64,000 nucleotides of DNA from an uncultured delta proteobacterium (GTDB lineage Bacteria; Desulfobacterota; Binatia; Binatales; Binataceae). The DNA is taken from NCBI GenBank assembly GCA_963842085.1, contig CAWJET010000001.1:1-64000 (forward strand), given 5' to 3'. Both the position numbers and the translations under genes were made by a program. This document shows positions 1 to 64,000 of the stretch, piece after piece. How positions within the stretch are numbered: position 1 is the first letter of the stretch; each line of letters opens with the position of its first letter. The notes under the pieces were generated by a model. That model was not told the DNA's origin and ran no database searches. It saw only the letters and a list, made by a program, of their open reading frames with translations.

Positions 1-73
1 CACAAGTTGGACAGTTTGAGGCGATTGAGGAAGAGAGGGTTTTTGGCTCATCTTAAGCGCAAAAGGAGCGGAG

Positions 74-448
74 ATGAGATCGAAAGTAGAACGGCAATCG
101 GAGGAAGCGGAAAAGGCGGTGCGGGATATCCGCCGGGCGACCCGGCGGCAGTACTCAGCGGAGGAGAAGGTTCGGATCGTGATTGCGGGTCTGCGCGGGG
201 AGGACAGCGTCGCTGAGCTGTGCCGCAAGGAGGGCATCAACCAGAACCTGTATTATCGCTGGTCGAAGGACTTCCTGGAGGCGGGCAAGAAGCGGCTGGC
301 CGGCGATACCGCACGCGAAGCGACCAGCGACGAAGTGAAGGGGCTGCGCGCGGAAACTCACCAGCTCAAGGAGCTGCTGGCTGAGCTGATGATGGAGAAC
401 CGCGTGCTCAAAAAAAGCGTGCTCGGGGATGGGGAGGCCGATATATGA
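74..448 (+). CDS. IS3 transposase OrfA (HTH)
   Basis: RRQYSAEEKVRIV...SVAELCRKEGINQNLYYRW HTH_Tnp_1-like pattern; ATGA overlap with orfB. Confidence 0.92.
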   Translation: MRSKVERQSEEAEKAVRDIRRATRRQYSAEEKVRIVIAGLRGEDSVAELCRKEGINQNLYYRWSKDFLEAGKKRLAGDTAREATSDEVKGLRAETHQLKELLAELMMENRVLKKSVLGDGEADI

Positions 449-1333
449 GGTACCCGGCCGCCGAGAAGCTGGAGATCATCCGGTTGGTCGAGCAGTCGTC
501 GTTGTCGGTGCAGCGCACCCTGGGCCAGCTCGGCATCCCGCGTTCCACCTTCTATTGCTGGTACGATCGCTATCGAGCCCGGCACGCTGAAGACCTCGAG
601 GATCGCACCCCGGCGCCACGGCAGGTATGGAACAAGCTCCCCGCTGCGGTTACTCAAGCGGTGCTCGAACTCGCGCTCAAAGAGCCGGAGTTGTCTCCGC
701 GGGAGTTGGCCGTCTCGTTCGTCGACCGCCAGCAGTACTTCGTCTCGGAAGCTTCGGTTTACCGGCTTTTGAAGGCGCACGATCTGATCACCAGTCCCGC
801 CTTCATCCTGATGAAGGCGGCCGACAGCTTCGCCCATCCCACCACCGCACCCAATCAACTCTGGCAAACCGACTTTACCTACTTGCGGGTGATCGGCTGG
901 GGCTGGTTCTATCTGTCGACCGTGCTCGATGACTTCTCGCGCTACATCCTGGCCTGGAAACTGTGTACCACCATGACCGCCACCGATGTCTCCGATACCC
1001 TGGCGATGGCCCTGCGCAGCTCCGGGTTGGAGCGCGTCCGGGTCCGGCATCGGCCGCGCCTACTGAGCGACAACGGGCCGTCCTACCTCTCCGCCCAGCT
1101 CGGCTCCTGGCTCGCGGCGCACGGCATGACGCATACCCGCGGCAAGCCCTATCACCCGATGACCCAGGGCAAGATCGAACGCTACCACCGCTCCATGAAG
1201 AACCAGATCCTGCTCGAGAACTACCCTGACACGGAGGGAAAACATCAAGCTGAAAACCATCGAGCTACGACGCCGGCTGCACCATTCATCCGCAGTCAAA
1301 ACTTCAACCCAGATGGACCAGATCCTCTCTTAA
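445..1333 (+). pseudogene. IS3 transposase OrfB (DDE), ~125-bp internal deletion causing a frameshift
   Basis: WQTDFT / DDFSR / SDNG / IERYH motifs. Relative to copy 2, the segment YLPGQLE...RGPAI is missing at ~1224; the original C-terminus (QMDQILS*) survives out of frame to 1333. Confidence 0.85.
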
Positions 1334-1375
1334 TTCTATCGCTAACTTGTCCAAAAGGTTCTGACGACGTACAGC

Positions 1376-1543
1376 CGGTGTGGGGATCGTATCGACGTTA
1401 ATTTGATGAAGAGTCTTCAGCCGTCCTGGCAGCTAACAATGGATGGCCAAGAAGCGTCTCTGCATCCTTCGTTGTGGATGCCCAAGAACAAATGTGGCAG
1501 CCACTTCTGGATAAGGCGCAATCGAATCGACTGGGTAGAATGA
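1376..1543 (+). pseudogene. 3' remnant of a DUF6527-like gene interrupted by IS3
   Basis: Manual translation: RCGDRIDVNLMKSLQPSWQLTMDGQEASLHPSLWMPKNKCGSHFWIRRNRIDWVE*. Matches the CxCG...W...SLxPS(V/L)W...CxSHFWIxxxxIxW pattern I recall for DUF6527. Confidence 0.7.
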
Positions 1544-1601
1544 TCCAGAGATTCGATTCATGTGGCAGATTTCTCAGAAGTATTCTTGTCACGTTCGTGC
1601 C

Positions 1602-2858
1602 TCAGTAGGAAAAGCCAGGGTAAATGAATGCTCCCCGGATGGTTTCTGCGTCCTTCTCTGAGACACCGCAGGCGCGAACCGTGTCGTACCAATGTTCAGC
1701 TTGTGCGCGCGTGTCGGCAATGATCTTCTCCGCCTCATCCTTCTGCAGAAGGAAGCGGGCATGCTGGGAAAGAATATTTTTCGCGTTGGCGAATCGGCCT
1801 TGATCCCCACATAGCAGCGCCAGATCACGGCGGTCGAGGCTTACGACGGGCGATGGCGTGAGGTCATATGCGGGCGACATTTCCCAGTCAAGGTTTCTGG
1901 CGATGAGCGCGTGATTACGAGGATGATCGTCGAGATTGGAAATAAGGGCGTTGAAGCAAATACGACGGAAGAGTTCACGAGCGTCTTTTTCCGGCTCCGC
2001 GACGATGCGGCGCAGTTCTTCGACAAGGATCACATACGACCATCGCTCACGTGCGTCATTGGTTTCGTCAGAGCGCAGCACCGTCAGCCCGCTTATCATG
2101 CGCGCGCGCGTGTAGCCCTCGGCTGTCCTTTCTCGGTCAAAACGCTTGACGAGCAGAACGTCTTTACCGCCGACGGTTTCGATTCGGCTTTCAGATGTGT
2201 TTATCCCACATTGCCGAGCGAGGCGGAGCGTCGCATATTCGACGCGCGCATAGTTCCACCGATCATCGGGCCGGTTGAACTTCGCCATCCAAAGTCCTTC
2301 TTCATCTTGGACCACAGCTTTTGGACGGGCACCGCCCATCGACGTGCCTAGCAGCAGCAATTCCTGGACTTGGGGAGCCGTCGGGTCTGAGGGAATTTCA
2401 TCCTTGACCAGAGCGTCGGCCAGCTTTTGAAGTTTTGCGAGGTCGAGCGTCTTGTTGAACTTTCTCAGAGGAGCGGGCGGCACATTGCCCAGCCCGAAGC
2501 CGAGCGCGCCTGCGCGGTCATCGGGTGATTCCAGGAGGTAGTCCATTTCTCCCAAGTTGGACTTTCCAGCGTGCTTTTCGATTATGCGGCGTCCCCAATA
2601 ATCAGGACCGGCGTCACGCAAGGCACCAAAAACGCCTTTCAGATGCACGGTATTGTAGGTGTTATCGGACAGCTTCAATTCCACCGGATCGATTGGCACT
2701 GCGTCGGGGTTCTTGAGGTAGCTTTGCCCGTAGACAAAGCGCCCTAGAGGTGTGCCAGAAGCTGTTTCGTCCAGCACAAACTTTCCGGCCGTCACGGCCG
2801 AAACCTTGCCGGGTAGCGTGATGTAGACGAAGCACTCCCGCTGAGAATTAGAACTCAT
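1602..2858 (-). CDS. hipA: HipA-family Ser/Thr kinase toxin
   Basis: GTSMGGARPKA P-loop, NxDDHxRNH and SPAYDL motifs; likely start MSSNSQRECF at 2858, overlapping the antitoxin end. Confidence 0.9.
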   Translation of the reverse strand: MSSNSQRECFVYITLPGKVSAVTAGKFVLDETASGTPLGRFVYGQSYLKNPDAVPIDPVELKLSDNTYNTVHLKGVFGALRDAGPDYWGRRIIEKHAGKSNLGEMDYLLESPDDRAGALGFGLGNVPPAPLRKFNKTLDLAKLQKLADALVKDEIPSDPTAPQVQELLLLGTSMGGARPKAVVQDEEGLWMAKFNRPDDRWNYARVEYATLRLARQCGINTSESRIETVGGKDVLLVKRFDRERTAEGYTRARMISGLTVLRSDETNDARERWSYVILVEELRRIVAEPEKDARELFRRICFNALISNLDDHPRNHALIARNLDWEMSPAYDLTPSPVVSLDRRDLALLCGDQGRFANAKNILSQHARFLLQKDEAEKIIADTRAQAEHWYDTVRACGVSEKDAETIRGAFIYPGFSY

Positions 2859-3189
2859 TGTCGAGATCTCCGGCTTTGCGGGCGCGCTTTCCTTCTTTGA
2901 CAGCCGCCAATGCGAGGCCTTCCTGGTCCGAGAGGGGATCGGCCAACCGGTCGAGCGGATCGAGCAGGTCATAAGCCCAGAGAAGCGCAGCGTAGACGCC
3001 AACTCCCGTTGATGGTTTGCCGCTTTCAGCGTCGCGCACCGCGCGGAGTCCCGTCCCAATTCTCTGGGCGACCTCTCCAATGGTCTGTTTGCGCCGTAGC
3101 CTTGCCAGGCGTAGGTTGCGCCCGACCTTCTTCAGGGCCTGTTCGACGGCATACGGCGGCGCCTCCAGCAGAGTGTTGCGAGCAACCAT
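2848..3189 (-). CDS. XRE-family HTH antitoxin (HipB-like)
   Basis: GRNLRLARLRRKQTIGEVAQRIGTGLRAVRDAESG XRE pattern, directly upstream of and overlapping hipA. Confidence 0.85.
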   Translation of the reverse strand: MVARNTLLEAPPYAVEQALKKVGRNLRLARLRRKQTIGEVAQRIGTGLRAVRDAESGKPSTGVGVYAALLWAYDLLDPLDRLADPLSDQEGLALAAVKEGKRARKAGDLDNEF

Positions 3190-3190
3190 G

Positions 3191-3311
3191 TTCCCTCAAG
3201 AGCACGTTAATAGGTTTAATGTGCTTTTAAGAGCATATCTCGTATTTCGATGAAATGCAAGCGAAATGCTCTTGAGAGCCCGCTAAAGCAGATAGTATGC
3301 TCTCAAGAGCA
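3191..3311. promoter_or_regulatory. Four palindromic operators TGCTCTnnAGAGCA upstream of hipBA
   Basis: TTCCCTCAAGAGCA 3191, TGCTTTTAAGAGCA 3222, TGCTCTTGAGAGCC 3267, TGCTCTCAAGAGCA 3298. Confidence 0.75.
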
Positions 3312-3624
3312 CTTGGATGGGTTCGGCGGAGGCACCTGCGGCGCGAGGGCAGGCGCGATATAAAAACGTCTGCGAAATATGTTCCCTAGGCAGAGGGCTG
3401 AGGGATTGCGGTTTCATTTGTGCCGATGGTACCGGCGGCATTCCGGAGCGCGTACGAGACCCACCTAGAAGAACGTGGCAAGCCCGAGTTGAAGGAGCTG
3501 CGACAGAAAGAGCGCCCTGGAGTCACAGTCACCGCGTTCGCTATTGCTTCCGACGAACACCTGCGTTTTCGTCTGTGGCTTGGCCTTCAGAGTTAACTGT
3601 TATCGCGTGAGGGGATAGCAAATT

Positions 3625-4350
3625 ATGAGGTTCAAGAACCGGCGTGAAAAGCAGCTGTTTCTTTCCAGCGTGCCTCTCAGAAAGATTGGTTCCGACAAGT
3701 TACCCAAGGCAATAGCGACCGGCTGTTTGGCAAACTACCGGAACAAACGCGTTCTTCTGACGGTGGCTCATGCGACAAAGCAGCCGGGCAAGTGGGCCAT
3801 TGAGCTACGGTACGAGCCGGAACAAGGTACCAAGCTCTATTCAGTAGGAGCCATGAATTTTTTGAAGAAGGGGACCTTGCCGGCGGGGACACTCGAGGAG
3901 GTAGATTTTTCCTATGTCGAAGTTCCAGGTGGTCTTCAGGCGTTTCGCCAAGAAATCATCGATCCCCTCACGGTTAAACAAGAGATTCCGATAACGATAC
4001 ACAAGCTGGACTTCTCCCCACCCTCACGCCGGCGGAGCTATGGGTTTTGCGGTACGGTGCTGCCGAGTCTGGAAACACATGCTTCGCAAAAATATCTCTT
4101 CGCCGAGTTGAAAATTTATGATCGGCTGCGATATCTGCGGAGCGAGGGAGATTATCATTTCTTTCGTCTGCCCATGGTTCATCCCGGCCATGAGCAGTTT
4201 CAAGGTTGCAGCGGCGCTCCAGTCCTCGACCGAATGGGCCGGGTTGTTGGCCTCGTGTGCGGCGGCGATGTCAACACAAATGAGATATGGGCTATCTCGC
4301 CAGCGCGCTATCGCAGCGCGCTGGATATTCTGGCGGGGAAATTTCGATAG
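3625..4350 (+). CDS. Trypsin-like serine protease, no signal peptide
   Basis: Catalytic triad motifs LLTVAHA, EVDFS, GCSGAPV followed by VVGLV. Confidence 0.75.
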   Translation: MRFKNRREKQLFLSSVPLRKIGSDKLPKAIATGCLANYRNKRVLLTVAHATKQPGKWAIELRYEPEQGTKLYSVGAMNFLKKGTLPAGTLEEVDFSYVEVPGGLQAFRQEIIDPLTVKQEIPITIHKLDFSPPSRRRSYGFCGTVLPSLETHASQKYLFAELKIYDRLRYLRSEGDYHFFRLPMVHPGHEQFQGCSGAPVLDRMGRVVGLVCGGDVNTNEIWAISPARYRSALDILAGKFR

Positions 4351-4413
4351 ACAGAGTTCCGGGCAATCCGGCAGTCGAAGAGGCGGCGATAAAAATGCCC
4401 GGCCTCGAGGCGG

Positions 4414-5040
4414 TCAGCTCCCATCAGGCCACGGATTAAGAATGGCGACAATGTATTGCGGCAGGTTATCGGCCTTGGTTTGTGCACAACTCCTGCACAG
4501 CGGCTGAAGGTTCTGAAAAGCGGCGGTGCCGCCGTGAGACCTGGGATGAATGTGGTCAATTTCGACTGGCCCACCGGAGCCGCAGGCGAAGCACCGACTG
4601 CCATAAAACCTGAAAACCTGCCGTCGCCGCCTCCTCGATGGTTCGACTGAACTGGTCTCGTCGGGAACGCTCAAGCGCTCCGAGAGTTCGTCCGTTTCTA
4701 CATAAAGCGGCGCGCCATGCAGATTGTGGCGGCAGGAAGCACAGCGCGGAGAGTCTTCATCCTCGGCCAGCGAGGCTGCCTCGTCTTCATCCAGGACATT
4801 GGCGAGATCGGATTCCCAGCTCTCAGAGAGCACGTCCGGGGCGCGGTAGAGCACGAAAAGGCCATCGACCTGAGCGCAAAAGCAGCTCTCGCATAGGATG
4901 GTAGGGATTTGAATTTCTAGGCGGTCGTTGTGGCTGCAAAGGGTTTGCCGGTGACGTGCGAGCGTGGCGTGGTATTCATCTTCGAGCCACTGGTAGAGGT
5001 CCGGTGTGAGCTCTACCAGTTCTGAAGTTATCCTGGGCAC
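4414..5040 (-). CDS. HNH endonuclease with N-terminal CxxC motifs
   Basis: CFAC...EIDHIHPRSHGG...NLQPLCRSC; extra CESC and CASC motifs; start uncertain (GTG 5040). Confidence 0.75.
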   Translation of the reverse strand: MPRITSELVELTPDLYQWLEDEYHATLARHRQTLCSHNDRLEIQIPTILCESCFCAQVDGLFVLYRAPDVLSESWESDLANVLDEDEAASLAEDEDSPRCASCRHNLHGAPLYVETDELSERLSVPDETSSVEPSRRRRRQVFRFYGSRCFACGSGGPVEIDHIHPRSHGGTAAFQNLQPLCRSCAQTKADNLPQYIVAILNPWPDGS

Positions 5041-5138
5041 AAGTTGTATCGTACGGGAAGAAAGCGGCCGGCGGCAATCCCGGTCGCCTCGGAATGTGAT
5101 CGCTCGGGTCCAGCCGAAGCCAGAACAGTCGCGGGGTG

Positions 5139-5195
5139 TGCGGGCGGTGGGAGTCGAACCCACACGGGTCTTTCGGACCCTACGAATTTTAAGTC
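5139..5195 (-). other. 3' half of tRNA-Leu(TAA), att-like relic
   Basis: Reverse complement GACTTAAAATTCGTAGGGTCCGAAAGACCCGTGTGGGTTCGACTCCCACCGCCCGCA: anticodon loop, long variable arm, T-arm and acceptor 3' strand; no D-arm or 5' acceptor strand. Confidence 0.82.
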
Positions 5196-5197
5196 AT

Positions 5198-6450
5198 CTA
5201 AACGTCGAGAGCGAGTTGGGAGAAATGTCCGCTCAAATCTTGCTGGTCGCTTTGCCCATCGTCGTTGTGCTCGTTGCCATTCCCATAGCGCGCTGTGCCT
5301 GGATTCATCGCCGTGGTATTCGGAGCGCGCGACGGCATGACCGATGTGCCGCGAACATCCTTCGGTGCCGGCACACGCTGTCCGCCGTCTGGACCGAGAT
5401 TGCCGAGTTGCTGCGTCTGTCGGCCGAAGTCCATTGCCTTTACCCAGCCAGCCGGTTCGCCGCTATTGCCGGCGCTACCGTTGCCTATCTGAGCGACCTT
5501 GTTGAATCCGGTCTGAAGCGCGCTTGTGATCGGTCGAATGATCGTCTGAGCAACGTAAGCTGCTTCGAAGGCGTGGCTGAGCGCGAGGCCAACGGTTCCG
5601 CCCGCGATGCTGGCCGCGATGTGAGGCACGGCTATGGTTACGATCGCAAAGACGATTGATTTCGCGACGACATCAAGCATTACGGCGGCTGGTACGGTAT
5701 TGGCGCAGACCATCGTAACGAGTGACGATGGAGAAGATCCGTAAGTGTCCGAACCAAGGCAGGAACATTGGGGTGGGTTTGCAGGCAGCGATCAACGCAG
5801 TGTTCCAGTCGTTCGCCATCTTCACGCCGAGAGCCAGAACCAAATAAAAGAAGAGAAGTCGGACGCCGACGTTGATGACATAGCCGAAGTAGCCTTCTGC
5901 TGCGGGCGCCGTAAAGCGGTTTGCGCCAAGGCCGAGCAGAATGATTCCGCCGCCCACGACTAGATAGGTCTCGATCAGTGTCAGCAGCAGCATCGCCGCA
6001 GCAATTACGAAGGAGAGGAGAACAATGAACGCTGCCACGCTCTGTACGATCGCGAGCTCCAAATTCGAGAGAGTGCTCGAAGTCGCGGGCGAGTTGAATA
6101 TTGTCTCGGCCATGCTGGCACCGATGACGATGACGCTTTGCGGACTGAGGGCGGGGAGTCCGGTGAGTGATGCTCCGATCGCGGAGAAACTCTTGAGTAC
6201 AAGATTCATCCACGAGAATGCATTGACGATCATCAGGTAGACGAAACCGCCGCTCAGAACTTGCTTTATGAGACGGCCGAGGAAGTGCGGTGCATCGAGC
6301 TGTCCTTCGGCGACGAATTGAATCCAGGTAACGAGGATCTCGATGAGAAGGAGCGCGAAGAACAGCTTGAGGGCGTAGGGTTGGATGGCTGCGCTGTATT
6401 TCAGACCTGCGGTGTAATACTGCCCGGCAATCGCGTCGAAGCCACGTCAT
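5198..6450 (-). CDS. trbL: P-type conjugative transfer protein TrbL (VirB6), two +1 frameshifts
   Basis: Polytopic membrane protein with Ala/Gly-rich C-terminus, after trbJ-trbK; frames join at ~6443 and ~5750. Confidence 0.8.
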
Positions 6451-6465
6451 TGTAGAATCTCCGTT

Positions 6466-6660
6466 TTATGGCTGCGGTGGTGGCGCTCCGGGCGTCGCGT
6501 GTAACAGATCGGGATAGCCAGAAGGCGCAGGCGCCGAGAGAACTGAGCGCGCTTGATCTTCAGCGGCTTTCCCTTGGTAGAGGTGCCAGATGCCGTACAC
6601 GACGGCGCACACTCCAATGATCGCCAAGATCAAGACGATGGGATTTCTGCCTTTGTTCAT
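6466..6660 (-). CDS. trbK: TrbK-like entry exclusion protein
   Basis: 64 aa between trbJ and trbL, N-terminal hydrophobic anchor, C-terminus duplicates the TrbJ C-terminus. Confidence 0.65.
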   Translation of the reverse strand: MNKGRNPIVLILAIIGVCAVVYGIWHLYQGKAAEDQARSVLSAPAPSGYPDLLHATPGAPPPQP

Positions 6661-6683
6661 GGCTTAACTGCTCGCATCAATTG

Positions 6684-7440
6684 TTAAGGTTGGGGCGGCG
6701 CCGTTCCCGACCCAGCATGCAACCAGTCCGGATAACCTGCCGGCGCTTGAGCGGATAATATCGCCTGCGCCGCAAGATTTCCTTGCACCTGATTGTTGAC
6801 CTGGTTCGCAGCCGCGACGTTCTGGGAATTCATCTCGGCCATCACGAGCTGTCGGAGCATTTGAACCTGCTGTACCTGCGCCAGCGCGATTTCGTTGCTG
6901 ACCTGAACCGCCTGCAGATTACCTATCGCCGTCTGGTTCTTCAGCTCAAGGTTTTGAAGGGTGGCCTGTTCGGCTTGGAAGTTCTGGGCCTGCGCCTGCG
7001 CTGAAGCGAGCGCACCGTTGAGCGTGTCCAGCGTGGTATTGACCGTCGTTTGCGGACTCTGGACGCCTGCGGTCGAGGCAGCGTTGTAGCCCGGATAGAG
7101 CTGCTGGAACTGCTGCGTAAGGCCCTGAAAGGTATACGAGAGTCCTTCCTGCTGATTGATCAGATCGCCGAGGTTCGTAAGCAGATTCTGGTTCGACTGC
7201 CAGACACCTGCGCCGCCGCCGGTCGTGTTCTTGATCGCGTACTGTAGTTGCTGCGCGAGGTTCGTGACGGTAGCGGTTTCCTGCTGAAGCTGCTGGAGCT
7301 GGCGCGCGAACATATTCGGGTCGAAGACAATCTGCGAGCCGCCGAACTGTGCGCGGGCAGGAACCGAAGACGCGACCAACAGCCAAACAACTGCGACCGA
7401 AACGGCAGAACAAGAATCGGGAGAATCTTTTCGACTTCAT
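6684..7440 (-). CDS. trbJ: TrbJ (VirB5-like), +1 frameshift in the signal peptide
   Basis: IVFDPNM motif, Gln-rich helices, FQQLYPGY; ATG 7440 overlaps the trbE stop; frameshift ~7410. Confidence 0.82.
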
Positions 7441-9959
7441 TGATGTATCTCCCTTTGATGAACTTTTCCGTTGGTGTGGAACGGCGGAATGCCGTTCACA
7501 CTTAAGATCGCGTCGGCCGGCGTCTCGACACGACCGTTGAGTTTGTCGAGATACTCCGCCCAATCGTGCAATCCGCGCGCGCGAAGCCAGTCGGCGGTCC
7601 AGCGATCGCCGTGCTGTTCGATCATCCGTCGCGCCGCGAGTACATCCTCCTTCGATCCCGCGCCTATGAAGGCGAGCGCCGCCGGACCGAGTGAGAACTG
7701 GAACAATCGGCGCCCGAGCGGCGAAACGTAATAGTAGTGCCGCTTGGGAGTGGCGTCGGCGACGATGTCGATCTGCCGATTCGAAAGTCCGAATCGTCGG
7801 TACATCTCCTGCGTCCCGCTGTTCTTCGCCTCGGGATTCGGCAGATAGAGCTTCGTCGGACAGGACTCGAGAATCACGTCGCGATGAGGCGAATTGGCAA
7901 TTTCGCTCAGGCTCTGAGTGGCGAGCACCACCGCCGCATTCTTCTTGCGCAGCGTGCGAAGCCACTCCTCGATCTTCGCGCCGAAGACGCTGTTGGTCAG
8001 CATGATCCACGCTTCATCGAGGATAACGAGCGTGGGTCTGCCGTCGAGGCGCTGATCGATTCGGTGGAAGAGATAAGTGACGACGGGCACGACGACCTTC
8101 GGCCCCATCGCCATCAACGTTTCGAGCTCGAAGGTGATGAAGCGCTCTTCGAGCAGAACATCACGGTCGGCGTCAACGAAGCGCCCGAGCGGACCCGCGA
8201 GCGAATAGGCGCTCAGCCCGTCGCGCACGACATTGTCCTGCACCTGAGTGACGAGGTTGCTGATAGTGCGCTGCTCTGGCGGTGCTTCCGCGACCAGTTC
8301 CAGCGCCCGCCACAGTGCCTTGCGCTGATTCGGAACGAGTGGCACGCCCTGAAGCTCAAGCCAGTCTTCGAGCAGTCCCTGCATCTTCATACGGTCGGTC
8401 TCGTCGTCGATGCGCGCGAGCGGACAGAGCGGAACCTCGTCCTCTCCGAGATCGAGATGCTGTCCGCCGAGAGCCTTGGTCAGAACGTAGGCAGAGTAGC
8501 CCTTGTCGAAGAAAAAGATTTGCCCGTCAGGGACTGCACGGAAGTTCGCCGCGATCGTGCCGAGCGCTACGCTCTTGCCGCTCCCCGTTGGACCGTAGAT
8601 TCCAGTGTGACCGGTGTCGCCAACATGGAGGTTTAGCCGGAAGGGCGTGCTGCCCGTGGTTGCGCCGTAGCACAGGGCCGGCGTGTTCTTCGCGTAGTAA
8701 GGGCAGGGGTTGGTCGCGAGGCCCGCCCAGATGCTCGTTAGCGGCAGAATGTCCGCGAGGTTCTGAGTGTTAACCAGCGGACGGCGCACATCGTACCAGC
8801 CGTGTCCGGGGAGCGAACCGAGCCAAGCCTCGACGGCGTTTATGGTTTCGTTGCGCGGATCGAAGCCCATGTTTTGGCAGACCTTGAAGACCAGTTGCGC
8901 GTTTTCATCGGCGACGTCGGCCCGGTCTTCGGTGATGATCACCTTTGGCGTGACGTAGCAATATCGAACCGCGCCGCCCTCGGCCTCGGTGATCGCCTCA
9001 TCGGCGTCGGCTGCCATCCTGAGCGCATGCTGGTTCTGAAAAGCTGCTCCCGCGCCCGAGCCGAAATGTTCGCTGATGACGCCGCGAAGTCCGAGTCGCT
9101 TCTGGAACCAATTGCGCCGATACACGGTGAGCTGGCTGATCGCCGTCCGCGGGCCTACGGGAATCCCGCGCGTTGAGTAGCGGTAAGATATCGGTAACTC
9201 GCTCAAGAACGCGGCCATCTCGGCGTAGGAAAATGGCGGGAAACCGGCCAGCGCGATGACGCGGATGTGCCTGCCGCCGATGCGCGGTTTGAACCCAGCG
9301 ATCAAATCCTGATTGCCGAGAACCGCATCCAGATAAGTTGGCGTTGTCGGCGCGGCAACTTCGCACATCCGCCCGTTGATGCAGCTCGCGAGATGCGACA
9401 GCAATGCGGGCATGTCCAGCGGAGTAAGTTTCCAGACGGGACTGATCGCATCTTCAAAATCGCGGAGTCGCTGCTTGAACCATTCGAGCTGTCGTCGCCA
9501 GTCAGGGCGCGACGGCGTGCCCGTCAGAAAGACACCGGCGATCCGCGTTTGCGCGTCGGCCGGCGGGCGATACGTGATCGTGAGAATGCATCTCGCCTCG
9601 AAGTGCTGGCCCTCGGTCGAGTATTGGATCTCCCGCTCGCGATCGAGCGTCGCGCTGACCGGATCGGGAAACGTGCGGCTCGGGTAATCAACGCTCGGAT
9701 GACGGATGAGGTCGACGTTGTACATGAAGCCGTCGTCCAGACGCGCAAGCGCGCGATTGGCCTGAGCGCGGTGCGCGTCGAGTTCTTCGACACTCGCAGA
9801 ATTGAGGTCGAGCCCTGAACACTCGAAGGCCGACAGGAACGCGCCGTCCTTCATCGCAATAGTGTAATCGTCGATCGGGATCGCGTAGTTGAGCTGGTCA
9901 GGCAGACCGAGCAGCTTGCCGCGCTTTCGTCTTAAATCCTTGAACTCTTTGAGGAACAT
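7437..9959 (-). CDS. trbE: TrbE (VirB4) ATPase
   Basis: GPTGSGKS Walker A, FDKGYS, ILDEAW, LRKKNAAVVLATQS. Confidence 0.93.
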   Translation of the reverse strand: MFLKEFKDLRRKRGKLLGLPDQLNYAIPIDDYTIAMKDGAFLSAFECSGLDLNSASVEELDAHRAQANRALARLDDGFMYNVDLIRHPSVDYPSRTFPDPVSATLDREREIQYSTEGQHFEARCILTITYRPPADAQTRIAGVFLTGTPSRPDWRRQLEWFKQRLRDFEDAISPVWKLTPLDMPALLSHLASCINGRMCEVAAPTTPTYLDAVLGNQDLIAGFKPRIGGRHIRVIALAGFPPFSYAEMAAFLSELPISYRYSTRGIPVGPRTAISQLTVYRRNWFQKRLGLRGVISEHFGSGAGAAFQNQHALRMAADADEAITEAEGGAVRYCYVTPKVIITEDRADVADENAQLVFKVCQNMGFDPRNETINAVEAWLGSLPGHGWYDVRRPLVNTQNLADILPLTSIWAGLATNPCPYYAKNTPALCYGATTGSTPFRLNLHVGDTGHTGIYGPTGSGKSVALGTIAANFRAVPDGQIFFFDKGYSAYVLTKALGGQHLDLGEDEVPLCPLARIDDETDRMKMQGLLEDWLELQGVPLVPNQRKALWRALELVAEAPPEQRTISNLVTQVQDNVVRDGLSAYSLAGPLGRFVDADRDVLLEERFITFELETLMAMGPKVVVPVVTYLFHRIDQRLDGRPTLVILDEAWIMLTNSVFGAKIEEWLRTLRKKNAAVVLATQSLSEIANSPHRDVILESCPTKLYLPNPEAKNSGTQEMYRRFGLSNRQIDIVADATPKRHYYYVSPLGRRLFQFSLGPAALAFIGAGSKEDVLAARRMIEQHGDRWTADWLRARGLHDWAEYLDKLNGRVETPADAILSVNGIPPFHTNGKVHQREIHQ

Positions 9960-9977
9960 ACTTCTTCCTCTCTCTTC

Positions 9978-10319
9978 CTAAGCGCGCATCTCCTTGGGTG
10001 TCGGTACAGATACGCGGATTCGGGGTGGCGATGCTGAGATTGGGGCGCGCGCCGGATAGTAGTCCTGATAGCGGATGTGGCGGACGTAGACCTGGCTCAA
10101 CTGCGGATCGAACTTCGCTGCCTGGACCAACGCCCAATGGCCAACGGTCAGCAGGAACGCCCCCATCGCGACCGTGTACCAGTGGAGCCCGCCGCCGAAA
10201 ATTAAAGCGGCGGCGGTGATCCAGTTGGAGATCGCCAATGGTCGCTCCGCTCCAGCCAGCAGAATCGGGCGGGTAAGCGATTGATGAATCGCGCTTACCC
10301 GCCGCTCACTTTCAGCCAT
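9978..10319 (-). CDS. trbD: TrbD (VirB3)
   Basis: IHQSLTRPILLAGAER...AKFDPQ...Y pattern; position between trbC and trbE. Confidence 0.88.
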   Translation of the reverse strand: MAESERRVSAIHQSLTRPILLAGAERPLAISNWITAAALIFGGGLHWYTVAMGAFLLTVGHWALVQAAKFDPQLSQVYVRHIRYQDYYPARAPISASPPRIRVSVPTPKEMRA

Positions 10320-10337
10320 CGTCCTATCCTCCTCCGC

Positions 10338-10688
10338 CTAGAAGAGCGCTCCGCCCATCGGGAACAGCGTGGTCATCACTTGGGTGGCCCCAAGCGCACA
10401 GGCCCCACCGAACGCGAGCGAGGACATCTTTCGCACGCCGGTTCCATGCTCGCTGACCGACCACATGATGCCGGTACCGATGACGGCTGCGGTGGTGACC
10501 GCGTGGGCGACCGGTCCCTGCAGGTCGGTCTGCAGCGTTGTGAGCGGGGTGTCCCACGGAAGCGCTCCGCCCGCGGCGATTGCTGCGAAGGCCCTGACTG
10601 GCCAGACAAAAGTGATCATTCCGTAGGCGTAAGCAATCGATACTGCCCATTTTCTCCACGTAGCCTTTTTCCCTTCCAACCGCTTCAT
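10338..10688 (-). CDS. trbC: TrbC (VirB2) pilin
   Basis: GGALPWDTPL...LQGPVA plus two hydrophobic helices. Confidence 0.88.
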   Translation of the reverse strand: MKRLEGKKATWRKWAVSIAYAYGMITFVWPVRAFAAIAAGGALPWDTPLTTLQTDLQGPVAHAVTTAAVIGTGIMWSVSEHGTGVRKMSSLAFGGACALGATQVMTTLFPMGGALF

Positions 10689-10728
10689 TTCGCGTACCTC
10701 CTCTTAATTCGCAGATGACTTCAAAACG

Positions 10729-11716
10729 TTATTGCCCTGAGTCTTTGCTCGACTGCGTGTTTGGGGAAGTGAGTATGAATCCATCGGTCGCGCTGTATCC
10801 GTCGACACGAACCAGCTCTTTCACGCGCCGTCCTGCAGGCGTGCGGACGATGAATGCGAGCAGGTTTATCGTCTCGGCAATGAGTTCCGGCTGTGGCGGA
10901 ACGCCCGCCTCCTGGACGAGACTGGACAGCCTCGTGAGCGCGGCCTTCGCGCTGTTGGCGTGGATCGTTGTGACTCCGCCTGGATGACCGGTGTTCCACG
11001 CTTTGAGCAGCGCGAGCGCTTCGGCGCCGCGCACCTCGCCGATGATTATTCGGTCGGGGCGCAGCCGCATGGTCGTCCGTACCAGCCGCGTCATGTCCGC
11101 GGCCTCGGCGGTGTGGAGTTGGACGAGGTTCTTCGCGCGGCATTGGATTTCGAGGGTGTCCTCGATGATCACGTAGCGCTCGTTCGGATCGGAACGCTCG
11201 ACCATTTCGTTGATGAGCGCGCCCGCCAGCGTGGTCTTGCCCGAGCCGGTCCCGCCCGCGATTACGACGCTGCTGTCGCGAATCGACGGCCTCACGCAGG
11301 ATGCCGGCGTGCGCGTCGCTCAGGATCTCGTCGCGTACGTAATCGTCGAGCGTGTAGAGGACCTGGGCCGGCTTGCGCATGACGCAACACGGCTTTCGGG
11401 CAACCGGCGGAAGGAGTCCCTCGAAGCGGATTCCTCCGATCAGGAGTTCGCCTTCAACAATCGGATTGACTGAGTTCACCACGCTGCCAAGTGACGAGGC
11501 GACGGTGCCGATCAGGCTTTCGACCTGCGAAGCCGCGAGCACCAGACCGGCTTCGTGCATTCCCTTTGCGTACGATTCAAACCACACGCGGCCGTCTTCG
11601 TTGACGATGATCTCGGTGACGTTCGGATCGTCGATCGCGGCGAGAATCCGTGGGCCAAGTTGTCTCCGGAGCAGCTCGTCCAGCCGCCGCTCCTGGGTCT
11701 GCTGCGTCGAGATCAT
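10729..11716 (-). CDS. trbB: TrbB (VirB11) ATPase, +1 frameshift ~11275
   Basis: VTEIIVNEDG N-domain; GGTGSGKTT, IEDTLE, RLRPDRIIIGEVRG and TGHPGG lie in the next frame. Confidence 0.88.
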
Positions 11717-12213
11717 TCGCTGTCTCCGTGAGATTCCGCGGTGGAGTTGTCTTCTCCCCGACGCTCGCCGTTCTGGGACTCATCCGAGCTGGCAACAGGC
11801 TTCTTTCCGTTCGCGCCCGCAGATTCCATCTGCTTGATGGTGTCTTCGACCTCGAGCCGCCATCCATGGTGTCGCCGCTCTCCACTGGCCAGAGCTCGTT
11901 CGCGCTGGGCCTCGGGAATTTCCGGGAGGTGGGTCAGCATGCTCAGCGCGAATTGATCGAGCATGGCAAGGAGCATCGTCACCTGTTTGCTCAGCGGCCG
12001 GATGGCTTGGGCGATGTAGGTACGATTCGTGTCGATAATTTTCTTTTCAGTTGCGGCCAACTTGGACTCGGAAAGGCTCACGGCCGCGCGTCCGTTTGAC
12101 TGGACCAGACGCTCCTGGATGTAGCGTGAGAGCGAAAGGCCGACCGCTTCAGCCTCTTCCTTCAATCGAGCGAAGTCGTCGCCGCTGACGTACGCCGTAA
12201 GTTGTCGCCTCAA
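11713..12213 (-). CDS. CopG/ribbon-helix-helix protein
   Basis: RQLTAYVS...LSLSRYI RHH pattern in the usual traG-trbB gap of Tn4371-like ICEs. Confidence 0.65.
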   Translation of the reverse strand: MRRQLTAYVSGDDFARLKEEAEAVGLSLSRYIQERLVQSNGRAAVSLSESKLAATEKKIIDTNRTYIAQAIRPLSKQVTMLLAMLDQFALSMLTHLPEIPEAQRERALASGERRHHGWRLEVEDTIKQMESAGANGKKPVASSDESQNGERRGEDNSTAESHGDSE

Positions 12214-14319
12214 AGTAGTCTCTCCTTCTTCCGTCCGCGGTTCGTGATGGCTGCGGCGTCGGTCGCGTGGTCAACGGCAAATTTTAGAAACGCGAGCTGC
12301 GCAACCGGCTGCGGTTCTGCCGCCTTTCCGAGAGAGTTGGTTTGCGGTGCTGATCGATCCTGGGCGAGACTTTTCGTGTTCTGCGTGATCTCACAGGATA
12401 CGGACGATGCCGTCACTGCGCTCGCGGCCTTCCCGACGGTAGTTGAGTTCGCGACACGATCGCTTACCAAAGGCGCTGGAATCCTCGTGAGTCGCTTGAA
12501 AAGCCGCTCGCGGTAGTACCGGAGCTTGGCCGCGCGAATCGCCGGCAGTCCGGAGGCAAAGATCAACGCGTCGCGGGGATCTCAGGTGCATCGCCTCATC
12601 CGGGGTCAGCAATGGTCGCGCAAATTCCGGCTCCGACACGCTGGCTCCGGAACTTGAGATCGTCTGATGCACGTGGCGAACCGTGGTCTCGCCCGTCATC
12701 TGGGAGAGCAGCCGCGCGGTCTCGATGCCGTTCGGCCTGAACGCCACGCGCGTGTCGCAGTTCGACGTGATCGTCTCGTCATGGCCGTAGGCGCCACGAA
12801 TCTGCGTAATGTCCTGGGCGATCAGGCAGGCCTTGATCCCGTATCCGGCGATCAGCGACAGCGATTTGGCGAACATGTCGAGGCGCCCGAGTGTCGGGAA
12901 TTCGTCGATCATCAGAAGGAGCCGGTGTCGGTAGCCTGCGACCGCACGCCCATCGCGGTATTCAAGTCGCTCCGTCAGCCGGTTCAGGATCTGGGCCAGC
13001 ACCAGCCGCATGAGTGGCCTCATACGGTCCTGATCGGCGACCGTGACCGCGATATATAGCGAAAGCGGCCGGCGGTGATTGACCAGATCGTCGATGCGAA
13101 AGTCCGAAACGGCGGTGTTGGCCGCGATCACCGGGTCGCGGTAGAGCCGCAGAAAGCCCTTCACCTCCGAGATGACCGAAGCCCGCTCCTTCTCCGCCAT
13201 GTCGAGCAAACTGCGCATCCCTCCGGCCACCAACGGATGAGTCCTAGTCGGATTGCCGTGCGCGTCCTTCCAGCCGAGAGCGCCCGTGGGGTCATGTTCG
13301 GCGCGCATCAGGTGCTCGATGGTTTCGTCGGCTTTCCGTTCCGGATCGAAAAGCAAGTTGCCGACTCCGCCAAGCGTAGGTTCGCGTCCTTCATAGAGCC
13401 TGTGGAGGATGAACGCCTCGAACGCCTCCGAGCCGGCGCGCGACCAGTGGTCCGGGAGTCCGCGGCCGTCGGGGTCCAGCAACAGCTGCACGATGTTCTG
13501 AACGTCGCGCACCTCGTAAGGTGTGCGCAGCCGCACCTCGGCGAGCGGGTTGAAACGTGCCAGCCCCGATTCGGGTGAGGCTGGCTCGAACTTGAGGCAG
13601 AGCTGGCGCAGGCGCTTGCGGGCACCGGCAGTCAGGGCCCAGTTCTCGCCCTTGAGGTCGTGAACGATGACAGAGTGCGGCCATGTCAGCAGCGTCGGGA
13701 TCACGATCCCTCTGCCCTTTCCGCTCTGCGTGGGCGCGAAGACGAGGATGTGCGTGCGACCGCACTCACGGATGTGCGATCGTCGCCATACACCCAGATA
13801 AACGCCAGCGCGTTGCGCGAAAGGTTTTAGAAGTTTCGCGCGCTCGGCGATCCTGCGAAGCCTCCGCGGCAGAAAGCGGCGTTTGTCTACGAGTCCGGCC
13901 GCTCGAAGATCCCTGGTGTTGGCCCAGCGTGCTGATCCATGCAGATCGGATGGATTCTGGAACCATCCATGCCGGGCGACTGCAATCGCGCCCATCGCGA
14001 CTGCGGTCAGCGTAACCATCGGGTAGACCGCCTCACGCACGCACAGATCCCAGAGTGGCGCGAGGGTCGGGTCGGAGTGCCAGCGTAACCACCAAACCAT
14101 CCAGTTCCACGGACGGTAGAGCGATCCGACCGGCGGAAAATCGCACCACGGCTGGCCGAGCGCCGGCGAGTAGCCGAAGAGTCGTGCGGCATGTTGAGTC
14201 GTCATCCAGTTGACCACCACGAACACCGATCCCAGCGAGAGCAGGACGACAATCTTGATCTGACTGAGACGCGTGTCGGCCGCTGTGCCTGAGAGGCGAT
14301 AGGGGCGTTGTTCAGCCAT
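12210..14319 (-). CDS. traG: Type IV coupling protein TraG/VirD4, +1 frameshift ~12575
   Basis: HGSARWA, APTQSGKG, HDLKGEN, FNPLAEVR, LMIDEFPTLG, RPLLTPDE. Confidence 0.9.
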
Positions 14320-15343
14320 TGCGATCCCTCGTTTTGTCGAAGCCGCGATCAAGTCCACGATCGATGTCGCGCGGCTGGCTGCGCGCCCGGCTCTTGATGA
14401 TGTCTTTCGAGATCTGGCGTTCACGAAGATCGCGCTCGTGGTCTTGCGAGAGCTTCCAGCTTGCCTCACCAACACGCTGGGCGAGGCCCATGCCTTCGAG
14501 GAACTGCAATCGCGCCACGTCCTGCTCCGCCCTCACGCGGGCGGCATCGCTGCGCGGTTGGAACTGCTCGTAACTTACGAGACCGGACTCGTTCGCCTTG
14601 CGTTGCAGCGATCGGTCAATTTCGGTCCATTGCTCTTTTCGGATCACGCGCTCGCGCGCATGCAGCACCTCGGGTTCGAGTCGCGGCCCAAGCTCCCTCG
14701 TTGCGATCTCCTGGCTTCGCCCGCGCATGCCGAGCTTCAGGTATTCGCGGTCGATCTGCAGAGTCCGTCCGTCGTCTCGAACGCCTCGCACTAGGAGATG
14801 GACATGGGCGTCGTCGGTGTTGTGATGATCGATTGCGACCCACTGAAGCTTCGTATCGAGATCGCGCTCCATCTGTTCGACCAGGCCACGCACGTGTTCC
14901 CGAAGATCCAGCCTTGAGGCGTCCTCCGGTGAGACGATGAAGCGCCAGAGCAACTCGTCGTGTTTCTCCCAGTCGCGCACGAGCGGGACCATATCCAGCC
15001 CGTCATGCTCGGCATCAAAGCCCCTACCCTTTCCCTGTTCCTGCTGCGCTCCTTCGCGTGACAGGTAGCGGGCGTGAGCGGCCCAACCGCCGGTATGGTC
15101 GTTGCGCTTGAACGACGCTTTGACCACGGAACGGCGGGAGTAGACGTGCGGGTCCAGCGCGACTCGCCGCCACGTCTGCCCGCCGCTGAGACTGCCCCAC
15201 GATTGGCGTCGAATTCCCCACCTTACCCGCACTCGCCGCAACGCAACCGCCCACCACGGAATCAGCGGGCGCGGACGCTCCGTCGGCGCGAGACGGAGCT
15301 TGATATCGACCTCCTTCTGGCCGAAGAACCTACGCCGGCTCAT
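14312..15343 (-). CDS. VirD2-like (MOBP, DUF3363-type) relaxase
   Basis: RRSVVKA...AHARYLSREG (motif I Tyr), RFIVSPED, WVAIDHHNTDDAHVHLLVRG (HUH). Confidence 0.88.
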   Translation of the reverse strand: MSRRRFFGQKEVDIKLRLAPTERPRPLIPWWAVALRRVRVRWGIRRQSWGSLSGGQTWRRVALDPHVYSRRSVVKASFKRNDHTGGWAAHARYLSREGAQQEQGKGRGFDAEHDGLDMVPLVRDWEKHDELLWRFIVSPEDASRLDLREHVRGLVEQMERDLDTKLQWVAIDHHNTDDAHVHLLVRGVRDDGRTLQIDREYLKLGMRGRSQEIATRELGPRLEPEVLHARERVIRKEQWTEIDRSLQRKANESGLVSYEQFQPRSDAARVRAEQDVARLQFLEGMGLAQRVGEASWKLSQDHERDLRERQISKDIIKSRARSQPRDIDRGLDRGFDKTRDRNG

Positions 15344-15722
15344 GCGTCGACTCCGTGAGCAATGCGCTCAAGCTGGCAATGAGTTGCGCCGAATTCTCCG
15401 GCGCGTGTTCGTGCAGTGCCTCGATGATTTCTCTGACCTGCGCACTGCTGAGTGTGACCGAATGAAGTTCCTTTGCGCGGCTCCACGACTTCCACGCGCG
15501 CTTGCTGGTGGCCCGCTCCTCGAGCCGCTCTCGTCCGGCCGCTGCGACCCGCGCGCGCTGCGCCGCATCGAGGGTTGCGCTCTCGTGCGAGACGCTGAGT
15601 AACGCTCCGAGCAGGAAGTCTGGGGGCTCGCGGTCAAGGCCGGCTATTGCTACCAATCCGCCAAGATTGGCGAGGTGATGGACTCTGAGTCCTTGCTCGT
15701 GGCTATGTCCGTTCGTCGCCAT
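15330..15722 (-). CDS. TraD-like conjugal transfer accessory protein
   Basis: RVHHLANLGGLVAIAGL...LLGALL resembles the Ti-plasmid TraD family. Confidence 0.6.
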   Translation of the reverse strand: MATNGHSHEQGLRVHHLANLGGLVAIAGLDREPPDFLLGALLSVSHESATLDAAQRARVAAAGRERLEERATSKRAWKSWSRAKELHSVTLSSAQVREIIEALHEHAPENSAQLIASLSALLTESTHEPA

Positions 15723-15725
15723 GAT

Positions 15726-16232
15726 TCACCAAGTGAGAACCGGCTTGAGCGCGGCTCGAACTTCTGAAAGCGGAACCGGTCCGAAGTAGCGCGCGTCCCA
15801 GCTCCGCACGTTATGGAAGCCGAACAGCCAGACCTCGCCCGGCGCGACCTGGCGCCTGCCCCAAGGTACATGTGGCAATGGTCGGCCTATGCTGTCGTGT
15901 GCTGCGACGGCGCTGTCTGCGAACACCTGTCCGTCGACGGAAACCCATCCGGGCTGCACTTCCAAAACGTCACCGGGAAGGGCTCCAACAATCTTCGCGA
16001 CCGGCTCGGCTCCGCTCGGGCAATCGCCTTGTTGAAGGTAACCGCGAGCGAGTCCTTCCTGTGCGATCGATGCCGGCAAGCAGGCACCAACGAGCTCGCC
16101 GTGTTTGACGGATACTCCGCGTACGATCCGGTAAATCCCTGCTGGTGCGGCGCTGTCGGTGAGTGAAATGCGCAGACCAAGGACCCTGCCCAGCGCGACC
16201 AAGAAGGCCACTGCAATCACTGGTCCGAGCAT
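15726..16232 (-). CDS. traF: S26-family pilin-processing peptidase TraF
   Basis: TDSAAPAGIY, GDCPSGAEPVAKIVGALPGD, SWDARYFGP; start approximate. Confidence 0.85.
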   Translation of the reverse strand: MLGPVIAVAFLVALGRVLGLRISLTDSAAPAGIYRIVRGVSVKHGELVGACLPASIAQEGLARGYLQQGDCPSGAEPVAKIVGALPGDVLEVQPGWVSVDGQVFADSAVAAHDSIGRPLPHVPWGRRQVAPGEVWLFGFHNVRSWDARYFGPVPLSEVRAALKPVLTW

Positions 16233-16384
16233 CGCCAAGACGGGTCTGCGCGCGTGCCGAAAACACTCGAAATGCAGCCTTGGAACGACCCGCTCCGAGG
16301 CGATTTTCGCCGTACTGTACAGTTGGCCGACCAGGATGCTCTCAAGTGGGGGAAAGGCCGTGAGAAGTTTGGAGAAAACGGAGG

Positions 16385-16420
16385 ATCTGCGGCACTGCAC
16401 CGCAGATGCTTTATCTTGCT
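16385..16420 (+). other. Candidate oriT
   Basis: Perfect IR ATCTGCGG-N7-CCGCAGAT followed by GCTTTATCTTGCT, similar to the MOBP nic consensus (TATCCTG/C); intergenic upstream of traF-relaxase. Confidence 0.6.
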
Positions 16421-16554
16421 CTACGAACGAACGCCCTTTACCCCACTCCTTCACCACTCCGAACACACCACTCAGAGCCCTCCGTCCGCCCGCACGAAAT
16501 CTCTGCAGTTCGATCATAGATCGCACTCCATCCCGAACTCCGACGCACATCGCT

Positions 16555-16854
16555 TCACACTCCGCCCTGACCATCAGCAGCGCCGGCGGGAAGCATCCGA
16601 TCTGAATGTGCCAGTCCGTTCGCTTTTGCAGGCTTTCGAGAACGGTCTCTCCCCGCGGTCTTCCCCTCCAACCCATCCATCTCGTCGCGCATCTGTCGCG
16701 TCAGGCGAATGATCGATTCGCAGATTGTCGCGTTCAGATCGAAACCCGCCTCACTGGTGCGCTCGCGCAGCCGATCGATCTCCGCCTTCACCGAAGCCGG
16801 GACGCGCAACGTGATCGTCTCGGTCGGTTCTTCCTTGCGTTTCAGCACTCCCAT
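16555..16854 (-). CDS. Ribbon-helix-helix protein next to oriT
   Basis: ETITLRVPASVKAEIDRL RHH pattern; AAGGAG RBS. Confidence 0.65.
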   Translation of the reverse strand: MGVLKRKEEPTETITLRVPASVKAEIDRLRERTSEAGFDLNATICESIIRLTRQMRDEMDGLEGKTAGRDRSRKPAKANGLAHSDRMLPAGAADGQGGV

Positions 16855-16875
16855 CGCCCTTCTCCTTGAATCGGT

Positions 16876-16932
16876 TTTGTGTACGTTTCGTGCACAATCG
16901 CGCATACGCTCCGTGTACGATTTGTGTACGTT
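16876..16932. promoter_or_regulatory. Repeated GTGTACG sites (probable RHH operator)
   Basis: TTTGTGTACGTT at 16876 and 16921, GTGTACG at 16913, inverted CGTGCACAA at 16889. Confidence 0.55.
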
Positions 16933-18095
16933 CAGCCTTTGTAGGCCGCCGGAAACACGAGGTCCTCTGTGACCATCACGTTGAACTGGTAGCCGGGCCG
17001 GATCTCGATCGTCGGTGGGCGATTCATCCCCTGGCCGATCATCTGCTGACCCACGGAGCCGAACTGTCCTGAGGCAGCTGAACCGGCCGTCTGACTCGCC
17101 ATCGCCCACTGGTTCGGCTGTGAGTACCCGTAGGGACCGTAAGTGCCACCGCCTCCGAACGTCGCCATCTGTCCGACCATCTGGCCGGCGCTGATAAGAC
17201 TCATGACCGCCGCGGTGCCAAACGTTCTCAAGTAGTGGTTGTTCACTTCGTCGGTGAAACCCGAGTAGCCGCCCTGGTCGGCTCCCGGCATCTGCGGGAG
17301 ATCCATGCTCGAGGTGTTCGGGAAGATGAGCCGCTGCCATGCGATCTCGACGCGTTGCTGACCATAAGTGGAAGCGTTCTGGTATATGCCGATGAGCCTG
17401 CTGCCCTGCGGGACCAGCAGGTATTTTCCGGTGGCGCTGTCGAAGACGTTCTGACTGACCTGGGCGAGGATCGGCCCCGGCAAGTCCGAGTTGATCCCGC
17501 TCACGAGTACGGCGGGAATCACGCTTCCCGCCATCACCGAGAACGCCGATGCGGGCGGGTGAAGCGTCACGGCCTGATCAGTGGAATTGCCAACGTTGAA
17601 GTTCGTGCCTTGCTGGCCATTTGTGCGGGCGATTTCCAGCGTCCCGCCATCGTGGAACGCGGAGACCATCTGCGGCGATTCAAGCGCCTTCATGTACTTC
17701 TCTTCCGCCCACTGCGCGTAACGGCTGGGCGGTCGCGGCGGTGTCTGTTGGATGGGCGCTTGTACGGTCGCGACGACCGCTGGAGGTGGTACGAAAGTTG
17801 GTGCTGCGAGCCGTTTGCCGCCGTTCGCGGCGAGGTCCGCGATCTCTCCGTTGTCGCGTGCAGATGCTCCGGGATCGTCAGCGGGCTTCTGTAGCGCACT
17901 CTGCCCGATACCGGACGACTCCACGCCCAGCGCCACCACCACGCCGCTCACAATCGCGACGACGGCGAAGGTAATCAGTATGAGCCTGTTGAATCGACCG
18001 CCTCCGGGGTGCTCCTGCTCCAGCAAGCCTTCCGGTTCGTCCCGAAGATCGCCCTGGCCGTCGAGTCTGATATCCTCAGTCGCCATGGTTCTCAC
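16932..18095 (-). CDS. trbI: TrbI (VirB10)
   Basis: AGSVIPAVLVSGINSDLPG, VPQGSRLIG, GADQGGYSG, PTIEIRPG. Confidence 0.93.
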   Translation of the reverse strand: MRTMATEDIRLDGQGDLRDEPEGLLEQEHPGGGRFNRLILITFAVVAIVSGVVVALGVESSGIGQSALQKPADDPGASARDNGEIADLAANGGKRLAAPTFVPPPAVVATVQAPIQQTPPRPPSRYAQWAEEKYMKALESPQMVSAFHDGGTLEIARTNGQQGTNFNVGNSTDQAVTLHPPASAFSVMAGSVIPAVLVSGINSDLPGPILAQVSQNVFDSATGKYLLVPQGSRLIGIYQNASTYGQQRVEIAWQRLIFPNTSSMDLPQMPGADQGGYSGFTDEVNNHYLRTFGTAAVMSLISAGQMVGQMATFGGGGTYGPYGYSQPNQWAMASQTAGSAASGQFGSVGQQMIGQGMNRPPTIEIRPGYQFNVMVTEDLVFPAAYKG

Positions 18096-19046
18096 CTCGC
18101 CGCTCCCGCGTAGCTGATCGTCACTCGGTCCTGATCGCGTCCGACTCCTGATACGAGAATTGCGTCGGTGACTAAGCGGTCGACGACGTAGTAGTTGCCC
18201 TTGACCCGGTAGTTCACCATCTGGGTTCCGCTGCCTGCGTTCACAAGCAGCGCCGGCGCTTCACTCGACTTCATTCCCGGTGGCATCTGGATGTACACGT
18301 GCGAACCGTCATCGAAGGCGCGAATCGGTTTCCACGGAACGTTCGCTCCGCCCACCGTGTATGCGAAGTTGAGTTGTGCCGGATCGACGTTGGCAACCTT
18401 CACGACGTTGCCGGAGTCATCGCCCGGCGGATCGGCCGCGGCATCCTGTTGTGCCTTGGCGGCGGAGTCGGCATTTTTCATCGCCGTCATCAGCTCGTCG
18501 GGGTAGTAGAACTCGACCTCCTGCACCGCGTGGCTTCCGCGCGAGCGGAGCAGCAAGTGGTAGATGTGCTTCGTCGTGTAGATCGTAAGGTTGGTCTGGA
18601 TGCCCGGAGCTTGCGGCTTAACTGCGAGATGCGGCACAGGGTTTCGCGGGTCTCCCGAGGAAGCGGGCGTTGCCATCCAGCGCTCGCTGTCACCAATCGC
18701 AACGTCGGTGATCGTCTCTCCTGGCTGCAGCTGAATGTCTGAAGTTCGTAGCGGCTCGCAATCGAGTGCCGGCTGGGGGCCTTGGTTATACGGATAGAGC
18801 GTGTAACCCGGTGTTCTGTAGATCGCCCAATCGCCGCTCTTGTCGTGCTCTTTGATCGCCTGCTGAACCTCGGGCGGCTGTGCTGCAAGGATCTGCTCCG
18901 GAGTTGGCAGAGCTGGCGGCGCTTCCGCTTTCGGTTCGGCTTCGGTGACCAGGTTGAGCGGTGGCGGTGTTGGCGGCTGCTTCGCCGCGCATGCTCCCAA
19001 CGTCAGCGCCAAGCGTGAATGCTCCCGCGATGGCGATCCGTCTCAT
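18092..19046 (-). CDS. trbG: TrbG (VirB9), +1 frameshift in the signal peptide
   Basis: DIQLQPGE, GDSERW, TNLTIYT, WKPIRAFDDGSHVYIQMP, VNYRV; LGAC lipobox. Confidence 0.88.
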
Positions 19047-19077
19047 CGCTCTGCCTCCTACTCGTCTTGTTGCCGGC

Positions 19078-19746
19078 CTAACCTTGCTGTTCGGTCCAGC
19101 TGATCTGCGTTACGCAAAACCCGAGAGGGTTGCTGACGATCGCGTCATCGGAACTCGGCGAAACAATTTCGGTTTCAAGCGCCGCCTCCCAATGGGACGG
19201 TGACCCGACCGCGACGCCGTTCAGGTCACGCTGCTGCTCGGTCCATCGCACCTGATAGCTGCGCGGCGAGAGCTGAAGGATCGAATCGATCTGAACCGAG
19301 ACGGTCTGCTTCTCGGCGATCTTGAACGGGTTATGGGAGAAATTGTCGGAGTGGTAGTACTCGTCGAGAAACCGGTCCGCGGCGCCGCGCGTATGCGCGA
19401 GCAGCGCGTTGAGCGTCTGATGCTCTACCTGCGCATCGCTGGTGACCGAGCGAGCGTCGCGAATGAAGGCCGCTACCTCGTAGCGTTCCATTCGCGCGGT
19501 CACGTCCGGCAGGGCCACCGGCGTGAGGGGTTGCGGGACCGTCAGCGCGTATCCCAGCTTGTCGACTTCGACGACATACGGGATGTAGCGGCTCCGTTCG
19601 CTCAGCCAGACCATTCCGCTGGCGAGAATCAGACCAAGGACCAGAAGTCCGCCTGCGGCAATCTGCCAGTTACGTTTGCCGAGAACGAGGTCGGCGTATC
19701 GCTCATCCCATTCTCGACGCGCTTCGAGATAGACGTTGCTCTCCAT
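19078..19746 (-). CDS. trbF: TrbF (VirB8-like)
   Basis: YLEARREWDERY...NWQ, PYVVEVDKLG, SYQVRWTE, NPLG. Confidence 0.92.
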   Translation of the reverse strand: MESNVYLEARREWDERYADLVLGKRNWQIAAGGLLVLGLILASGMVWLSERSRYIPYVVEVDKLGYALTVPQPLTPVALPDVTARMERYEVAAFIRDARSVTSDAQVEHQTLNALLAHTRGAADRFLDEYYHSDNFSHNPFKIAEKQTVSVQIDSILQLSPRSYQVRWTEQQRDLNGVAVGSPSHWEAALETEIVSPSSDDAIVSNPLGFCVTQISWTEQQG

Positions 19747-19813
19747 ACCGACGCCTCACCGCAGAAATTCCGAACTCACACATCAAAGTGCGGCTCGCTG
19801 GATTTGTTGGTTG

Positions 19814-19829
19814 AGCAAGTTCCTTGCCA
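19814..19829 (-). promoter_or_regulatory. Sigma-54 (-24/-12) promoter upstream of trbF
   Basis: TGGCAA-GGAAC-TTGCT (GG-N10-GC), ~70 bp upstream of the trbF ATG. Confidence 0.65.
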
Positions 19830-20033
19830 TTAGCGGACCGCGAGCGAGGAGCGAGAAATGGAATCCACAAAAAGTAGTGCAGTGTTCGAACTGTTTAGCG
19901 GAGCGAAAAAGTAGAGACCCTGACTCGTGCGGCTAGTCGAACACCCGCCGACGGAGTGTTTGTCAGCGTTAGATCGAGGCGGATAATATGCTCACAGATT
20001 GAGGAGCATCTTCGCGGGACTCAGCGGGCGATT

Positions 20034-20055
20034 TTAGTGCCCACTTAGTGCCCAC
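20034..20055 (+). repeat. Tandem 11-bp repeat, probable integrase arm-type sites
   Basis: TTAGTGCCCAC x2, 100 bp inside the att core; a related pair lies at 42744-42765. Confidence 0.7.
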
Positions 20056-20154
20056 TTTCGGATTTTTCAGCATGGTCTGAGATGATGTCATTCGCTGAAA
20101 CTCTTATATTTCCTGCGTTATATGACGTGAGCTGATCTCGGAAAACACCCCTTG

Positions 20155-20209
20155 CAGGACTTAGGATCCGGTGCCGCAAGGCGTGGGGGTTCAAGTCCCC
20201 CCTCTCGCA
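20155..20209 (+). other. attR: 3' half of tRNA-Leu(TAG)
   Basis: CAGGACTTAGGATCCGGTGCCGCAAGGCGTGGGGGTTCAAGTCCCCCCTCTCGCA; no 5' half upstream; host-like DNA downstream. Confidence 0.85.
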
Positions 20210-20231
20210 TTCTGAATCCTGTCTATAGACG

Positions 20232-20261
20232 CGGGGCGCTCGCGCGATTGCGAGCGCCCCG
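20232..20261. terminator. GC-rich hairpin between the tRNA fragment and convergent ompA-like gene
   Basis: Perfect 12-bp stem CGGGGCGCTCGC-N6-GCGAGCGCCCCG; weak U tract. Confidence 0.55.
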
Positions 20262-20276
20262 TTGCATCTATGCGTC

Positions 20277-20966
<690 letters not shown>

Positions 20967-21157
20967 GTCCCCTCCCACCAGGCGATCTATGGCGCCGCTA
21001 AGCGCAAGCGTCTGCGCTCAACGAACGGCGTCACCCTAGTTCAGAGACATGTCGGAACAATTAGTGGCGGATTAATAGAATATGACGAGGGTACGAGCCG
21101 TCTCTCGGGTTGTTAACAAGACCTAGTCGCGGGCTAGATGGTCAGGCTCTGCGCTTC

Positions 21158-22894
21158 CTACAGCGCGCGGAAACGGCCGTCGCGCAGCGCGCTCAACGAC
21201 GACCAATCGCCCGACTCGACCACCTTGCCGCCTTCGACGACGTAAATCAGATCGGCCCATCGGATGGTCGACAGGCGATGCGCGATCAGCACGACGGTGA
21301 GTTCGCCGCGCCGGCTTTCGATCGCATCGAGCACGCGCCCTTCATTTTCGGAATCGAGGCTGTTGGTCGCCTCGTCAAGGATCAGCATCGAAGGACGGCG
21401 CAGGAATGCGCGCGCCAGCGCCAGGCGTTGGCGCTCGCCCTGCGACAGCATCATGCCGCGGTCGCCGACGACAGTATCGAGACCGTCCTTCAGCCCGGCG
21501 ACGAAATCGAATGCCGACGCTTGTCTCAGCGCCGCGAGCATTTCGTCCTCGCTTGCATCGGGCCGGGCCCACTTGAGGTTGGCGCGAATCGTGTCGTGAA
21601 ACAGAAACGTGTCGGGCGCTACGTAGCCAATCTGATCGCGCCATCCGCGCACGCCGTCGGGTCCGAGCGGTCGGCCGTCGAGCCTCAGCGTTCCCGAGTC
21701 GGGCAGGATGAGTCCCATCAGGATGTCGGCGATGGTGCTCTTGCCGGCGCCCGAAGGTCCGACCAGCGCGACGACTCTGCCCGCCGGAATCACCAGGCTT
21801 AAATCTCTCACGGCCGGCACGCGTCCCTCGCTGTAGGCAAACGACACGCCATCGGCCGCAAGTTCGCGCGTGAGCACCAGGCGATCGGACGAAGGCACAG
21901 CGGGCTCGGCCGCGGCGGCGCATCGCGCTTCGATATCGAGCAGGTTGCCGAACGAAGGCAGCGAGTTGACGAACGCGCGGTAGTGCTGCTGGCCGCTCAT
22001 GATTCGCGGCATCACGCGCGCGAACAGCAGCAACAGGATCAGAATCGACGCGGGCGGCACCGCCAGCACTCGAATCGACACGAACAGGACCACCGCGAGG
22101 ATTACGACCGAGCCGAGTTCGAACCAGGTTGCAGCGATCGCCTGCTGGCGGGTGCTGTCCAGGTTGGCCCGGGCTACCTCGGCACTCAGGTTGGAGAAGA
22201 TCGAATAATTGCGCTCCTCGGCGCCATAGGTCTTGGCCGCTTTGAGGCTTTGCAGATGCTCGATGGTGGCGGAGTAAAGCGACTTGTTGGTGGCGGAGAC
22301 ATCCTCGCCCTGCCTTTCGATCGCGTGCGTGCGTCCGCGAAAAACGAACGTCAGAAACGCGCCGGAGACCAGCACCAGTACGGTCATCCCGGCCGACAGC
22401 GCAAACGCGATCGCCATGTAGAGGATTCCGAGCACCGCTTCGCCGGCCAGTACGAGAGCGAGATTGGTGCCGAGGCCAACCCGATAGACTTCATGGGTCA
22501 GCGCGTGAGTGAAATCCGAAGCGCGGCTGCGGCATACGAACAACCAGTTTGCGTCGGCAATCGCATGGTAGAGGCTGCGGCGCAAATGAAGCTCGACTTC
22601 CTGTTGAACCGCATAAGTCCACACGCCCTGGATTTGTCCCAGCACGGTTCGCGCGCCAACCAGCATCACGAATACGCCGAGCAGCAGAATCAGCGACGGC
22701 TGCACTCCGATCGCAACGAATGCGTTCGAAGCCATCGCCGCGTAGTGTCCGGCTTCGCCCTGTCCGGCGAGATTAAAGCCGGCCACCTGCAGGGTGGGCA
22801 GCAGCAGCGCAAAGCCGATGTCCTCGCTCAACGAAAACAGGACCGACGCGACAACCACGCCGATCAAATGCCAGCGCGAGACGTGCGCGAGCAT
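21158..22894 (-). CDS. ABC exporter, fused permease/ATPase
   Basis: Multiple TM helices, GPSGAGKS, LSQGERQR, ILDEAT, AHRL. Confidence 0.9.
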   Translation of the reverse strand: MLAHVSRWHLIGVVVASVLFSLSEDIGFALLLPTLQVAGFNLAGQGEAGHYAAMASNAFVAIGVQPSLILLLGVFVMLVGARTVLGQIQGVWTYAVQQEVELHLRRSLYHAIADANWLFVCRSRASDFTHALTHEVYRVGLGTNLALVLAGEAVLGILYMAIAFALSAGMTVLVLVSGAFLTFVFRGRTHAIERQGEDVSATNKSLYSATIEHLQSLKAAKTYGAEERNYSIFSNLSAEVARANLDSTRQQAIAATWFELGSVVILAVVLFVSIRVLAVPPASILILLLLFARVMPRIMSGQQHYRAFVNSLPSFGNLLDIEARCAAAAEPAVPSSDRLVLTRELAADGVSFAYSEGRVPAVRDLSLVIPAGRVVALVGPSGAGKSTIADILMGLILPDSGTLRLDGRPLGPDGVRGWRDQIGYVAPDTFLFHDTIRANLKWARPDASEDEMLAALRQASAFDFVAGLKDGLDTVVGDRGMMLSQGERQRLALARAFLRRPSMLILDEATNSLDSENEGRVLDAIESRRGELTVVLIAHRLSTIRWADLIYVVEGGKVVESGDWSSLSALRDGRFRAL

Positions 22895-23078
22895 CGCCAG
22901 ATATCTCCGCAGCGTGCTCTTCGGCGGCGAGTTTGTCGGTTACACGAATCGTAACTGTCCGAGCGGCACAGGCGATGCGACGATTGCTCTAAACGCCAGA
23001 ACCCTTTACAGCGCTAGTGAAAGCGACACGAGTCTACAGGAGCAATCGCACCGCGAGCAAGTCGGCGGCCTTTTCTCT

Positions 23079-23957
23079 TTACGCCAGCCGGGGGCGGACT
23101 TCGGCGTCGAAGCGATCGAGAAATTTTGCGAGGGGCTCGCCGCCGAGCGGGCTTATCAGGATCTCATCGACGCCGATCGCGGCGAAGCGATTCAGGTAGT
23201 CGGCGATCTCGGCGGGCGGCGCCAGGATACCTTCGACGTAACCTCCGGTGTCGGTCCATTTCGGCGCGAAGCCCAGATACAGGCGATGACTTATCGAGAA
23301 GCCGTCGAGGCTGCGGCCACGGCGGGCGGCAAGCGCGCGAATCCATCCGATGCGCTCGGCGACTTGGCCGGGATTCATCCGGGTGCCATGCCAGCCGTCG
23401 CCGAGTTCGACGGCGCGGCGAATAGCGCGACGGCTTATGCCGCCTACCCAAATCGGGATGTTGCCTGCGGCGGGACGCGGCCCGAAGCGCATGCCTGTTA
23501 GGTCGAAGAACTCACCGTGAAATTCCGGAACTGCGGCGGACCACACCGCGCGCATCAGGGCGATTGCCTCGTCGGTGTAGGCGCCGCGTTTTTCGAATGA
23601 TACGCCGAGCGCGCGAAACTCGGCTTCGAGCCATCCGCTGGCCACTCCCGCGACGACGCGGCCGGACGACAGCCGGTCGAGCGTAGCGAGTTCCTTGGCG
23701 AGATGAATCGCGTTGCGATACGGCACCACGATCACGCTGGTCGCGAGCTTGATGCGGCTGGTGAGGGCAGCGGCGTAGGCCAGCGTCGCGATGGGTTCCA
23801 ATATTTCGAGCGCGGGCAACCGTCCGCCCGATTCGGGCACTATCAGATGATCGCTGACCCAGATTGATTCGTAGCCAGCCTGTTCGGCGCGCCTCGCGGC
23901 CTGCGCGATTTCGCCGGGCGCGGCGCCGATCTGGGGCAGATGAAGTCCGACTTTCGT
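23079..23957 (-). CDS. LLM-class (F420-dependent-like) oxidoreductase
   Basis: KVGLHLP...SIWVSDHL, ATLDRLSSGR, PIWVGG, LGDGW; frame stays open upstream to an ACG codon at 23957. Confidence 0.85.
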   Translation of the reverse strand, partial: TKVGLHLPQIGAAPGEIAQAARRAEQAGYESIWVSDHLIVPESGGRLPALEILEPIATLAYAAALTSRIKLATSVIVVPYRNAIHLAKELATLDRLSSGRVVAGVASGWLEAEFRALGVSFEKRGAYTDEAIALMRAVWSAAVPEFHGEFFDLTGMRFGPRPAAGNIPIWVGGISRRAIRRAVELGDGWHGTRMNPGQVAERIGWIRALAARRGRSLDGFSISHRLYLGFAPKWTDTGGYVEGILAPPAEIADYLNRFAAIGVDEILISPLGGEPLAKFLDRFDAEVRPRLA

Positions 23958-23978
23958 GACCGTTCTCCCGCGGCTTCG

Positions 23979-24758
23979 TTAACTCTCGTCACCCGCGAGT
24001 ATCGCAACAATTCCCCGAGAGGTCGGAAAGTCCATTTTCAGGGAGCTCATGCAGAGCTTCCACGCACCGACGCTGTCGTGCTTGCCGATCAGCGCGAGGA
24101 GCTGCGACTTGACCGGGTCCTTGATCTGCGCCATCGCCGCCTTTATCCGTTCGCGCTGCTGCGTCCGCATCTTCTGCAGCCTGGCAAACCGTTGCATCCC
24201 GAGTTCCGTTGGACACGGCTGTACCTCGTACCACTTTCCATCTTCCTGGCCGATCGTCAGGTTCACCGTGGCGGTGGTGCCGTCCGGGGTCGTAAATTCC
24301 ATTCCCATCAGATGAGTCGCCGGCATCGGGTAGGTGGCATACTTCGTCGCATTCATCACATTTGGCGGCAGCTTGGTAATCGTCAGGTGAAAATTCCGGC
24401 TAATCGGAAGTTCGAATTGCCGCCTGATCCGGTCCTGCAGAAAATCCTGATTCTTGCCGATGCATTTCAGCGTGGACGAGGCGAACAGCTGCTTCATCGC
24501 GGCGAAGTCTTTGTTGTACATGGCGTTGGCGACCTTGTGCGCCAATTCCCGCTGCTGTGGCGTACTCTTCTCGGCTTCCTTCTCAGCCGCCAATTGCGGC
24601 GCCGTGCGGGTCGCAGCCCCCTTTGGCGCGGGGCTCGGGGCACGCATCGCCGACGGCGATTCATCCGGTTTGGGAGTCAACTGAGCAGAGGCGGGCGCAG
24701 CCAGCGCCGCCGCGGCCAGCACAAGCAAGGAAAATTTCGTTCGCAAGGACGTCAGCAT
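23979..24758 (-). CDS. Hypothetical secreted protein
   Basis: Sec signal (ASA-Q), host-like codon use, AAGGAG RBS. Confidence 0.7.
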   Translation of the reverse strand: MLTSLRTKFSLLVLAAAALAAPASAQLTPKPDESPSAMRAPSPAPKGAATRTAPQLAAEKEAEKSTPQQRELAHKVANAMYNKDFAAMKQLFASSTLKCIGKNQDFLQDRIRRQFELPISRNFHLTITKLPPNVMNATKYATYPMPATHLMGMEFTTPDGTTATVNLTIGQEDGKWYEVQPCPTELGMQRFARLQKMRTQQRERIKAAMAQIKDPVKSQLLALIGKHDSVGAWKLCMSSLKMDFPTSRGIVAILAGDES

Positions 24759-24874
24759 CTCACTCCTTCCGCGCAGAACGCGCGTGGGGCGCCTCTAAAC
24801 GGTCAAACCGCCCATCAATTTCACTGAATCGCGAAGAGCCTGCAAGCCGCCCTGCGAAAAAAAAGATGGCGAGA

Positions 24875-26941
24875 CTAATCTTTGTCGGGGATCGACTTCA
24901 ATTGCTCGAGCCATGCGGTCGCTTCGCTGTCCGAGGGCGCCCGCCAGTCGCCGCGCGGCGACAGCGAGCCGCCCGAGCCGACCTTGGGCGCGTTTGGAAT
25001 GGTGCTGCGCTTGAACTGGCTCAACTGGAAGAAGCGGTACAGGAACGTATGCAGATGTCCCTTGATGGTCGCGATGTCGTACTGGTTGCGGCGCTCGCGC
25101 GGGACATCCGGCCACTCGCCGGCGTCCTTGTCGCGCCACGCGTTGTAAGCCAGGAACGCGACCTTCGGCGGCGGGTAGCCGAAGCGCAGCGTGTAGTAGA
25201 GGAAGAAATCGTGCAGCTCGTAGGGGCCAATCGTCGCCTCGGTGTCGTGGCTCGGATGCCCGTCCGCCGACGTGCCGGGAATCAGCTCGGGGCTGATTGG
25301 CGTCGCGAGTATCTCGAGCAGCGTCGCACTGGTCTGGCGGCCGAGACTCTCGGTTTGCGCCAGCCATCGAATGACGTGCTGGATCAACGTTTTCGGCACG
25401 CTCGCGTTGACGCTGTAATGCGACATGTGATCGCCAACGCCGTAGGTGCACCATCCAAGCGCGAGCTCGCTCAAGTCGCCGGTGCCGACCACCAGCCCGC
25501 CGCGCAGGTTGGCCAATCGGAAAAGATGGCTGGTGCGTTCGCCCGCCTGCACGTTCTCGAACGTGACGTCGTAAACTTCCTTGCCCTCGGCGTAGGGATG
25601 CCCGATGTCCTTGAGCATCTGCATGCAACTCGGCCGGATGTCTATTTCGTCGGTCGCGCAGCCGAGCCCCTTCATCAGGCGGCGCGCCTGCTCGAGCGTG
25701 CGCGCGCTGGTCGCGAAGCCCGGCATCGTGACGGCCAGAATGTTCTTGCGCGGCGAGCCGAGCCGGTCCATCGCGCGCGCGCATACCAGCAGCGCGTGAG
25801 TCGAATCGATCCCGCCCGATACGCCGATCACGACCCGCTCGAGCCCGGTCGAGCGAATGCGGGTCGCGAGGCCCTGCACCTGGATGTCGAAGACTTCGGC
25901 GCATCGCTCGTCGCGCGTTGCGGGATCCGACGGCACGTAAGGGAACCGCTCGTAGCGCCGGGTCGGAAGCATCTTCCCGCGCCGCGGCAACTCCGCTGAA
26001 AACGAAATGCGACGGAAAAGCCGCACCCGCTCGAGCTCACGATGGGCCGTGTCGCCGAACGTGTTTTGACGCATCCGCTCCTGCGACAGCCGTTCGAGAT
26101 CGATCTCCGCGCACACCACTTGCGGCTGGTCCTTGAAGCGCTCGGATTCGGCGATAATGTTGCCGTTCTCCGCGATCAGCGCGTGCCCATCCCAGGCGAG
26201 ATCGGTTGTCGACTCGCCCACTCCCGCCGCTGAGTACGCGTAGGCCGCGAGGCATCGCGCGGATTGGCTGGCGACCAGCGAACGACGGTAGTCGGCCTTG
26301 CCGATCGTGATGTTCGACGCCGACAGGTTCAGCAGCACCGTCGCACCGGCAAGCGCAGCGTACGACGACGGCGAAATCGGCACCCACAGGTCCTCGCAAA
26401 TCTCGGCGTGAAACGCGAGCAACGGCTGCTCCTCGTGCTGGAAGATGAGGTTGTTGCCGAACGGCGCCGCGCGGCTCCCAGCGAGATCGATCTCGTCGCG
26501 CGTCGCGGCGTCGGCGGAGCTGAATTGCCGCGGCTCGTAGAATTCGCGGTAGTTGGGGAGGTTCGTCTTCGGCACGACGCCGAGAATCCGCCCGCGATGA
26601 ATCACAACTGCGCAGTTATATAGATGATGATCGATCTGGAGCGGCGCCCCGACCACGCTGACGATCGAAAGCTTCGCAGTCGCCTCGGCCACCGCGGCGA
26701 TTGCGTCGAGGCATGCGTCGAGCAGCGCACGCTGCTGAAACAAGTCGTCGCACGAATACGCCGTCAACCCTAATTCGGGAAACAGCGCGAGCACCGCCTT
26801 GCGCTCGGCGGCCTCGCGAATCAGCGCAATGGTGTGTTCGGCGTTGTAGGCGGGGTCGGCGACGCGAACCGACGGCACGCCAACCGCGATTCGCACGAAA
26901 TCGTGGTTGTAGAGATTGAAAAAGTTTCCGTTCCTGGTCAC
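24875..26941 (-). CDS. nadE: Glutamine-dependent NAD+ synthetase
   Basis: [16 protein letters not shown] nitrilase domain; SGGIDST, ENVQAG, GTGDLSE, VPKTLI. Confidence 0.95.
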
Positions 26942-27031
26942 GTCGCGTCCCGTTAACAAGACTGTGCCGATTGTGGGCGGCTCGTACAAGATTGCCCGAT
27001 CGGGCATCGCTTCTCTATGCGGGGCCGAGCT

Positions 27032-27385
27032 TCATTGCTCCTCCTTTTCGACGAATGCCCGCAGCCGGTCTATGGCCACGTCCCAATCCTGCGAAATCTG
27101 ATCGAGATAGCGCCGCGCGTCAGAGAGCCGCTCCGTACGGAGCTCCCAAATGCATTCGCGGCCAACGTGGGAGCTGCGCGCGAGCCCGGCCCTTTCGAGG
27201 GCATGCAGATGCTTCGTGATCGCCTGGCGCGAAACCGATGCCCCGTCCGCCAGGTGCATGATTGACAGTGGCCCCTCGCCGCACAGCCGAGCGACGATGT
27301 GCAATCGTGTCACGTCGCCCAGCACGGCGAAGATGGGTGCGGCCTCGACGAGTTTCGGGGCGGCGGAAGTGCGGGTGGGCGACAT
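27032..27385 (-). CDS. ArsR/SmtB-family regulator
   Basis: FAVLGDVTRLHI...SRQAITKHLHALERAGL...GRE. Confidence 0.88.
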   Translation of the reverse strand: MSPTRTSAAPKLVEAAPIFAVLGDVTRLHIVARLCGEGPLSIMHLADGASVSRQAITKHLHALERAGLARSSHVGRECIWELRTERLSDARRYLDQISQDWDVAIDRLRAFVEKEEQ

Positions 27386-27395
27386 CGCGCTGCCG

Positions 27396-27890
27396 TCAGG
27401 CCGCCTGTGCGAGGTACTTCGCAATCAGCTTCATCTGGTGCTCCCATCCGTCGCTGTTGGCTGCGAAGGCCTTGGCGCGCCGCTCGATTGGAATCCGGTC
27501 GAAACCCGACTCGGTGACCGTCAGCATCGTGCCGCCGGACACCTCTTCGAGCTCGAACACGACCAGGGTCGCCTGCTCTTTCGAGTAGTCGACGCCGGGC
27601 TCGACGGCGTACGGATGCCAGCGGAAGGAGAAGAGCCGCATCGGCTCGATACGGTCGACGGCGAACTCAAACCGCATCCCCTTGTGGGGTTCCTGAAGCT
27701 TGGCCACCTCCGCGTCAACGGTGGTCGGTTCGATCCTGCCGTCGATGCTCTGGCCCGCGACGAAGGGGCCGTCGAACTTAACGCCGAACCAACTGCCGAA
27801 CTGTCTGGAGTCGATGATCGCGCGCCATACGCGATCGATCGGGGCGTGTAAGAGGACCTTCTTCTCGATGCGATCGGTGTTTGTCGCCAT
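27396..27890 (-). CDS. SRPBCC/AHA1-domain protein
   Basis: IEKKVLLHAPIDRVWRA...FSFRWHP...LTVTESGFD...GW. Confidence 0.88.
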   Translation of the reverse strand: MATNTDRIEKKVLLHAPIDRVWRAIIDSRQFGSWFGVKFDGPFVAGQSIDGRIEPTTVDAEVAKLQEPHKGMRFEFAVDRIEPMRLFSFRWHPYAVEPGVDYSKEQATLVVFELEEVSGGTMLTVTESGFDRIPIERRAKAFAANSDGWEHQMKLIAKYLAQAA

Positions 27891-27891
27891 A

Positions 27892-27956
27892 TGCAACCTT
27901 CGAGTTGCGCTTACGTTAGCTTCCCCTCGCGATGAGATGCAACCTCTGGGTTGCAT
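27892..27956. promoter_or_regulatory. Two TGCAACC-N4-GGTTGCA palindromes (probable ArsR operators)
   Basis: TGCAACCTTCGAGTTGCG at 27892; ATGCAACCTCTGGGTTGCAT at 27937. Confidence 0.65.
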
Positions 27957-28155
27957 TGCAGATGGTTGGGTTGGAAGTGCGTTTTAGAGAAGGATTCGGG
28001 ATTTTTCGCTTCGCTCAGCATGTTGAAAGTACAAAAATCTCTTTAGTTTTCAGTTACTTAGTCCGAGACGCCTCCGCGTTAAACCCGCTGAACAAATTGT
28101 TCAATCGAATGTAACGCCTATTGGGTGAAGGGCCCAAAGATTAGGAGGAACAGCG

Positions 28156-28326
28156 ATGTTTTCAACGCTCTATCACGAACAGTTCCCCTCCGATGACGGC
28201 GGGCAGAACCCGTCCAAGAGCTTCAAATCCCGGCTCGGCGACCAACTCGACGAGATGGCCATCTTTGCCCTGGTCGCCTGCGCCGTCTTCTACATCGTAG
28301 CCGCGAGCTGCTGGTTCATTTTGTAA
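28156..28326 (+). CDS. 56-aa small membrane protein (below ORF-track cutoff)
   Basis: AGGAGG RBS; MFSTLYHEQF...EMAIFALVACAVFYIVAASCWFIL*. Confidence 0.65.
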   Translation: MFSTLYHEQFPSDDGGQNPSKSFKSRLGDQLDEMAIFALVACAVFYIVAASCWFIL

Positions 28327-28433
28327 AGGCGTCAATCCCCCGAGCGCGCCCTGGCGGGGAGTCTCCGCGATGAGCGGAGCCCCCGCCGGGAAAAATCAAA
28401 AGCGAACCGGGGAATTAGAAAATTCCGAGTCCC

Positions 28434-28487
28434 ACGCCCGCCGGTGCGTTCCCAAAGGGGGGCACGCACCGGCGGGCGTCCTCTTTT
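28434..28487 (+). terminator. Intrinsic terminator
   Basis: 16-bp perfect stem ACGCCCGCCGGTGCGT/ACGCACCGGCGGGCGT followed by CCTCTTTT. Confidence 0.65.
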
Positions 28488-28602
28488 GCGTGCGTCGAAA
28501 GTGACCTCGCCCGCCTTGTCCGGCGGGTCGATCATTGCGATAAGAGGGTAGCGACACCGGCTTTCCGCGCCGGGTCGAAACGCCGTCGAAGGAGGAATCG
28601 CG

Positions 28603-29211
28603 ATGCCAGCAAAGTCAGCAGGTGACCGCGACGGGAACCGGCGCGTTGTGCCCGCGAAATTCGCGCACGCCGTGCTCGCCACCAAGCAATTCCAGGCGAT
28701 GGTCGATTGGTACACTACCGTGCTGCAGGCCGAGGTCGTGCACAGCAACGGCATGCTCGCGTTCCTCACTTACGACGACGAGCATCACCGGATCGCGATC
28801 GCCGCGGTGCCGGGACTCCAGGACAAGCCGCGCCACTCGGTGGGGCTGGACCATCTCGCTTACACCTACGCCAATCTCGGCGACCTGGTTTTCACTTACG
28901 AACGCCTGAAGCAGGCCGGCATCCTGCCGGTCGTGACGATCAATCACGGACCAACCACGTCGATGTACTATCGCGACCCGGACGGCAACCGCGTCGAGTT
29001 GCAGATCGACAATTTCGATTCGGTCGAAGAGCTGAAGGGATTCTTCCAGAGCGAAGCGATGCAAAAGAACCCGATTGGCGTGAACTTCAACCCCGACGAA
29101 CTCGCGCGTGACTTTCACGCCGGCGTGCCCGAATCGGAGCTGAAGAAATACGACGCTGCCAAGGGACTCGACCCCGCAACTATGCGGCGGCTGATGGGCG
29201 CCATTCAGTAG
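28603..29211 (+). CDS. VOC-family (extradiol dioxygenase-like) protein
   Basis: FAHAVL, YDDEHHRIA, LDHLAY, NHGPTTSMYYRDPDGNRVELQ. Confidence 0.88.
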   Translation: MPAKSAGDRDGNRRVVPAKFAHAVLATKQFQAMVDWYTTVLQAEVVHSNGMLAFLTYDDEHHRIAIAAVPGLQDKPRHSVGLDHLAYTYANLGDLVFTYERLKQAGILPVVTINHGPTTSMYYRDPDGNRVELQIDNFDSVEELKGFFQSEAMQKNPIGVNFNPDELARDFHAGVPESELKKYDAAKGLDPATMRRLMGAIQ

Positions 29212-29252
29212 TTTGAAAATCAATTTGACGGAACGAACCTAAGCGGAGTCGA

Positions 29253-30128
29253 ATGAAACTCGCAACCTTCACCCATGGCGGCGCGACGCGAATCGGCGTC
29301 GTCGTCGAGGACTCTATTGTCGACCTTGCGGCAGCCGAGCCTGAGTTGCCGCGCGAGATGACCGCGTTCCTGATGGAGGGCCCGTACGCAATCGATCGCG
29401 CGGCGGGTGCGGCGAAGAATTCCGCCAACCGGATTGCGCTTAAGAGCGTCAAGCTCGAGGCGCCCATCGCGCGGCCGCCCGAGTTTCTCGCCATCGGGCT
29501 CAACTACGCCGACCACGTCGAAGAAACGAGGATGAAGCGTCCCGAGTTTCCGATGTTCTTCAACAAGCAGTCGAGTTGCGTGACGGGGCCGGGCGATCCG
29601 ATTCACCTGCCGCGCACGTCGTCAGCGCTGGATTACGAGGGCGAACTCGGCTTCGTGATCGGCCGGCGATGCCGCCACGTGCCGCGCGCTCGCGCCCACG
29701 AGGTAATCGCGGGCTACGTGATCGTAAACGACGTGAGCGTGCGCGACTGGCAGCGCCGCTCGCCGACGATGACGCTGGGCAAGTCGTTCGACACGCACGG
29801 CCCCGTCGGCCCATGGATCGTTACCCCGGACGAAATTGGCGATCCGCACAAGCTGGACCTGAAGACGTTCGTCAACGGCGAACAGCGCCAGCATTCCAGC
29901 ACCAAGAATCTGATCTTCGACTGCTTCGCCCAGATCGAGACCCTGTCTACGGTATTCACCTTGATGCCGGGGACGATCGTTTCGACCGGCACGCCGGGCG
30001 GAGTGGCCGCCGCGATGAATCCACCCAAATGGCTCAAGGCGGGCGACGTGGTCCGAATCGAGATCGAGAAAATCGGCAAGCTCGAAAACAAGGTGATCGA
30101 GGAACCGGCCAGCACCGTATTAATCTGA
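29253..30128 (+). CDS. Fumarylacetoacetate hydrolase-family protein
   Basis: IGLNYADH, LDYEGEL, NDVSVRD, GKSFDT, TGTPGGV. Confidence 0.92.
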   Translation: MKLATFTHGGATRIGVVVEDSIVDLAAAEPELPREMTAFLMEGPYAIDRAAGAAKNSANRIALKSVKLEAPIARPPEFLAIGLNYADHVEETRMKRPEFPMFFNKQSSCVTGPGDPIHLPRTSSALDYEGELGFVIGRRCRHVPRARAHEVIAGYVIVNDVSVRDWQRRSPTMTLGKSFDTHGPVGPWIVTPDEIGDPHKLDLKTFVNGEQRQHSSTKNLIFDCFAQIETLSTVFTLMPGTIVSTGTPGGVAAAMNPPKWLKAGDVVRIEIEKIGKLENKVIEEPASTVLI

Positions 30129-30457
30129 GCCGGGGCGGGGCCGGCGGTGTCAATGACCAGACTTTTGGCATCGCCGCGGCAAAATTCTGCCGCCCGCATG
30201 CCTGCGGTCACCATCAGGAACGCGGGCGTCAATCGATGCGCGCAATCTTGACGCACGGCAAGCAGCACTTCCTCGCGTCCTGGAGTAGTTACTCGTCGCA
30301 ATCGGCTCTCCGGCCGGTGCGCATCTATGATAAGCGAGGAACGAAATAAGTAGCGTCAGCGACAAAAATGTTGCAACGATTCTACAATTTGTAGCCCTTG
30401 GTTGACTGCTTGGCGCAAGCGCTCCGCGGATTCGGGGCGTTGTTGATCAACCGCTCG

Positions 30458-30473
30458 TGGCACATTGATTGCT
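30458..30473 (+). promoter_or_regulatory. Sigma-54 promoter
   Basis: Consensus match TGGCAC-ATTGA-TTGCT, ~75 bp before a small ORF. Confidence 0.7.
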
Positions 30474-30546
30474 GCATCTCTCGTCGAGGAGAGGCGGTTC
30501 GGAGGGGCGGGATGTACGGTGTCAAACGCACTGGGAGGGCGCGAAG

Positions 30547-30744
30547 ATGCTGCCACCGATGTCGAATGGAATCCGCTATTCGGAACATGAGACCATCCAG
30601 GCAAGACCTTCGCACCCCGGAAAACTGAGCCGCCTCCTCCTTAGATTTCGCCCCCCTTGGCACGCCGACTACGCTCTCCAGAAGCCGCGCCGCGCGATCG
30701 ACCGCGACCTGCAGGAGCGCTGGCCAATCGATTACCCGCTGTAG
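30547..30744 (+). CDS. Small hypothetical protein (65 aa)
   Basis: GGGAGG RBS, downstream of the sigma-54 promoter; no recognisable motif. Confidence 0.45.
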   Translation: MLPPMSNGIRYSEHETIQARPSHPGKLSRLLLRFRPPWHADYALQKPRRAIDRDLQERWPIDYPL

Positions 30745-30779
30745 ACTGCCCCGCCTTCGTCTCTTTCGCGCTTCATCAA

Positions 30780-33035
30780 CTATGGCGCGGTTCTGGCGCC
30801 GCCGATGTCGGCGAATGCTGGCGCCCCCGTCGTCTTCAGGGTCCTCGACCCGGAGGCCCTGACCTCCGCAGCGGCCGCGGCGAGTTGTTCGCGCGCAAAC
30901 TCGATTACCATCAGACCGTGCATTTCGGAGATCCGAGCGTCGGCTCCAGCAGCGGCCAGCCACTCAGGATAGGGGAAATAGAGGCGCACTGCCCTGTGGC
31001 GATAACGACCGATAATCGGTTCAAGCGCGGCGTAGGAACCGTAAACCCCTACGCTCGCGTGTCCGTCGCCCATCGGGCCGAGCCAGGCGCCTAGACGGTA
31101 ACGCCGGCCTGGATCGGTGATGGGATTCTCTTGTATCGACCAGCCTGCGGCGGTTGGCCCCGTAAGCCATGAGGCCGGCAGCAGTCCGTGCACCTGCGCT
31201 TCGAGCGGAGTCAGGCGGGCGAGACTGTTTCCCTCGGAGAGCCATTGATCGGTCGCAAGCAAAAGTGTGTCAAACACCGTCGCATCGGCCTGCTGTTCCA
31301 TTTGAAGCGCGGTGACCGTCGCGTAAGGCGCCAGCGCGGCAGGTGCCACGCGGTAGAGCGTCACACCACCGGCGCTCCCCTTCGCGGCGCAGCAAGCTGA
31401 CGCGAGCGCATGCCATGCTTTCGCGTCGACATCGCCATCGGCCACCGCGATAGTGTTGACTGCGTGGTGGGCCATGAAGGCGCTCAGTTGCGCGCCCACG
31501 TCGGGCAGGTACGCCGCGCCGAGGAGCGCGTCGACGATCGGCCAGTCATGAAACTCGGGCTGTAGTGTTCCCGTGTATCCGCCCACCGTCTTGAAGTACA
31601 TATCGGTCTCGGCCTGCCACAGCATACTGTTGCCACGAATCCCGAATGGCAGGATCAGTACATTCTCGCCCGACGCAAGGTACTGGCGATGAAGCGCGGT
31701 GGTAAAGAATGCGGGCGAGTCGTCGCGGCTCGTCCAGTAACTTCCGGACAGGTTCGGCAGCGTCGAGACCACTATTATCACGGCCAGCGCGATTTTTGTT
31801 GCCGAGCCAAACTGGTTCGCCGCAAACCAGATCGACGCAATGATCGCGAGCAGGAGGAAGGCGTACATCATAAAGCGCGCCGGCAGCGCCTTGTTGAGCG
31901 CCGGCAGCATCGCGAGGATCTTGCCCGGCGCCCCACCCAGCACCGCGCCGCGAAAGTGCAGCAGCGGTCCCATCGCCAGCACGCAAGTGATTATCAGCGA
32001 GTCCACCAGCAGCTTGCCGGTCGGCTCGCGCCAGTGCCACCAGGCGTACGCGGCGGCAAGGATGATCAGCGGCAACCCTAGGTAGGCGTCCACTTCGGCA
32101 ATGCCGTAGGGCCGAAACGGAGCAGAGAGACGGCTGATGAGAGGAATCACGCCGAACTCACTGGTGGGCGCAGGCACCACGAAGTTCAGGAGGTCGGAGG
32201 AATAGGAATGGAGCGACCAGATCGCTCCGCGCGGCGCGCCGAAGGCGAATATGCTGTAGAGATACGGACTCAGGATGACCGCCGCTATCGCATACGCGAT
32301 GGCGATCGGCCGCAATGCTCTCAGGATGCGCTTGCCTGTGTCAGAAGGCGCGAACGACCATCCCAGCAACAGCGCCATCCCGCCAAATTCGGTCATCGTC
32401 GCGAAGACTTCGATCGAGATAAGAAACTGCGCGACAAGCAGCGCCACCATCGCGGCGACGAACCTTCCCAATGCAAGTTCGCCCGCGATCGCGCGCACGA
32501 CGAGCAAACCCCCGACCGGCACCAGGAAAACCAGGGTCAGGTTCAGTTGGCCGAAAGCCTGATGCCCCAACATATAGGCGGAGAAGCCGAAGATGTAGCC
32601 GCCCAGCAACGAAGGCCACCAGGCGCGACAGATGTGACGACAAAAAAGGAAAGCCGTCCATGCGCCGAGCGGCAGGCTCGCCAGGCACAAAACGTTGTAG
32701 GCCGCGATCGGTCCAACACTGGCGGTCAGGGGCCAGATGACGAAGCTTGGCAGCGGGATCGAGGTCGTCCAAGCCAGGTTGATGCCGCTCGGAGCCCAAA
32801 GCAGATCGGTGAAAAATGGATCTAGATGGTGAACGAGCGCATGCGGCCACCACACGAGAAACCACATAAGTGCCGACGGATCGTCCGTCCCGATGTACGC
32901 GTCGCGAAAATGACCCGGCAGCGTGCGCCCAAAGACCAGGAGCGAGAACGTCAGGTATATCGAAAGAGCAAGCAGGCCGTGCCGGTCAGGTGTATGACTC
33001 GGCTCTGCCGCGTGAGGCGTGGGCTCCTCCTGCAT
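30780..33035 (-). CDS. Polytopic membrane protein, probable GT-C glycosyltransferase
   Basis: DP..MWFLVWWPHA...GINLAWTT, many TM helices, YLG and PARF motifs; adjacent to GT87 and GtrB-like genes. Confidence 0.7.
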   Translation of the reverse strand: MQEEPTPHAAEPSHTPDRHGLLALSIYLTFSLLVFGRTLPGHFRDAYIGTDDPSALMWFLVWWPHALVHHLDPFFTDLLWAPSGINLAWTTSIPLPSFVIWPLTASVGPIAAYNVLCLASLPLGAWTAFLFCRHICRAWWPSLLGGYIFGFSAYMLGHQAFGQLNLTLVFLVPVGGLLVVRAIAGELALGRFVAAMVALLVAQFLISIEVFATMTEFGGMALLLGWSFAPSDTGKRILRALRPIAIAYAIAAVILSPYLYSIFAFGAPRGAIWSLHSYSSDLLNFVVPAPTSEFGVIPLISRLSAPFRPYGIAEVDAYLGLPLIILAAAYAWWHWREPTGKLLVDSLIITCVLAMGPLLHFRGAVLGGAPGKILAMLPALNKALPARFMMYAFLLLAIIASIWFAANQFGSATKIALAVIIVVSTLPNLSGSYWTSRDDSPAFFTTALHRQYLASGENVLILPFGIRGNSMLWQAETDMYFKTVGGYTGTLQPEFHDWPIVDALLGAAYLPDVGAQLSAFMAHHAVNTIAVADGDVDAKAWHALASACCAAKGSAGGVTLYRVAPAALAPYATVTALQMEQQADATVFDTLLLATDQWLSEGNSLARLTPLEAQVHGLLPASWLTGPTAAGWSIQENPITDPGRRYRLGAWLGPMGDGHASVGVYGSYAALEPIIGRYRHRAVRLYFPYPEWLAAAGADARISEMHGLMVIEFAREQLAAAAAEVRASGSRTLKTTGAPAFADIGGARTAP

Positions 33036-33079
33036 TGCGGCAGCGATTGTCGCAGCCCAGGAATGATCAAGCAAGTTGC

Positions 33080-33219
33080 GCCGCCGCGAATGTCGTGAGT
33101 CCACCCCAAGCGCAGGCTGAAAAAAGGCCGGGTGACGTAGTCCGAATCGAGATCGAGAGAATCAGCAATCTCGAAAACAATGTGATCGAGGAACCGGCCA
33201 ATACGACTCCGATCTGAGC
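33080..33219 (+). repeat. Degenerate copy of the FAH gene 3' end (~30007-30130)
   Basis: GDVVRIEIERISNLENNVIEEPA versus GDVVRIEIEKIGKLENKVIEEPA; both end in ATCTGAGC. Confidence 0.85.
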
Positions 33220-33248
33220 GCACACCCGCATCAGGTGCCGAAAGGAAA

Positions 33249-34613
33249 TCAGGACGACCGCTCAAACCCAGGCGGAGGCAACGAGACTGCCGTCTCGAAA
33301 TGCGGGAGATGAACTGAATGCTGCTGGTCAGCAGCGGGCTCGCGATGGCTGGCGCGCCGGAGGATTGCCGTCATCAATGCGATGATCACAATTGGGGCAA
33401 TTGGGATTCTGGCAGTCTGACTGACAGGCAAGGAGACGCGGGGCAGAATCCACGCGACCGTGAGCACGACTTTCTCGTAGGGTAAGAATCCCTTCTCGAA
33501 ACCCTCCATTGCCAGCCACGCTATCGGGAGCGCGAGCAATACCAGGTCGTATTGCAGAACGTATGGAGAAACCATCAAGGAGCCAACGGCCAAGGTGGCG
33601 GCTTTGAGCGCGAACGGGCGATGCGATTGCCAAACCCAAACCACCGCGGCCGCCGCGTATAGCGCGATAATCGCCTGGAACATATACGCCATATCGACGC
33701 TGCCACCCCACATCCTGATTGCTCCAAAAATGCTTTGCAGGGTCCGGAAGTTGATCGCCCCCTGTTCCAGGACAATTTTCCGTGTGAACGCGAGACCGGC
33801 GATAAACGCGCGCCATGTTGGAGCGCCAAAGACGGCGAGCGAAACCAACGCGAACAGAATCGCGCTGACTGCTGTGGCAATGAGCGCGCGCCATTGGCGA
33901 GCTACGATCAATGCGAGCGGAATCAATATCGCGAATTGCGGCTTGTAGGCCATCAAGCCAAACAGAAACCCGGCAAACAGCGGACTTCGGTCGAGAAGCA
34001 GCAGACCGCCGCCGATAAGCGCGGTGGTCAGGAAACCATTTTGGCCGCACATAAAGTTGATGATGACCGCCGGAAATGCAATCGCAAGCCAAAGTCCGAG
34101 AGGAACAGGAGCGACGCGCCGGAGAACGGCAAGATAGCCGGCAAGCGTTACGGTCTCGAACACGACCCACGACGCGACCAATGGCAGCATCGAAAGCGGT
34201 AGCGCGATCAGAAGGTACATCGGCGGATAGTGGAACCCCAAAACACCGAAATCCTTACCTCCCATTACCGCCACTTCCTGCAGGTGCTGGCGCTGAATAT
34301 CGTAAACAGAGGCGGGATCGCCTTTGAGCGCCACGATTGAGGCCGTGTAGGGATTTACGAAGTCGCCGCCAACGCACGCGCCGCTTGCAAATATCAGGTG
34401 ATGAGCGTGGAAGAGTTGAGCTATAGCCGCGTACAGATACACAAACAGCAGAGCGCCCGGATAAAATTTGACGCGCTGGACGGTCAGCCAGGAAGGGTCG
34501 CGCAGCCAGCTGTTGAACCGGTGCGCAAAACCCGAGAGGCCGTTATGAGCCAAGGGAGGCGTCGTCACCGTGACGGATTTCCTGGCGGCATCTATTTTCG
34601 CGCGATTGTCCAT
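33249..34613 (-). CDS. Glycosyltransferase family 87 (DUF2029)
   Basis: GGDF, FHYPP, GQNGFL, YKPQF, SPYVLQYDL. Confidence 0.88.
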   Translation of the reverse strand: MDNRAKIDAARKSVTVTTPPLAHNGLSGFAHRFNSWLRDPSWLTVQRVKFYPGALLFVYLYAAIAQLFHAHHLIFASGACVGGDFVNPYTASIVALKGDPASVYDIQRQHLQEVAVMGGKDFGVLGFHYPPMYLLIALPLSMLPLVASWVVFETVTLAGYLAVLRRVAPVPLGLWLAIAFPAVIINFMCGQNGFLTTALIGGGLLLLDRSPLFAGFLFGLMAYKPQFAILIPLALIVARQWRALIATAVSAILFALVSLAVFGAPTWRAFIAGLAFTRKIVLEQGAINFRTLQSIFGAIRMWGGSVDMAYMFQAIIALYAAAAVVWVWQSHRPFALKAATLAVGSLMVSPYVLQYDLVLLALPIAWLAMEGFEKGFLPYEKVVLTVAWILPRVSLPVSQTARIPIAPIVIIALMTAILRRASHREPAADQQHSVHLPHFETAVSLPPPGFERSS

Positions 34614-34822
34614 CGCCAACCTGTTCCGGTCGCACAGCACCAAATATGCCACCGTACTCGACCAAGGAAAACGCCAGCCCTGGCAAGACAATCAGCAGAA
34701 CCGCCCACCATTGCGCCTCACGTGTTGCTCGAGTGCAACATGCCGAGCGGGATTTCCTGGAGACATACTACTCGGCGGCGACCGATTCCGCCTGCGTTGG
34801 TTCAGCGCCCATACTGCTCAAC

Positions 34823-35285
34823 TCAGCCTCGTCGGCCCGGCTTCGCATCACCGCGATTAGGCTCAGTCGGCGGAATTGGCACGACCTTGTCGAGCAGCCG
34901 CATCAGCGGCGTGATCAGATTGAGCAACCAAACCTGCGCGAGACCAAAGCTGCGCCGACGCAGAATGCGCCCGTTCAGATACCATGCGATAGTGCTGATG
35001 CGGTTGAACTCAATCAACTCGCGAATCTCCAGCCCGCAGTCCGCGGCAAGTTTATCAAGTGTCTGACGCGTGTAGCGGCGCTGATGGCCCAGCACTTGAT
35101 CGAGGGTACCGAAGTTCCCCGGCCCTTGCGGCACGAGGATCATCGCGCTGACCATGATTGCCAGTACCCCTTTGATGTTGTTCAGCGCGCGGCGGTCGTC
35201 TGCGACGTGCTCGCGCACGTTGAGGCAAATCACGCTGTCGTAGCCGCCATCGGTCGCTGGAAAAGAGTTTAGATCGCTGACATCG
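34823..35285 (-). pseudogene. C-terminal fragment of a class I SAM methyltransferase
   Basis: YDSVICLNVREHVADD...LVPQ...LDQVLGHQRRY; the N-terminal SAM motif I is missing. Confidence 0.6.
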
Positions 35286-36184
35286 CAGTATGACGACTTG
35301 AGGCAAGGGCGGGAGCCAAGATTTGCGAAGTGTAAGCGGCCCTGGTCCCTGCTCCCAGCAATCGTGCCCCCGAAAATACGCTTTGCATCGTATAGAATCG
35401 CACGCCGCCGCCGATAATCACTCGCCGAGCAGGTTCGAGCGTATTCAAGAACGCGCCCCAGGTTCCGGCGCCGAACATCACAAGTGAGATACCGGCAAAG
35501 GCGATTGCCGTAACCGCGGCGGCGAAAAAGGCCCGCCACCTCCCGGTAGCAACTAATACGAGTGGCACCAGCACTCCCATCTGCGGCTTGTACGTCAAAA
35601 GGCCGAAAAGCGCGCCAGCCAACAGTGGTCTGCTTTCGAGCGATAGCAGCGCGCCCCCAAGCAGGGAAAATGTGAGCAATCCGTTTTGTCCGTTTTGTAG
35701 GTTGGCGAACACGCCGGGAAAAGCCAGGGCTGGCCAAAACGTCTCCGCGCGCGGAATGATTTTCCGCAGCACCATCGAGTAGCCGGCAAACGTAAGCGTC
35801 GTCCATATGCCGAGCGCCCATAGGTAGCCCACAAGCGCCGCTGGCAGAACAATTATCAGGAACGTTGGCGGGTAGTACCATAGGGCCACAAAGGTCCCTT
35901 GCCCAACCGCTTCTTCTTCCACGGCGTAGAGCCGTTTTGAGGTCATCAAGACTGCCGACGGTTCTCCTCTAAGCGCCATTGCGGAAGCCGCCCAGTAGCA
36001 CGAGAAGTCAACGCCGATGGGTTTGCCCTCGCGGCTTACCATCCCATGTGCCGTCATCACCCATATGTTTTGACATTCACCGCAAAGCGACGAGGAAAAT
36101 TTTCGGATAAACCCGCAGACGCTTCCGGTTCAACCAAGGTGCTTCAGCAACCCAAGCGATCACGGTATTGAGACTCTGGCGCAT
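35269..36184 (-). pseudogene. Second GT87 gene, frameshifted and 3'-truncated
   Basis: GVDFSCYW, YYPP, GQNGLL, YKPQ; frameshift ~36070; lacks the SPY..YD region. Confidence 0.7.
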
Positions 36185-36392
36185 AGGCCGAACCAATCTT
36201 GGCTCCCGATTCAGATTCGCAGCAATTTTACCCGGCTTGCAAACGCTGCGCTCGATCCATCGGCAGAGACGGACACTCACGAACTGTCCTTGACATCGGT
36301 CGCGGTGCGGCTTGCCCGGGGTGGCTCGACTGTTTACTCTATACAGCGAGTGGGAATGGGGGAATCCAAACGTCAATTCCGATTCAATTGGT

Positions 36393-37439
36393 ATGACTGT
36401 TAGGGTTGTACCCGGCCCCGGTCCGCGACCAGTGGGCGATCAGGATTTTGCCAGCGAGAGAGCCGCAGCCGCGAACCGGCTCGGAGAGTCGCGGGTGACA
36501 CTCTCAATCGTGACTCCGATTTATAACGAGGCTGCAAACCTCGATGAGTTCTTCCGGCGCTTGCTCGCGGTGCTCGAACGGTTGGCGGTCAGCTACGAAG
36601 TCGTTTGCGTTGACGACGGGAGCACAGATGAGACCTTAGCCCGCCTGCTCGAACGGCGGGCTCAAGATCCCAACGTCAAAATCCTAAGCCTCTCTCGCAA
36701 CTTCGGCAAAGAAGTGGCGCTCAGCGCGGGGATTGAGCATAGCTGCGGCGCAGCCGTCATTCCGATCGACTGTGACTTGCAGGATCCCCCCGAGCTCATC
36801 GAGGAGATGATCGCGCAGTGGCGCCTTGGCTACGACGTGGTCTATGCGACGCGACACGCGCGGCCCGGTGACGGACTCGCCAAGCGGCTGAGCGCCCGGA
36901 TGTTTTACCGGCTCCTGGACGCTGTCTCCGAAGTTCCGATTCCAAGCGACGCAGGAGATTTTCGTTTGCTCGACCGACGGGTGGTCGACGCTCTACTGCG
37001 GCTCCCCGAACGTTCGCGGTTCATGAAGGGGCTGTTCGCCTGGGTCGGTTTCAAGCAGACCGAGCTCAGTTTTGAACGTGTTGGACGCAACGCCGGCAGT
37101 AGCGCGTGGACGTACTGGCGGCTGTGGAACTTTGCTCTCGACGGGGTCACCTCGTTCAGTTCATTGCCGCTCAAGATCTGGAGCTATGTCGGACTGGTCA
37201 TCTCACTACTCGCCTTTGCCTACGCCCTTTTTCTCGCGGTGTTCAAGCTGGCGCGCGGAATCGACGTTCCCGGCTACACTTCGCTGATGGTGGTCGTGTT
37301 GTTTCTGGCCGGCATTCAACTCATCACCCTGGGTGTGATCGGAGAATATCTGGGCCGGGTCTTTACCGAGGTCAAACACCGTCCCCTGTATCTGTTGCGC
37401 GAGGCGCATGGCTTCGAGCAGTACGAGCGCCGGACCTGA
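36393..37439 (+). CDS. GT2 polyprenol-phosphate glycosyltransferase (GtrB-like)
   Basis: VDDGSTD, SRNFGKE, DCDLQDPPE, GDFRLLDR, two C-terminal TM helices, GEYLGR. Confidence 0.9.
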   Translation: MTVRVVPGPGPRPVGDQDFASERAAAANRLGESRVTLSIVTPIYNEAANLDEFFRRLLAVLERLAVSYEVVCVDDGSTDETLARLLERRAQDPNVKILSLSRNFGKEVALSAGIEHSCGAAVIPIDCDLQDPPELIEEMIAQWRLGYDVVYATRHARPGDGLAKRLSARMFYRLLDAVSEVPIPSDAGDFRLLDRRVVDALLRLPERSRFMKGLFAWVGFKQTELSFERVGRNAGSSAWTYWRLWNFALDGVTSFSSLPLKIWSYVGLVISLLAFAYALFLAVFKLARGIDVPGYTSLMVVVLFLAGIQLITLGVIGEYLGRVFTEVKHRPLYLLREAHGFEQYERRT

Positions 37440-37442
37440 CGC

Positions 37443-38177
37443 GTGGACCGCGAGCTCTATCCGCTGATGGCGCAAGTCGAGGACAGTCACTGGTGGTTCT
37501 GTTCCCGCCGGGCGATTGTTGCCAGTATGCTCTCGCGCCTGGGCCTTTCTCCGGGCGCCCGAATTTTGGAGCCGGGCTGCGGCACCGGCGGCAACTTTGC
37601 CATGCTGGCCAGATTCGGCGAGGTCTACGCGATGGACGCCGACGTCGAGGCTTGCAAATTTTCCACCGCCAGAAAGACCGCGATTGTGGAGCCGGGCCAA
37701 CTGCCCGACCGAGTACCGTTTGAGCGTATCGGCTTCGACCTGGTGGTGATGACTGATGTTCTGGAGCATCTTGATCGCGATCAGGAAGCGTTGAGCGTGC
37801 TCCGCGAGCGGCTCAAACCAGGCGGCTGGCTGCTGGCAACAGTTCCCGCATTCTCCTGGTTGTGGAGCGAGCATGACGTCACCCACCACCACCAACGACG
37901 TTATGTGGCCGGCGATCTACGCGCACTGTTCGAGCGCGCCGGATACACCGTGGCTTATCTCAGTTACTATAACTTTTTGTTGTTTCCGGGGATCGCGGCG
38001 GCGCGCCTGCTGGGCCGCTTGCGCAAATCAAGCGCGCAGCACGAGCACGACCTCCGGGGCCATTCGGGTCTTGTCAATTCGCTCTTGCGAACCGTGTTTT
38101 CGAGCGAGCGATACGCGATCGGCCACCTCGCTGTGCCTTTTGGAGTCTCGCTGCTGGTGCTGGCACGCAGATCTTGA
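37443..38177 (+). CDS. Class I SAM-dependent methyltransferase
   Basis: HWWF, EPGCGTG, DVLEHL, LWSEHD..HHQRRY. Confidence 0.88.
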   Translation: MDRELYPLMAQVEDSHWWFCSRRAIVASMLSRLGLSPGARILEPGCGTGGNFAMLARFGEVYAMDADVEACKFSTARKTAIVEPGQLPDRVPFERIGFDLVVMTDVLEHLDRDQEALSVLRERLKPGGWLLATVPAFSWLWSEHDVTHHHQRRYVAGDLRALFERAGYTVAYLSYYNFLLFPGIAAARLLGRLRKSSAQHEHDLRGHSGLVNSLLRTVFSSERYAIGHLAVPFGVSLLVLARRS

Positions 38178-38282
38178 GGGCTGTTGGTTCATTCAGGAAC
38201 GCTTTTCTGAAGCGCCCGTCCAGGCGACGAGATCGACCCGCGATAGTGACGCTAATCTGGTTCGCCGCAGTATGGGGGAGAA

Positions 38283-38891
38283 ATGAAAATTTACGACTTC
38301 AAAATGGCGCCTAATCCGCGCCGCGTGCGCATCTTCCTGGCCGAAAAGGGCATCAGCGTTCCGTTCGAGGAAATCGACATCTTCAGGGGCGTCAACCGCC
38401 AGCCGGAATTCCTGAAAAAGAATTCGCTGGGCGGGATTCCGGTGCTCGAACTCGACGACGGCCGGTATCTCGCCGAAAGCGTCGCGATCTGCCGTTACTT
38501 CGAGCTGATCCATCCTGAGCCCGCGCTGTTTGGCAAGGGCGCATTCGAGCAGGCCAACGTCGAGATGTGGAATCGGCGGATGGAACTGGCGCTGTTCGTC
38601 CCGGTCGGGATGGTGTGGGGGCATTCGCACGAACTGACCCGCGCGCGAATTAAACAAATCCCCGAAATGGGCGAGCAAAGCCGCAAGGTCGTCGAGCAGC
38701 GCTACCAATGGCTCGACCACGAACTCGCGGATAAGCAGTTTATCGCCGGCGACAAGTACTCAATCGCGGATATCACCTTGCTGGTCGTCGTCGACTTCGC
38801 CAAGTTCAACAGTATTTCGATTCAGCCGGAGCAGAAAAACCTCGCGCGATGGCATCAAGCAGTCTCGTCGCGCCCGAGCGCGGCCGCCTAG
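38283..38891 (+). CDS. Glutathione S-transferase
   Basis: APNPRRV, IPVLELDDG..LAES.AI, SIADI. Confidence 0.92.
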   Translation: MKIYDFKMAPNPRRVRIFLAEKGISVPFEEIDIFRGVNRQPEFLKKNSLGGIPVLELDDGRYLAESVAICRYFELIHPEPALFGKGAFEQANVEMWNRRMELALFVPVGMVWGHSHELTRARIKQIPEMGEQSRKVVEQRYQWLDHELADKQFIAGDKYSIADITLLVVVDFAKFNSISIQPEQKNLARWHQAVSSRPSAAA

Positions 38892-38893
38892 CC

Positions 38894-39277
38894 ATGCCGC
38901 GTCCAGATCCGCTCGACCGGCTGCGAAAAATTTGCCTCGCCCTGCCCGACGCCACCGAAAAAGAAGCGTGGGGCGAGCCGACGTTTCGCGTGCGCGGCAG
39001 AATGTTCGCGATGTACGCGAACAATCACCACGACGACGGCCGCATCGCGGTCTGGTGCAAGGCGCCGCTCGGGTACCAGAGCATGATGATCGGCGTCGCG
39101 CCCAAGCGCTTCTTCGTGCCGCCCTATGTCGGCGTCAACGGATGGGTCGGCGTGCGCCTCGACCTCGAAGTGGACTGGAAGGAAGTCGCCGGCGTCGTCG
39201 AGCAGGGCTACCGGATGGCCTTGGAAAAGCCGGCGCGTGCGACTCGCTCGCGGAAGTCCAGGGCCGCGCGCATCTGA
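38894..39277 (+). CDS. MmcQ/YjbR-family protein
   Basis: LRKICLALP..TE...WGEPTFRV..RMFA...PPYVG..GW. Confidence 0.85.
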   Translation: MPRPDPLDRLRKICLALPDATEKEAWGEPTFRVRGRMFAMYANNHHDDGRIAVWCKAPLGYQSMMIGVAPKRFFVPPYVGVNGWVGVRLDLEVDWKEVAGVVEQGYRMALEKPARATRSRKSRAARI

Positions 39278-39280
39278 TTC

Positions 39281-39781
39281 TCAGTCGATTCGTCCGTGCA
39301 CTCCGCAACTCGGCGCGATCCCCATCCGCTCGTAGTAGCGCTGGTGATACTCCTCGGCGCGGTAGAACTCCGCGGTCGGCACGATCTGCGTGACGACCGG
39401 GCGCGCGAGTTTGCCGGATTCGTCGAGCCGCCGTTTCGATTCCTCGGCGGCTTTCCGCTCATGCTCATCGGAATAAAAAATTATCGAGCGGTATTGAGTG
39501 CCGACGTCGGGTCCCTGCCGGTTGAGTGTCGTCGGGTCGTGAATCTGCCAGAAGACTTCGAGCAGCCGCTCGAACGACACCCGCGCGGGGTCGTACTCAA
39601 CCTGCACGACCTCGGCGTGTCCGGTCTTGCCGCTGCAAACCATTCGATAGCTGGGCTTCGCAACGGTGCCGCCGGCGTATCCGACAGCCACATCGACGAC
39701 GCCCTCGACCGCGCGAAAAGCCGATTCGACGCCCCAGAAGCATCCTGCGCCAAAAACCGCAATTCTGTTCTCGTTCGCCAT
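39281..39781 (-). CDS. msrA: Peptide methionine sulfoxide reductase A
   Basis: GCFWG, TGHAE, RQGPDVGTQYRS, AEEYHQRY. Confidence 0.95.
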   Translation of the reverse strand: MANENRIAVFGAGCFWGVESAFRAVEGVVDVAVGYAGGTVAKPSYRMVCSGKTGHAEVVQVEYDPARVSFERLLEVFWQIHDPTTLNRQGPDVGTQYRSIIFYSDEHERKAAEESKRRLDESGKLARPVVTQIVPTAEFYRAEEYHQRYYERMGIAPSCGVHGRID

Positions 39782-39866
39782 CTGCCTACTTAACGATGAC
39801 TATCAGCGGGAATCAACGCCGCCGCCGCTGTGCGATCTTCCAAACCTGTGCCATTATTCTAGCGAC

Positions 39867-40700
39867 ATGACACGTATTATGGCGGGCAACAAGCCGTGGC
39901 TACTTTTGCTCTTCGCCGCCTTCATTTGCGTTTGGCGTCCCGCCGGCGCCGGCGCCGCGGAAATCAAGGTCGCTGCGGCGTCGGACCTGACGTTCGTGTT
40001 CAACGACGTTGCCGCTCGATTTCACGATCAGACTGGTAACACCGTCAAGCTCGCGTATGGTTCATCCGGGAATTTCTTCGCGCAGATTCAAAATGGCGCG
40101 CCGTTCGATCTGTTCTTTTCCGCTGACCTGAGCTATCCGGAAAAACTCGAGGCCGCGGGCCTGGCCGAACCCGGCACCATCTACGAATATGCGAGTGGAA
40201 AACTCGTGATGTGGGCTCCCAACTCGTCGAAGCTCGACTTGAGCCGGGGACTCGCGGCGCTGCTCGATCCTGGTGTCAGAAAAATCGCGATCGCCAATCC
40301 GCAACATGCGCCGTACGGGATCGCGGCGGTTGCGGCACTGCGTCACGCTGCGATTTACGACCAGATCAAAAGCAAGCTCGTGCTCGGCGAAAATATCTCG
40401 CAGACTGCCCAGTTCGTCCAGTCCGGCAACGCCGACGCCGGACTCCTCGCGCTCTCGCTCGCGCTCGCGCCGGCGATGAAGAACAGCGGACGCTATGTCG
40501 AAATCCCCGCGGCCGACTATCCACCGGTCATCCAGGCCGGCGTGATTCTGAAGTCGTCACATCACAAGGAGTTGGCGAACCGGTTCCTGAAATTTCTCAA
40601 GCAGCCTGAGACTGCGGCGCTGATGGAGCGATACGGGTTCTCGATCCCCAAGGACGTTGCCGCGGCGCACAACGAAAGCGCGATGTCCGCGCCACGCTGA
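39867..40700 (+). CDS. modA: Molybdate ABC transporter substrate-binding protein
   Basis: VAAASDL, GSSG, GAPFDLFFSA, ANPQHAPYG. Confidence 0.93.
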   Translation: MTRIMAGNKPWLLLLFAAFICVWRPAGAGAAEIKVAAASDLTFVFNDVAARFHDQTGNTVKLAYGSSGNFFAQIQNGAPFDLFFSADLSYPEKLEAAGLAEPGTIYEYASGKLVMWAPNSSKLDLSRGLAALLDPGVRKIAIANPQHAPYGIAAVAALRHAAIYDQIKSKLVLGENISQTAQFVQSGNADAGLLALSLALAPAMKNSGRYVEIPAADYPPVIQAGVILKSSHHKELANRFLKFLKQPETAALMERYGFSIPKDVAAAHNESAMSAPR

Positions 40701-40706
40701 TCGCCG

Positions 40707-41384
40707 ATGGATTGGAGCGCGATTTTCCTGACGCTGCGGCTCGCGCTGGTCGTTTGCGCAATTTTGCTGGTGCTCGGGACGCCCATCGCATGGTGGCTCA
40801 GCTTCACGCGCTGGCGATGGAAATTTTTCGTCGAATCGATCGTCGCGCTGCCGCTCGTGCTGCCGCCAACCGTGCTCGGCTTCTACGTGCTGGTCGCGAT
40901 GGGCTCGCGCAGCCCAATCGGCCGCTGGTACCAGTCCCTCACCGGCCACGAGTTGGCGTTTACGTTCGAAGGCCTGGCGATCGCGTCGGTCATCTACAGC
41001 CTGCCCTTCGCGGTGCAGCCGATGGCGGCGGCGTTCTCGCAGGTGGATCGCAACCTGATCAACGCGTCGTCCATCCTCGGCGCGTCGCGAATCCGCACGT
41101 TCCTGCGCGTCGTGCTCCCGCTCTCGATGGGCGGCGTGGTCACCGGCTTGGTGCTGAGCTTCGCGCACACGCTCGGTGAGTTCGGCGTGGTGCTGATGGT
41201 CGGCGGCAATATCCCGGGCGTGACGCGCACGGTCTCGATCGCGATTTACGATCAGGCTCAGGCGCTCGACTATGCCGGGGCGAATCACCTGGCGCTGCTG
41301 CTGTTGGCGTTTTCGTTCGTCACGCTGTCGCTCACCTATTCGCTCAACCGCCGGGTCTGGGCGGTCTGGCCGCTGCATCGTTGA
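40707..41384 (+). CDS. modB: Molybdate ABC transporter permease
   Basis: LPLVLPPTVLGFY, FAHTLGEFG. Confidence 0.93.
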   Translation: MDWSAIFLTLRLALVVCAILLVLGTPIAWWLSFTRWRWKFFVESIVALPLVLPPTVLGFYVLVAMGSRSPIGRWYQSLTGHELAFTFEGLAIASVIYSLPFAVQPMAAAFSQVDRNLINASSILGASRIRTFLRVVLPLSMGGVVTGLVLSFAHTLGEFGVVLMVGGNIPGVTRTVSIAIYDQAQALDYAGANHLALLLLAFSFVTLSLTYSLNRRVWAVWPLHR

Positions 41385-42526
41385 CGGTCAGTCGCGAAAC
41401 GATGACATCTGGCAACAATGGCGATGGCGACACGCGTTTGTCGGTGCGCATCGCGCATCGGACCTCGCACAGCTTCGTCCTCGAGGCCGGGTTCGAGGCG
41501 TCGGCCGGCTTTACGATGTTCCTGGGGCCGTCGGGCGCGGGCAAGACTACACTGCTGAATTGTCTTGCGGGATTGGTGCGGCCCGATGCGGGGCGAATAG
41601 CTCTCGGCCCGCGGGTGCTATTCGATTCGGACAAACGCATCGACATGCCAGTCGCGCAGCGGCAATTGGGATACGTGTTTCAGAATCTCGCGTTGTTTCC
41701 CCATCTGACGGTCGCGCAAAACGTTCAGTACGGGATCACGAAGGTGCAGACCGCGGAGCGGCGCGCGCGGATGACGGCGATGCTCGAGTCGTTTCGAATC
41801 GCGCACTTGCTCGCGCGCAAGCCCGGCGAGATTTCCGGCGGTGAGCGCCAGCGCGTCGCGCTCGCGCGCTCGCTGGTGACGAATCCGGCCGCGCTGATGC
41901 TCGACGAACCGCTGGCCGCACTCGACCACGCGACCAAATCGAAAATCCTCGACGACCTGCGCGCCTGGAATGCGGCCCATGAAATTCCCATCCTGTACGT
42001 AACGCATTCGCCCGACGAGGCATTCGCACTCGGAGAGCGGGTCGTAGTGCTCGAAGGCGGACGCATCCTTGCGCAAGGGATGCCGCAACACGTACTGACG
42101 ACGCCGCGTCACGAAACAATCGCGCAGGTAGTGGGCTTCGAAAACGTCTTCGACGCAACAGTAAAATCGATCGCCGAAACCCAGGGCACGGTCCTCTGCC
42201 AACTTGACGGCACCCCAACTCATCTGGAAGTCCCGCTAGGTCACGCTGGGATAGGAGCGCGAGTAAAAATAGCAATCCGCGCCGGCGATATAATCATAGC
42301 GAGCGAACAACCGCACAATCTAAGCGCCCGCAACTCATTCCCAGGCCGAGTCATATCAATACGCCGCGAAGGCGTGAGGGTAGTAGTAACGATAGAAGCA
42401 GGCGCAAACTTCGAGGTCCACCTCACGCCAGCCGCAATCGACGCGCTGCGAATTGAAGCCGAAAAACAAATCTGGTTGGTAATCAAGACCTACTCGTGCA
42501 ACCTGGTCGAGCCTTCAGCGCGATAG
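41381..42526 (+). CDS. modC: Molybdate ABC transporter ATPase
   Basis: GPSGAGKT, SGGERQR, LDEP, SARN TOBE domain. Confidence 0.92.
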   Translation: MTVSRETMTSGNNGDGDTRLSVRIAHRTSHSFVLEAGFEASAGFTMFLGPSGAGKTTLLNCLAGLVRPDAGRIALGPRVLFDSDKRIDMPVAQRQLGYVFQNLALFPHLTVAQNVQYGITKVQTAERRARMTAMLESFRIAHLLARKPGEISGGERQRVALARSLVTNPAALMLDEPLAALDHATKSKILDDLRAWNAAHEIPILYVTHSPDEAFALGERVVVLEGGRILAQGMPQHVLTTPRHETIAQVVGFENVFDATVKSIAETQGTVLCQLDGTPTHLEVPLGHAGIGARVKIAIRAGDIIIASEQPHNLSARNSFPGRVISIRREGVRVVVTIEAGANFEVHLTPAAIDALRIEAEKQIWLVIKTYSCNLVEPSAR

Positions 42527-42596
42527 AAAGTCTTTCACTTACAAGGTGCCGCGTGCGCGACTGTGCGAGTCATTAGAATTCGGCGACGATTTGGAC

Positions 42597-42673
42597 TGGC
42601 GCCCCCTGCGGGATTCGAACCCACGGCCCCAGGATTAGGAATCCTGTGCTCTATCCATCTGAGCTAAGGGGGC
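42597..42673 (-). tRNA. tRNA-Arg(CCT)
   Basis: GCCCCCTTAGCTCAGATGGATAGAGCACAGGATTCCTAATCCTGGGGCCGTGGGTTCGAATCCCGCAGGGGGCGCCA; full cloverleaf with CCA. Confidence 0.96.
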
Positions 42674-42694
42674 GCTCCAAAATATATCGCAATA

Positions 42695-43948
42695 TCAGGT
42701 ATTTATGGCGCTTATTGATTTGGGTCGGCCGTTACGACCAGATTCAGTGCCCACTTTTTGCCCACTTTTCTTCGGGTTCGCCAAAAAGCCTTGCGCGAAC
42801 CGATCGACCGCGCCGGTATCAGCATCCTTGAACCAGTGCGAGTAAACCCTGAGCGTGACGGCCGGATTCGAATGCCCTAGCCGGTGTTGAACTTCGGTGA
42901 TGGGTGCGCCAGCGGCGATGAGTCCGCTCGCGTACGAGTGCCGCAAGGTCTTGACGTTAGCGCCTCGGAGCTCTGCGCGACGCAGCGCCGGATAGAGGCC
43001 CTGGCGCAGAACGTTCGAGCGATGCAGCGGTTGTCCGTCGACCCGACAAAATACGAGATCGTGCTCGGACTGCGGACTCTGCAGTTTCCAGACCTTCAAC
43101 ATCGCTACCAGCGCCGTAGGTAGTGGCAGCGTGCGATAGCCTGAACGCGTCTTAGGTTCGTAAAATTTCGGCCGCACGCGACCCTTCTCCTCCAATCCAC
43201 GCGACCAAGAAAGCGAGCGCCGTACGGAGAGTCGAGCGGCGTCGAGCGAAACGTCGCTCCACTTCAAGGCATAGACTTCCTCAGGCCGCATGCCCGTCGC
43301 CGCGACCGTGGCAAAGAGAGTCCGATAAAGGCCGGGCGCGGCGTGATTGAGCAGCTTCTTGATCTCGTCGGCGCGCAAAACCTCGTCGGGACGAACGGCG
43401 CGCAATCCCTTGCCGCTTTCGTCGGTTCCGTCGGCGACAGTTAATTCCGCAACCGCCCTGCGCGGCCGCTCCGCGATTGCCGCCGGATTGTTAGCGACCC
43501 AGCCACGGCGCTGAGCAAGTTTGAATACTGCGGCGCAGGTGGTCAGGACCGCGCTTATCGTTTTCGCTCCCAAGTTTGCGCGCAATTCATCGCGCACACG
43601 CTCGACCGCGGCTACGTCAATCCGATCGAGCCGGACGTTGTCGAGCTTGGCGAGGTGTTTGAGATGGACGCGCCATCCTTGCACGGTTGCTGGATGGCGA
43701 TCGCCCTTCTCGCGCAACCATTCCTCGCCGGCCTTCCCGAACGTGGGAATTTTCTCCGGCGAGATATATTCGCCGCGCGCGACCTTGGTTGCCGTTGCTG
43801 CGAGATGTTTTTCGGCTGCCTTCTTGGTCGGGAATTCAATCCGCTTCCGAGGTCCTGCGAGTCCTTGCGGCCGGTAGTCGAGTCGCCAGGGACAATCGCA
43901 ATCGCCGCCCACACACGTCGCTTGGTGATACCGTTTGATCAAAGCCAT
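42695..43948 (-). CDS. int: Tyrosine integrase
   Basis: TGMRPEE, PKT, TLRHSY, LGHSNPAVTLRVYSH; N-terminal arm-binding-like region. Confidence 0.93.
   Translation of the reverse strand: MALIKRYHQATCVGGDCDCPWRLDYRPQGLAGPRKRIEFPTKKAAEKHLAATATKVARGEYISPEKIPTFGKAGEEWLREKGDRHPATVQGWRVHLKHLAKLDNVRLDRIDVAAVERVRDELRANLGAKTISAVLTTCAAVFKLAQRRGWVANNPAAIAERPRRAVAELTVADGTDESGKGLRAVRPDEVLRADEIKKLLNHAAPGLYRTLFATVAATGMRPEEVYALKWSDVSLDAARLSVRRSLSWSRGLEEKGRVRPKFYEPKTRSGYRTLPLPTALVAMLKVWKLQSPQSEHDLVFCRVDGQPLHRSNVLRQGLYPALRRAELRGANVKTLRHSYASGLIAAGAPITEVQHRLGHSNPAVTLRVYSHWFKDADTGAVDRFAQGFLANPKKSGQKVGTESGRNGRPKSISAINT
42744..42765 (+). repeat. Tandem 11-bp arm-type sites inside the int 3' end
   Basis: TCAGTGCCCAC TTTTTGCCCAC, ~98 bp from the tRNA-Arg anticodon stem. 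Confidence 0.65.
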
Positions 43949-44148
43949 TAGTCCCCTCCCCTCTTCCCCGTACGCGCCCGGCGGTCGGCAGCGATTTTTT
44001 GGAGGAGTCTGGCGGCGGGCTCGGAGATCGCCATTTCGCCGCGCTCCCAGCGGGCTACCGTGTTCGAGGTTACTCCAATGGCCTCGGCCAAGGCCATCTG
44101 AGTCCAGCCCAATTTTTCTCTGAATGCACGAATTTCCACACCGGTCAT
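43948..44148 (-). CDS. XRE-family HTH regulator, coupled to int
   Basis: IRAFREKLGWTQMALAEAIGVTSNTVARWERG; TAATG overlap with int. Confidence 0.88.
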   Translation of the reverse strand: MTGVEIRAFREKLGWTQMALAEAIGVTSNTVARWERGEMAISEPAARLLQKIAADRRARTGKRGGD

Positions 44149-44186
44149 ACTATACGCAGCGTATAGTATGACTAAGCGGAAGTCAA
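44144..44186 (-). promoter_or_regulatory. Sigma-70 promoter overlapped by a perfect 14-bp inverted repeat
   Basis: TTGACT-17-TACGCT, 9 nt before the ATG; GTCATACTATACGC-A-GCGTATAGTATGAC at 44144-44172. Confidence 0.7.
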
Positions 44187-44587
44187 GCGGCTTGGCTGGC
44201 GCGTTGTGTGAGAAAGCGCTCGACTTCTTCGAGTCTGAAGCGAACGTAGTGACCGAGTTTGAACGATGGGAGAATGCCGAGGCGAGCCTGTTCTCTAACC
44301 CACGATTCTGGAACGCCGAAGAGCTCGGCGAGTTCGCGCGCGCCCAACAATTTACTTCCGGCGTGGCTGAGGCCTTTCGTCGCGATGCGCTCGCTGAGCA
44401 TCAGCGAAAGCAGCGCACCTTCCAGTGTTTTGAGCGCCGCAACGCGCAACGCGACCTGGCTCAAGAGTTCCGGGACCGACTCGAGGACCAAGCCTCTTGT
44501 GCGCGATGGATCGGCGAGGAGTTCCTCGATAGTTGCGGGCGACAGTGTAGCCCGCGGCGCAACTTGGTGCGGCGCTTGATGCGACAT
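44183..44587 (-). CDS. Excisionase-like HTH_17 protein
   Basis: LLGARELAELFGVPESWVREQARLGILPSFKLGHYVRFRLEEVERFL; GGGAGG RBS. Confidence 0.8.
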   Translation of the reverse strand: MSHQAPHQVAPRATLSPATIEELLADPSRTRGLVLESVPELLSQVALRVAALKTLEGALLSLMLSERIATKGLSHAGSKLLGARELAELFGVPESWVREQARLGILPSFKLGHYVRFRLEEVERFLTQRASQAA

Positions 44588-44644
44588 AAACCCTCCCAAG
44601 GTCGCAAGCACACCACAACCACACATTCATCCTAGAAGTCATTG

Positions 44645-44660
44645 AGCAACTGCAGTGCCG
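44645..44660 (-). promoter_or_regulatory. Sigma-54 promoter for the excisionase-like gene
   Basis: CGGCAC-TGCAG-TTGCT (GG-N10-GC), ~58 bp upstream of the ATG. Confidence 0.68.
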
Positions 44661-44764
44661 CTTTTGGATTCCATGCGCACGGCGTGACCGTTTATGTTCA
44701 GGCCGTTCTGATCGAGACGGCGTGGACCGATTTGGCGATCAAACGGCCAAGACGCGTGTGTGCA

Positions 44765-44852
44765 TGTGCAATCTTTGCACACACAATCGCAAGTGTCCGT
44801 GGCGATTTCGGAATTTGGCCTGCTCGCGCTACATATGTGCAAACTTTGCACA
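44765..44852. promoter_or_regulatory. Two palindromic enhancer (UAS)-like sites
   Basis: TGTGCA-ATCTT-TGCACA at 44765 and TGTGCA-AACTT-TGCACA at 44836, 71 bp apart. Confidence 0.7.
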
Positions 44853-45055
44853 CTGAGCGCCGCGCGTTCGGCGGAACAGTCTAGGTCGCTCGCTCTGTGA
44901 CGCGGGTGCTGAGGTTGAGCGATCAATGGAAACACAATGGGTTGTCGATATCGCTCCCTGAAGTCCGAGTTAGGGCGGGAAAGGAAGCCGTCGCCAAGAG
45001 TAGCTGAGGCTACTATTAAGATTCCGTGAACAGCAGAATGTAACCAAAATTAACC

Positions 45056-45086
45056 TGTTGACAACTTATCCACAGCCCGATTATTT
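45056..45086 (+). promoter_or_regulatory. Sigma-70 promoter containing a perfect DnaA box
   Basis: TTGACA(45058)-17-TTATTT; TTATCCACA at 45066-45074. Confidence 0.6.
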
Positions 45087-45141
45087 TCTGCGAACGTGCT
45101 GGCGGGGGTGGGGGTTGTGATTTTGATCTCGCGAGCGAACA

Positions 45142-46122
45142 TTGGTTGGTCAGTCGCTAGCGATACGCCGGGCCATACGCCTGATCGAAGAAGCCGCTCT
45201 TACGAGCGCGCCGGTGATCATCACTGGCGAGAGCGGTACGGGGAAAGAGCTGGCCGCACGCGCGATCCACGACAGATCGCCGCGGCAAAACCGACCGTAC
45301 GTCGCAATCAATTGCGCGGCAGTCCCTGAAAGCCTGATCGAAAGCGAACTCTTCGGCCACGAGCGCGGGGCCTTCACGGGCGCTGATCGCCGCCGCGAGG
45401 GATGCTTCGAGCGGGCGAACGGCGGCAGCCTTCTGCTCGACGAGATCACCGAGATGCGGCCGGAGATGCAGGCCAAACTGCTCCGTGTTCTCGAAGAGAA
45501 GAGAATTCTCCGTCTCGGCGCGAGCAGAGAGCTGCCGATCGACGTGCGGGTCTTCGCCGCATCCAATCGTTCGCTGCATCAATCGATCCGCCAGGGGCGA
45601 TTGCGCGAGGACCTCTACTACCGTCTTAACGTTTACACAGTCGAGCTGCCTCCGCTGCGCGACCGGCTCGAGGATTTGCCTTTGCTCGTCGGGCACTTCA
45701 TTCAGGAATTCAATCGGGAACACAAGAAAAGGGTCCAAGGAATGGGCCAAGACTGTCTCGATGTCCTCCGAGCGCACGCGTGGCCCGGAAACGTTCGAGA
45801 GTTGCGCAATGTCGTTCAACGCGCGGTGATCAGATGCCCATCTCCTATGCTGTCGGCTAAAGATTTGCCGATGGAGTCCGTTCCTTCTCATAACGCGGAA
45901 GCGCACTTCATGGTTCGCGTTGGCTCGGCAATGTGCGAGGTCGAACGCGAGTTGATTTTCCGGACCTTGGCCTTCGCCGGAGGAAATAAGGCTCGCGCAT
46001 CCAATCTTCTCGGTATGAGCCGGCGGAATCTTTACAATCGGCTTCAACGGTATGAGGTGCACGAAACGAATGGACATCTCAAGGGACACGCTTATCGTAA
46101 CGGCCGCAATGGTAGCTCGTGA
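45142..46122 (+). CDS. Sigma-54 enhancer-binding protein lacking a sensory domain
   Basis: GESGTGKE, ESELFGHERGAFTGA, LDEI, REDLYYRL, WPGNVREL, Fis-type HTH; no receiver/GAF/PAS domain. Confidence 0.92.
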   Translation: MVGQSLAIRRAIRLIEEAALTSAPVIITGESGTGKELAARAIHDRSPRQNRPYVAINCAAVPESLIESELFGHERGAFTGADRRREGCFERANGGSLLLDEITEMRPEMQAKLLRVLEEKRILRLGASRELPIDVRVFAASNRSLHQSIRQGRLREDLYYRLNVYTVELPPLRDRLEDLPLLVGHFIQEFNREHKKRVQGMGQDCLDVLRAHAWPGNVRELRNVVQRAVIRCPSPMLSAKDLPMESVPSHNAEAHFMVRVGSAMCEVERELIFRTLAFAGGNKARASNLLGMSRRNLYNRLQRYEVHETNGHLKGHAYRNGRNGSS

Positions 46123-46223
46123 AGAAACTTCGCCTCGCGTCGCGGGGCCACTAATCGTCCAACCATCTCTGAGCGTTTGCAATTGCAAACGCTGGGCCGA
46201 GGCTCTTTTGCTACACGCGCTGT

Positions 46224-46451
46224 GTGGCAAACGAGGAGGCTCTATTCCGCCGGAGGCTGCGCGAGATCGTCATTCAGAAGTACGGCTCGCTCGATCGCTT
46301 CTATCTTGAAACCGATTTCTCCAAGGGGCACCTGTCTCAGATTCTGCGTGGCAAGCGCAGCCCCTCACTCACGACGATCGTGAAGCTTGCCCGAGCCCTC
46401 GACGTTCAGATCGGTGATTTCTTCGCGAGGCAGCAAAAGACGAGACTGTAA
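46224..46451 (+). CDS. XRE-family HTH protein
   Basis: SKGHLSQILRGKRSPSLTTIVKLARALDV. Confidence 0.78.
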   Translation: MANEEALFRRRLREIVIQKYGSLDRFYLETDFSKGHLSQILRGKRSPSLTTIVKLARALDVQIGDFFARQQKTRL

Positions 46452-46733
46452 TTTCGCCGTTATTCGAACCCGTCCACGCGCGCTGGCCCCGACCTCAGGG
46501 TCCCGTGAAATTGAAAACCCCAGTTCCTATTTCAAGATTAATCGTGTCTCATTGATGGCCTTACTGTCGGCGTGAGGTGCGTCGCGCGCCGCTTGACCAC
46601 GATCCGCAATCAAAAGTAGTTAATTGAATGACATCGCATCGAAAAATCCCGTGCCGAGGAACGGCGGCGCTCGGCTCGAACAAAAATCCGGACGTATTTC
46701 GATTTCTGGCGATCCTCTCTCACGCTCAAACCG

Positions 46734-47597
46734 ATGACGAGTAACCGTGCGATCGCCGCGGCGATGGGCGCTGCTGCAGCGCTTGGCCTGAAAGTCCATG
46801 ATGCGATCGTGCTCCAGGAGTCGAACAAGCTCGCTGTGCGCCTGCTGCCGTGCGACGTTCTTGCTCGGGTCGCGGAGGAGCGCATCAAGCACTGGGCGGA
46901 GTTCGAAGTCGAGCTTGGTTTACGGCTCGCGGAAACAGGGAGCCCTGTAGCAGCGCTTGACCCTCGGGTCGCGCCGGCCGTCTACGTGCGTGACGGCTTT
47001 GTGGTCACGCTGTGGACATACTACGAACCTGTGCCGTCCCGAGAGTTCGCGCCAGCCGACTACGCGCACGCGCTCGAACGGCTGCATGACTGCATGCGGC
47101 AGATCGACTTCCCTACCCCGCACTTTACGGATCGAATCACCGACGCCCAACGGCTTATCGGAAGCCGCGACCAGACTCCAGAGCTCGTTGACGCGGACCG
47201 TGAGCTTCTCAGCAACACGTTACGAAGTCTGCGGCAGGCGATCAGCACCCGCGGGCGCCCCGAACAACTCCTGCACGGCGAGCCACACCCGGGCAACGTG
47301 CTCAGGACGAAGAAGGGCCTGGTGTTCATAGACCTCGAGACCTGTTGCCGCGGGCCCGTGGAGTTCGATCTCGCCTACGTGCCCGAAGAGGTGATCGTGC
47401 TCTACCGGAGCACCGATCAACAACTGCTCCGCGAATGCCGGATCCTGATGCTTGCGATGGTCGCAGCATGGCGCTGGGATCGAAACGACCGATTCCCCAA
47501 CGGGCGACAAGCAGCGCGAGAATTCGTCAGCGAGCTCCGGGCGGCACTGTCGGGCGCACCCTTCTCGACGCACTTGCCGCGCTGGACTGACACCTGA
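46734..47597 (+). CDS. APH/choline kinase-like phosphotransferase
   Basis: LHGEPHPGN, FIDLE, GPVEFDLA. Confidence 0.85.
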   Translation: MTSNRAIAAAMGAAAALGLKVHDAIVLQESNKLAVRLLPCDVLARVAEERIKHWAEFEVELGLRLAETGSPVAALDPRVAPAVYVRDGFVVTLWTYYEPVPSREFAPADYAHALERLHDCMRQIDFPTPHFTDRITDAQRLIGSRDQTPELVDADRELLSNTLRSLRQAISTRGRPEQLLHGEPHPGNVLRTKKGLVFIDLETCCRGPVEFDLAYVPEEVIVLYRSTDQQLLRECRILMLAMVAAWRWDRNDRFPNGRQAAREFVSELRAALSGAPFSTHLPRWTDT

Positions 47598-47711
47598 ATC
47601 GCTGGTGGACGATAAAATTGGAGCTAGTTCGTCGAGCTCTTTGCCCCACTAAGTAATGATTGTTGGTTCCAAGGTTACGACCGATGTAAGTACAGGTCTC
47701 GCGCGCCGCCC

Positions 47712-49097
47712 CTAACGCGCTGATTTTGGCGGAACGTAAGGGTCGGGAGTGCCCGGTGGAATAGGCGGCTCCTTCTTCAAGGACGCGAGATGTTCAGCTA
47801 GCGACTTGGTGATGGGGAAGCGGGCCCACAAAACTTCAAGTACGCGCGGATCGGTTGGATGTTCTTCCTTGGGATCGGTCAGGAGATCGAAGAATAGCGG
47901 AGTACTGTAAGTACTCACCGGTTCGCCGAAGCCTTTCGAAAACGTCTTCATCATCATTTTCCAGTCGCGCCACTTGACGCCGAAAAGGTCGTTGCCGACA
48001 TAGATGATGACCGAATCTCTGTTCGAGCGCGGCTGGCTGCCGGTGAGAAAGTCGAGTTGGTCGACGCCGTCGATGATGCGGTCGTCGGGCACCTTGCCCC
48101 CGGCGATTCGGGCGAGCGTGGGAAAGAGATCCATTTCATGGATAATCTCGTTGCTGACGGCTTCGGGCGGAATGTGGCCCGGCCAGCGCATTAGGAACGG
48201 TACTCGGAGAGAGCCTTCCATAGCCGTGAAGTAGGTGCCCCGCCACGGTCCGCTGAAGCCGTAGTATGGTTCGAACATTTCGGGACCGTTGTCCGAGGTG
48301 AAGATGAAAATCGTGTTGTCACGCACGCCCATCTGGTCGATGGCGTCGAGGAGACGACCCGCGTAGTCGTCCATCTGTACAAGCACGTCAGCGAAGTCGC
48401 CGTTTCCGGTTTTACCCTGGAACGGAGCTTCCGGCAGAGTCGGAAAATGAAGTTGCGTGTAGGGAATGTAGGCGAAGAAGGGATTGTGGTCCGTGACACT
48501 GCGCTGCATGAAGTCGATGGCCCGCTCCGTCAGCTCCCGGTCGATCGTTCTCCGCTCATTCAGATCGTAGACCTTTACATTTTTTGGTGTTTCTCCTTTA
48601 CGTGCTTCCATCACTTGCTCAAATTTCGCCAGAGGACTCGAGTCGGAGCGGAAGCGCGAACTCTGCGGCCAAAACGACTCGTCGGATGAATTCGGTATGC
48701 CGTACCATTCGTCGAATCCCCGGTCGGTTGGAAAGCGCCCCGGTGTGTCGCCGAGATGCCATTTGCCGAATGCACCCGTGGCGTAGCCGTTCTGGGACAG
48801 CATTTCCGAGAGCGTGACTTCCCATCGGGTCAAACCGTAATTCTCGGCGAAAAGCGGCACTGTGCCGTTGCCGGTGCGCACGGCGTATCGTCCCGTCATC
48901 AGAGCCGCGCGGCTGGGTGTGCACTGGGCCTCGACGTTGAAATTGAGCGCGCGGAATCCTTCGGCTGCCAGCCTATCGAGCCGGGGCGTCGGAGCGCCTC
49001 GCAGGATGCCTCCTCCATAAACGCCAAGTTCGCCCCAACCAAGATTATCCATCAGCACCAAAACGATGTTGGGTTTCGCGCCCTGTTCTGAATTCAT
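47712..49097 (-). CDS. Arylsulfatase (Cys-type)
   Basis: KPNIVLVLMDNLG, CTPSRAALMTG, GKWHLG, TSDNG. Confidence 0.92.
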   Translation of the reverse strand: MNSEQGAKPNIVLVLMDNLGWGELGVYGGGILRGAPTPRLDRLAAEGFRALNFNVEAQCTPSRAALMTGRYAVRTGNGTVPLFAENYGLTRWEVTLSEMLSQNGYATGAFGKWHLGDTPGRFPTDRGFDEWYGIPNSSDESFWPQSSRFRSDSSPLAKFEQVMEARKGETPKNVKVYDLNERRTIDRELTERAIDFMQRSVTDHNPFFAYIPYTQLHFPTLPEAPFQGKTGNGDFADVLVQMDDYAGRLLDAIDQMGVRDNTIFIFTSDNGPEMFEPYYGFSGPWRGTYFTAMEGSLRVPFLMRWPGHIPPEAVSNEIIHEMDLFPTLARIAGGKVPDDRIIDGVDQLDFLTGSQPRSNRDSVIIYVGNDLFGVKWRDWKMMMKTFSKGFGEPVSTYSTPLFFDLLTDPKEEHPTDPRVLEVLWARFPITKSLAEHLASLKKEPPIPPGTPDPYVPPKSAR

Positions 49098-49115
49098 TTT
49101 CCTTGCCTCTAAGCG

Positions 49116-49997
49116 CTAGGGAATCTGCTCGCGGATGAACTTGCCGATGCCCTCGATCGCTTGCTGGGCCTCGGGCAGGACGCCGGCGTATGACTGAAAA
49201 CGATGAATCATTTCCGGCCAGACTTCGAGTTTGACCTGAACTCCGGCTGCACGCGCGCGTTGGGCGAGGCGGTTCGAGTCGTCCAGCAGAACCTCGTGAT
49301 CGCCAACCTGAATCAGCAGCGGTGGGAATCCCTTGGGATCGGCATAAAGCGGAGAGGCCAGCGGGACGCGCGGATTCGCGCCGGCCAGGTAAGCGTTCGC
49401 CAGCAGTCCGACGCCGTCGGGCGTGAAAATCGGATCGACATCCTTGCGTGTTTTCATCGACTCGCCCGTAAACTCCAAATCGATCATCGGCGAGAGGCAG
49501 ACCGCCGCCGCAGGCGTCGCGAGTCCGGCGTCGCGGCCCGCAACCAATATCGCGAGCGCCAACGCGGCGCCTGCAGAATCTCCCGCTATAGCGATGCGCG
49601 ATGGAGGCAGTCCCTGTGCGAGCAAGAACCGATAGCCCGCGACAGAGTCGTCCACCGCGGCCGGAAACGGATGCTCGGGTGCAAGGCGATAGTCCAATCC
49701 CAGCACGCGGGCCTGCGCGGCGCGCGAGATGCGGCCCATCAGATTGCGATGGGTATTCAGGGAGCCCATTACATAGCCGCCGCCATGTAAGTAGAGCACG
49801 ACGCGATCGGCGGCAGCGCCCGGCGCGTTGATCCATTCCGCCTTGACTCCATTGGCAAGAACGGGCTCGCATTTGATGTCGGGTTCCGCCGGCCGCGCCA
49901 TCTGTTCGTTGAGCGCGCGCATCTCCGCAATGCTTCCAGCCTTACTGATCAGGGCTTTTATCGTGTCGATTACCTGCTGCAACTGTGGACTCGCCAT
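49116..49997 (-). CDS. Alpha/beta hydrolase (HSL-like esterase)
   Basis: HGGGY, YRLAPEH, GDSAG, EVLLDD, MIH. Confidence 0.92.
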   Translation of the reverse strand: MASPQLQQVIDTIKALISKAGSIAEMRALNEQMARPAEPDIKCEPVLANGVKAEWINAPGAAADRVVLYLHGGGYVMGSLNTHRNLMGRISRAAQARVLGLDYRLAPEHPFPAAVDDSVAGYRFLLAQGLPPSRIAIAGDSAGAALALAILVAGRDAGLATPAAAVCLSPMIDLEFTGESMKTRKDVDPIFTPDGVGLLANAYLAGANPRVPLASPLYADPKGFPPLLIQVGDHEVLLDDSNRLAQRARAAGVQVKLEVWPEMIHRFQSYAGVLPEAQQAIEGIGKFIREQIP

Positions 49998-50070
49998 CGT
50001 CGGAAACACTCCTTTGTTGGTAAAGCGCGCCGACCAGCGCGCGTTTTTTGGAAACTAGCCCGAGTCTCCC

Positions 50071-51339
50071 TCAGGCGCAAATATTGTGGGTAGTGTTTGA
50101 GAGTTTGACAGCCGTGTCTCGCCCACTATCGATCGTCACGTTGAGGATCTCGCTTGAGCGCGCCATCGGCGGATCGCAGTACGGCGCCAACTGATCGAAG
50201 AAGCTGTCCGGCTCGATTACCGCCTCGGGCGCGAACACTCCAGGTGTGGCGAGGCGTCCTTCCAACAATTGCCGTAACCCGAGCGCCAGCGGCACGCCCG
50301 TCGACTTCGCCATTCCCTTCGGAACCGTGCTGACCGATACGCCGATGCGCGCCACCTTTCCGTTCTTTGTTCCGGCCGCGAACGCGAAGAACGGAGGCAA
50401 ATCGCCATGACCTTTAAGGCCCAGCGACTTTACTACGGCCTTGAGGGTTCGTAGGGCGCCTGGGGCAATCATGATCGCTGCTGCCTGCTCGTTGGTGAGA
50501 CTCTTCTGATCCAGCGCCGCGTTGAGATCCTTCAGCAGGGAAAGCGCCTGGGTCGTGAGGATCATCAAACACGCACTCCGCCCACGAATCCCGAGTGTCG
50601 CGCACATCGTCAGCGGCTCGGGATGGCCTACAGTGTAGGCCGTGCCTCGCCCGCGACCAGGATAATCAATCTCGACCGCATCGAGCGGAGGTCGATCGAC
50701 GAGTCGTCCGCCTTCTACTACGCGAATCAACCCGGAGATCTGCTGCATCAGATGAAGCACTGCCGCGCTCGGCTTGCCGTTTTGATCGACCAGTAACTCT
50801 TTATCTTCGCTAATCGAAACGCCGCCGATCGGCACGTCCAACGGCCACGCGGTGTACAGGTCGGTGACTTCGTCGAGCTCGCGCGCCGCCACCTTGGCGA
50901 GCAGGTTCGACACGCCGGGGCTGGCTCCCATGCCAATGACCGCCACAACTCCGGCGTTGGTTGCGTTCTGATGCTCGCGCATCATCTCGAGCGTCGGTTC
51001 CCAGTCGTCGCAGATATCCAGATAATGCGTGCGCGCTTCGATCGCTGCACGCAGGATTGGAACTCCGAACTTATGGAATGGCCCGGTTGTGTTGAGCACC
51101 GCGCCCGCTTCGCTCAGGAGTCGCCGGAGCGCTATGCTGTCGGTAACGTCGATTCGTTCGGCGTGGATCCTGACCTTGCCCGACGTGGCAATCTCCGCGG
51201 CGATCTTTTCCGCAGCCGCGAGATCGCGATCGCCGATGATAACCTCGCGTATGCCGTCGAGTGATGCCACAGTCCGCACCGCGACGTGGCCCATGTTTCC
51301 GGCACCGCCCAGCACCACGATTCGTTCGACTGGTTTCAT
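50071..51339 (-). CDS. Saccharopine dehydrogenase-like oxidoreductase
   Basis: GGAGNMG, NTTGPF, YLDICDD, GASPG, GVFAPE. Confidence 0.85.
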   Translation of the reverse strand: MKPVERIVVLGGAGNMGHVAVRTVASLDGIREVIIGDRDLAAAEKIAAEIATSGKVRIHAERIDVTDSIALRRLLSEAGAVLNTTGPFHKFGVPILRAAIEARTHYLDICDDWEPTLEMMREHQNATNAGVVAVIGMGASPGVSNLLAKVAARELDEVTDLYTAWPLDVPIGGVSISEDKELLVDQNGKPSAAVLHLMQQISGLIRVVEGGRLVDRPPLDAVEIDYPGRGRGTAYTVGHPEPLTMCATLGIRGRSACLMILTTQALSLLKDLNAALDQKSLTNEQAAAIMIAPGALRTLKAVVKSLGLKGHGDLPPFFAFAAGTKNGKVARIGVSVSTVPKGMAKSTGVPLALGLRQLLEGRLATPGVFAPEAVIEPDSFFDQLAPYCDPPMARSSEILNVTIDSGRDTAVKLSNTTHNICA

Positions 51340-51361
51340 AATATATCGCAGCAACTCCAAA

Positions 51362-51433
51362 AGTTGAACAGTAGTCAGGTTTATAGCAAAGCGATCTCTT
51401 TCTGGCAAGACCATACTTGAACATCCGTCAAGT
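51362..51433. promoter_or_regulatory. Two probable TetR operators in the divergent gap
   Basis: AGTTGAACAGTAGTCAGGT at 51362; ACTTGAACATCCGTCAAGT at 51415. Confidence 0.55.
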
Positions 51434-51437
51434 TTCG

Positions 51438-52094
51438 ATGTACCCTCTCAAACCTATGGCGAAGACTCCGAGAAGAAGCCGTACCCGGACGGTATCGTCG
51501 CGCGCGATTCCCAAGCAGGAGCGGTCCCGAGCGCGGGTCGCCACGATTCTCGCGGCGACTGCCAGACTCCTTGCCAAATCCGGCTTCGATGCATTGAATA
51601 CACGTCAGATTGCGGCTGCCGCCAAGCTGCCCCCGGGGCTTCTCTATCACTACTTTCCGAATAAAGCGGCCATCGTGATGCGACTGGCTGAACAGAATGT
51701 TCAACCGCTGCGCGAGGAACTCGCGCAAATGCTCAGTGAAGCAAGGGCGACCTCGTGGAGAGAAGCGATCCGCCGGTTGATCGCCAAGCTCAGCGCAGCC
51801 TATCGGGCAGAGCCTGCGGCAACGGCAATCCTGCAGGCGCTGCAGAGCGATCCGGAGCTCAGGCGATTAAACGCGGAGATGAATGATCAGTTCGCTCGAA
51901 TGATCGCGAGATTCTTGCGCGCGGTAGGGGCACGCGCCGATTCTAGAACTCTGATGCGCAGCGCTCGCCTCGTCGTTCTGATCTGCGACGCCGTGGCTTT
52001 CGACCTGGTTGCAGTTGGCCCTGCCGCGGCCGAGAAATTGTCAGACGAAGTATCTGTGCTTTTGGTCTCTTATCTTGGAAAATACTTGAGATGA
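51438..52094 (+). CDS. TetR-family regulator
   Basis: PKQERSRARV..IL...GFDALNTRQIA...LYHYFPNK. Confidence 0.9.
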   Translation: MYPLKPMAKTPRRSRTRTVSSRAIPKQERSRARVATILAATARLLAKSGFDALNTRQIAAAAKLPPGLLYHYFPNKAAIVMRLAEQNVQPLREELAQMLSEARATSWREAIRRLIAKLSAAYRAEPAATAILQALQSDPELRRLNAEMNDQFARMIARFLRAVGARADSRTLMRSARLVVLICDAVAFDLVAVGPAAAEKLSDEVSVLLVSYLGKYLR

Positions 52095-52189
52095 CATTAT
52101 CCGTTGCCAATGAAGGCACTGAGTAGGTTCGAGGAATCCAGCCGTCTTTTTTGCAACGGCGTCTTGAAGGTAACAGGGCTTTATTCGCA

Positions 52190-52218
52190 GCGGCGCCCGC
52201 GCGAAGCGCGGGCGCCGC
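52190..52218. terminator. Perfect 13-bp GC hairpin downstream of ardC
   Basis: GCGGCGCCCGCGC-GAA-GCGCGGGCGCCGC; no U tract. Confidence 0.45.
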
Positions 52219-52223
52219 GCCGC

Positions 52224-53099
52224 TTACGCGACTGGGTGAGGTCGGGAGAGGATGAAGTCTGCCGCGTGCTGCGCTTGGGCTGCGGCTAGAATCACAAGGC
52301 GACGATCGTCGCGGAGCTTCTTTAGCCAGCCGGCCACGTATGCGGCTTGGTTAGCGATTACTGCGTTCGAGATTCCTGCTTCGGCGCACAAGTAAGCGCC
52401 TCCCATTTCTGCGATCAATTCTTCTTTGGAGTAGGCGGCGGATCCAAACTCGGCGGCTTCTGTAATGCTCTCGCGCGCAAGTCGCTTTCCGTGACCGGTC
52501 GAGTGGATTGCCTCGTGAAAAATCGTTGATCCGTATTCCTCCGCTGAGACAAACAGATTTCGGGGCGGCATCGTGATCCGATCCGCGGCGCTGCTGTAAA
52601 ACGCCTTGGTTCCGGCATGCTCGATCGCGGGCGGGTTCGGCATTCCGGCAATGATCCGCTCTACCGCTTCGATCGAATCGTGCTGGTGGGTTTCAATCTT
52701 CGGCAGCTTTTCGAGGGCGCGTTCCGTTAGCTCGCACTGCTCGACGTTCCAGACCCGATAGTATCGAAGGACAAAGCGGCGGCGAGACTCGTTATCGGTT
52801 TCCGCTTCGCTCGTGGGCTCGGTCTCGGCGCGTCGATCTTCGACCTTCCAGAAAACTATGATCGTGCTCTCCTCGCCTTTGCGAATGTGTCCGCCGAGTT
52901 CGTTCGCCTGTCGCATGGTCAACCAGTACGGCTGCACGTACTTGGACGCTGAAAGCAGAAAATGATTGATCCCTCGATATGGCTTCTTGCTCACGACATT
53001 GCGCGGCAATCCGCCTCCGGTCCACGGCCTGCGCCATGGCACGACGCCTTGTTCAAGCAGGTTGATGATCTTTTCCGTTACAATCGCATACACGTCCAT
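52224..53099 (-). CDS. ardC: ArdC-family antirestriction ssDNA-binding protein
   Basis: PWRRPW, PYRGIN, WLT..QANELGG..RKGE, HEAIHSTGH, EELIAE. Confidence 0.92.
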   Translation of the reverse strand: MDVYAIVTEKIINLLEQGVVPWRRPWTGGGLPRNVVSKKPYRGINHFLLSASKYVQPYWLTMRQANELGGHIRKGEESTIIVFWKVEDRRAETEPTSEAETDNESRRRFVLRYYRVWNVEQCELTERALEKLPKIETHQHDSIEAVERIIAGMPNPPAIEHAGTKAFYSSAADRITMPPRNLFVSAEEYGSTIFHEAIHSTGHGKRLARESITEAAEFGSAAYSKEELIAEMGGAYLCAEAGISNAVIANQAAYVAGWLKKLRDDRRLVILAAAQAQHAADFILSRPHPVA

Positions 53100-53178
53100 T
53101 GTCGTAATCTCCGAAATTGAATTCGTTTGGTTTGAAGAGAGAGCCGCTCTTTCGCGACTCTCTCCTGATTGATGAGTC

Positions 53179-53562
53179 TTAGAAGGGGATATCGTCGGAC
53201 GCTTTCGCTTTTGGTGCGGCGGTTCCGTTCGTGCGATTTCCGAGCAAACGCATTTGCAGCGCTACGATCTCGGTTCGATAGCGCGTGCCGCTCCCGTCCT
53301 TCGCCTCGTACTGGCGGGTTGTCAGCCGTCCCTCGACGTAGACCTGGCGTCCCTTGGAAAGCAGGCGCTGGCAGTTGTCCGCGAGCTTCCCGAAGGCGAC
53401 CACGCGATGCCATTCGGTACGCTCCTGTTGCTCGCCGTTTCGATCCTTGAATCGAGCCTTGGTTGCGACTGAGAAATTCGCCACGTTCTGACCTGACGGC
53501 AGTGCGCGAACCTCGGGATCACGGCCCAGATTTCCGACTACGATCGCTTTGTTGATAGACAT
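53179..53562 (-). CDS. ssb: Single-stranded DNA-binding protein
   Basis: [33 protein letters not shown]. Confidence 0.95.
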
Positions 53563-53595
53563 GACACTTACCTCCAATTCCTTTTGCTGTTTGAT

Positions 53596-53805
53596 TTAGA
53601 ATCCGTCTTCGTCGATCCGGTGGGCGTTGAAATCGCGTTCAGCCTTTTCGCCGTGACCGCAGCGAGTGCCGTAGAGGCCCTTATCGCAGGGGTAGTAGAA
53701 CGCTCGCTCTCCAGAACTGATTCCCGTCTGGCAATTCGGCTCGGCGCATCTCGCCGGATACCGGACGGTGATCCACTTGGGATCGCACTTGAACCTTCGT
53801 CTCAT
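53596..53805 (-). CDS. Small Cys-containing hypothetical protein
   Basis: AAGGAG RBS; MRRRFKCDPKWITVRYPARCAEPNC...FYYP...; first gene of the ssb-ardC operon. Confidence 0.65.
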   Translation of the reverse strand: MRRRFKCDPKWITVRYPARCAEPNCQTGISSGERAFYYPCDKGLYGTRCGHGEKAERDFNAHRIDEDGF

Positions 53806-54248
53806 TGTCGTTTCTCCTTTCCGCCCGCTTCCCGTCATCGGGCAGGGCGTGCTTCGCGTTTGCTTTCATCACCGCGCAACATTTTTCGCGGCGACCTCTC
53901 ACCCAAATCTGGAGGTCGCTGCGCAGATTCCAGATGCGCGAGCGGAGCGGGCGGCAGGACGTGCCACAGCGCAGCGGCCCGGAGGGCTGGCGCGGCGTGC
54001 TAGCGCAGCGAACGCTACCAATGAGAGCGGCCGCGAAGCGGAGATCGCAGGCGGAGATGGGGGTCGCGTTGGGCCGCGACGCGGAGTTTACGGAGCGCTC
54101 GCGGGGCGGCTCACAGCGGAGCGGCACGCGTGTCTGTTCAAAATGAGTCGGCGGAGGGACTTCGCGAGAATAAGCTTCGTCCTTCGTTTAGCCAATGCGA
54201 GTTTCTCTGGAGTAACGAAATACTCCTGAAGGCGCACAAACGGCTGAA

Positions 54249-54701
54249 ATGAAAAGGAGCGCGACTGTTCAAATCCCGTCTCTCCGCCACCCAGTCCACG
54301 ATTTTCTTGTTCTCTGCGGGAAAATGGAAAATACTGCGCGTGTTCGGGCATTTCTTCTACATGAGGGGACCGGAGAAGCTCGGATTCGCTTATCAACTGC
54401 CGACTTATGCTCAATTCTCTCTGTCGAGAACCTAGCCGGCGCCCTTCCCGTGTGGTCTGCGAAGAGAGGTTCGCCAGGATATCGGGTTTCGGCCGACACG
54501 ATTCGCCACACGGCCGCGGGCCGCGGCGGATCTCGCTTAGGTAGACGGGTTGGTGAGCAGCTCGCGCAACGCGCCGCTTCCGAGAGGTTGTCCCTCGAAC
54601 GGCTGTCCACTTCTTGCGAGGAACAGATGAAACGATTCCCGGGAGGTTGTCTTTCCCACGTGCGGTACCTTGTTCTAAACTCCAACGCGAAGACCCGATA
54701 G
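54249..54701 (+). CDS. Hypothetical protein abutting hsdM
   Basis: 150-aa ORF whose stop is directly followed by the hsdM ATG. Confidence 0.45.
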   Translation: MKRSATVQIPSLRHPVHDFLVLCGKMENTARVRAFLLHEGTGEARIRLSTADLCSILSVENLAGALPVWSAKRGSPGYRVSADTIRHTAAGRGGSRLGRRVGEQLAQRAASERLSLERLSTSCEEQMKRFPGGCLSHVRYLVLNSNAKTR

Positions 54702-56126
54702 ATGCCCGACCATAACGACTTCTCAATCCTCATCTGGCAGATCGCGGATCTGCTGCGAGGACCGTATCGCCCGCCGCAGTACGAGCGCGTCATGTTGCCG
54801 ATGACTGTTTTACGCCGATTCGATTGCGTGCTGGCACCAACCAAGACCAGGGTCCTCGCGGAGCATGAAAAGCGAAAGGGTGGCAAACTCAACAACGAGG
54901 CCATCGACAGACTTCTGAACAAAGCGGCCGGTCAACGATTTCACAATCACTCCCCCTTGGACTTTGAAAAACTGAAGGGCGATCCGGACCACATTGATAA
55001 GCATCTGGCCAATTACATTGACGGCTTCTCCGCCAATGCTCGAACGATCTTTGATTTCTTTGAGTTCGAGAATGAGATCGAGAAGATGCGCGAGGCGAAT
55101 ATTCTCTACCTCGTAGTGTCCAAGTTCTGTGATGTGGACCTCCATCCGAAGACCGTAGCCAACGAGCAGATGGGGCTGATCTTCGAGAATCTCATCCGCC
55201 GTTTCAATGAATTGGCCAATGAAACCGCGGGCGATCATTTCACTCCGCGTGAAGTGATAAGGCTGATGGTGAATTTATTGTTCGTCAATGACGACGAGCT
55301 ACTCGCCACTCCTGGCACGGTGCGCAAACTCCTCGATCCTGCCTGCGGCACCGGTGGCATGCTCGCCGAAGCGCAGAACTATCTGCGCGAACATCACTCG
55401 GCGGCTCGCCTCTTTGTGTATGGGCAGGATTACAACAAACGCGCATTCGCGACTGCGGCGTCTGACATGCTCATGAAAGACGTCGATCACAACGGCGGCG
55501 GCGACAACGTTCGATTTGGGGATAGCTTCACCGAGGACCGATTCGAACGCGAAACTTTCGATTATCTCCTTTCAAACCCGCCGTTCGGAGTCGACTGGAA
55601 GAAGCAACAAAAAGAGATCACAAGTGAGCATCAAAAACGCGGCTTCGCGGGCCGCTTCGGTGCTGGGCTTCCGCGCGTGAACGACGGGTCGCTGCTGTTC
55701 CTGCAACACATGATCAGTAAGTTTGAGCCGGTGCTGCCTGATCAACACAAACACGGCTCGCGTCTCGGTATCGTCTTTAGTGGTTCTCCGCTGTTCACTG
55801 GGGGCGCAGGCTCAGGTGAGAGTGAGATTCGCAAATGGATAATTGAGAACGACTGGCTCGAAGCGATCGTCGCTCTACCCGAGCAGATGTTCTACAACAC
55901 CGGAATCGGAACGTATGTATGCATCGTCACCAACCGCAAGGAAAGGCGCCGCAGAGGCAAGATCCAGCTCCTAGACGCGCGAGCGCTCTATATCCCGCTC
56001 CGCCGCAGCCTTGGTGACAAGCGGCGCAAAATAGGTGAGAAGGAGGACGGCCGAGACCAAATAACCGAGATCGTGCAGCTCTACGGGCGCTTCGCTCGCA
56101 CTGACACCTCCAAGATATTCGACAAC
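54702..56126 (+). pseudogene. hsdM: Type I R-M methyltransferase subunit truncated by IS3
   Basis: IWQIADLLRG, HFTPRE, DPACGTGG, NPPF, FYNTGI; sequence breaks at SKIFDN into the IS end. Confidence 0.9.
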
Positions 56127-56166
56127 TGTACGTCGTCAGAACCTATTGGACAAGTTGGCACAGGAA

Positions 56167-57180
56167 TTAAGAGAGGATCTGGTCCATCTGAGTTGAACCT
56201 TTGGCTGCGAACGAATGATGCAGCCGGCGTCTGGCTTCGATGGTTTTCAGTTTGGCATTTTTCCTCCGTGACAGAATCGCGGGACCTCGGCCGAAGTAGA
56301 CGTCGGCCGGGGTCAGGTTGTTGAGACTTTCGTGGTAGCGGCGCGAGTTGTAGTAGTCGACGAACTCGGCCAGGCGCGCTTCGAGCTGACCGGGCAGGTA
56401 GTAGTTCTCGAGCAGGATCTGGTTCTTCATCGAACGATGGTAACGTTCGATCTTACCCTGGGTCATCGGGTGATAGGGCTTGCCGCGGGTATGCATCATG
56501 CCATGCTCCGCGAGCCAGGAGCCAAGCTGGGCCGACACGTACGACGGTCCGTTGTCGCTCAGCAGGCGCGGCCGGTGCCGGACGCGGACGCGCTCCAACC
56601 CGGAGTTGCGCAGCGCCATCGCGAGGGTGTCGGAGACATCGGTGGCAGTCATGGTGGTACACAGCTTCCAGGCCAGGATATAGCGCGAGAAGTCATCAAG
56701 GACAGTCGACAGATAGAACCAGCCCCAGCCGATCACCCGCAGGTAGGTAAAGTCGGTCTGCCAGAGTTGATTGGGTGCGGTGGTTGGATGGGCGAAGCTG
56801 TCGGCTGCCTTCATCAAGATGAAGGCCGGGCTGGTGATCAGGTCGTGCGCCTTCAGCAGCCGATAAACTGAGGCTTCCGAGACGAAGTACTGCTGCTGGT
56901 CGACGAACGAGACCGCCAACTCCCGCGGCGATAGCTGCGGTTCTTTGAGCGCAAGCTCGAGCACGGCCTGAGTAACTGCAGCTGGGAGCTTGTTCCACAC
57001 CCGCCGCGGCGCCGGCGTGCGATCCTCCAGCCCTTCATCATCGCGAGTTCGATAGCGATCGTACCAGCAATAGAAGGTGGACCGTGGGATGCCGATCTGC
57101 TCCAGGGTGCGCCGCACCGGCAGCGACGACTGCTCGACCAGCCGGATGATCTCCAGCTTCTCGGCGGCCGCGTACCTCAT
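56167..57180 (-). CDS. IS3 transposase OrfB
   Basis: DDE motifs plus YNSRRYHESL...TP. Confidence 0.93.
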   Translation of the reverse strand: MRYAAAEKLEIIRLVEQSSLPVRRTLEQIGIPRSTFYCWYDRYRTRDDEGLEDRTPAPRRVWNKLPAAVTQAVLELALKEPQLSPRELAVSFVDQQQYFVSEASVYRLLKAHDLITSPAFILMKAADSFAHPTTAPNQLWQTDFTYLRVIGWGWFYLSTVLDDFSRYILAWKLCTTMTATDVSDTLAMALRNSGLERVRVRHRPRLLSDNGPSYVSAQLGSWLAEHGMMHTRGKPYHPMTQGKIERYHRSMKNQILLENYYLPGQLEARLAEFVDYYNSRRYHESLNNLTPADVYFGRGPAILSRRKNAKLKTIEARRRLHHSFAAKGSTQMDQILS

Positions 57181-57551
57181 ATATCGGACTCCCCATCCGC
57201 CAGCACGCTTTTTTTGAGCAGGCGGTTCTCCATCATCAGTTCGGCCAGCAGTTCCTTGAGCTGATGGCTCTCCGCCCGCAGCTCCTTGACTTCATCGCTG
57301 GTCGCTTCACGCGCGGTATCGCCGGCCAGCCGCCTCTTGCCCGCCTCCAGGAAGTCCTTGGACCAGCGATAGTAGAGGTTCTGGTTGATCCCTTCCTTGC
57401 GGCACAACTCGGCCACGCTATCCTCGCCGCGCAGGCCGGCGATCACGATCCGGACCTTGTCCTCAGCCGAGAAGTGCCGGCGGGTCGCCCGCCTTATGTC
57501 GCGTACCGCCTTTTCCGCCCCATCCGACTGCGCATCGATTTTCGATCTCAT
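57177..57551 (-). CDS. IS3 transposase OrfA
   Basis: Paralog of 74..448. Confidence 0.92.
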   Translation of the reverse strand: MRSKIDAQSDGAEKAVRDIRRATRRHFSAEDKVRIVIAGLRGEDSVAELCRKEGINQNLYYRWSKDFLEAGKRRLAGDTAREATSDEVKELRAESHQLKELLAELMMENRLLKKSVLADGESDI

Positions 57552-57639
57552 CTACCGCTCCTTCCGCGGTTAAAGATGAGCCAAAAACCCTCTCTTCCTC
57601 AATCGCCTCGAATTGTCCAACTTGTGCTGACGGGGAACA

Positions 57640-58322
57640 AGCTCGCCATCGCAGACGCCCTTGACCTGCTGCAGACGTTCCGCGGCGCTGATCTTACGCA
57701 AACGATCTATCAGATTGAAAAGTCCCTGAGAGGAGCCTCGGCTGACGGCTACGCGGCCGTATTGACGACGAGCGGCGCGAAGGCAGAAGTTCTTGGCGCT
57801 GCGGGTCTAGTCAAGCGGTTGGCCGGACAGATCAATGTCGTCATCCACGCGTTAGGCATACTCTTGTGCCTCCCTCATATCCTTCGACCCGGCGAAATCA
57901 TCGACTACGTTTCACTGGGCGCCGGAAACACCGGTAGAGCATTTGATTTGGAGACTAACCAGCGTATCGCGGAATTCAAATTCATCCACTGGCGGGGCGG
58001 GCCGGAATCGATCCGCCAAAACTCGCTGTTCAAGGATTTCTATGAGATGGCGGAGTGCGAAACCCCGAAGGAGAAATACCTCTATATGCTCGGCTCAGAT
58101 CATGGGGAGAAGTTCTTTAATGGGGGCCGCGCCTTGACCAGCGTCTTGAGCAGCAACGGAACCCTGCGGAAGAAGTTCAATGATAAATTCGGGAATCGCT
58201 ATCGCAGTGTGCGCGACTATTATGTGCCAAGGAAAGGGCTCGTGGTAATTCAGGATGTATCGACCTTTGTGCCCGAACTGGTTGCAGCGGCTGTCGAGGC
58301 TGTTGAAGCTGACGAGGTGTGA
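57640..58322 (+). pseudogene. PD-(D/E)xK-like nuclease, 5' end replaced by IS3
   Basis: FDLETNQRIAEFK D...ExK motif; open frame begins at the IS boundary with no native start. Confidence 0.55.
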
Positions 58323-58457
58323 GCCTATGCCGGCGTGCCCAGATATGGCAGCGAGCATCGCCGGCCGCACTATTGGTCAGATTCTCGGACGCCTATTCGG
58401 TGATGCAAAGTAGACAGGCGAGAATTCTTTTAGGGTACAGCTCGATGGAGTCATTGT

Positions 58458-61400
58458 TCAATTCCATTCGCCGATCAGTACAAAGGGAGCCCAGAAGAAT
58501 GGGGATGCCAAAGACTGCTGCTCGCCAGTGACGGCGCTTTTGATCTGCTTCCGCATCGTCTCAAGGCGAGCTCGACGCAATGCGTCCGGCTTGGGGAGCC
58601 CGCTCTTGAGCCCTCTGTAGAAGGACTCCATGAACAGACTGGTGGACTCGTCGCTCACCTCCCAAAGGCTCGCGACGACCGATCGACTGCCAGCGAACAA
58701 GAACGCACTCGTCAGGCCGACGATGCCTTCGCCGCGAGACATCTTGCCGCGAGCGGTCTCACATGCCGAAAGCACGACAAGATCCGCCTTCAGGCGAAGA
58801 TTGAAGATCTCGGACATTTTTAGCAAGTCACTGTCGGGTGCGCCGGTACTATCTGGAGAAAAGATTAGAGCGGGCTGGTTAATCCATCGAACCTCGTCGC
58901 CCATAACGGCATGCGTGGCGAAGTGAAGGGTACGGTACTGGCTCAAGTCGAGCCCCAACAACGCTCGCTTAGTGGCATTGCTTCCAAGATAGACAGAACT
59001 CGATTGTGGGCTGATCCCATAGACCGCTAGAATCGCGTGCACTTCCTCGGCCGAATAAGGGAGGCGATCAAAACCGACACCCATTTTTGCATAAGCACCG
59101 CGCGTGCTGAGCGCGAGTTGGGACGGCGCGGGAGTGGATTGAAAAGCTGGATCTCCGAAAGCTAACAGAGGGCGTTGAGCGGAGCTCGGATTGCGCCTGA
59201 TGCCTTTCAGAGCGACAAGGACCGAAGCGGACGGAGCGTAGCTGAAGTCATACGCCTTGCCCAAGTAGGGCTGAGACGCAAGAGAGTCCGCTGGCCCGTC
59301 CAGTTTCGCGTCGGCATCGATGATTGCTTCGAACGGCAAATAGAAGAGGTCGGCATCTGGCACGACCACAATGTGGTGTTTGCCCGCGATTTGATCTCGG
59401 ACAGGAGCAACGAGATCGGCATAGAGTTGCTTTGCGAGTTGCATGTGGCTGTTTATCTCCGAGCTTCCGAATAGCGGTTGTCGAAGCGTCGGTAGGAATT
59501 GGTCCAATGTTTTGTCGATGACGTCTTGGGCCGGGAGCCGGTACAGCCGGATTTGACGGTTCGTTATAACCCCGACCCCTGAGAACGACGGTCCGAGATC
59601 GTACTCCAGGAGCACAGTGTCGTCGTCCAGCAAAGCCTGGACATCGGAGACTCGCACGGGTGTTGACGATTCCATGCTCGCGTATTTCGCATTTGTTGCG
59701 GCGATTTTTTCGTGAACCTGGCGCAGCTCCGCCGTTTGCTCAGTCAGAGCGTCTTGCAAAGTCACTTTTCTGAGCTCTGAGACCGTTGCATCGGAAAACG
59801 CATTCTGGAGCGCCGAAATCTTTACTCGCACCGCATCTTCTTGTCGAACCAACGCTGGATCGACACCCTCGCGAGCGCGAACGCCCGCGTCGTTCAAGAG
59901 ATCCAAAAGGGCGCGCGCCTTCCCTTCTTCGTGGTACGTGAAAGCTTGGTCAAGCAGCTCAGCCGATGGCGCTTTCGCATACAGTTCGAGCGTTACGCGC
60001 GTCAGGTTTTCGTAGAGACCCCAGGCGAGTTCCCTTGAGGAAAGCTGCAGCTCTGGCAGCTGCTGCCCGCCTCCGAATCGTTCCATTACTTCAGCGGCGC
60101 GCCGGTCGTAGCTAAGCGCGGCATCTAGGTCGCCCTGCTTCTCGTAAGCGTAACCGATCCGCGCATAGACCCACATAACTTCGGGACTCTTATATTTTTC
60201 CGCTATAGCCTCCGCTTCTGCGAATGCGCTTAGGGCGTCCGCGTAATCGTTCACGCGCATGTACGCATCTCCAAGGAAAACCGAAGCGAGCGCCAGTTTG
60301 CGAAGAGTCTGTTCATTCTGCGGCAGCTTACGATACACCGCTACCAGCGGCCGCAACATTGTCATCGCGTCTGCTGGAGTGCCGTATTCGGCCTCCATCT
60401 CGCCAATAGCGAGGAAAGAGTCTCCAAGAAGGAAGTTCATGGCCTTGGAGCGGTCTTTGAGCACACTGCTGGCAAGTTCCTCGCCTTGCTGTTCGTACTT
60501 TGCTTGGGCCGACAAATCTCCGATCTGACCTGCGACGTAATACAGTCGAAGGAGATCCGTCATTTGTGCATCGTCATCTCCAGCCTGTCGGCTTTCCATG
60601 AGGGCGTAATCGTACCATCGCGCTGATGCTCTGAAATCCCCGATCTGCCGATAGATCTCGGCGACTTTTGCGAGGGTTAGTCCGGCGTTCTTGTGATCGG
60701 CGATCGACCGGTATACTTCGACGCCCTGGGTATAGAAGGCGAAGGCTTGATCATAGTTGCCAAGGTCACGCTCAATGTTGCCACGCTCTGCAAGAATGCT
60801 TCCTTCGATTTGCGTCCGCTGCCGCGCATTGGTGAATTCAGGGAGCGCGCGCGATGCGTCGTCAAGGTAACTTTGAGCAGCGGCAAAGTCACCGGACGTT
60901 TCGGCCAATTCCCCTAAGCCGTAGAGCGCGGGCGAGTAGCGCGGCTTCGCACTGAGAGCCCTCTGATAAGCGTGCCGCGCGTCCTCGACCAGCCCAATAT
61001 TGGCGTAGCCATTACCAAGGTACCAGTAACACTCCGCGCAATCGGGCCTGAGTTTAACCGCTTCGCTGGCGGAATCGACGGTGCGTTGCCACAAGCCAAA
61101 AGTTTGATAAGAAAATGCGAGCGCCGAATAAGATGCGTAATTCGATGATGTACCGTTGACGCGACTTAACCTTTGGAGAGAGTTCCACGCTTCAGGCAGT
61201 CTTCCCAGCTGAACGTCCACGAACGCAAGCTGGGCGTAGGCATCAAAATAGTCGGCTTTCAGGGCTATAGCCTTCGCATATGCTGATGCGGCCTCTGGAA
61301 GCCGATTCGTCGTGCCGTAAGCCGTTCCCAAGAGGTAGTACGCCTCCGGGACGTCCGGCTTGAGGCGAATCGCCTGCTGTTCGGCGATGATTTCCTGATC

Positions 61401-62126
61401 GCTGTGCCCGCTCTTCCCGAAAGCTTCGCCCATATAGAGATAGGCGGCGGAATTGTCTGGGTTGAGTTTGATGGCTTCGTTGAATTCTTTAATTGCTTCG
61501 TCGAACCGTCCGCTCTGGCTGTACGCGAAACCAAGAGTAAAGTGGTTTACAGCGAGCGTTGGATTTTGACGAACAGCCTTTTCGAGAAGTTCGATCGCCT
61601 CTTTGGATTTTCCCAGCCACGCGAGGGCCGAGCCTAGACCTACCTGAACTCCAGCGTCGTCGGGCTTCAGCTTGGCTGCCTGCTGAAACGCCACGAGTGA
61701 ATCCTGCCAACGGCCTAGCCCCATGTACGCAAAGCCCAAAAGAGAATATGGCAGATAACCGAGATTCGGGTTGTCTCGAATTGCAGCTTTGAGTTCATCC
61801 GCTGATTCTTGCCATCGCTGAGCTTTCTGGTACACGATGCCCAGCTGCAGTTCGATTGCGCTCCGCTTTCCTTTGTCTTGCTGCTGAATTTCGTCCAGGG
61901 CGGCTTTGTACTTATCAATTCCGACTTCTATCTGCCCCGTTCGGATTGCGGCAGCGCCCTGTAGAAGCAACTCCTCTGGTTTGCCGCCTGCCGATGACTG
62001 AGGTGCGGGTTGTGTAATTGTCGAGGAGGCAGCCGACGAAACCCCGCATGCCGCGAGCGTCAGCGCGGCTACCAGGATGAAGGACCTGGTGAGCTTGCCA
62101 CGACGAGGGCGTTGCTCTGCGTCCAT
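58458..62126 (-). CDS. TPR-CHAT (caspase-like) lipoprotein
   Basis: LAAC lipobox, long TPR array, KARALLD, VPDADLFYLPFEA, catalytic dyad HFATHA and VLSACET, SLWEVSD, WAPF. Confidence 0.92.
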   Translation of the reverse strand: MDAEQRPRRGKLTRSFILVAALTLAACGVSSAASSTITQPAPQSSAGGKPEELLLQGAAAIRTGQIEVGIDKYKAALDEIQQQDKGKRSAIELQLGIVYQKAQRWQESADELKAAIRDNPNLGYLPYSLLGFAYMGLGRWQDSLVAFQQAAKLKPDDAGVQVGLGSALAWLGKSKEAIELLEKAVRQNPTLAVNHFTLGFAYSQSGRFDEAIKEFNEAIKLNPDNSAAYLYMGEAFGKSGHSDQEIIAEQQAIRLKPDVPEAYYLLGTAYGTTNRLPEAASAYAKAIALKADYFDAYAQLAFVDVQLGRLPEAWNSLQRLSRVNGTSSNYASYSALAFSYQTFGLWQRTVDSASEAVKLRPDCAECYWYLGNGYANIGLVEDARHAYQRALSAKPRYSPALYGLGELAETSGDFAAAQSYLDDASRALPEFTNARQRTQIEGSILAERGNIERDLGNYDQAFAFYTQGVEVYRSIADHKNAGLTLAKVAEIYRQIGDFRASARWYDYALMESRQAGDDDAQMTDLLRLYYVAGQIGDLSAQAKYEQQGEELASSVLKDRSKAMNFLLGDSFLAIGEMEAEYGTPADAMTMLRPLVAVYRKLPQNEQTLRKLALASVFLGDAYMRVNDYADALSAFAEAEAIAEKYKSPEVMWVYARIGYAYEKQGDLDAALSYDRRAAEVMERFGGGQQLPELQLSSRELAWGLYENLTRVTLELYAKAPSAELLDQAFTYHEEGKARALLDLLNDAGVRAREGVDPALVRQEDAVRVKISALQNAFSDATVSELRKVTLQDALTEQTAELRQVHEKIAATNAKYASMESSTPVRVSDVQALLDDDTVLLEYDLGPSFSGVGVITNRQIRLYRLPAQDVIDKTLDQFLPTLRQPLFGSSEINSHMQLAKQLYADLVAPVRDQIAGKHHIVVVPDADLFYLPFEAIIDADAKLDGPADSLASQPYLGKAYDFSYAPSASVLVALKGIRRNPSSAQRPLLAFGDPAFQSTPAPSQLALSTRGAYAKMGVGFDRLPYSAEEVHAILAVYGISPQSSSVYLGSNATKRALLGLDLSQYRTLHFATHAVMGDEVRWINQPALIFSPDSTGAPDSDLLKMSEIFNLRLKADLVVLSACETARGKMSRGEGIVGLTSAFLFAGSRSVVASLWEVSDESTSLFMESFYRGLKSGLPKPDALRRARLETMRKQIKSAVTGEQQSLASPFFWAPFVLIGEWN

Positions 62127-62139
62127 CGGGGCTCGCTGC

Positions 62140-63822
62140 TTAGTGACAAAATTTAACTTGGTGATAAGGGATCAATCCCGTTTCGAACGCCCTGGCCACT
62201 TCAGGGGCTAAGCTGTCAAGTCGAATTTTCGTGTCCGGGCGTTGGTACCGATCGATCTTGCTGCTCCCGGCCGACGAATATCCAATTAAATCAACCACTC
62301 CGTCGCAGTTCAGATCATAGTAATAGACTATCTGTTGCCATTTCGGATCCACGCCTTTGAAAACCGTATCGAGTTTGTCTTTCGTCGAAGCACCCATAAC
62401 AGCGTACTCAGGCATGTCCTGATCGCCTCGTAGCGCTAACCAAGCGTCCGGTGGAGGAGTCTGAGATTCCGTGTACGCGCCGGCGATCTTGTCGCCAAAA
62501 CGTTCGACACGGCGAATCCCTCCGTTCGCCTTAGCGGGAGCTTCGGCGACGCGGTTCGTCGATCTCTTGAGAAAGGTTTCAATAGTGTCGCCCGCGATAG
62601 CGTAGTTAAGGCCCTCTCCCTGCATGCGAAAAGAGTTTATTCCGATAACTTGAGCATTGTTGTTGAGCAACGGACCGCCCGAATTGCCAGGGTTTATTGC
62701 CGTCTGTGTCTGGATGACAGTTGCGCTATGCGTGATTTTTTCATCTTTCCATTCGTACTTCGGTCTGATCTGGCTGATGGTTCCCGTCGTATACGTCCAT
62801 ACCTCACCTTCGGGGTGCCCTATGGCATGCACGTCATCGCCGACCTCTAGTTTGGAAATATCGCCCATAGAAAGAGGATGTAGTAGGCGCGAGGGGGCTT
62901 CAACTTTCAGCATTGCCAGGTCGGAAATCTCGTCTACCTTGATAGGTACAGCTCCGTAAGCAAGATCCTTCCTTACCTCAACACCTCGCTCCGGCTTGAA
63001 AACGACCGCGATCCGTTTTGCATCGCGAATGACGTGGTAATTGGTCAGAATTTCTCCAGTATTGCTTACTAGAACGCCGCTTCCGAGACCTGTATCAGTG
63101 ACGACCAGGACAGTGCCCGGCGCCGCCTCCTTGTAAACAGCTGCGTCGACTGCTCCTCGTGTTTGTTCCAAAATGAGAGTCTTGGGCAGGCTCTCCAGAG
63201 CCGACAAAACGCGCGTATTCAATGCATCGGAGCTAGCCGAAACCGGCGCAATAGCGGGAACGATTCGCTTCGCAAATGCGCGCTCGGCAAAGGCTCCTAC
63301 GCCTTCCCGAGCAAGTTCACCACTGGACTTTCCCGGCTGAGAACCGACTCCAGAAGAACGCACCAGCACAAGTGCCAAGAGTGCGGCGACGGCGGTGCCA
63401 GCGACCCCCAGAACAACGCGAAAATCGGTGGCGAAACTTCTGACTGATTCGAACATTGAAGCGAGTCGTCTGTAGAACGACGGCTCCGCCGGGGAGGTCG
63501 AGCTGGTCTCTGCTCGCACCATTGAAATCACCTTCTGCAACAGCGCGGCGCTAGGTTCGGGACCGTGATCTTGGAGCCGCGCTAGCTCGCGAAGCTCGAT
63601 AAGGCGATTGATGCACGCGGGGCATGATCGAAGGTGCATCTCGATCGACCTGGAATCCGTCTGACGATCATCGCTAACGAACGCCGCTGAATGCAGGAGA
63701 GGCAACTTCCTCTCTGCGTCAATACTCTGGTCCAGAAAATCACCCAGCGCCTTGATCGTGGGGCAGTCAGGTCGCGACGTTTGACCGAGCTGACCGAGTA
63801 TACGCCGATCAATTTCACTCAT
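62140..63822 (-). CDS. zf-HC2 anti-sigma domain + TM helix + trypsin-like serine protease
   Basis: CPT...HLRSCPAC, TM VVLGVAGTAVAALLALVLV, GSG, LTNYHV, DLAML, INPGNSGGPL. Confidence 0.85.
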   Translation of the reverse strand: MSEIDRRILGQLGQTSRPDCPTIKALGDFLDQSIDAERKLPLLHSAAFVSDDRQTDSRSIEMHLRSCPACINRLIELRELARLQDHGPEPSAALLQKVISMVRAETSSTSPAEPSFYRRLASMFESVRSFATDFRVVLGVAGTAVAALLALVLVRSSGVGSQPGKSSGELAREGVGAFAERAFAKRIVPAIAPVSASSDALNTRVLSALESLPKTLILEQTRGAVDAAVYKEAAPGTVLVVTDTGLGSGVLVSNTGEILTNYHVIRDAKRIAVVFKPERGVEVRKDLAYGAVPIKVDEISDLAMLKVEAPSRLLHPLSMGDISKLEVGDDVHAIGHPEGEVWTYTTGTISQIRPKYEWKDEKITHSATVIQTQTAINPGNSGGPLLNNNAQVIGINSFRMQGEGLNYAIAGDTIETFLKRSTNRVAEAPAKANGGIRRVERFGDKIAGAYTESQTPPPDAWLALRGDQDMPEYAVMGASTKDKLDTVFKGVDPKWQQIVYYYDLNCDGVVDLIGYSSAGSSKIDRYQRPDTKIRLDSLAPEVARAFETGLIPYHQVKFCH

Positions 63823-64000
63823 CGCGCAACGACCTCGATCTCCCGCGAAGCCGGCGGGTCGCGGAAATGCTTTCTCGCTTGCCAGACCTTATCGGTGGGT
63901 CAGTCCGAATCACGGAAACCTCAGCGGGCCTTTATTCCTCAGTTCCATCGACCGACTCCCCGCCCTCATCCGTGCTGACTATCGTATCATCGGGTGTGAT

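Follow-up and report, generated by a model that had tools for sequence, protein, structure and literature searches.

The island and its recombination genes

The stretch of DNA analysed here (the window) comprises 64,000 nucleotides of a contig from an uncultured soil bacterium of the Binataceae (assembly GCA_963842085.1, contig CAWJET010000001.1), and it holds five neighbouring genes of an integrative island. An excisionase-like gene (xis-like, 44183..44587), a small XRE-type regulator gene (xre1, 43948..44148) and a tyrosine integrase gene (int, 42695..43948) lie on the minus strand. Divergent from them, on the plus strand, are a gene for a sigma-54 activator, or bEBP (45142..46122), and a second XRE-type regulator gene (xre2, 46224..46451).

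The island occupies the 5′ side of its integration target, a tRNA-Arg(CCT) gene found with ARAGORN (42597..42673, minus strand). The left 40-bp direct repeat (att, 42635..42674) covers the 5′ half of the tRNA gene plus 1 nt. A genome-wide search placed the right copy at genome position C1:71569-71608, beyond the window end, where it matches the left one at 40 of 40 nucleotides. By these positions the island body, whose cargo was annotated with Pfam, runs from 42675 to 64000 and on to C1:71568, 7.6 kb past the window end, so that 28.9 kb lie between perfect repeats of the tRNA 5′ half. Since its integrase gene adjoins a tRNA gene and each end carries a direct repeat of a portion of that tRNA, this is an integrative island with intact ends. 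Contigs from one sequencing run part company exactly at 42674, the edge of the left repeat, and 20 soil sequencing runs contain part of the stretch. Inside the window alone, a search for the tRNA repeat returned nothing above 15 bp, because the right end lies outside it. The finding of the 40-bp repeat also put an end to the idea of a mini-element bounded by a 10-nt match at 46462.

The preliminary description had set the island beside ICEs and their activators. An ICE identity was not supported: Pfam found no relaxase, coupling protein or type IV secretion domains in the 38 island ORFs scanned, 10 of which matched no family at all. ArdC-like and SSB genes are the sole hints of single-strand transfer in the island.

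The integrase (417 aa; PF00589, E 2.3e-23; phrog_1 integrase) and Xre1 (66 aa; HTH_3, E 3.4e-12) are closely joined, the xre1 stop overlapping the int start, and the position of xre1 between xis and int is conserved in related loci. A perfect 29-bp palindrome with 14-nt arms (44144..44172, fold z -3.79) lies over the xre1 start codon. This palindrome, whose core CTATACG-N3-CGTATAG is kept in related loci, may serve as an operator or form an RNA hairpin. Just upstream of it, a conserved TTGACT overlaps the xis stop. The xre1-int pair may have a promoter of its own, in which case int could be expressed independently of sigma-54.

The activator and a predicted sigma-54 promoter

The activator gene encodes 326 aa from a TTG start. 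The Sigma54_activat domain (PF00158, E 1.6e-68) spans residues 1-167, AAA_lid_14 is also present, and a C-terminal HTH_8 domain occupies residues 266-304 (E 6.3e-12). GESGTGK, LLLDE and GAFTGA all occur in the translation. The frame is closed by a stop codon 15 nt ahead of the TTG, which leaves no room for a sensory domain, and each of the 12 unbroken activators that were aligned likewise begins directly at its AAA+ domain. The sigma-54 contact motif is present in all 12, as GAFTGA in 8 and as GSFTGA or GAFTSA in 4. This confirms the divergent GAFTGA AAA+/Fis-HTH gene of the preliminary description, including its lack of a sensory domain. By its predicted architecture (AAA+ and HTH domains, no N-terminal regulatory domain) the protein belongs with the sensor-less bEBPs of the PspF/HrpR/HrpS type. 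The NCBIfam pspF model (TIGR02974) matches residues 2-241 at 264 bits, below its cut-off of 443.55. When a phage collection was searched with the activator, most matches were ordinary NtrC-type genes and bacterial contigs carrying a wrong label, without useful context.

Upstream of the activator gene is a conserved, predicted sigma-70-type promoter (45058..45087, plus strand; TTGACA, 18 nt, TATTTT) with TTATCCACA inside its spacer. Downstream, the XRE gene reported earlier is present as xre2 (75 aa, HTH_3), preceded by a perfect 22-bp palindrome, AGCGTTTGCAA/TTGCAAACGCT (46172..46193). The xre2 gene is an accessory part, found in 6 of the 17 related loci that have an unbroken activator gene. 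No Rfam family matched within 43900-46600.

Before the excisionase-like gene stands a -24/-12 box, CGGCAC-N5-TTGCT (CGGCACtgcagTTGCT, 44645..44660, minus strand). Its GG and GC are exactly 10 nt apart in a TGGCAC-N5-TTGCW context, as sigma-54 promoters require. The box is where the preliminary description had put it, and the motif is too rare for a chance match to be likely: YGGCAC-N5-TTGCW has 2 matches in the window against 0.12 expected, none of 100 shuffles reached 2, and the whole 4.93-Mb genome has 11. The host genome carries rpoN (PF04552, 215.7 bits, C1:997341-997817). Transcription of the excisionase-like gene is predicted to start near 44634, which would give a leader of about 47 nt; the leader folds no better than shuffled sequences (z -0.87).

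Farther upstream lie two putative enhancers, both TGTGCA-N5-TGCACA palindromes. The proximal one (44765..44781) and the distal one (44836..44852) are 71 bp apart, centre to centre. From the box to their starts the distance is 105 and 176 bp, in agreement with the ~105-190 bp given before. They are the only matches in the window with at most 1 mismatch, where 0.10 would be expected. Between enhancers and promoter is a conserved block, TTTGGCGATCAAA (44731..44743), at a position commonly taken by a DNA-bending protein.

Genome-wide there are 5 perfect palindromes of this type, and each has one of three activators from the same subfamily no more than 2 kb away. One of these three loci has no xis or XRE gene and still carries the palindrome; we therefore assign the site to the activator. 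A chromosomal paralog with 56% identity (C1:739124-740104) has the same type of palindrome nearby. This paralog, or a host activator, could in principle fire the sigma-54 promoter, with the palindromes serving as XRE operators and the neighbouring activator working on another target. Such an arrangement would also fit the box being kept without an intact activator nearby, as in one related locus (L083) and in the copies with broken activator genes. However, the paralog locus has the palindromes where XRE and xis homologues are absent, the XRE genes are accompanied by palindromes of a different sequence, and palindrome, box and activator occur together at a fixed distance in 27 of 31 related loci. 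We regard control by another activator as quite improbable.

Conservation in related loci

Comparison was made with 33 public loci that have a full-length xis homologue, all from uncultured Binataceae. The preliminary description had made its proposal depend on whether the -24/-12 box and the upstream sites persist in homologous loci, and they do. NGGYAY-N5-TTGCT is present in 30 of the 33, lying 57-79 nt before the ATG with 13 different spacers, and has 0 matches in the remaining 356,542 nt of those loci; in one locus (L088) TTGGT replaces TTGCT. With up to 2 mismatches allowed, a palindrome occurs in 28 of 33 loci, and 24 loci carry two or more, against a background of 15 matches in 178,271 nt. 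In 24 of 27 loci the distance from the start of the proximal palindrome to the box is 120-124 bp. Half-sites vary symmetrically, TGTGCA/TGCACA becoming TGTTCA/TGAACA or TGTTCG/CGAACA. When the HTH sequences of the bEBPs were compared by eye with these palindrome variants, no recognition code could be derived.

A divergent activator gene is present in 27 of the 31 loci that could be judged. It is broken or truncated in 6 of these 27, and also in a second copy in the studied genome, so many copies may be inert. This raises the possibility of a decaying remnant, conserved by recent common descent only and switching nothing now. An excision junction was not seen, and all the hosts belong to one family, which means that the related loci are not independent. 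On the other hand, box and palindromes have stayed fixed while the 5-nt spacer takes 13 forms, the flanks diverge and xis identity falls to 54%. In the copy studied here all five genes are intact, including int and the activator gene, and the att repeats are identical. A mere remnant is, in our view, highly improbable.

Contigs from two RNA runs match short segments of the activator gene (45145-45399 and 45156-45295), the xis-like gene (44276-44489, with 17 differences) and int. Since contigs of this kind give no ends, strand or level, and libraries of this kind may contain DNA, we draw nothing from them.

A proposed excision switch

The excisionase-like protein (134 aa) consists of a long N-terminal helix and a C-terminal HTH_17 winged helix (38.1 bits, cut-off 27). 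Its start is most likely ATG 44587, which has GGGAGGG 4 nt upstream and is the Met from which homologues align; the start at ATG 44626 suggested by the earlier ORF did not hold up. The protein matches PHROG excisionase families, and its C-terminal fold resembles the RdfS excisionase (8dgl) and BldC, each with E above 0.1. The complex prediction for integrase and Xis-like protein, run without controls, scored 0.00 and speaks neither for nor against an interaction.

The sigma-54 unit may be real while the HTH_17 protein is a transcription regulator and not a directionality factor, either similar to AlpA or BldC or working with the activator in a feedback loop. What the switch governs would in that case be immunity, transfer or cargo genes of the island, with excision affected at most indirectly. 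The protein is atypically long for a directionality factor, having a 75-aa helical N-terminal extension with a probable oligomerising helix. It scores 26.7 bits with the NCBIfam 'excise' model (TIGR01764), below the cut-off of 28.8, and the regulator BldC is among its best fold matches. HTH_17 itself spans regulators and excisionases, as reflected in the name of phrog_66, 'excisionase and transcriptional regulator'. The identity of the protein is also uncoupled from that of the integrase: one locus (L071) has 93% identity in xis and 46% in int, and another (L074) has 84% and 94%. Against a regulator of other genes, the place of the xis-like gene directly upstream of xre1-int is kept in nearly all related loci, and within the island neither a good sigma-54 box nor a palindrome site occurs anywhere but at its promoter, leaving no second target there. 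We consider the regulator reading rather unlikely, though far from negligible.

The reading we favour, with fair but limited confidence, is that the region is the island's control centre, comprising its own activator, a sigma-54 promoter and an excisionase-like gene, with excision as the output. The island would make a PspF-type sensor-less activator from its own sigma-70-type promoter. The activator would bind both 17-bp palindromes, whose centres lie about 139 and 210 bp before the predicted start. Through DNA looping and ATP hydrolysis it would open the sigma-54 holoenzyme at CGGCAC-N5-TTGCT, leading to transcription of the excisionase-like gene and possibly read-through into xre1-int. The HTH_17 protein and the integrase would then act on the 40-bp repeats to excise the island. 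Because sigma-54 promoters stay off unless their activator is present, the on/off decision would lie in how much of the island activator there is or how active it is. Control by expression level or an anti-activator, as in the preliminary description, may apply to it. Because related islands keep the activator, the two sites and the sigma-54 promoter, the arrangement probably sets when the island leaves the chromosome. The earlier proposal of an island-encoded sigma-54 activator that triggers excision thus stands as far as the motifs, the conserved activator, rpoN and the intact-ended island are concerned. Its last step is weakened by the sub-threshold 'excise' score, the long extension and the lack of co-variation with the integrase; excision is still the most likely output.

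The unit appears to be of a known kind in a new place, a PspF-like regulatory unit set on a recombination module. PspF of Escherichia coli is a sensor-less activator of about 325 aa, divergent from its target pspA, with two upstream sites in the shared intergenic region. The pspA promoter is a sigma-54 promoter, and the PspF gene has its own sigma-70 promoter. The island activator shares the AAA+ and HTH architecture and the divergent orientation, and also, as predicted features, the two upstream sites, the sigma-54 target and the sigma-70-type promoter of its own. It is not a PspF ortholog, no PspA-like anti-activator was identified for it, and its predicted target is an excisionase-like gene by an integrase, whereas that of PspF is an envelope-stress operon. 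More speculatively, the Xis-like protein might inhibit or otherwise influence the activator through its N-terminal coiled coil, in a feedback like that of PspA on PspF. HrpR and HrpS of Pseudomonas syringae, which as a pair switch on the gene of a sigma factor serving type III secretion, are also sensor-less sigma-54 activators on a horizontally acquired island, but their target is not recombination genes, while the predicted target here is a recombination module.

Mobile islands must keep excision almost fully off yet inducible, and known elements achieve this with repressors, sigma-70-type activators or quorum signals. In SetCD, AcaCD, FseA with RdfS, BisDC, ImmR/ImmA and AlpA, as we propose here, the element itself encodes the regulator that controls whether its directionality factor is expressed. 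To our knowledge, none of these uses sigma-54 or an AAA+ enhancer-binding protein. A full-text literature search found no link of sigma-54 or its activators to an excisionase. In the passages searched of an ICE review (PMC5812530), 'RpoN' occurs in the reference list only, and RpoS is the sole sigma factor named in that context.

If our model is correct, it would represent a new control logic for mobile DNA, free of basal leak, driven by ATP and dependent on host rpoN, and the stability of the island would hang on a host sigma factor. One can go further and picture a portable cassette (activator, two enhancers, -24/-12 promoter, Xis-like protein and XRE) that recombines freely with different integrases, locks the island through a near-zero sigma-54 leak and acts as the master leave-or-stay switch of a Binataceae island family. 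This extension is doubtful. With its small number of clearly bounded parts, the circuit lends itself to reconstruction in a laboratory host, despite the lack of cultured Binataceae hosts.

The palindromes also recall the upstream activating sequences of NtrC and NifA. Those are likewise 17-bp palindromes that come in pairs 100-200 bp upstream of a -24/-12 promoter, with a high content of TGCAC/GTGCA or with the pattern TGT...ACA. The half-site order of the island palindromes differs from that of NtrC sites, and they read TGT-N11-ACA where the NifA site is TGT-N10-ACA.

Gene layout and motifs of the control region

The excisionase-like (xis-like) gene lies at 44587-44183 on the minus strand and encodes 134 aa, with an HTH_17 domain at residues 80-129. 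It is followed on the same strand by the XRE gene xre1 (44148-43948, 66 aa), a tyrosine integrase gene (43948-42695) and tRNA-Arg(CCT) (42673-42597). Divergent from the xis-like gene, a 326-aa sigma-54 activator (enhancer-binding protein) is encoded on the plus strand at 45142-46122, with the XRE gene xre2 (46224-46451, 75 aa) behind it on that strand. The 554-bp intergenic region holds all of the motifs named in the preliminary description: a sigma-54 -24/-12 box, CGGCACtgcagTTGCT, at 44660-44645 (minus strand) before the xis-like gene, and two TGTGCA-N5-TGCACA palindromes, the candidate enhancers, at 44765-44781 and 44836-44852. Motif counts and domain matches place the box, the palindromes, the sensor-less activator and the XRE gene at the site as described, the sole correction to that observation being the xis-like start, most likely an ATG at 44587 that is preceded by the ribosome site GGGAGGG. 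YGGCAC-N5-TTGCW occurs 2 times in the window, where 0.12 matches are expected, and 11 times in the genome, with CGGCACtgcagTTGCT among both sets. The palindrome motif has just these 2 matches in the window (0.10 expected), and 2 of the 5 perfect sites in the 4.93 Mb genome are in the control region. The activator carries Walker A and B motifs, GAFTGA, an AAA lid and a Fis-type HTH; its residue 1 is residue 1 of the AAA+ domain, and a stop codon stands in frame 15 nt upstream.

Sensor-less activators that are divergent from a sigma-54 target with two upstream sites are known from the pspF/pspA arrangement. The layout here is alike in all of these respects, but by NCBIfam the island activator is not an ortholog of PspF. 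For mobile elements, full-text searches of literature mostly outside the subscription journals brought up no report in which excision control depends on sigma-54 or on an enhancer-binding protein; in PMC5812530 and PMC5882170, 'RpoN' occurs in the reference lists only.

Two further motifs were seen. A G/T-rich motif, GTG(T/G)GGTTG(Y)G, stands about 35 nt before the start codons, at about 44620-44630 and 45108-45120; it precedes xis in 14/31 loci and the activator in 7/22, with a background of 1 match in 17.9 kb. A canonical sigma-54 box, TGGCACATTGATTGCT, is present at 30458-30473, and the genome has near-identical copies of it, TGGCACATT-N-ATTGCT, at four places.

Conservation of the proposed promoter and enhancers

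Homologs of the Xis-like protein were present in 46/165 genomes of the order and 14/30 genera, a patchy distribution such as mobile DNA would give. Scanning one genome per species, all of the related genomes being metagenome-assembled, gave 62 loci, 33 of them with a full-length xis-like homolog. The preliminary description had proposed that the box and palindromes be checked in homologous loci, and both proved to be conserved: NGGYAY-N5-TTGCT stands 57-79 nt before the ATG in 30 of the 33, at least one palindrome (with at most 2 mismatches) is found in 28 and at least two in 24, counts that come from a single bacterial family and are hence not independent. Elsewhere in those loci the box has 0 matches in 356,542 nt and the palindrome 15 in 178,271 nt. 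The proximal palindrome starts 120-124 bp before the box in 24 of 27 loci; in the other 3, the distal palindrome alone passes the threshold. Leaving out three loci (L080, L085, L089) from two genomes that are flagged as unpublished gives 27/30 for the box, 26/30 for at least one palindrome and 23/30 for at least two. The alignment of promoter regions includes L016 and L023 from those two genomes, and the conclusions are independent of them.

The argument from these loci is not one of raw counts; it is that fixed motifs stand amid spacers and flanks that vary, the 5-nt spacers of the 30 boxes taking 13 distinct forms. The three loci lacking the box are L088, which has TTGGT instead of TTGCT, and L104 and L110, which have a different small HTH gene upstream. 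Palindromes of the form TGTTCG-N5-CGAACA occupy the corresponding places in L103 and L107, and TGTTCA/TGAACA forms occur in others; these half-site changes are symmetric, as expected of a dimer-binding site. The sigma-54 part of the interpretation is strongly supported by comparative evidence, and it is probable that the activator acts on the xis promoter through sigma-54. The genome has one rpoN, and apart from the xis promoter the island has neither a good sigma-54 box nor a palindrome site.

The activator subfamily and its neighboring promoters

Of 31 judgeable loci, 27 have the divergent activator gene. It is unbroken in 17, defined as a single alignment that starts at residue 1 and reaches at least residue 322, and broken or truncated in 6. 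In all 12 of the aligned unbroken activators, the AAA+ domain comes first and the HTH is followed by a shared C-terminal tail, NGHxNGxxYRNGRNGSS (46060-46119 in the window). The genome encodes three members of the subfamily, namely the island copy, one on contig 2 and one at C1:739124-740104, on contig 1. The contig 2 module (8986-12736 of extracted locus L050) comprises xre2, activator, palindromes, box CGGCAT-N5-TTGCT, xis-like gene (76-77% identity), xre1 and a 425-aa integrase, with a second integrase directly behind it; its activator is spread over three reading frames and is therefore probably a pseudogene. The third activator (L133 6115-7116, C1:739115-740116) is 56% identical, reads GSFTGA and still has a recognizable tail. 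The genome's two remaining perfect palindromes lie 1.7 kb from it, and no homologs of xis, xre1 or xre2 were found at this locus, so the palindrome is linked to the activator subfamily and not to the XRE proteins. These palindromes adjoin (TGTGCAAAATCTGCACA, L133 8846-8990, C1:741846-741990) between two convergent genes, and are followed after 46 bp by a sigma-54-like box, TGGGACACTCCTTGCA, and a GC-rich hairpin. The segment may encode a sigma-54-dependent small RNA, and cross-talk with the island promoter could arise from this locus.

The activator has a conserved promoter of the sigma-70 type (TTGACA, 18 nt, TATTTT; 45058-45087) within a highly conserved region, 45020-45141. The -35/-10 spacer contains TTATCCACA, the DnaA-box consensus, which occurs 19 times in the genome when both strands are counted. 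The -35 is overlapped by CTGT-N2-ACAG-like palindromes, with others farther upstream, and TCGCGAGCGAA immediately precedes the start codon, a weak TTG that is ATG in some relatives.

Between xis and xre1, a perfect 29-bp palindrome (44144-44172) spans the start codon of xre1. Related loci retain its core, CTATACG-N3-CGTATAG, with outer arms that co-vary, and it folds strongly as RNA (z -3.79). It could serve as an operator or, in read-through transcripts, as an RNA hairpin that masks the xre1 start codon. A conserved TTGACT overlaps the xis stop codon, and xre1-int may have its own promoter and operator, in which case only xis would be strictly sigma-54-dependent. Before xre2 stands a perfect 22-bp palindrome, AGCGTTTGCAATTGCAAACGCT (46172-46193), conserved in 7/7 loci compared and kept wherever xre2 occurs; the hexamer TTTGCA is found both here and, in the opposite arrangement, in the enhancer half-sites. 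The xre2 gene itself is accessory, occurring in just 6 of the 17 loci whose activator gene is unbroken.

Excision as a possible output, and the island

The preliminary description proposed that the island encodes its own sigma-54 activator to trigger excision. In the most likely mechanism, low expression from the activator's own promoter, governed by some input, would supply the protein, which would bind both enhancers. The DNA would loop, a conserved block (44731-43) lying at the place suited to a bending protein, and the activator would open the closed complex that sigma-54 forms at the xis promoter. Recombination of the 40-bp repeats by the Xis-like protein and the integrase would follow. 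The main rival accepts the switch and takes the HTH_17 protein to be a regulator. In favor of an excisionase are HTH_17, matches to PHROG families named excisionase, the conserved place of the gene directly upstream of xre1-int, and a winged-helix C-terminal domain whose fold matches include RdfS (8dgl) and BldC (6ama), none with E <= 0.001. Less in keeping with an excisionase are an NCBIfam 'excise' score under the cut-off, an extra, well-predicted long helix formed by residues 1-78, and a protein identity that does not follow that of the integrase. Excision is a plausible output, with even chances on this evidence; a sigma-54 switch with excision as its most likely output is, so worded, somewhat favored as a whole.

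The integrases share a Cys-rich N-terminus, MASIKRxHQxxCxGxxCxCxWRLDY (43870-43948), kept even at 47% overall identity. A second type, beginning MGCIRK, is also paired with the xis-like gene, and the Cys-rich N-terminus is common across types. Xis-like identity does not follow integrase identity, so the regulatory cassette and the integrase have been shuffled independently.

No repeat of the tRNA was found within the window; when the whole genome was searched, 42635-42674 proved to have a perfect 40-bp copy at C1:71569-71608. The repeat is the 5′ half of tRNA-Arg(CCT) up to the anticodon loop (39 nt) plus one base. The island therefore extends from 42675 to C1:71568 (28,894 bp), beyond the window end, and contigs of one soil run part from the window exactly at 42674, in agreement with this boundary. 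The insertion is on the 5′ side of the tRNA, which is the less common arrangement and means that the island must supply the 5′ half of the functional tRNA gene. In other genomes of the genus, tRNA-Arg(CCT) occurs both as 5′ fragments (query 1236-1276) and as 3′ fragments (query 1198-1245), which overlap by ~10 nt at the anticodon loop and mark a hot spot used from both sides.

Pfam identifies as cargo an APH-type kinase, sulfatase, hydrolases, a TetR regulator, an ArdC-like protein, SSB, HsdM, a 1222-aa CHAT-TPR protein with a trypsin-like partner, an ECF sigma factor, an IS transposase, NUDIX and GNAT enzymes and an AraC/GyrI regulator. Among the 38 island ORFs scanned (10 without a match), Pfam detected neither a relaxase nor a coupling protein nor a type IV secretion domain, so the label 'ICE' is not supported. 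A block of ArdC-like, SSB and 148-aa unknown ORFs (52224-54127) recurs in related islands, at 51-94% identity and at a distance of 6-8 kb from the module, which makes it a candidate for the core of this island family. Its recurrence hints at island transfer as single-stranded DNA.

The HsdM, CHAT-TPR and trypsin-like genes (54702-63822) look like defense cargo; in a related island (L054 13257-19900), such cargo consists of a subtilase and ABC-3C system components. The island's IS transposase (rve, 337 aa; L049 6843-7856, C1:66843-67856) has a counterpart beside a truncated phosphoketolase gene at L133 4540-5553, and their equal length and Pfam scores suggest that the two are probably copies of one active IS.
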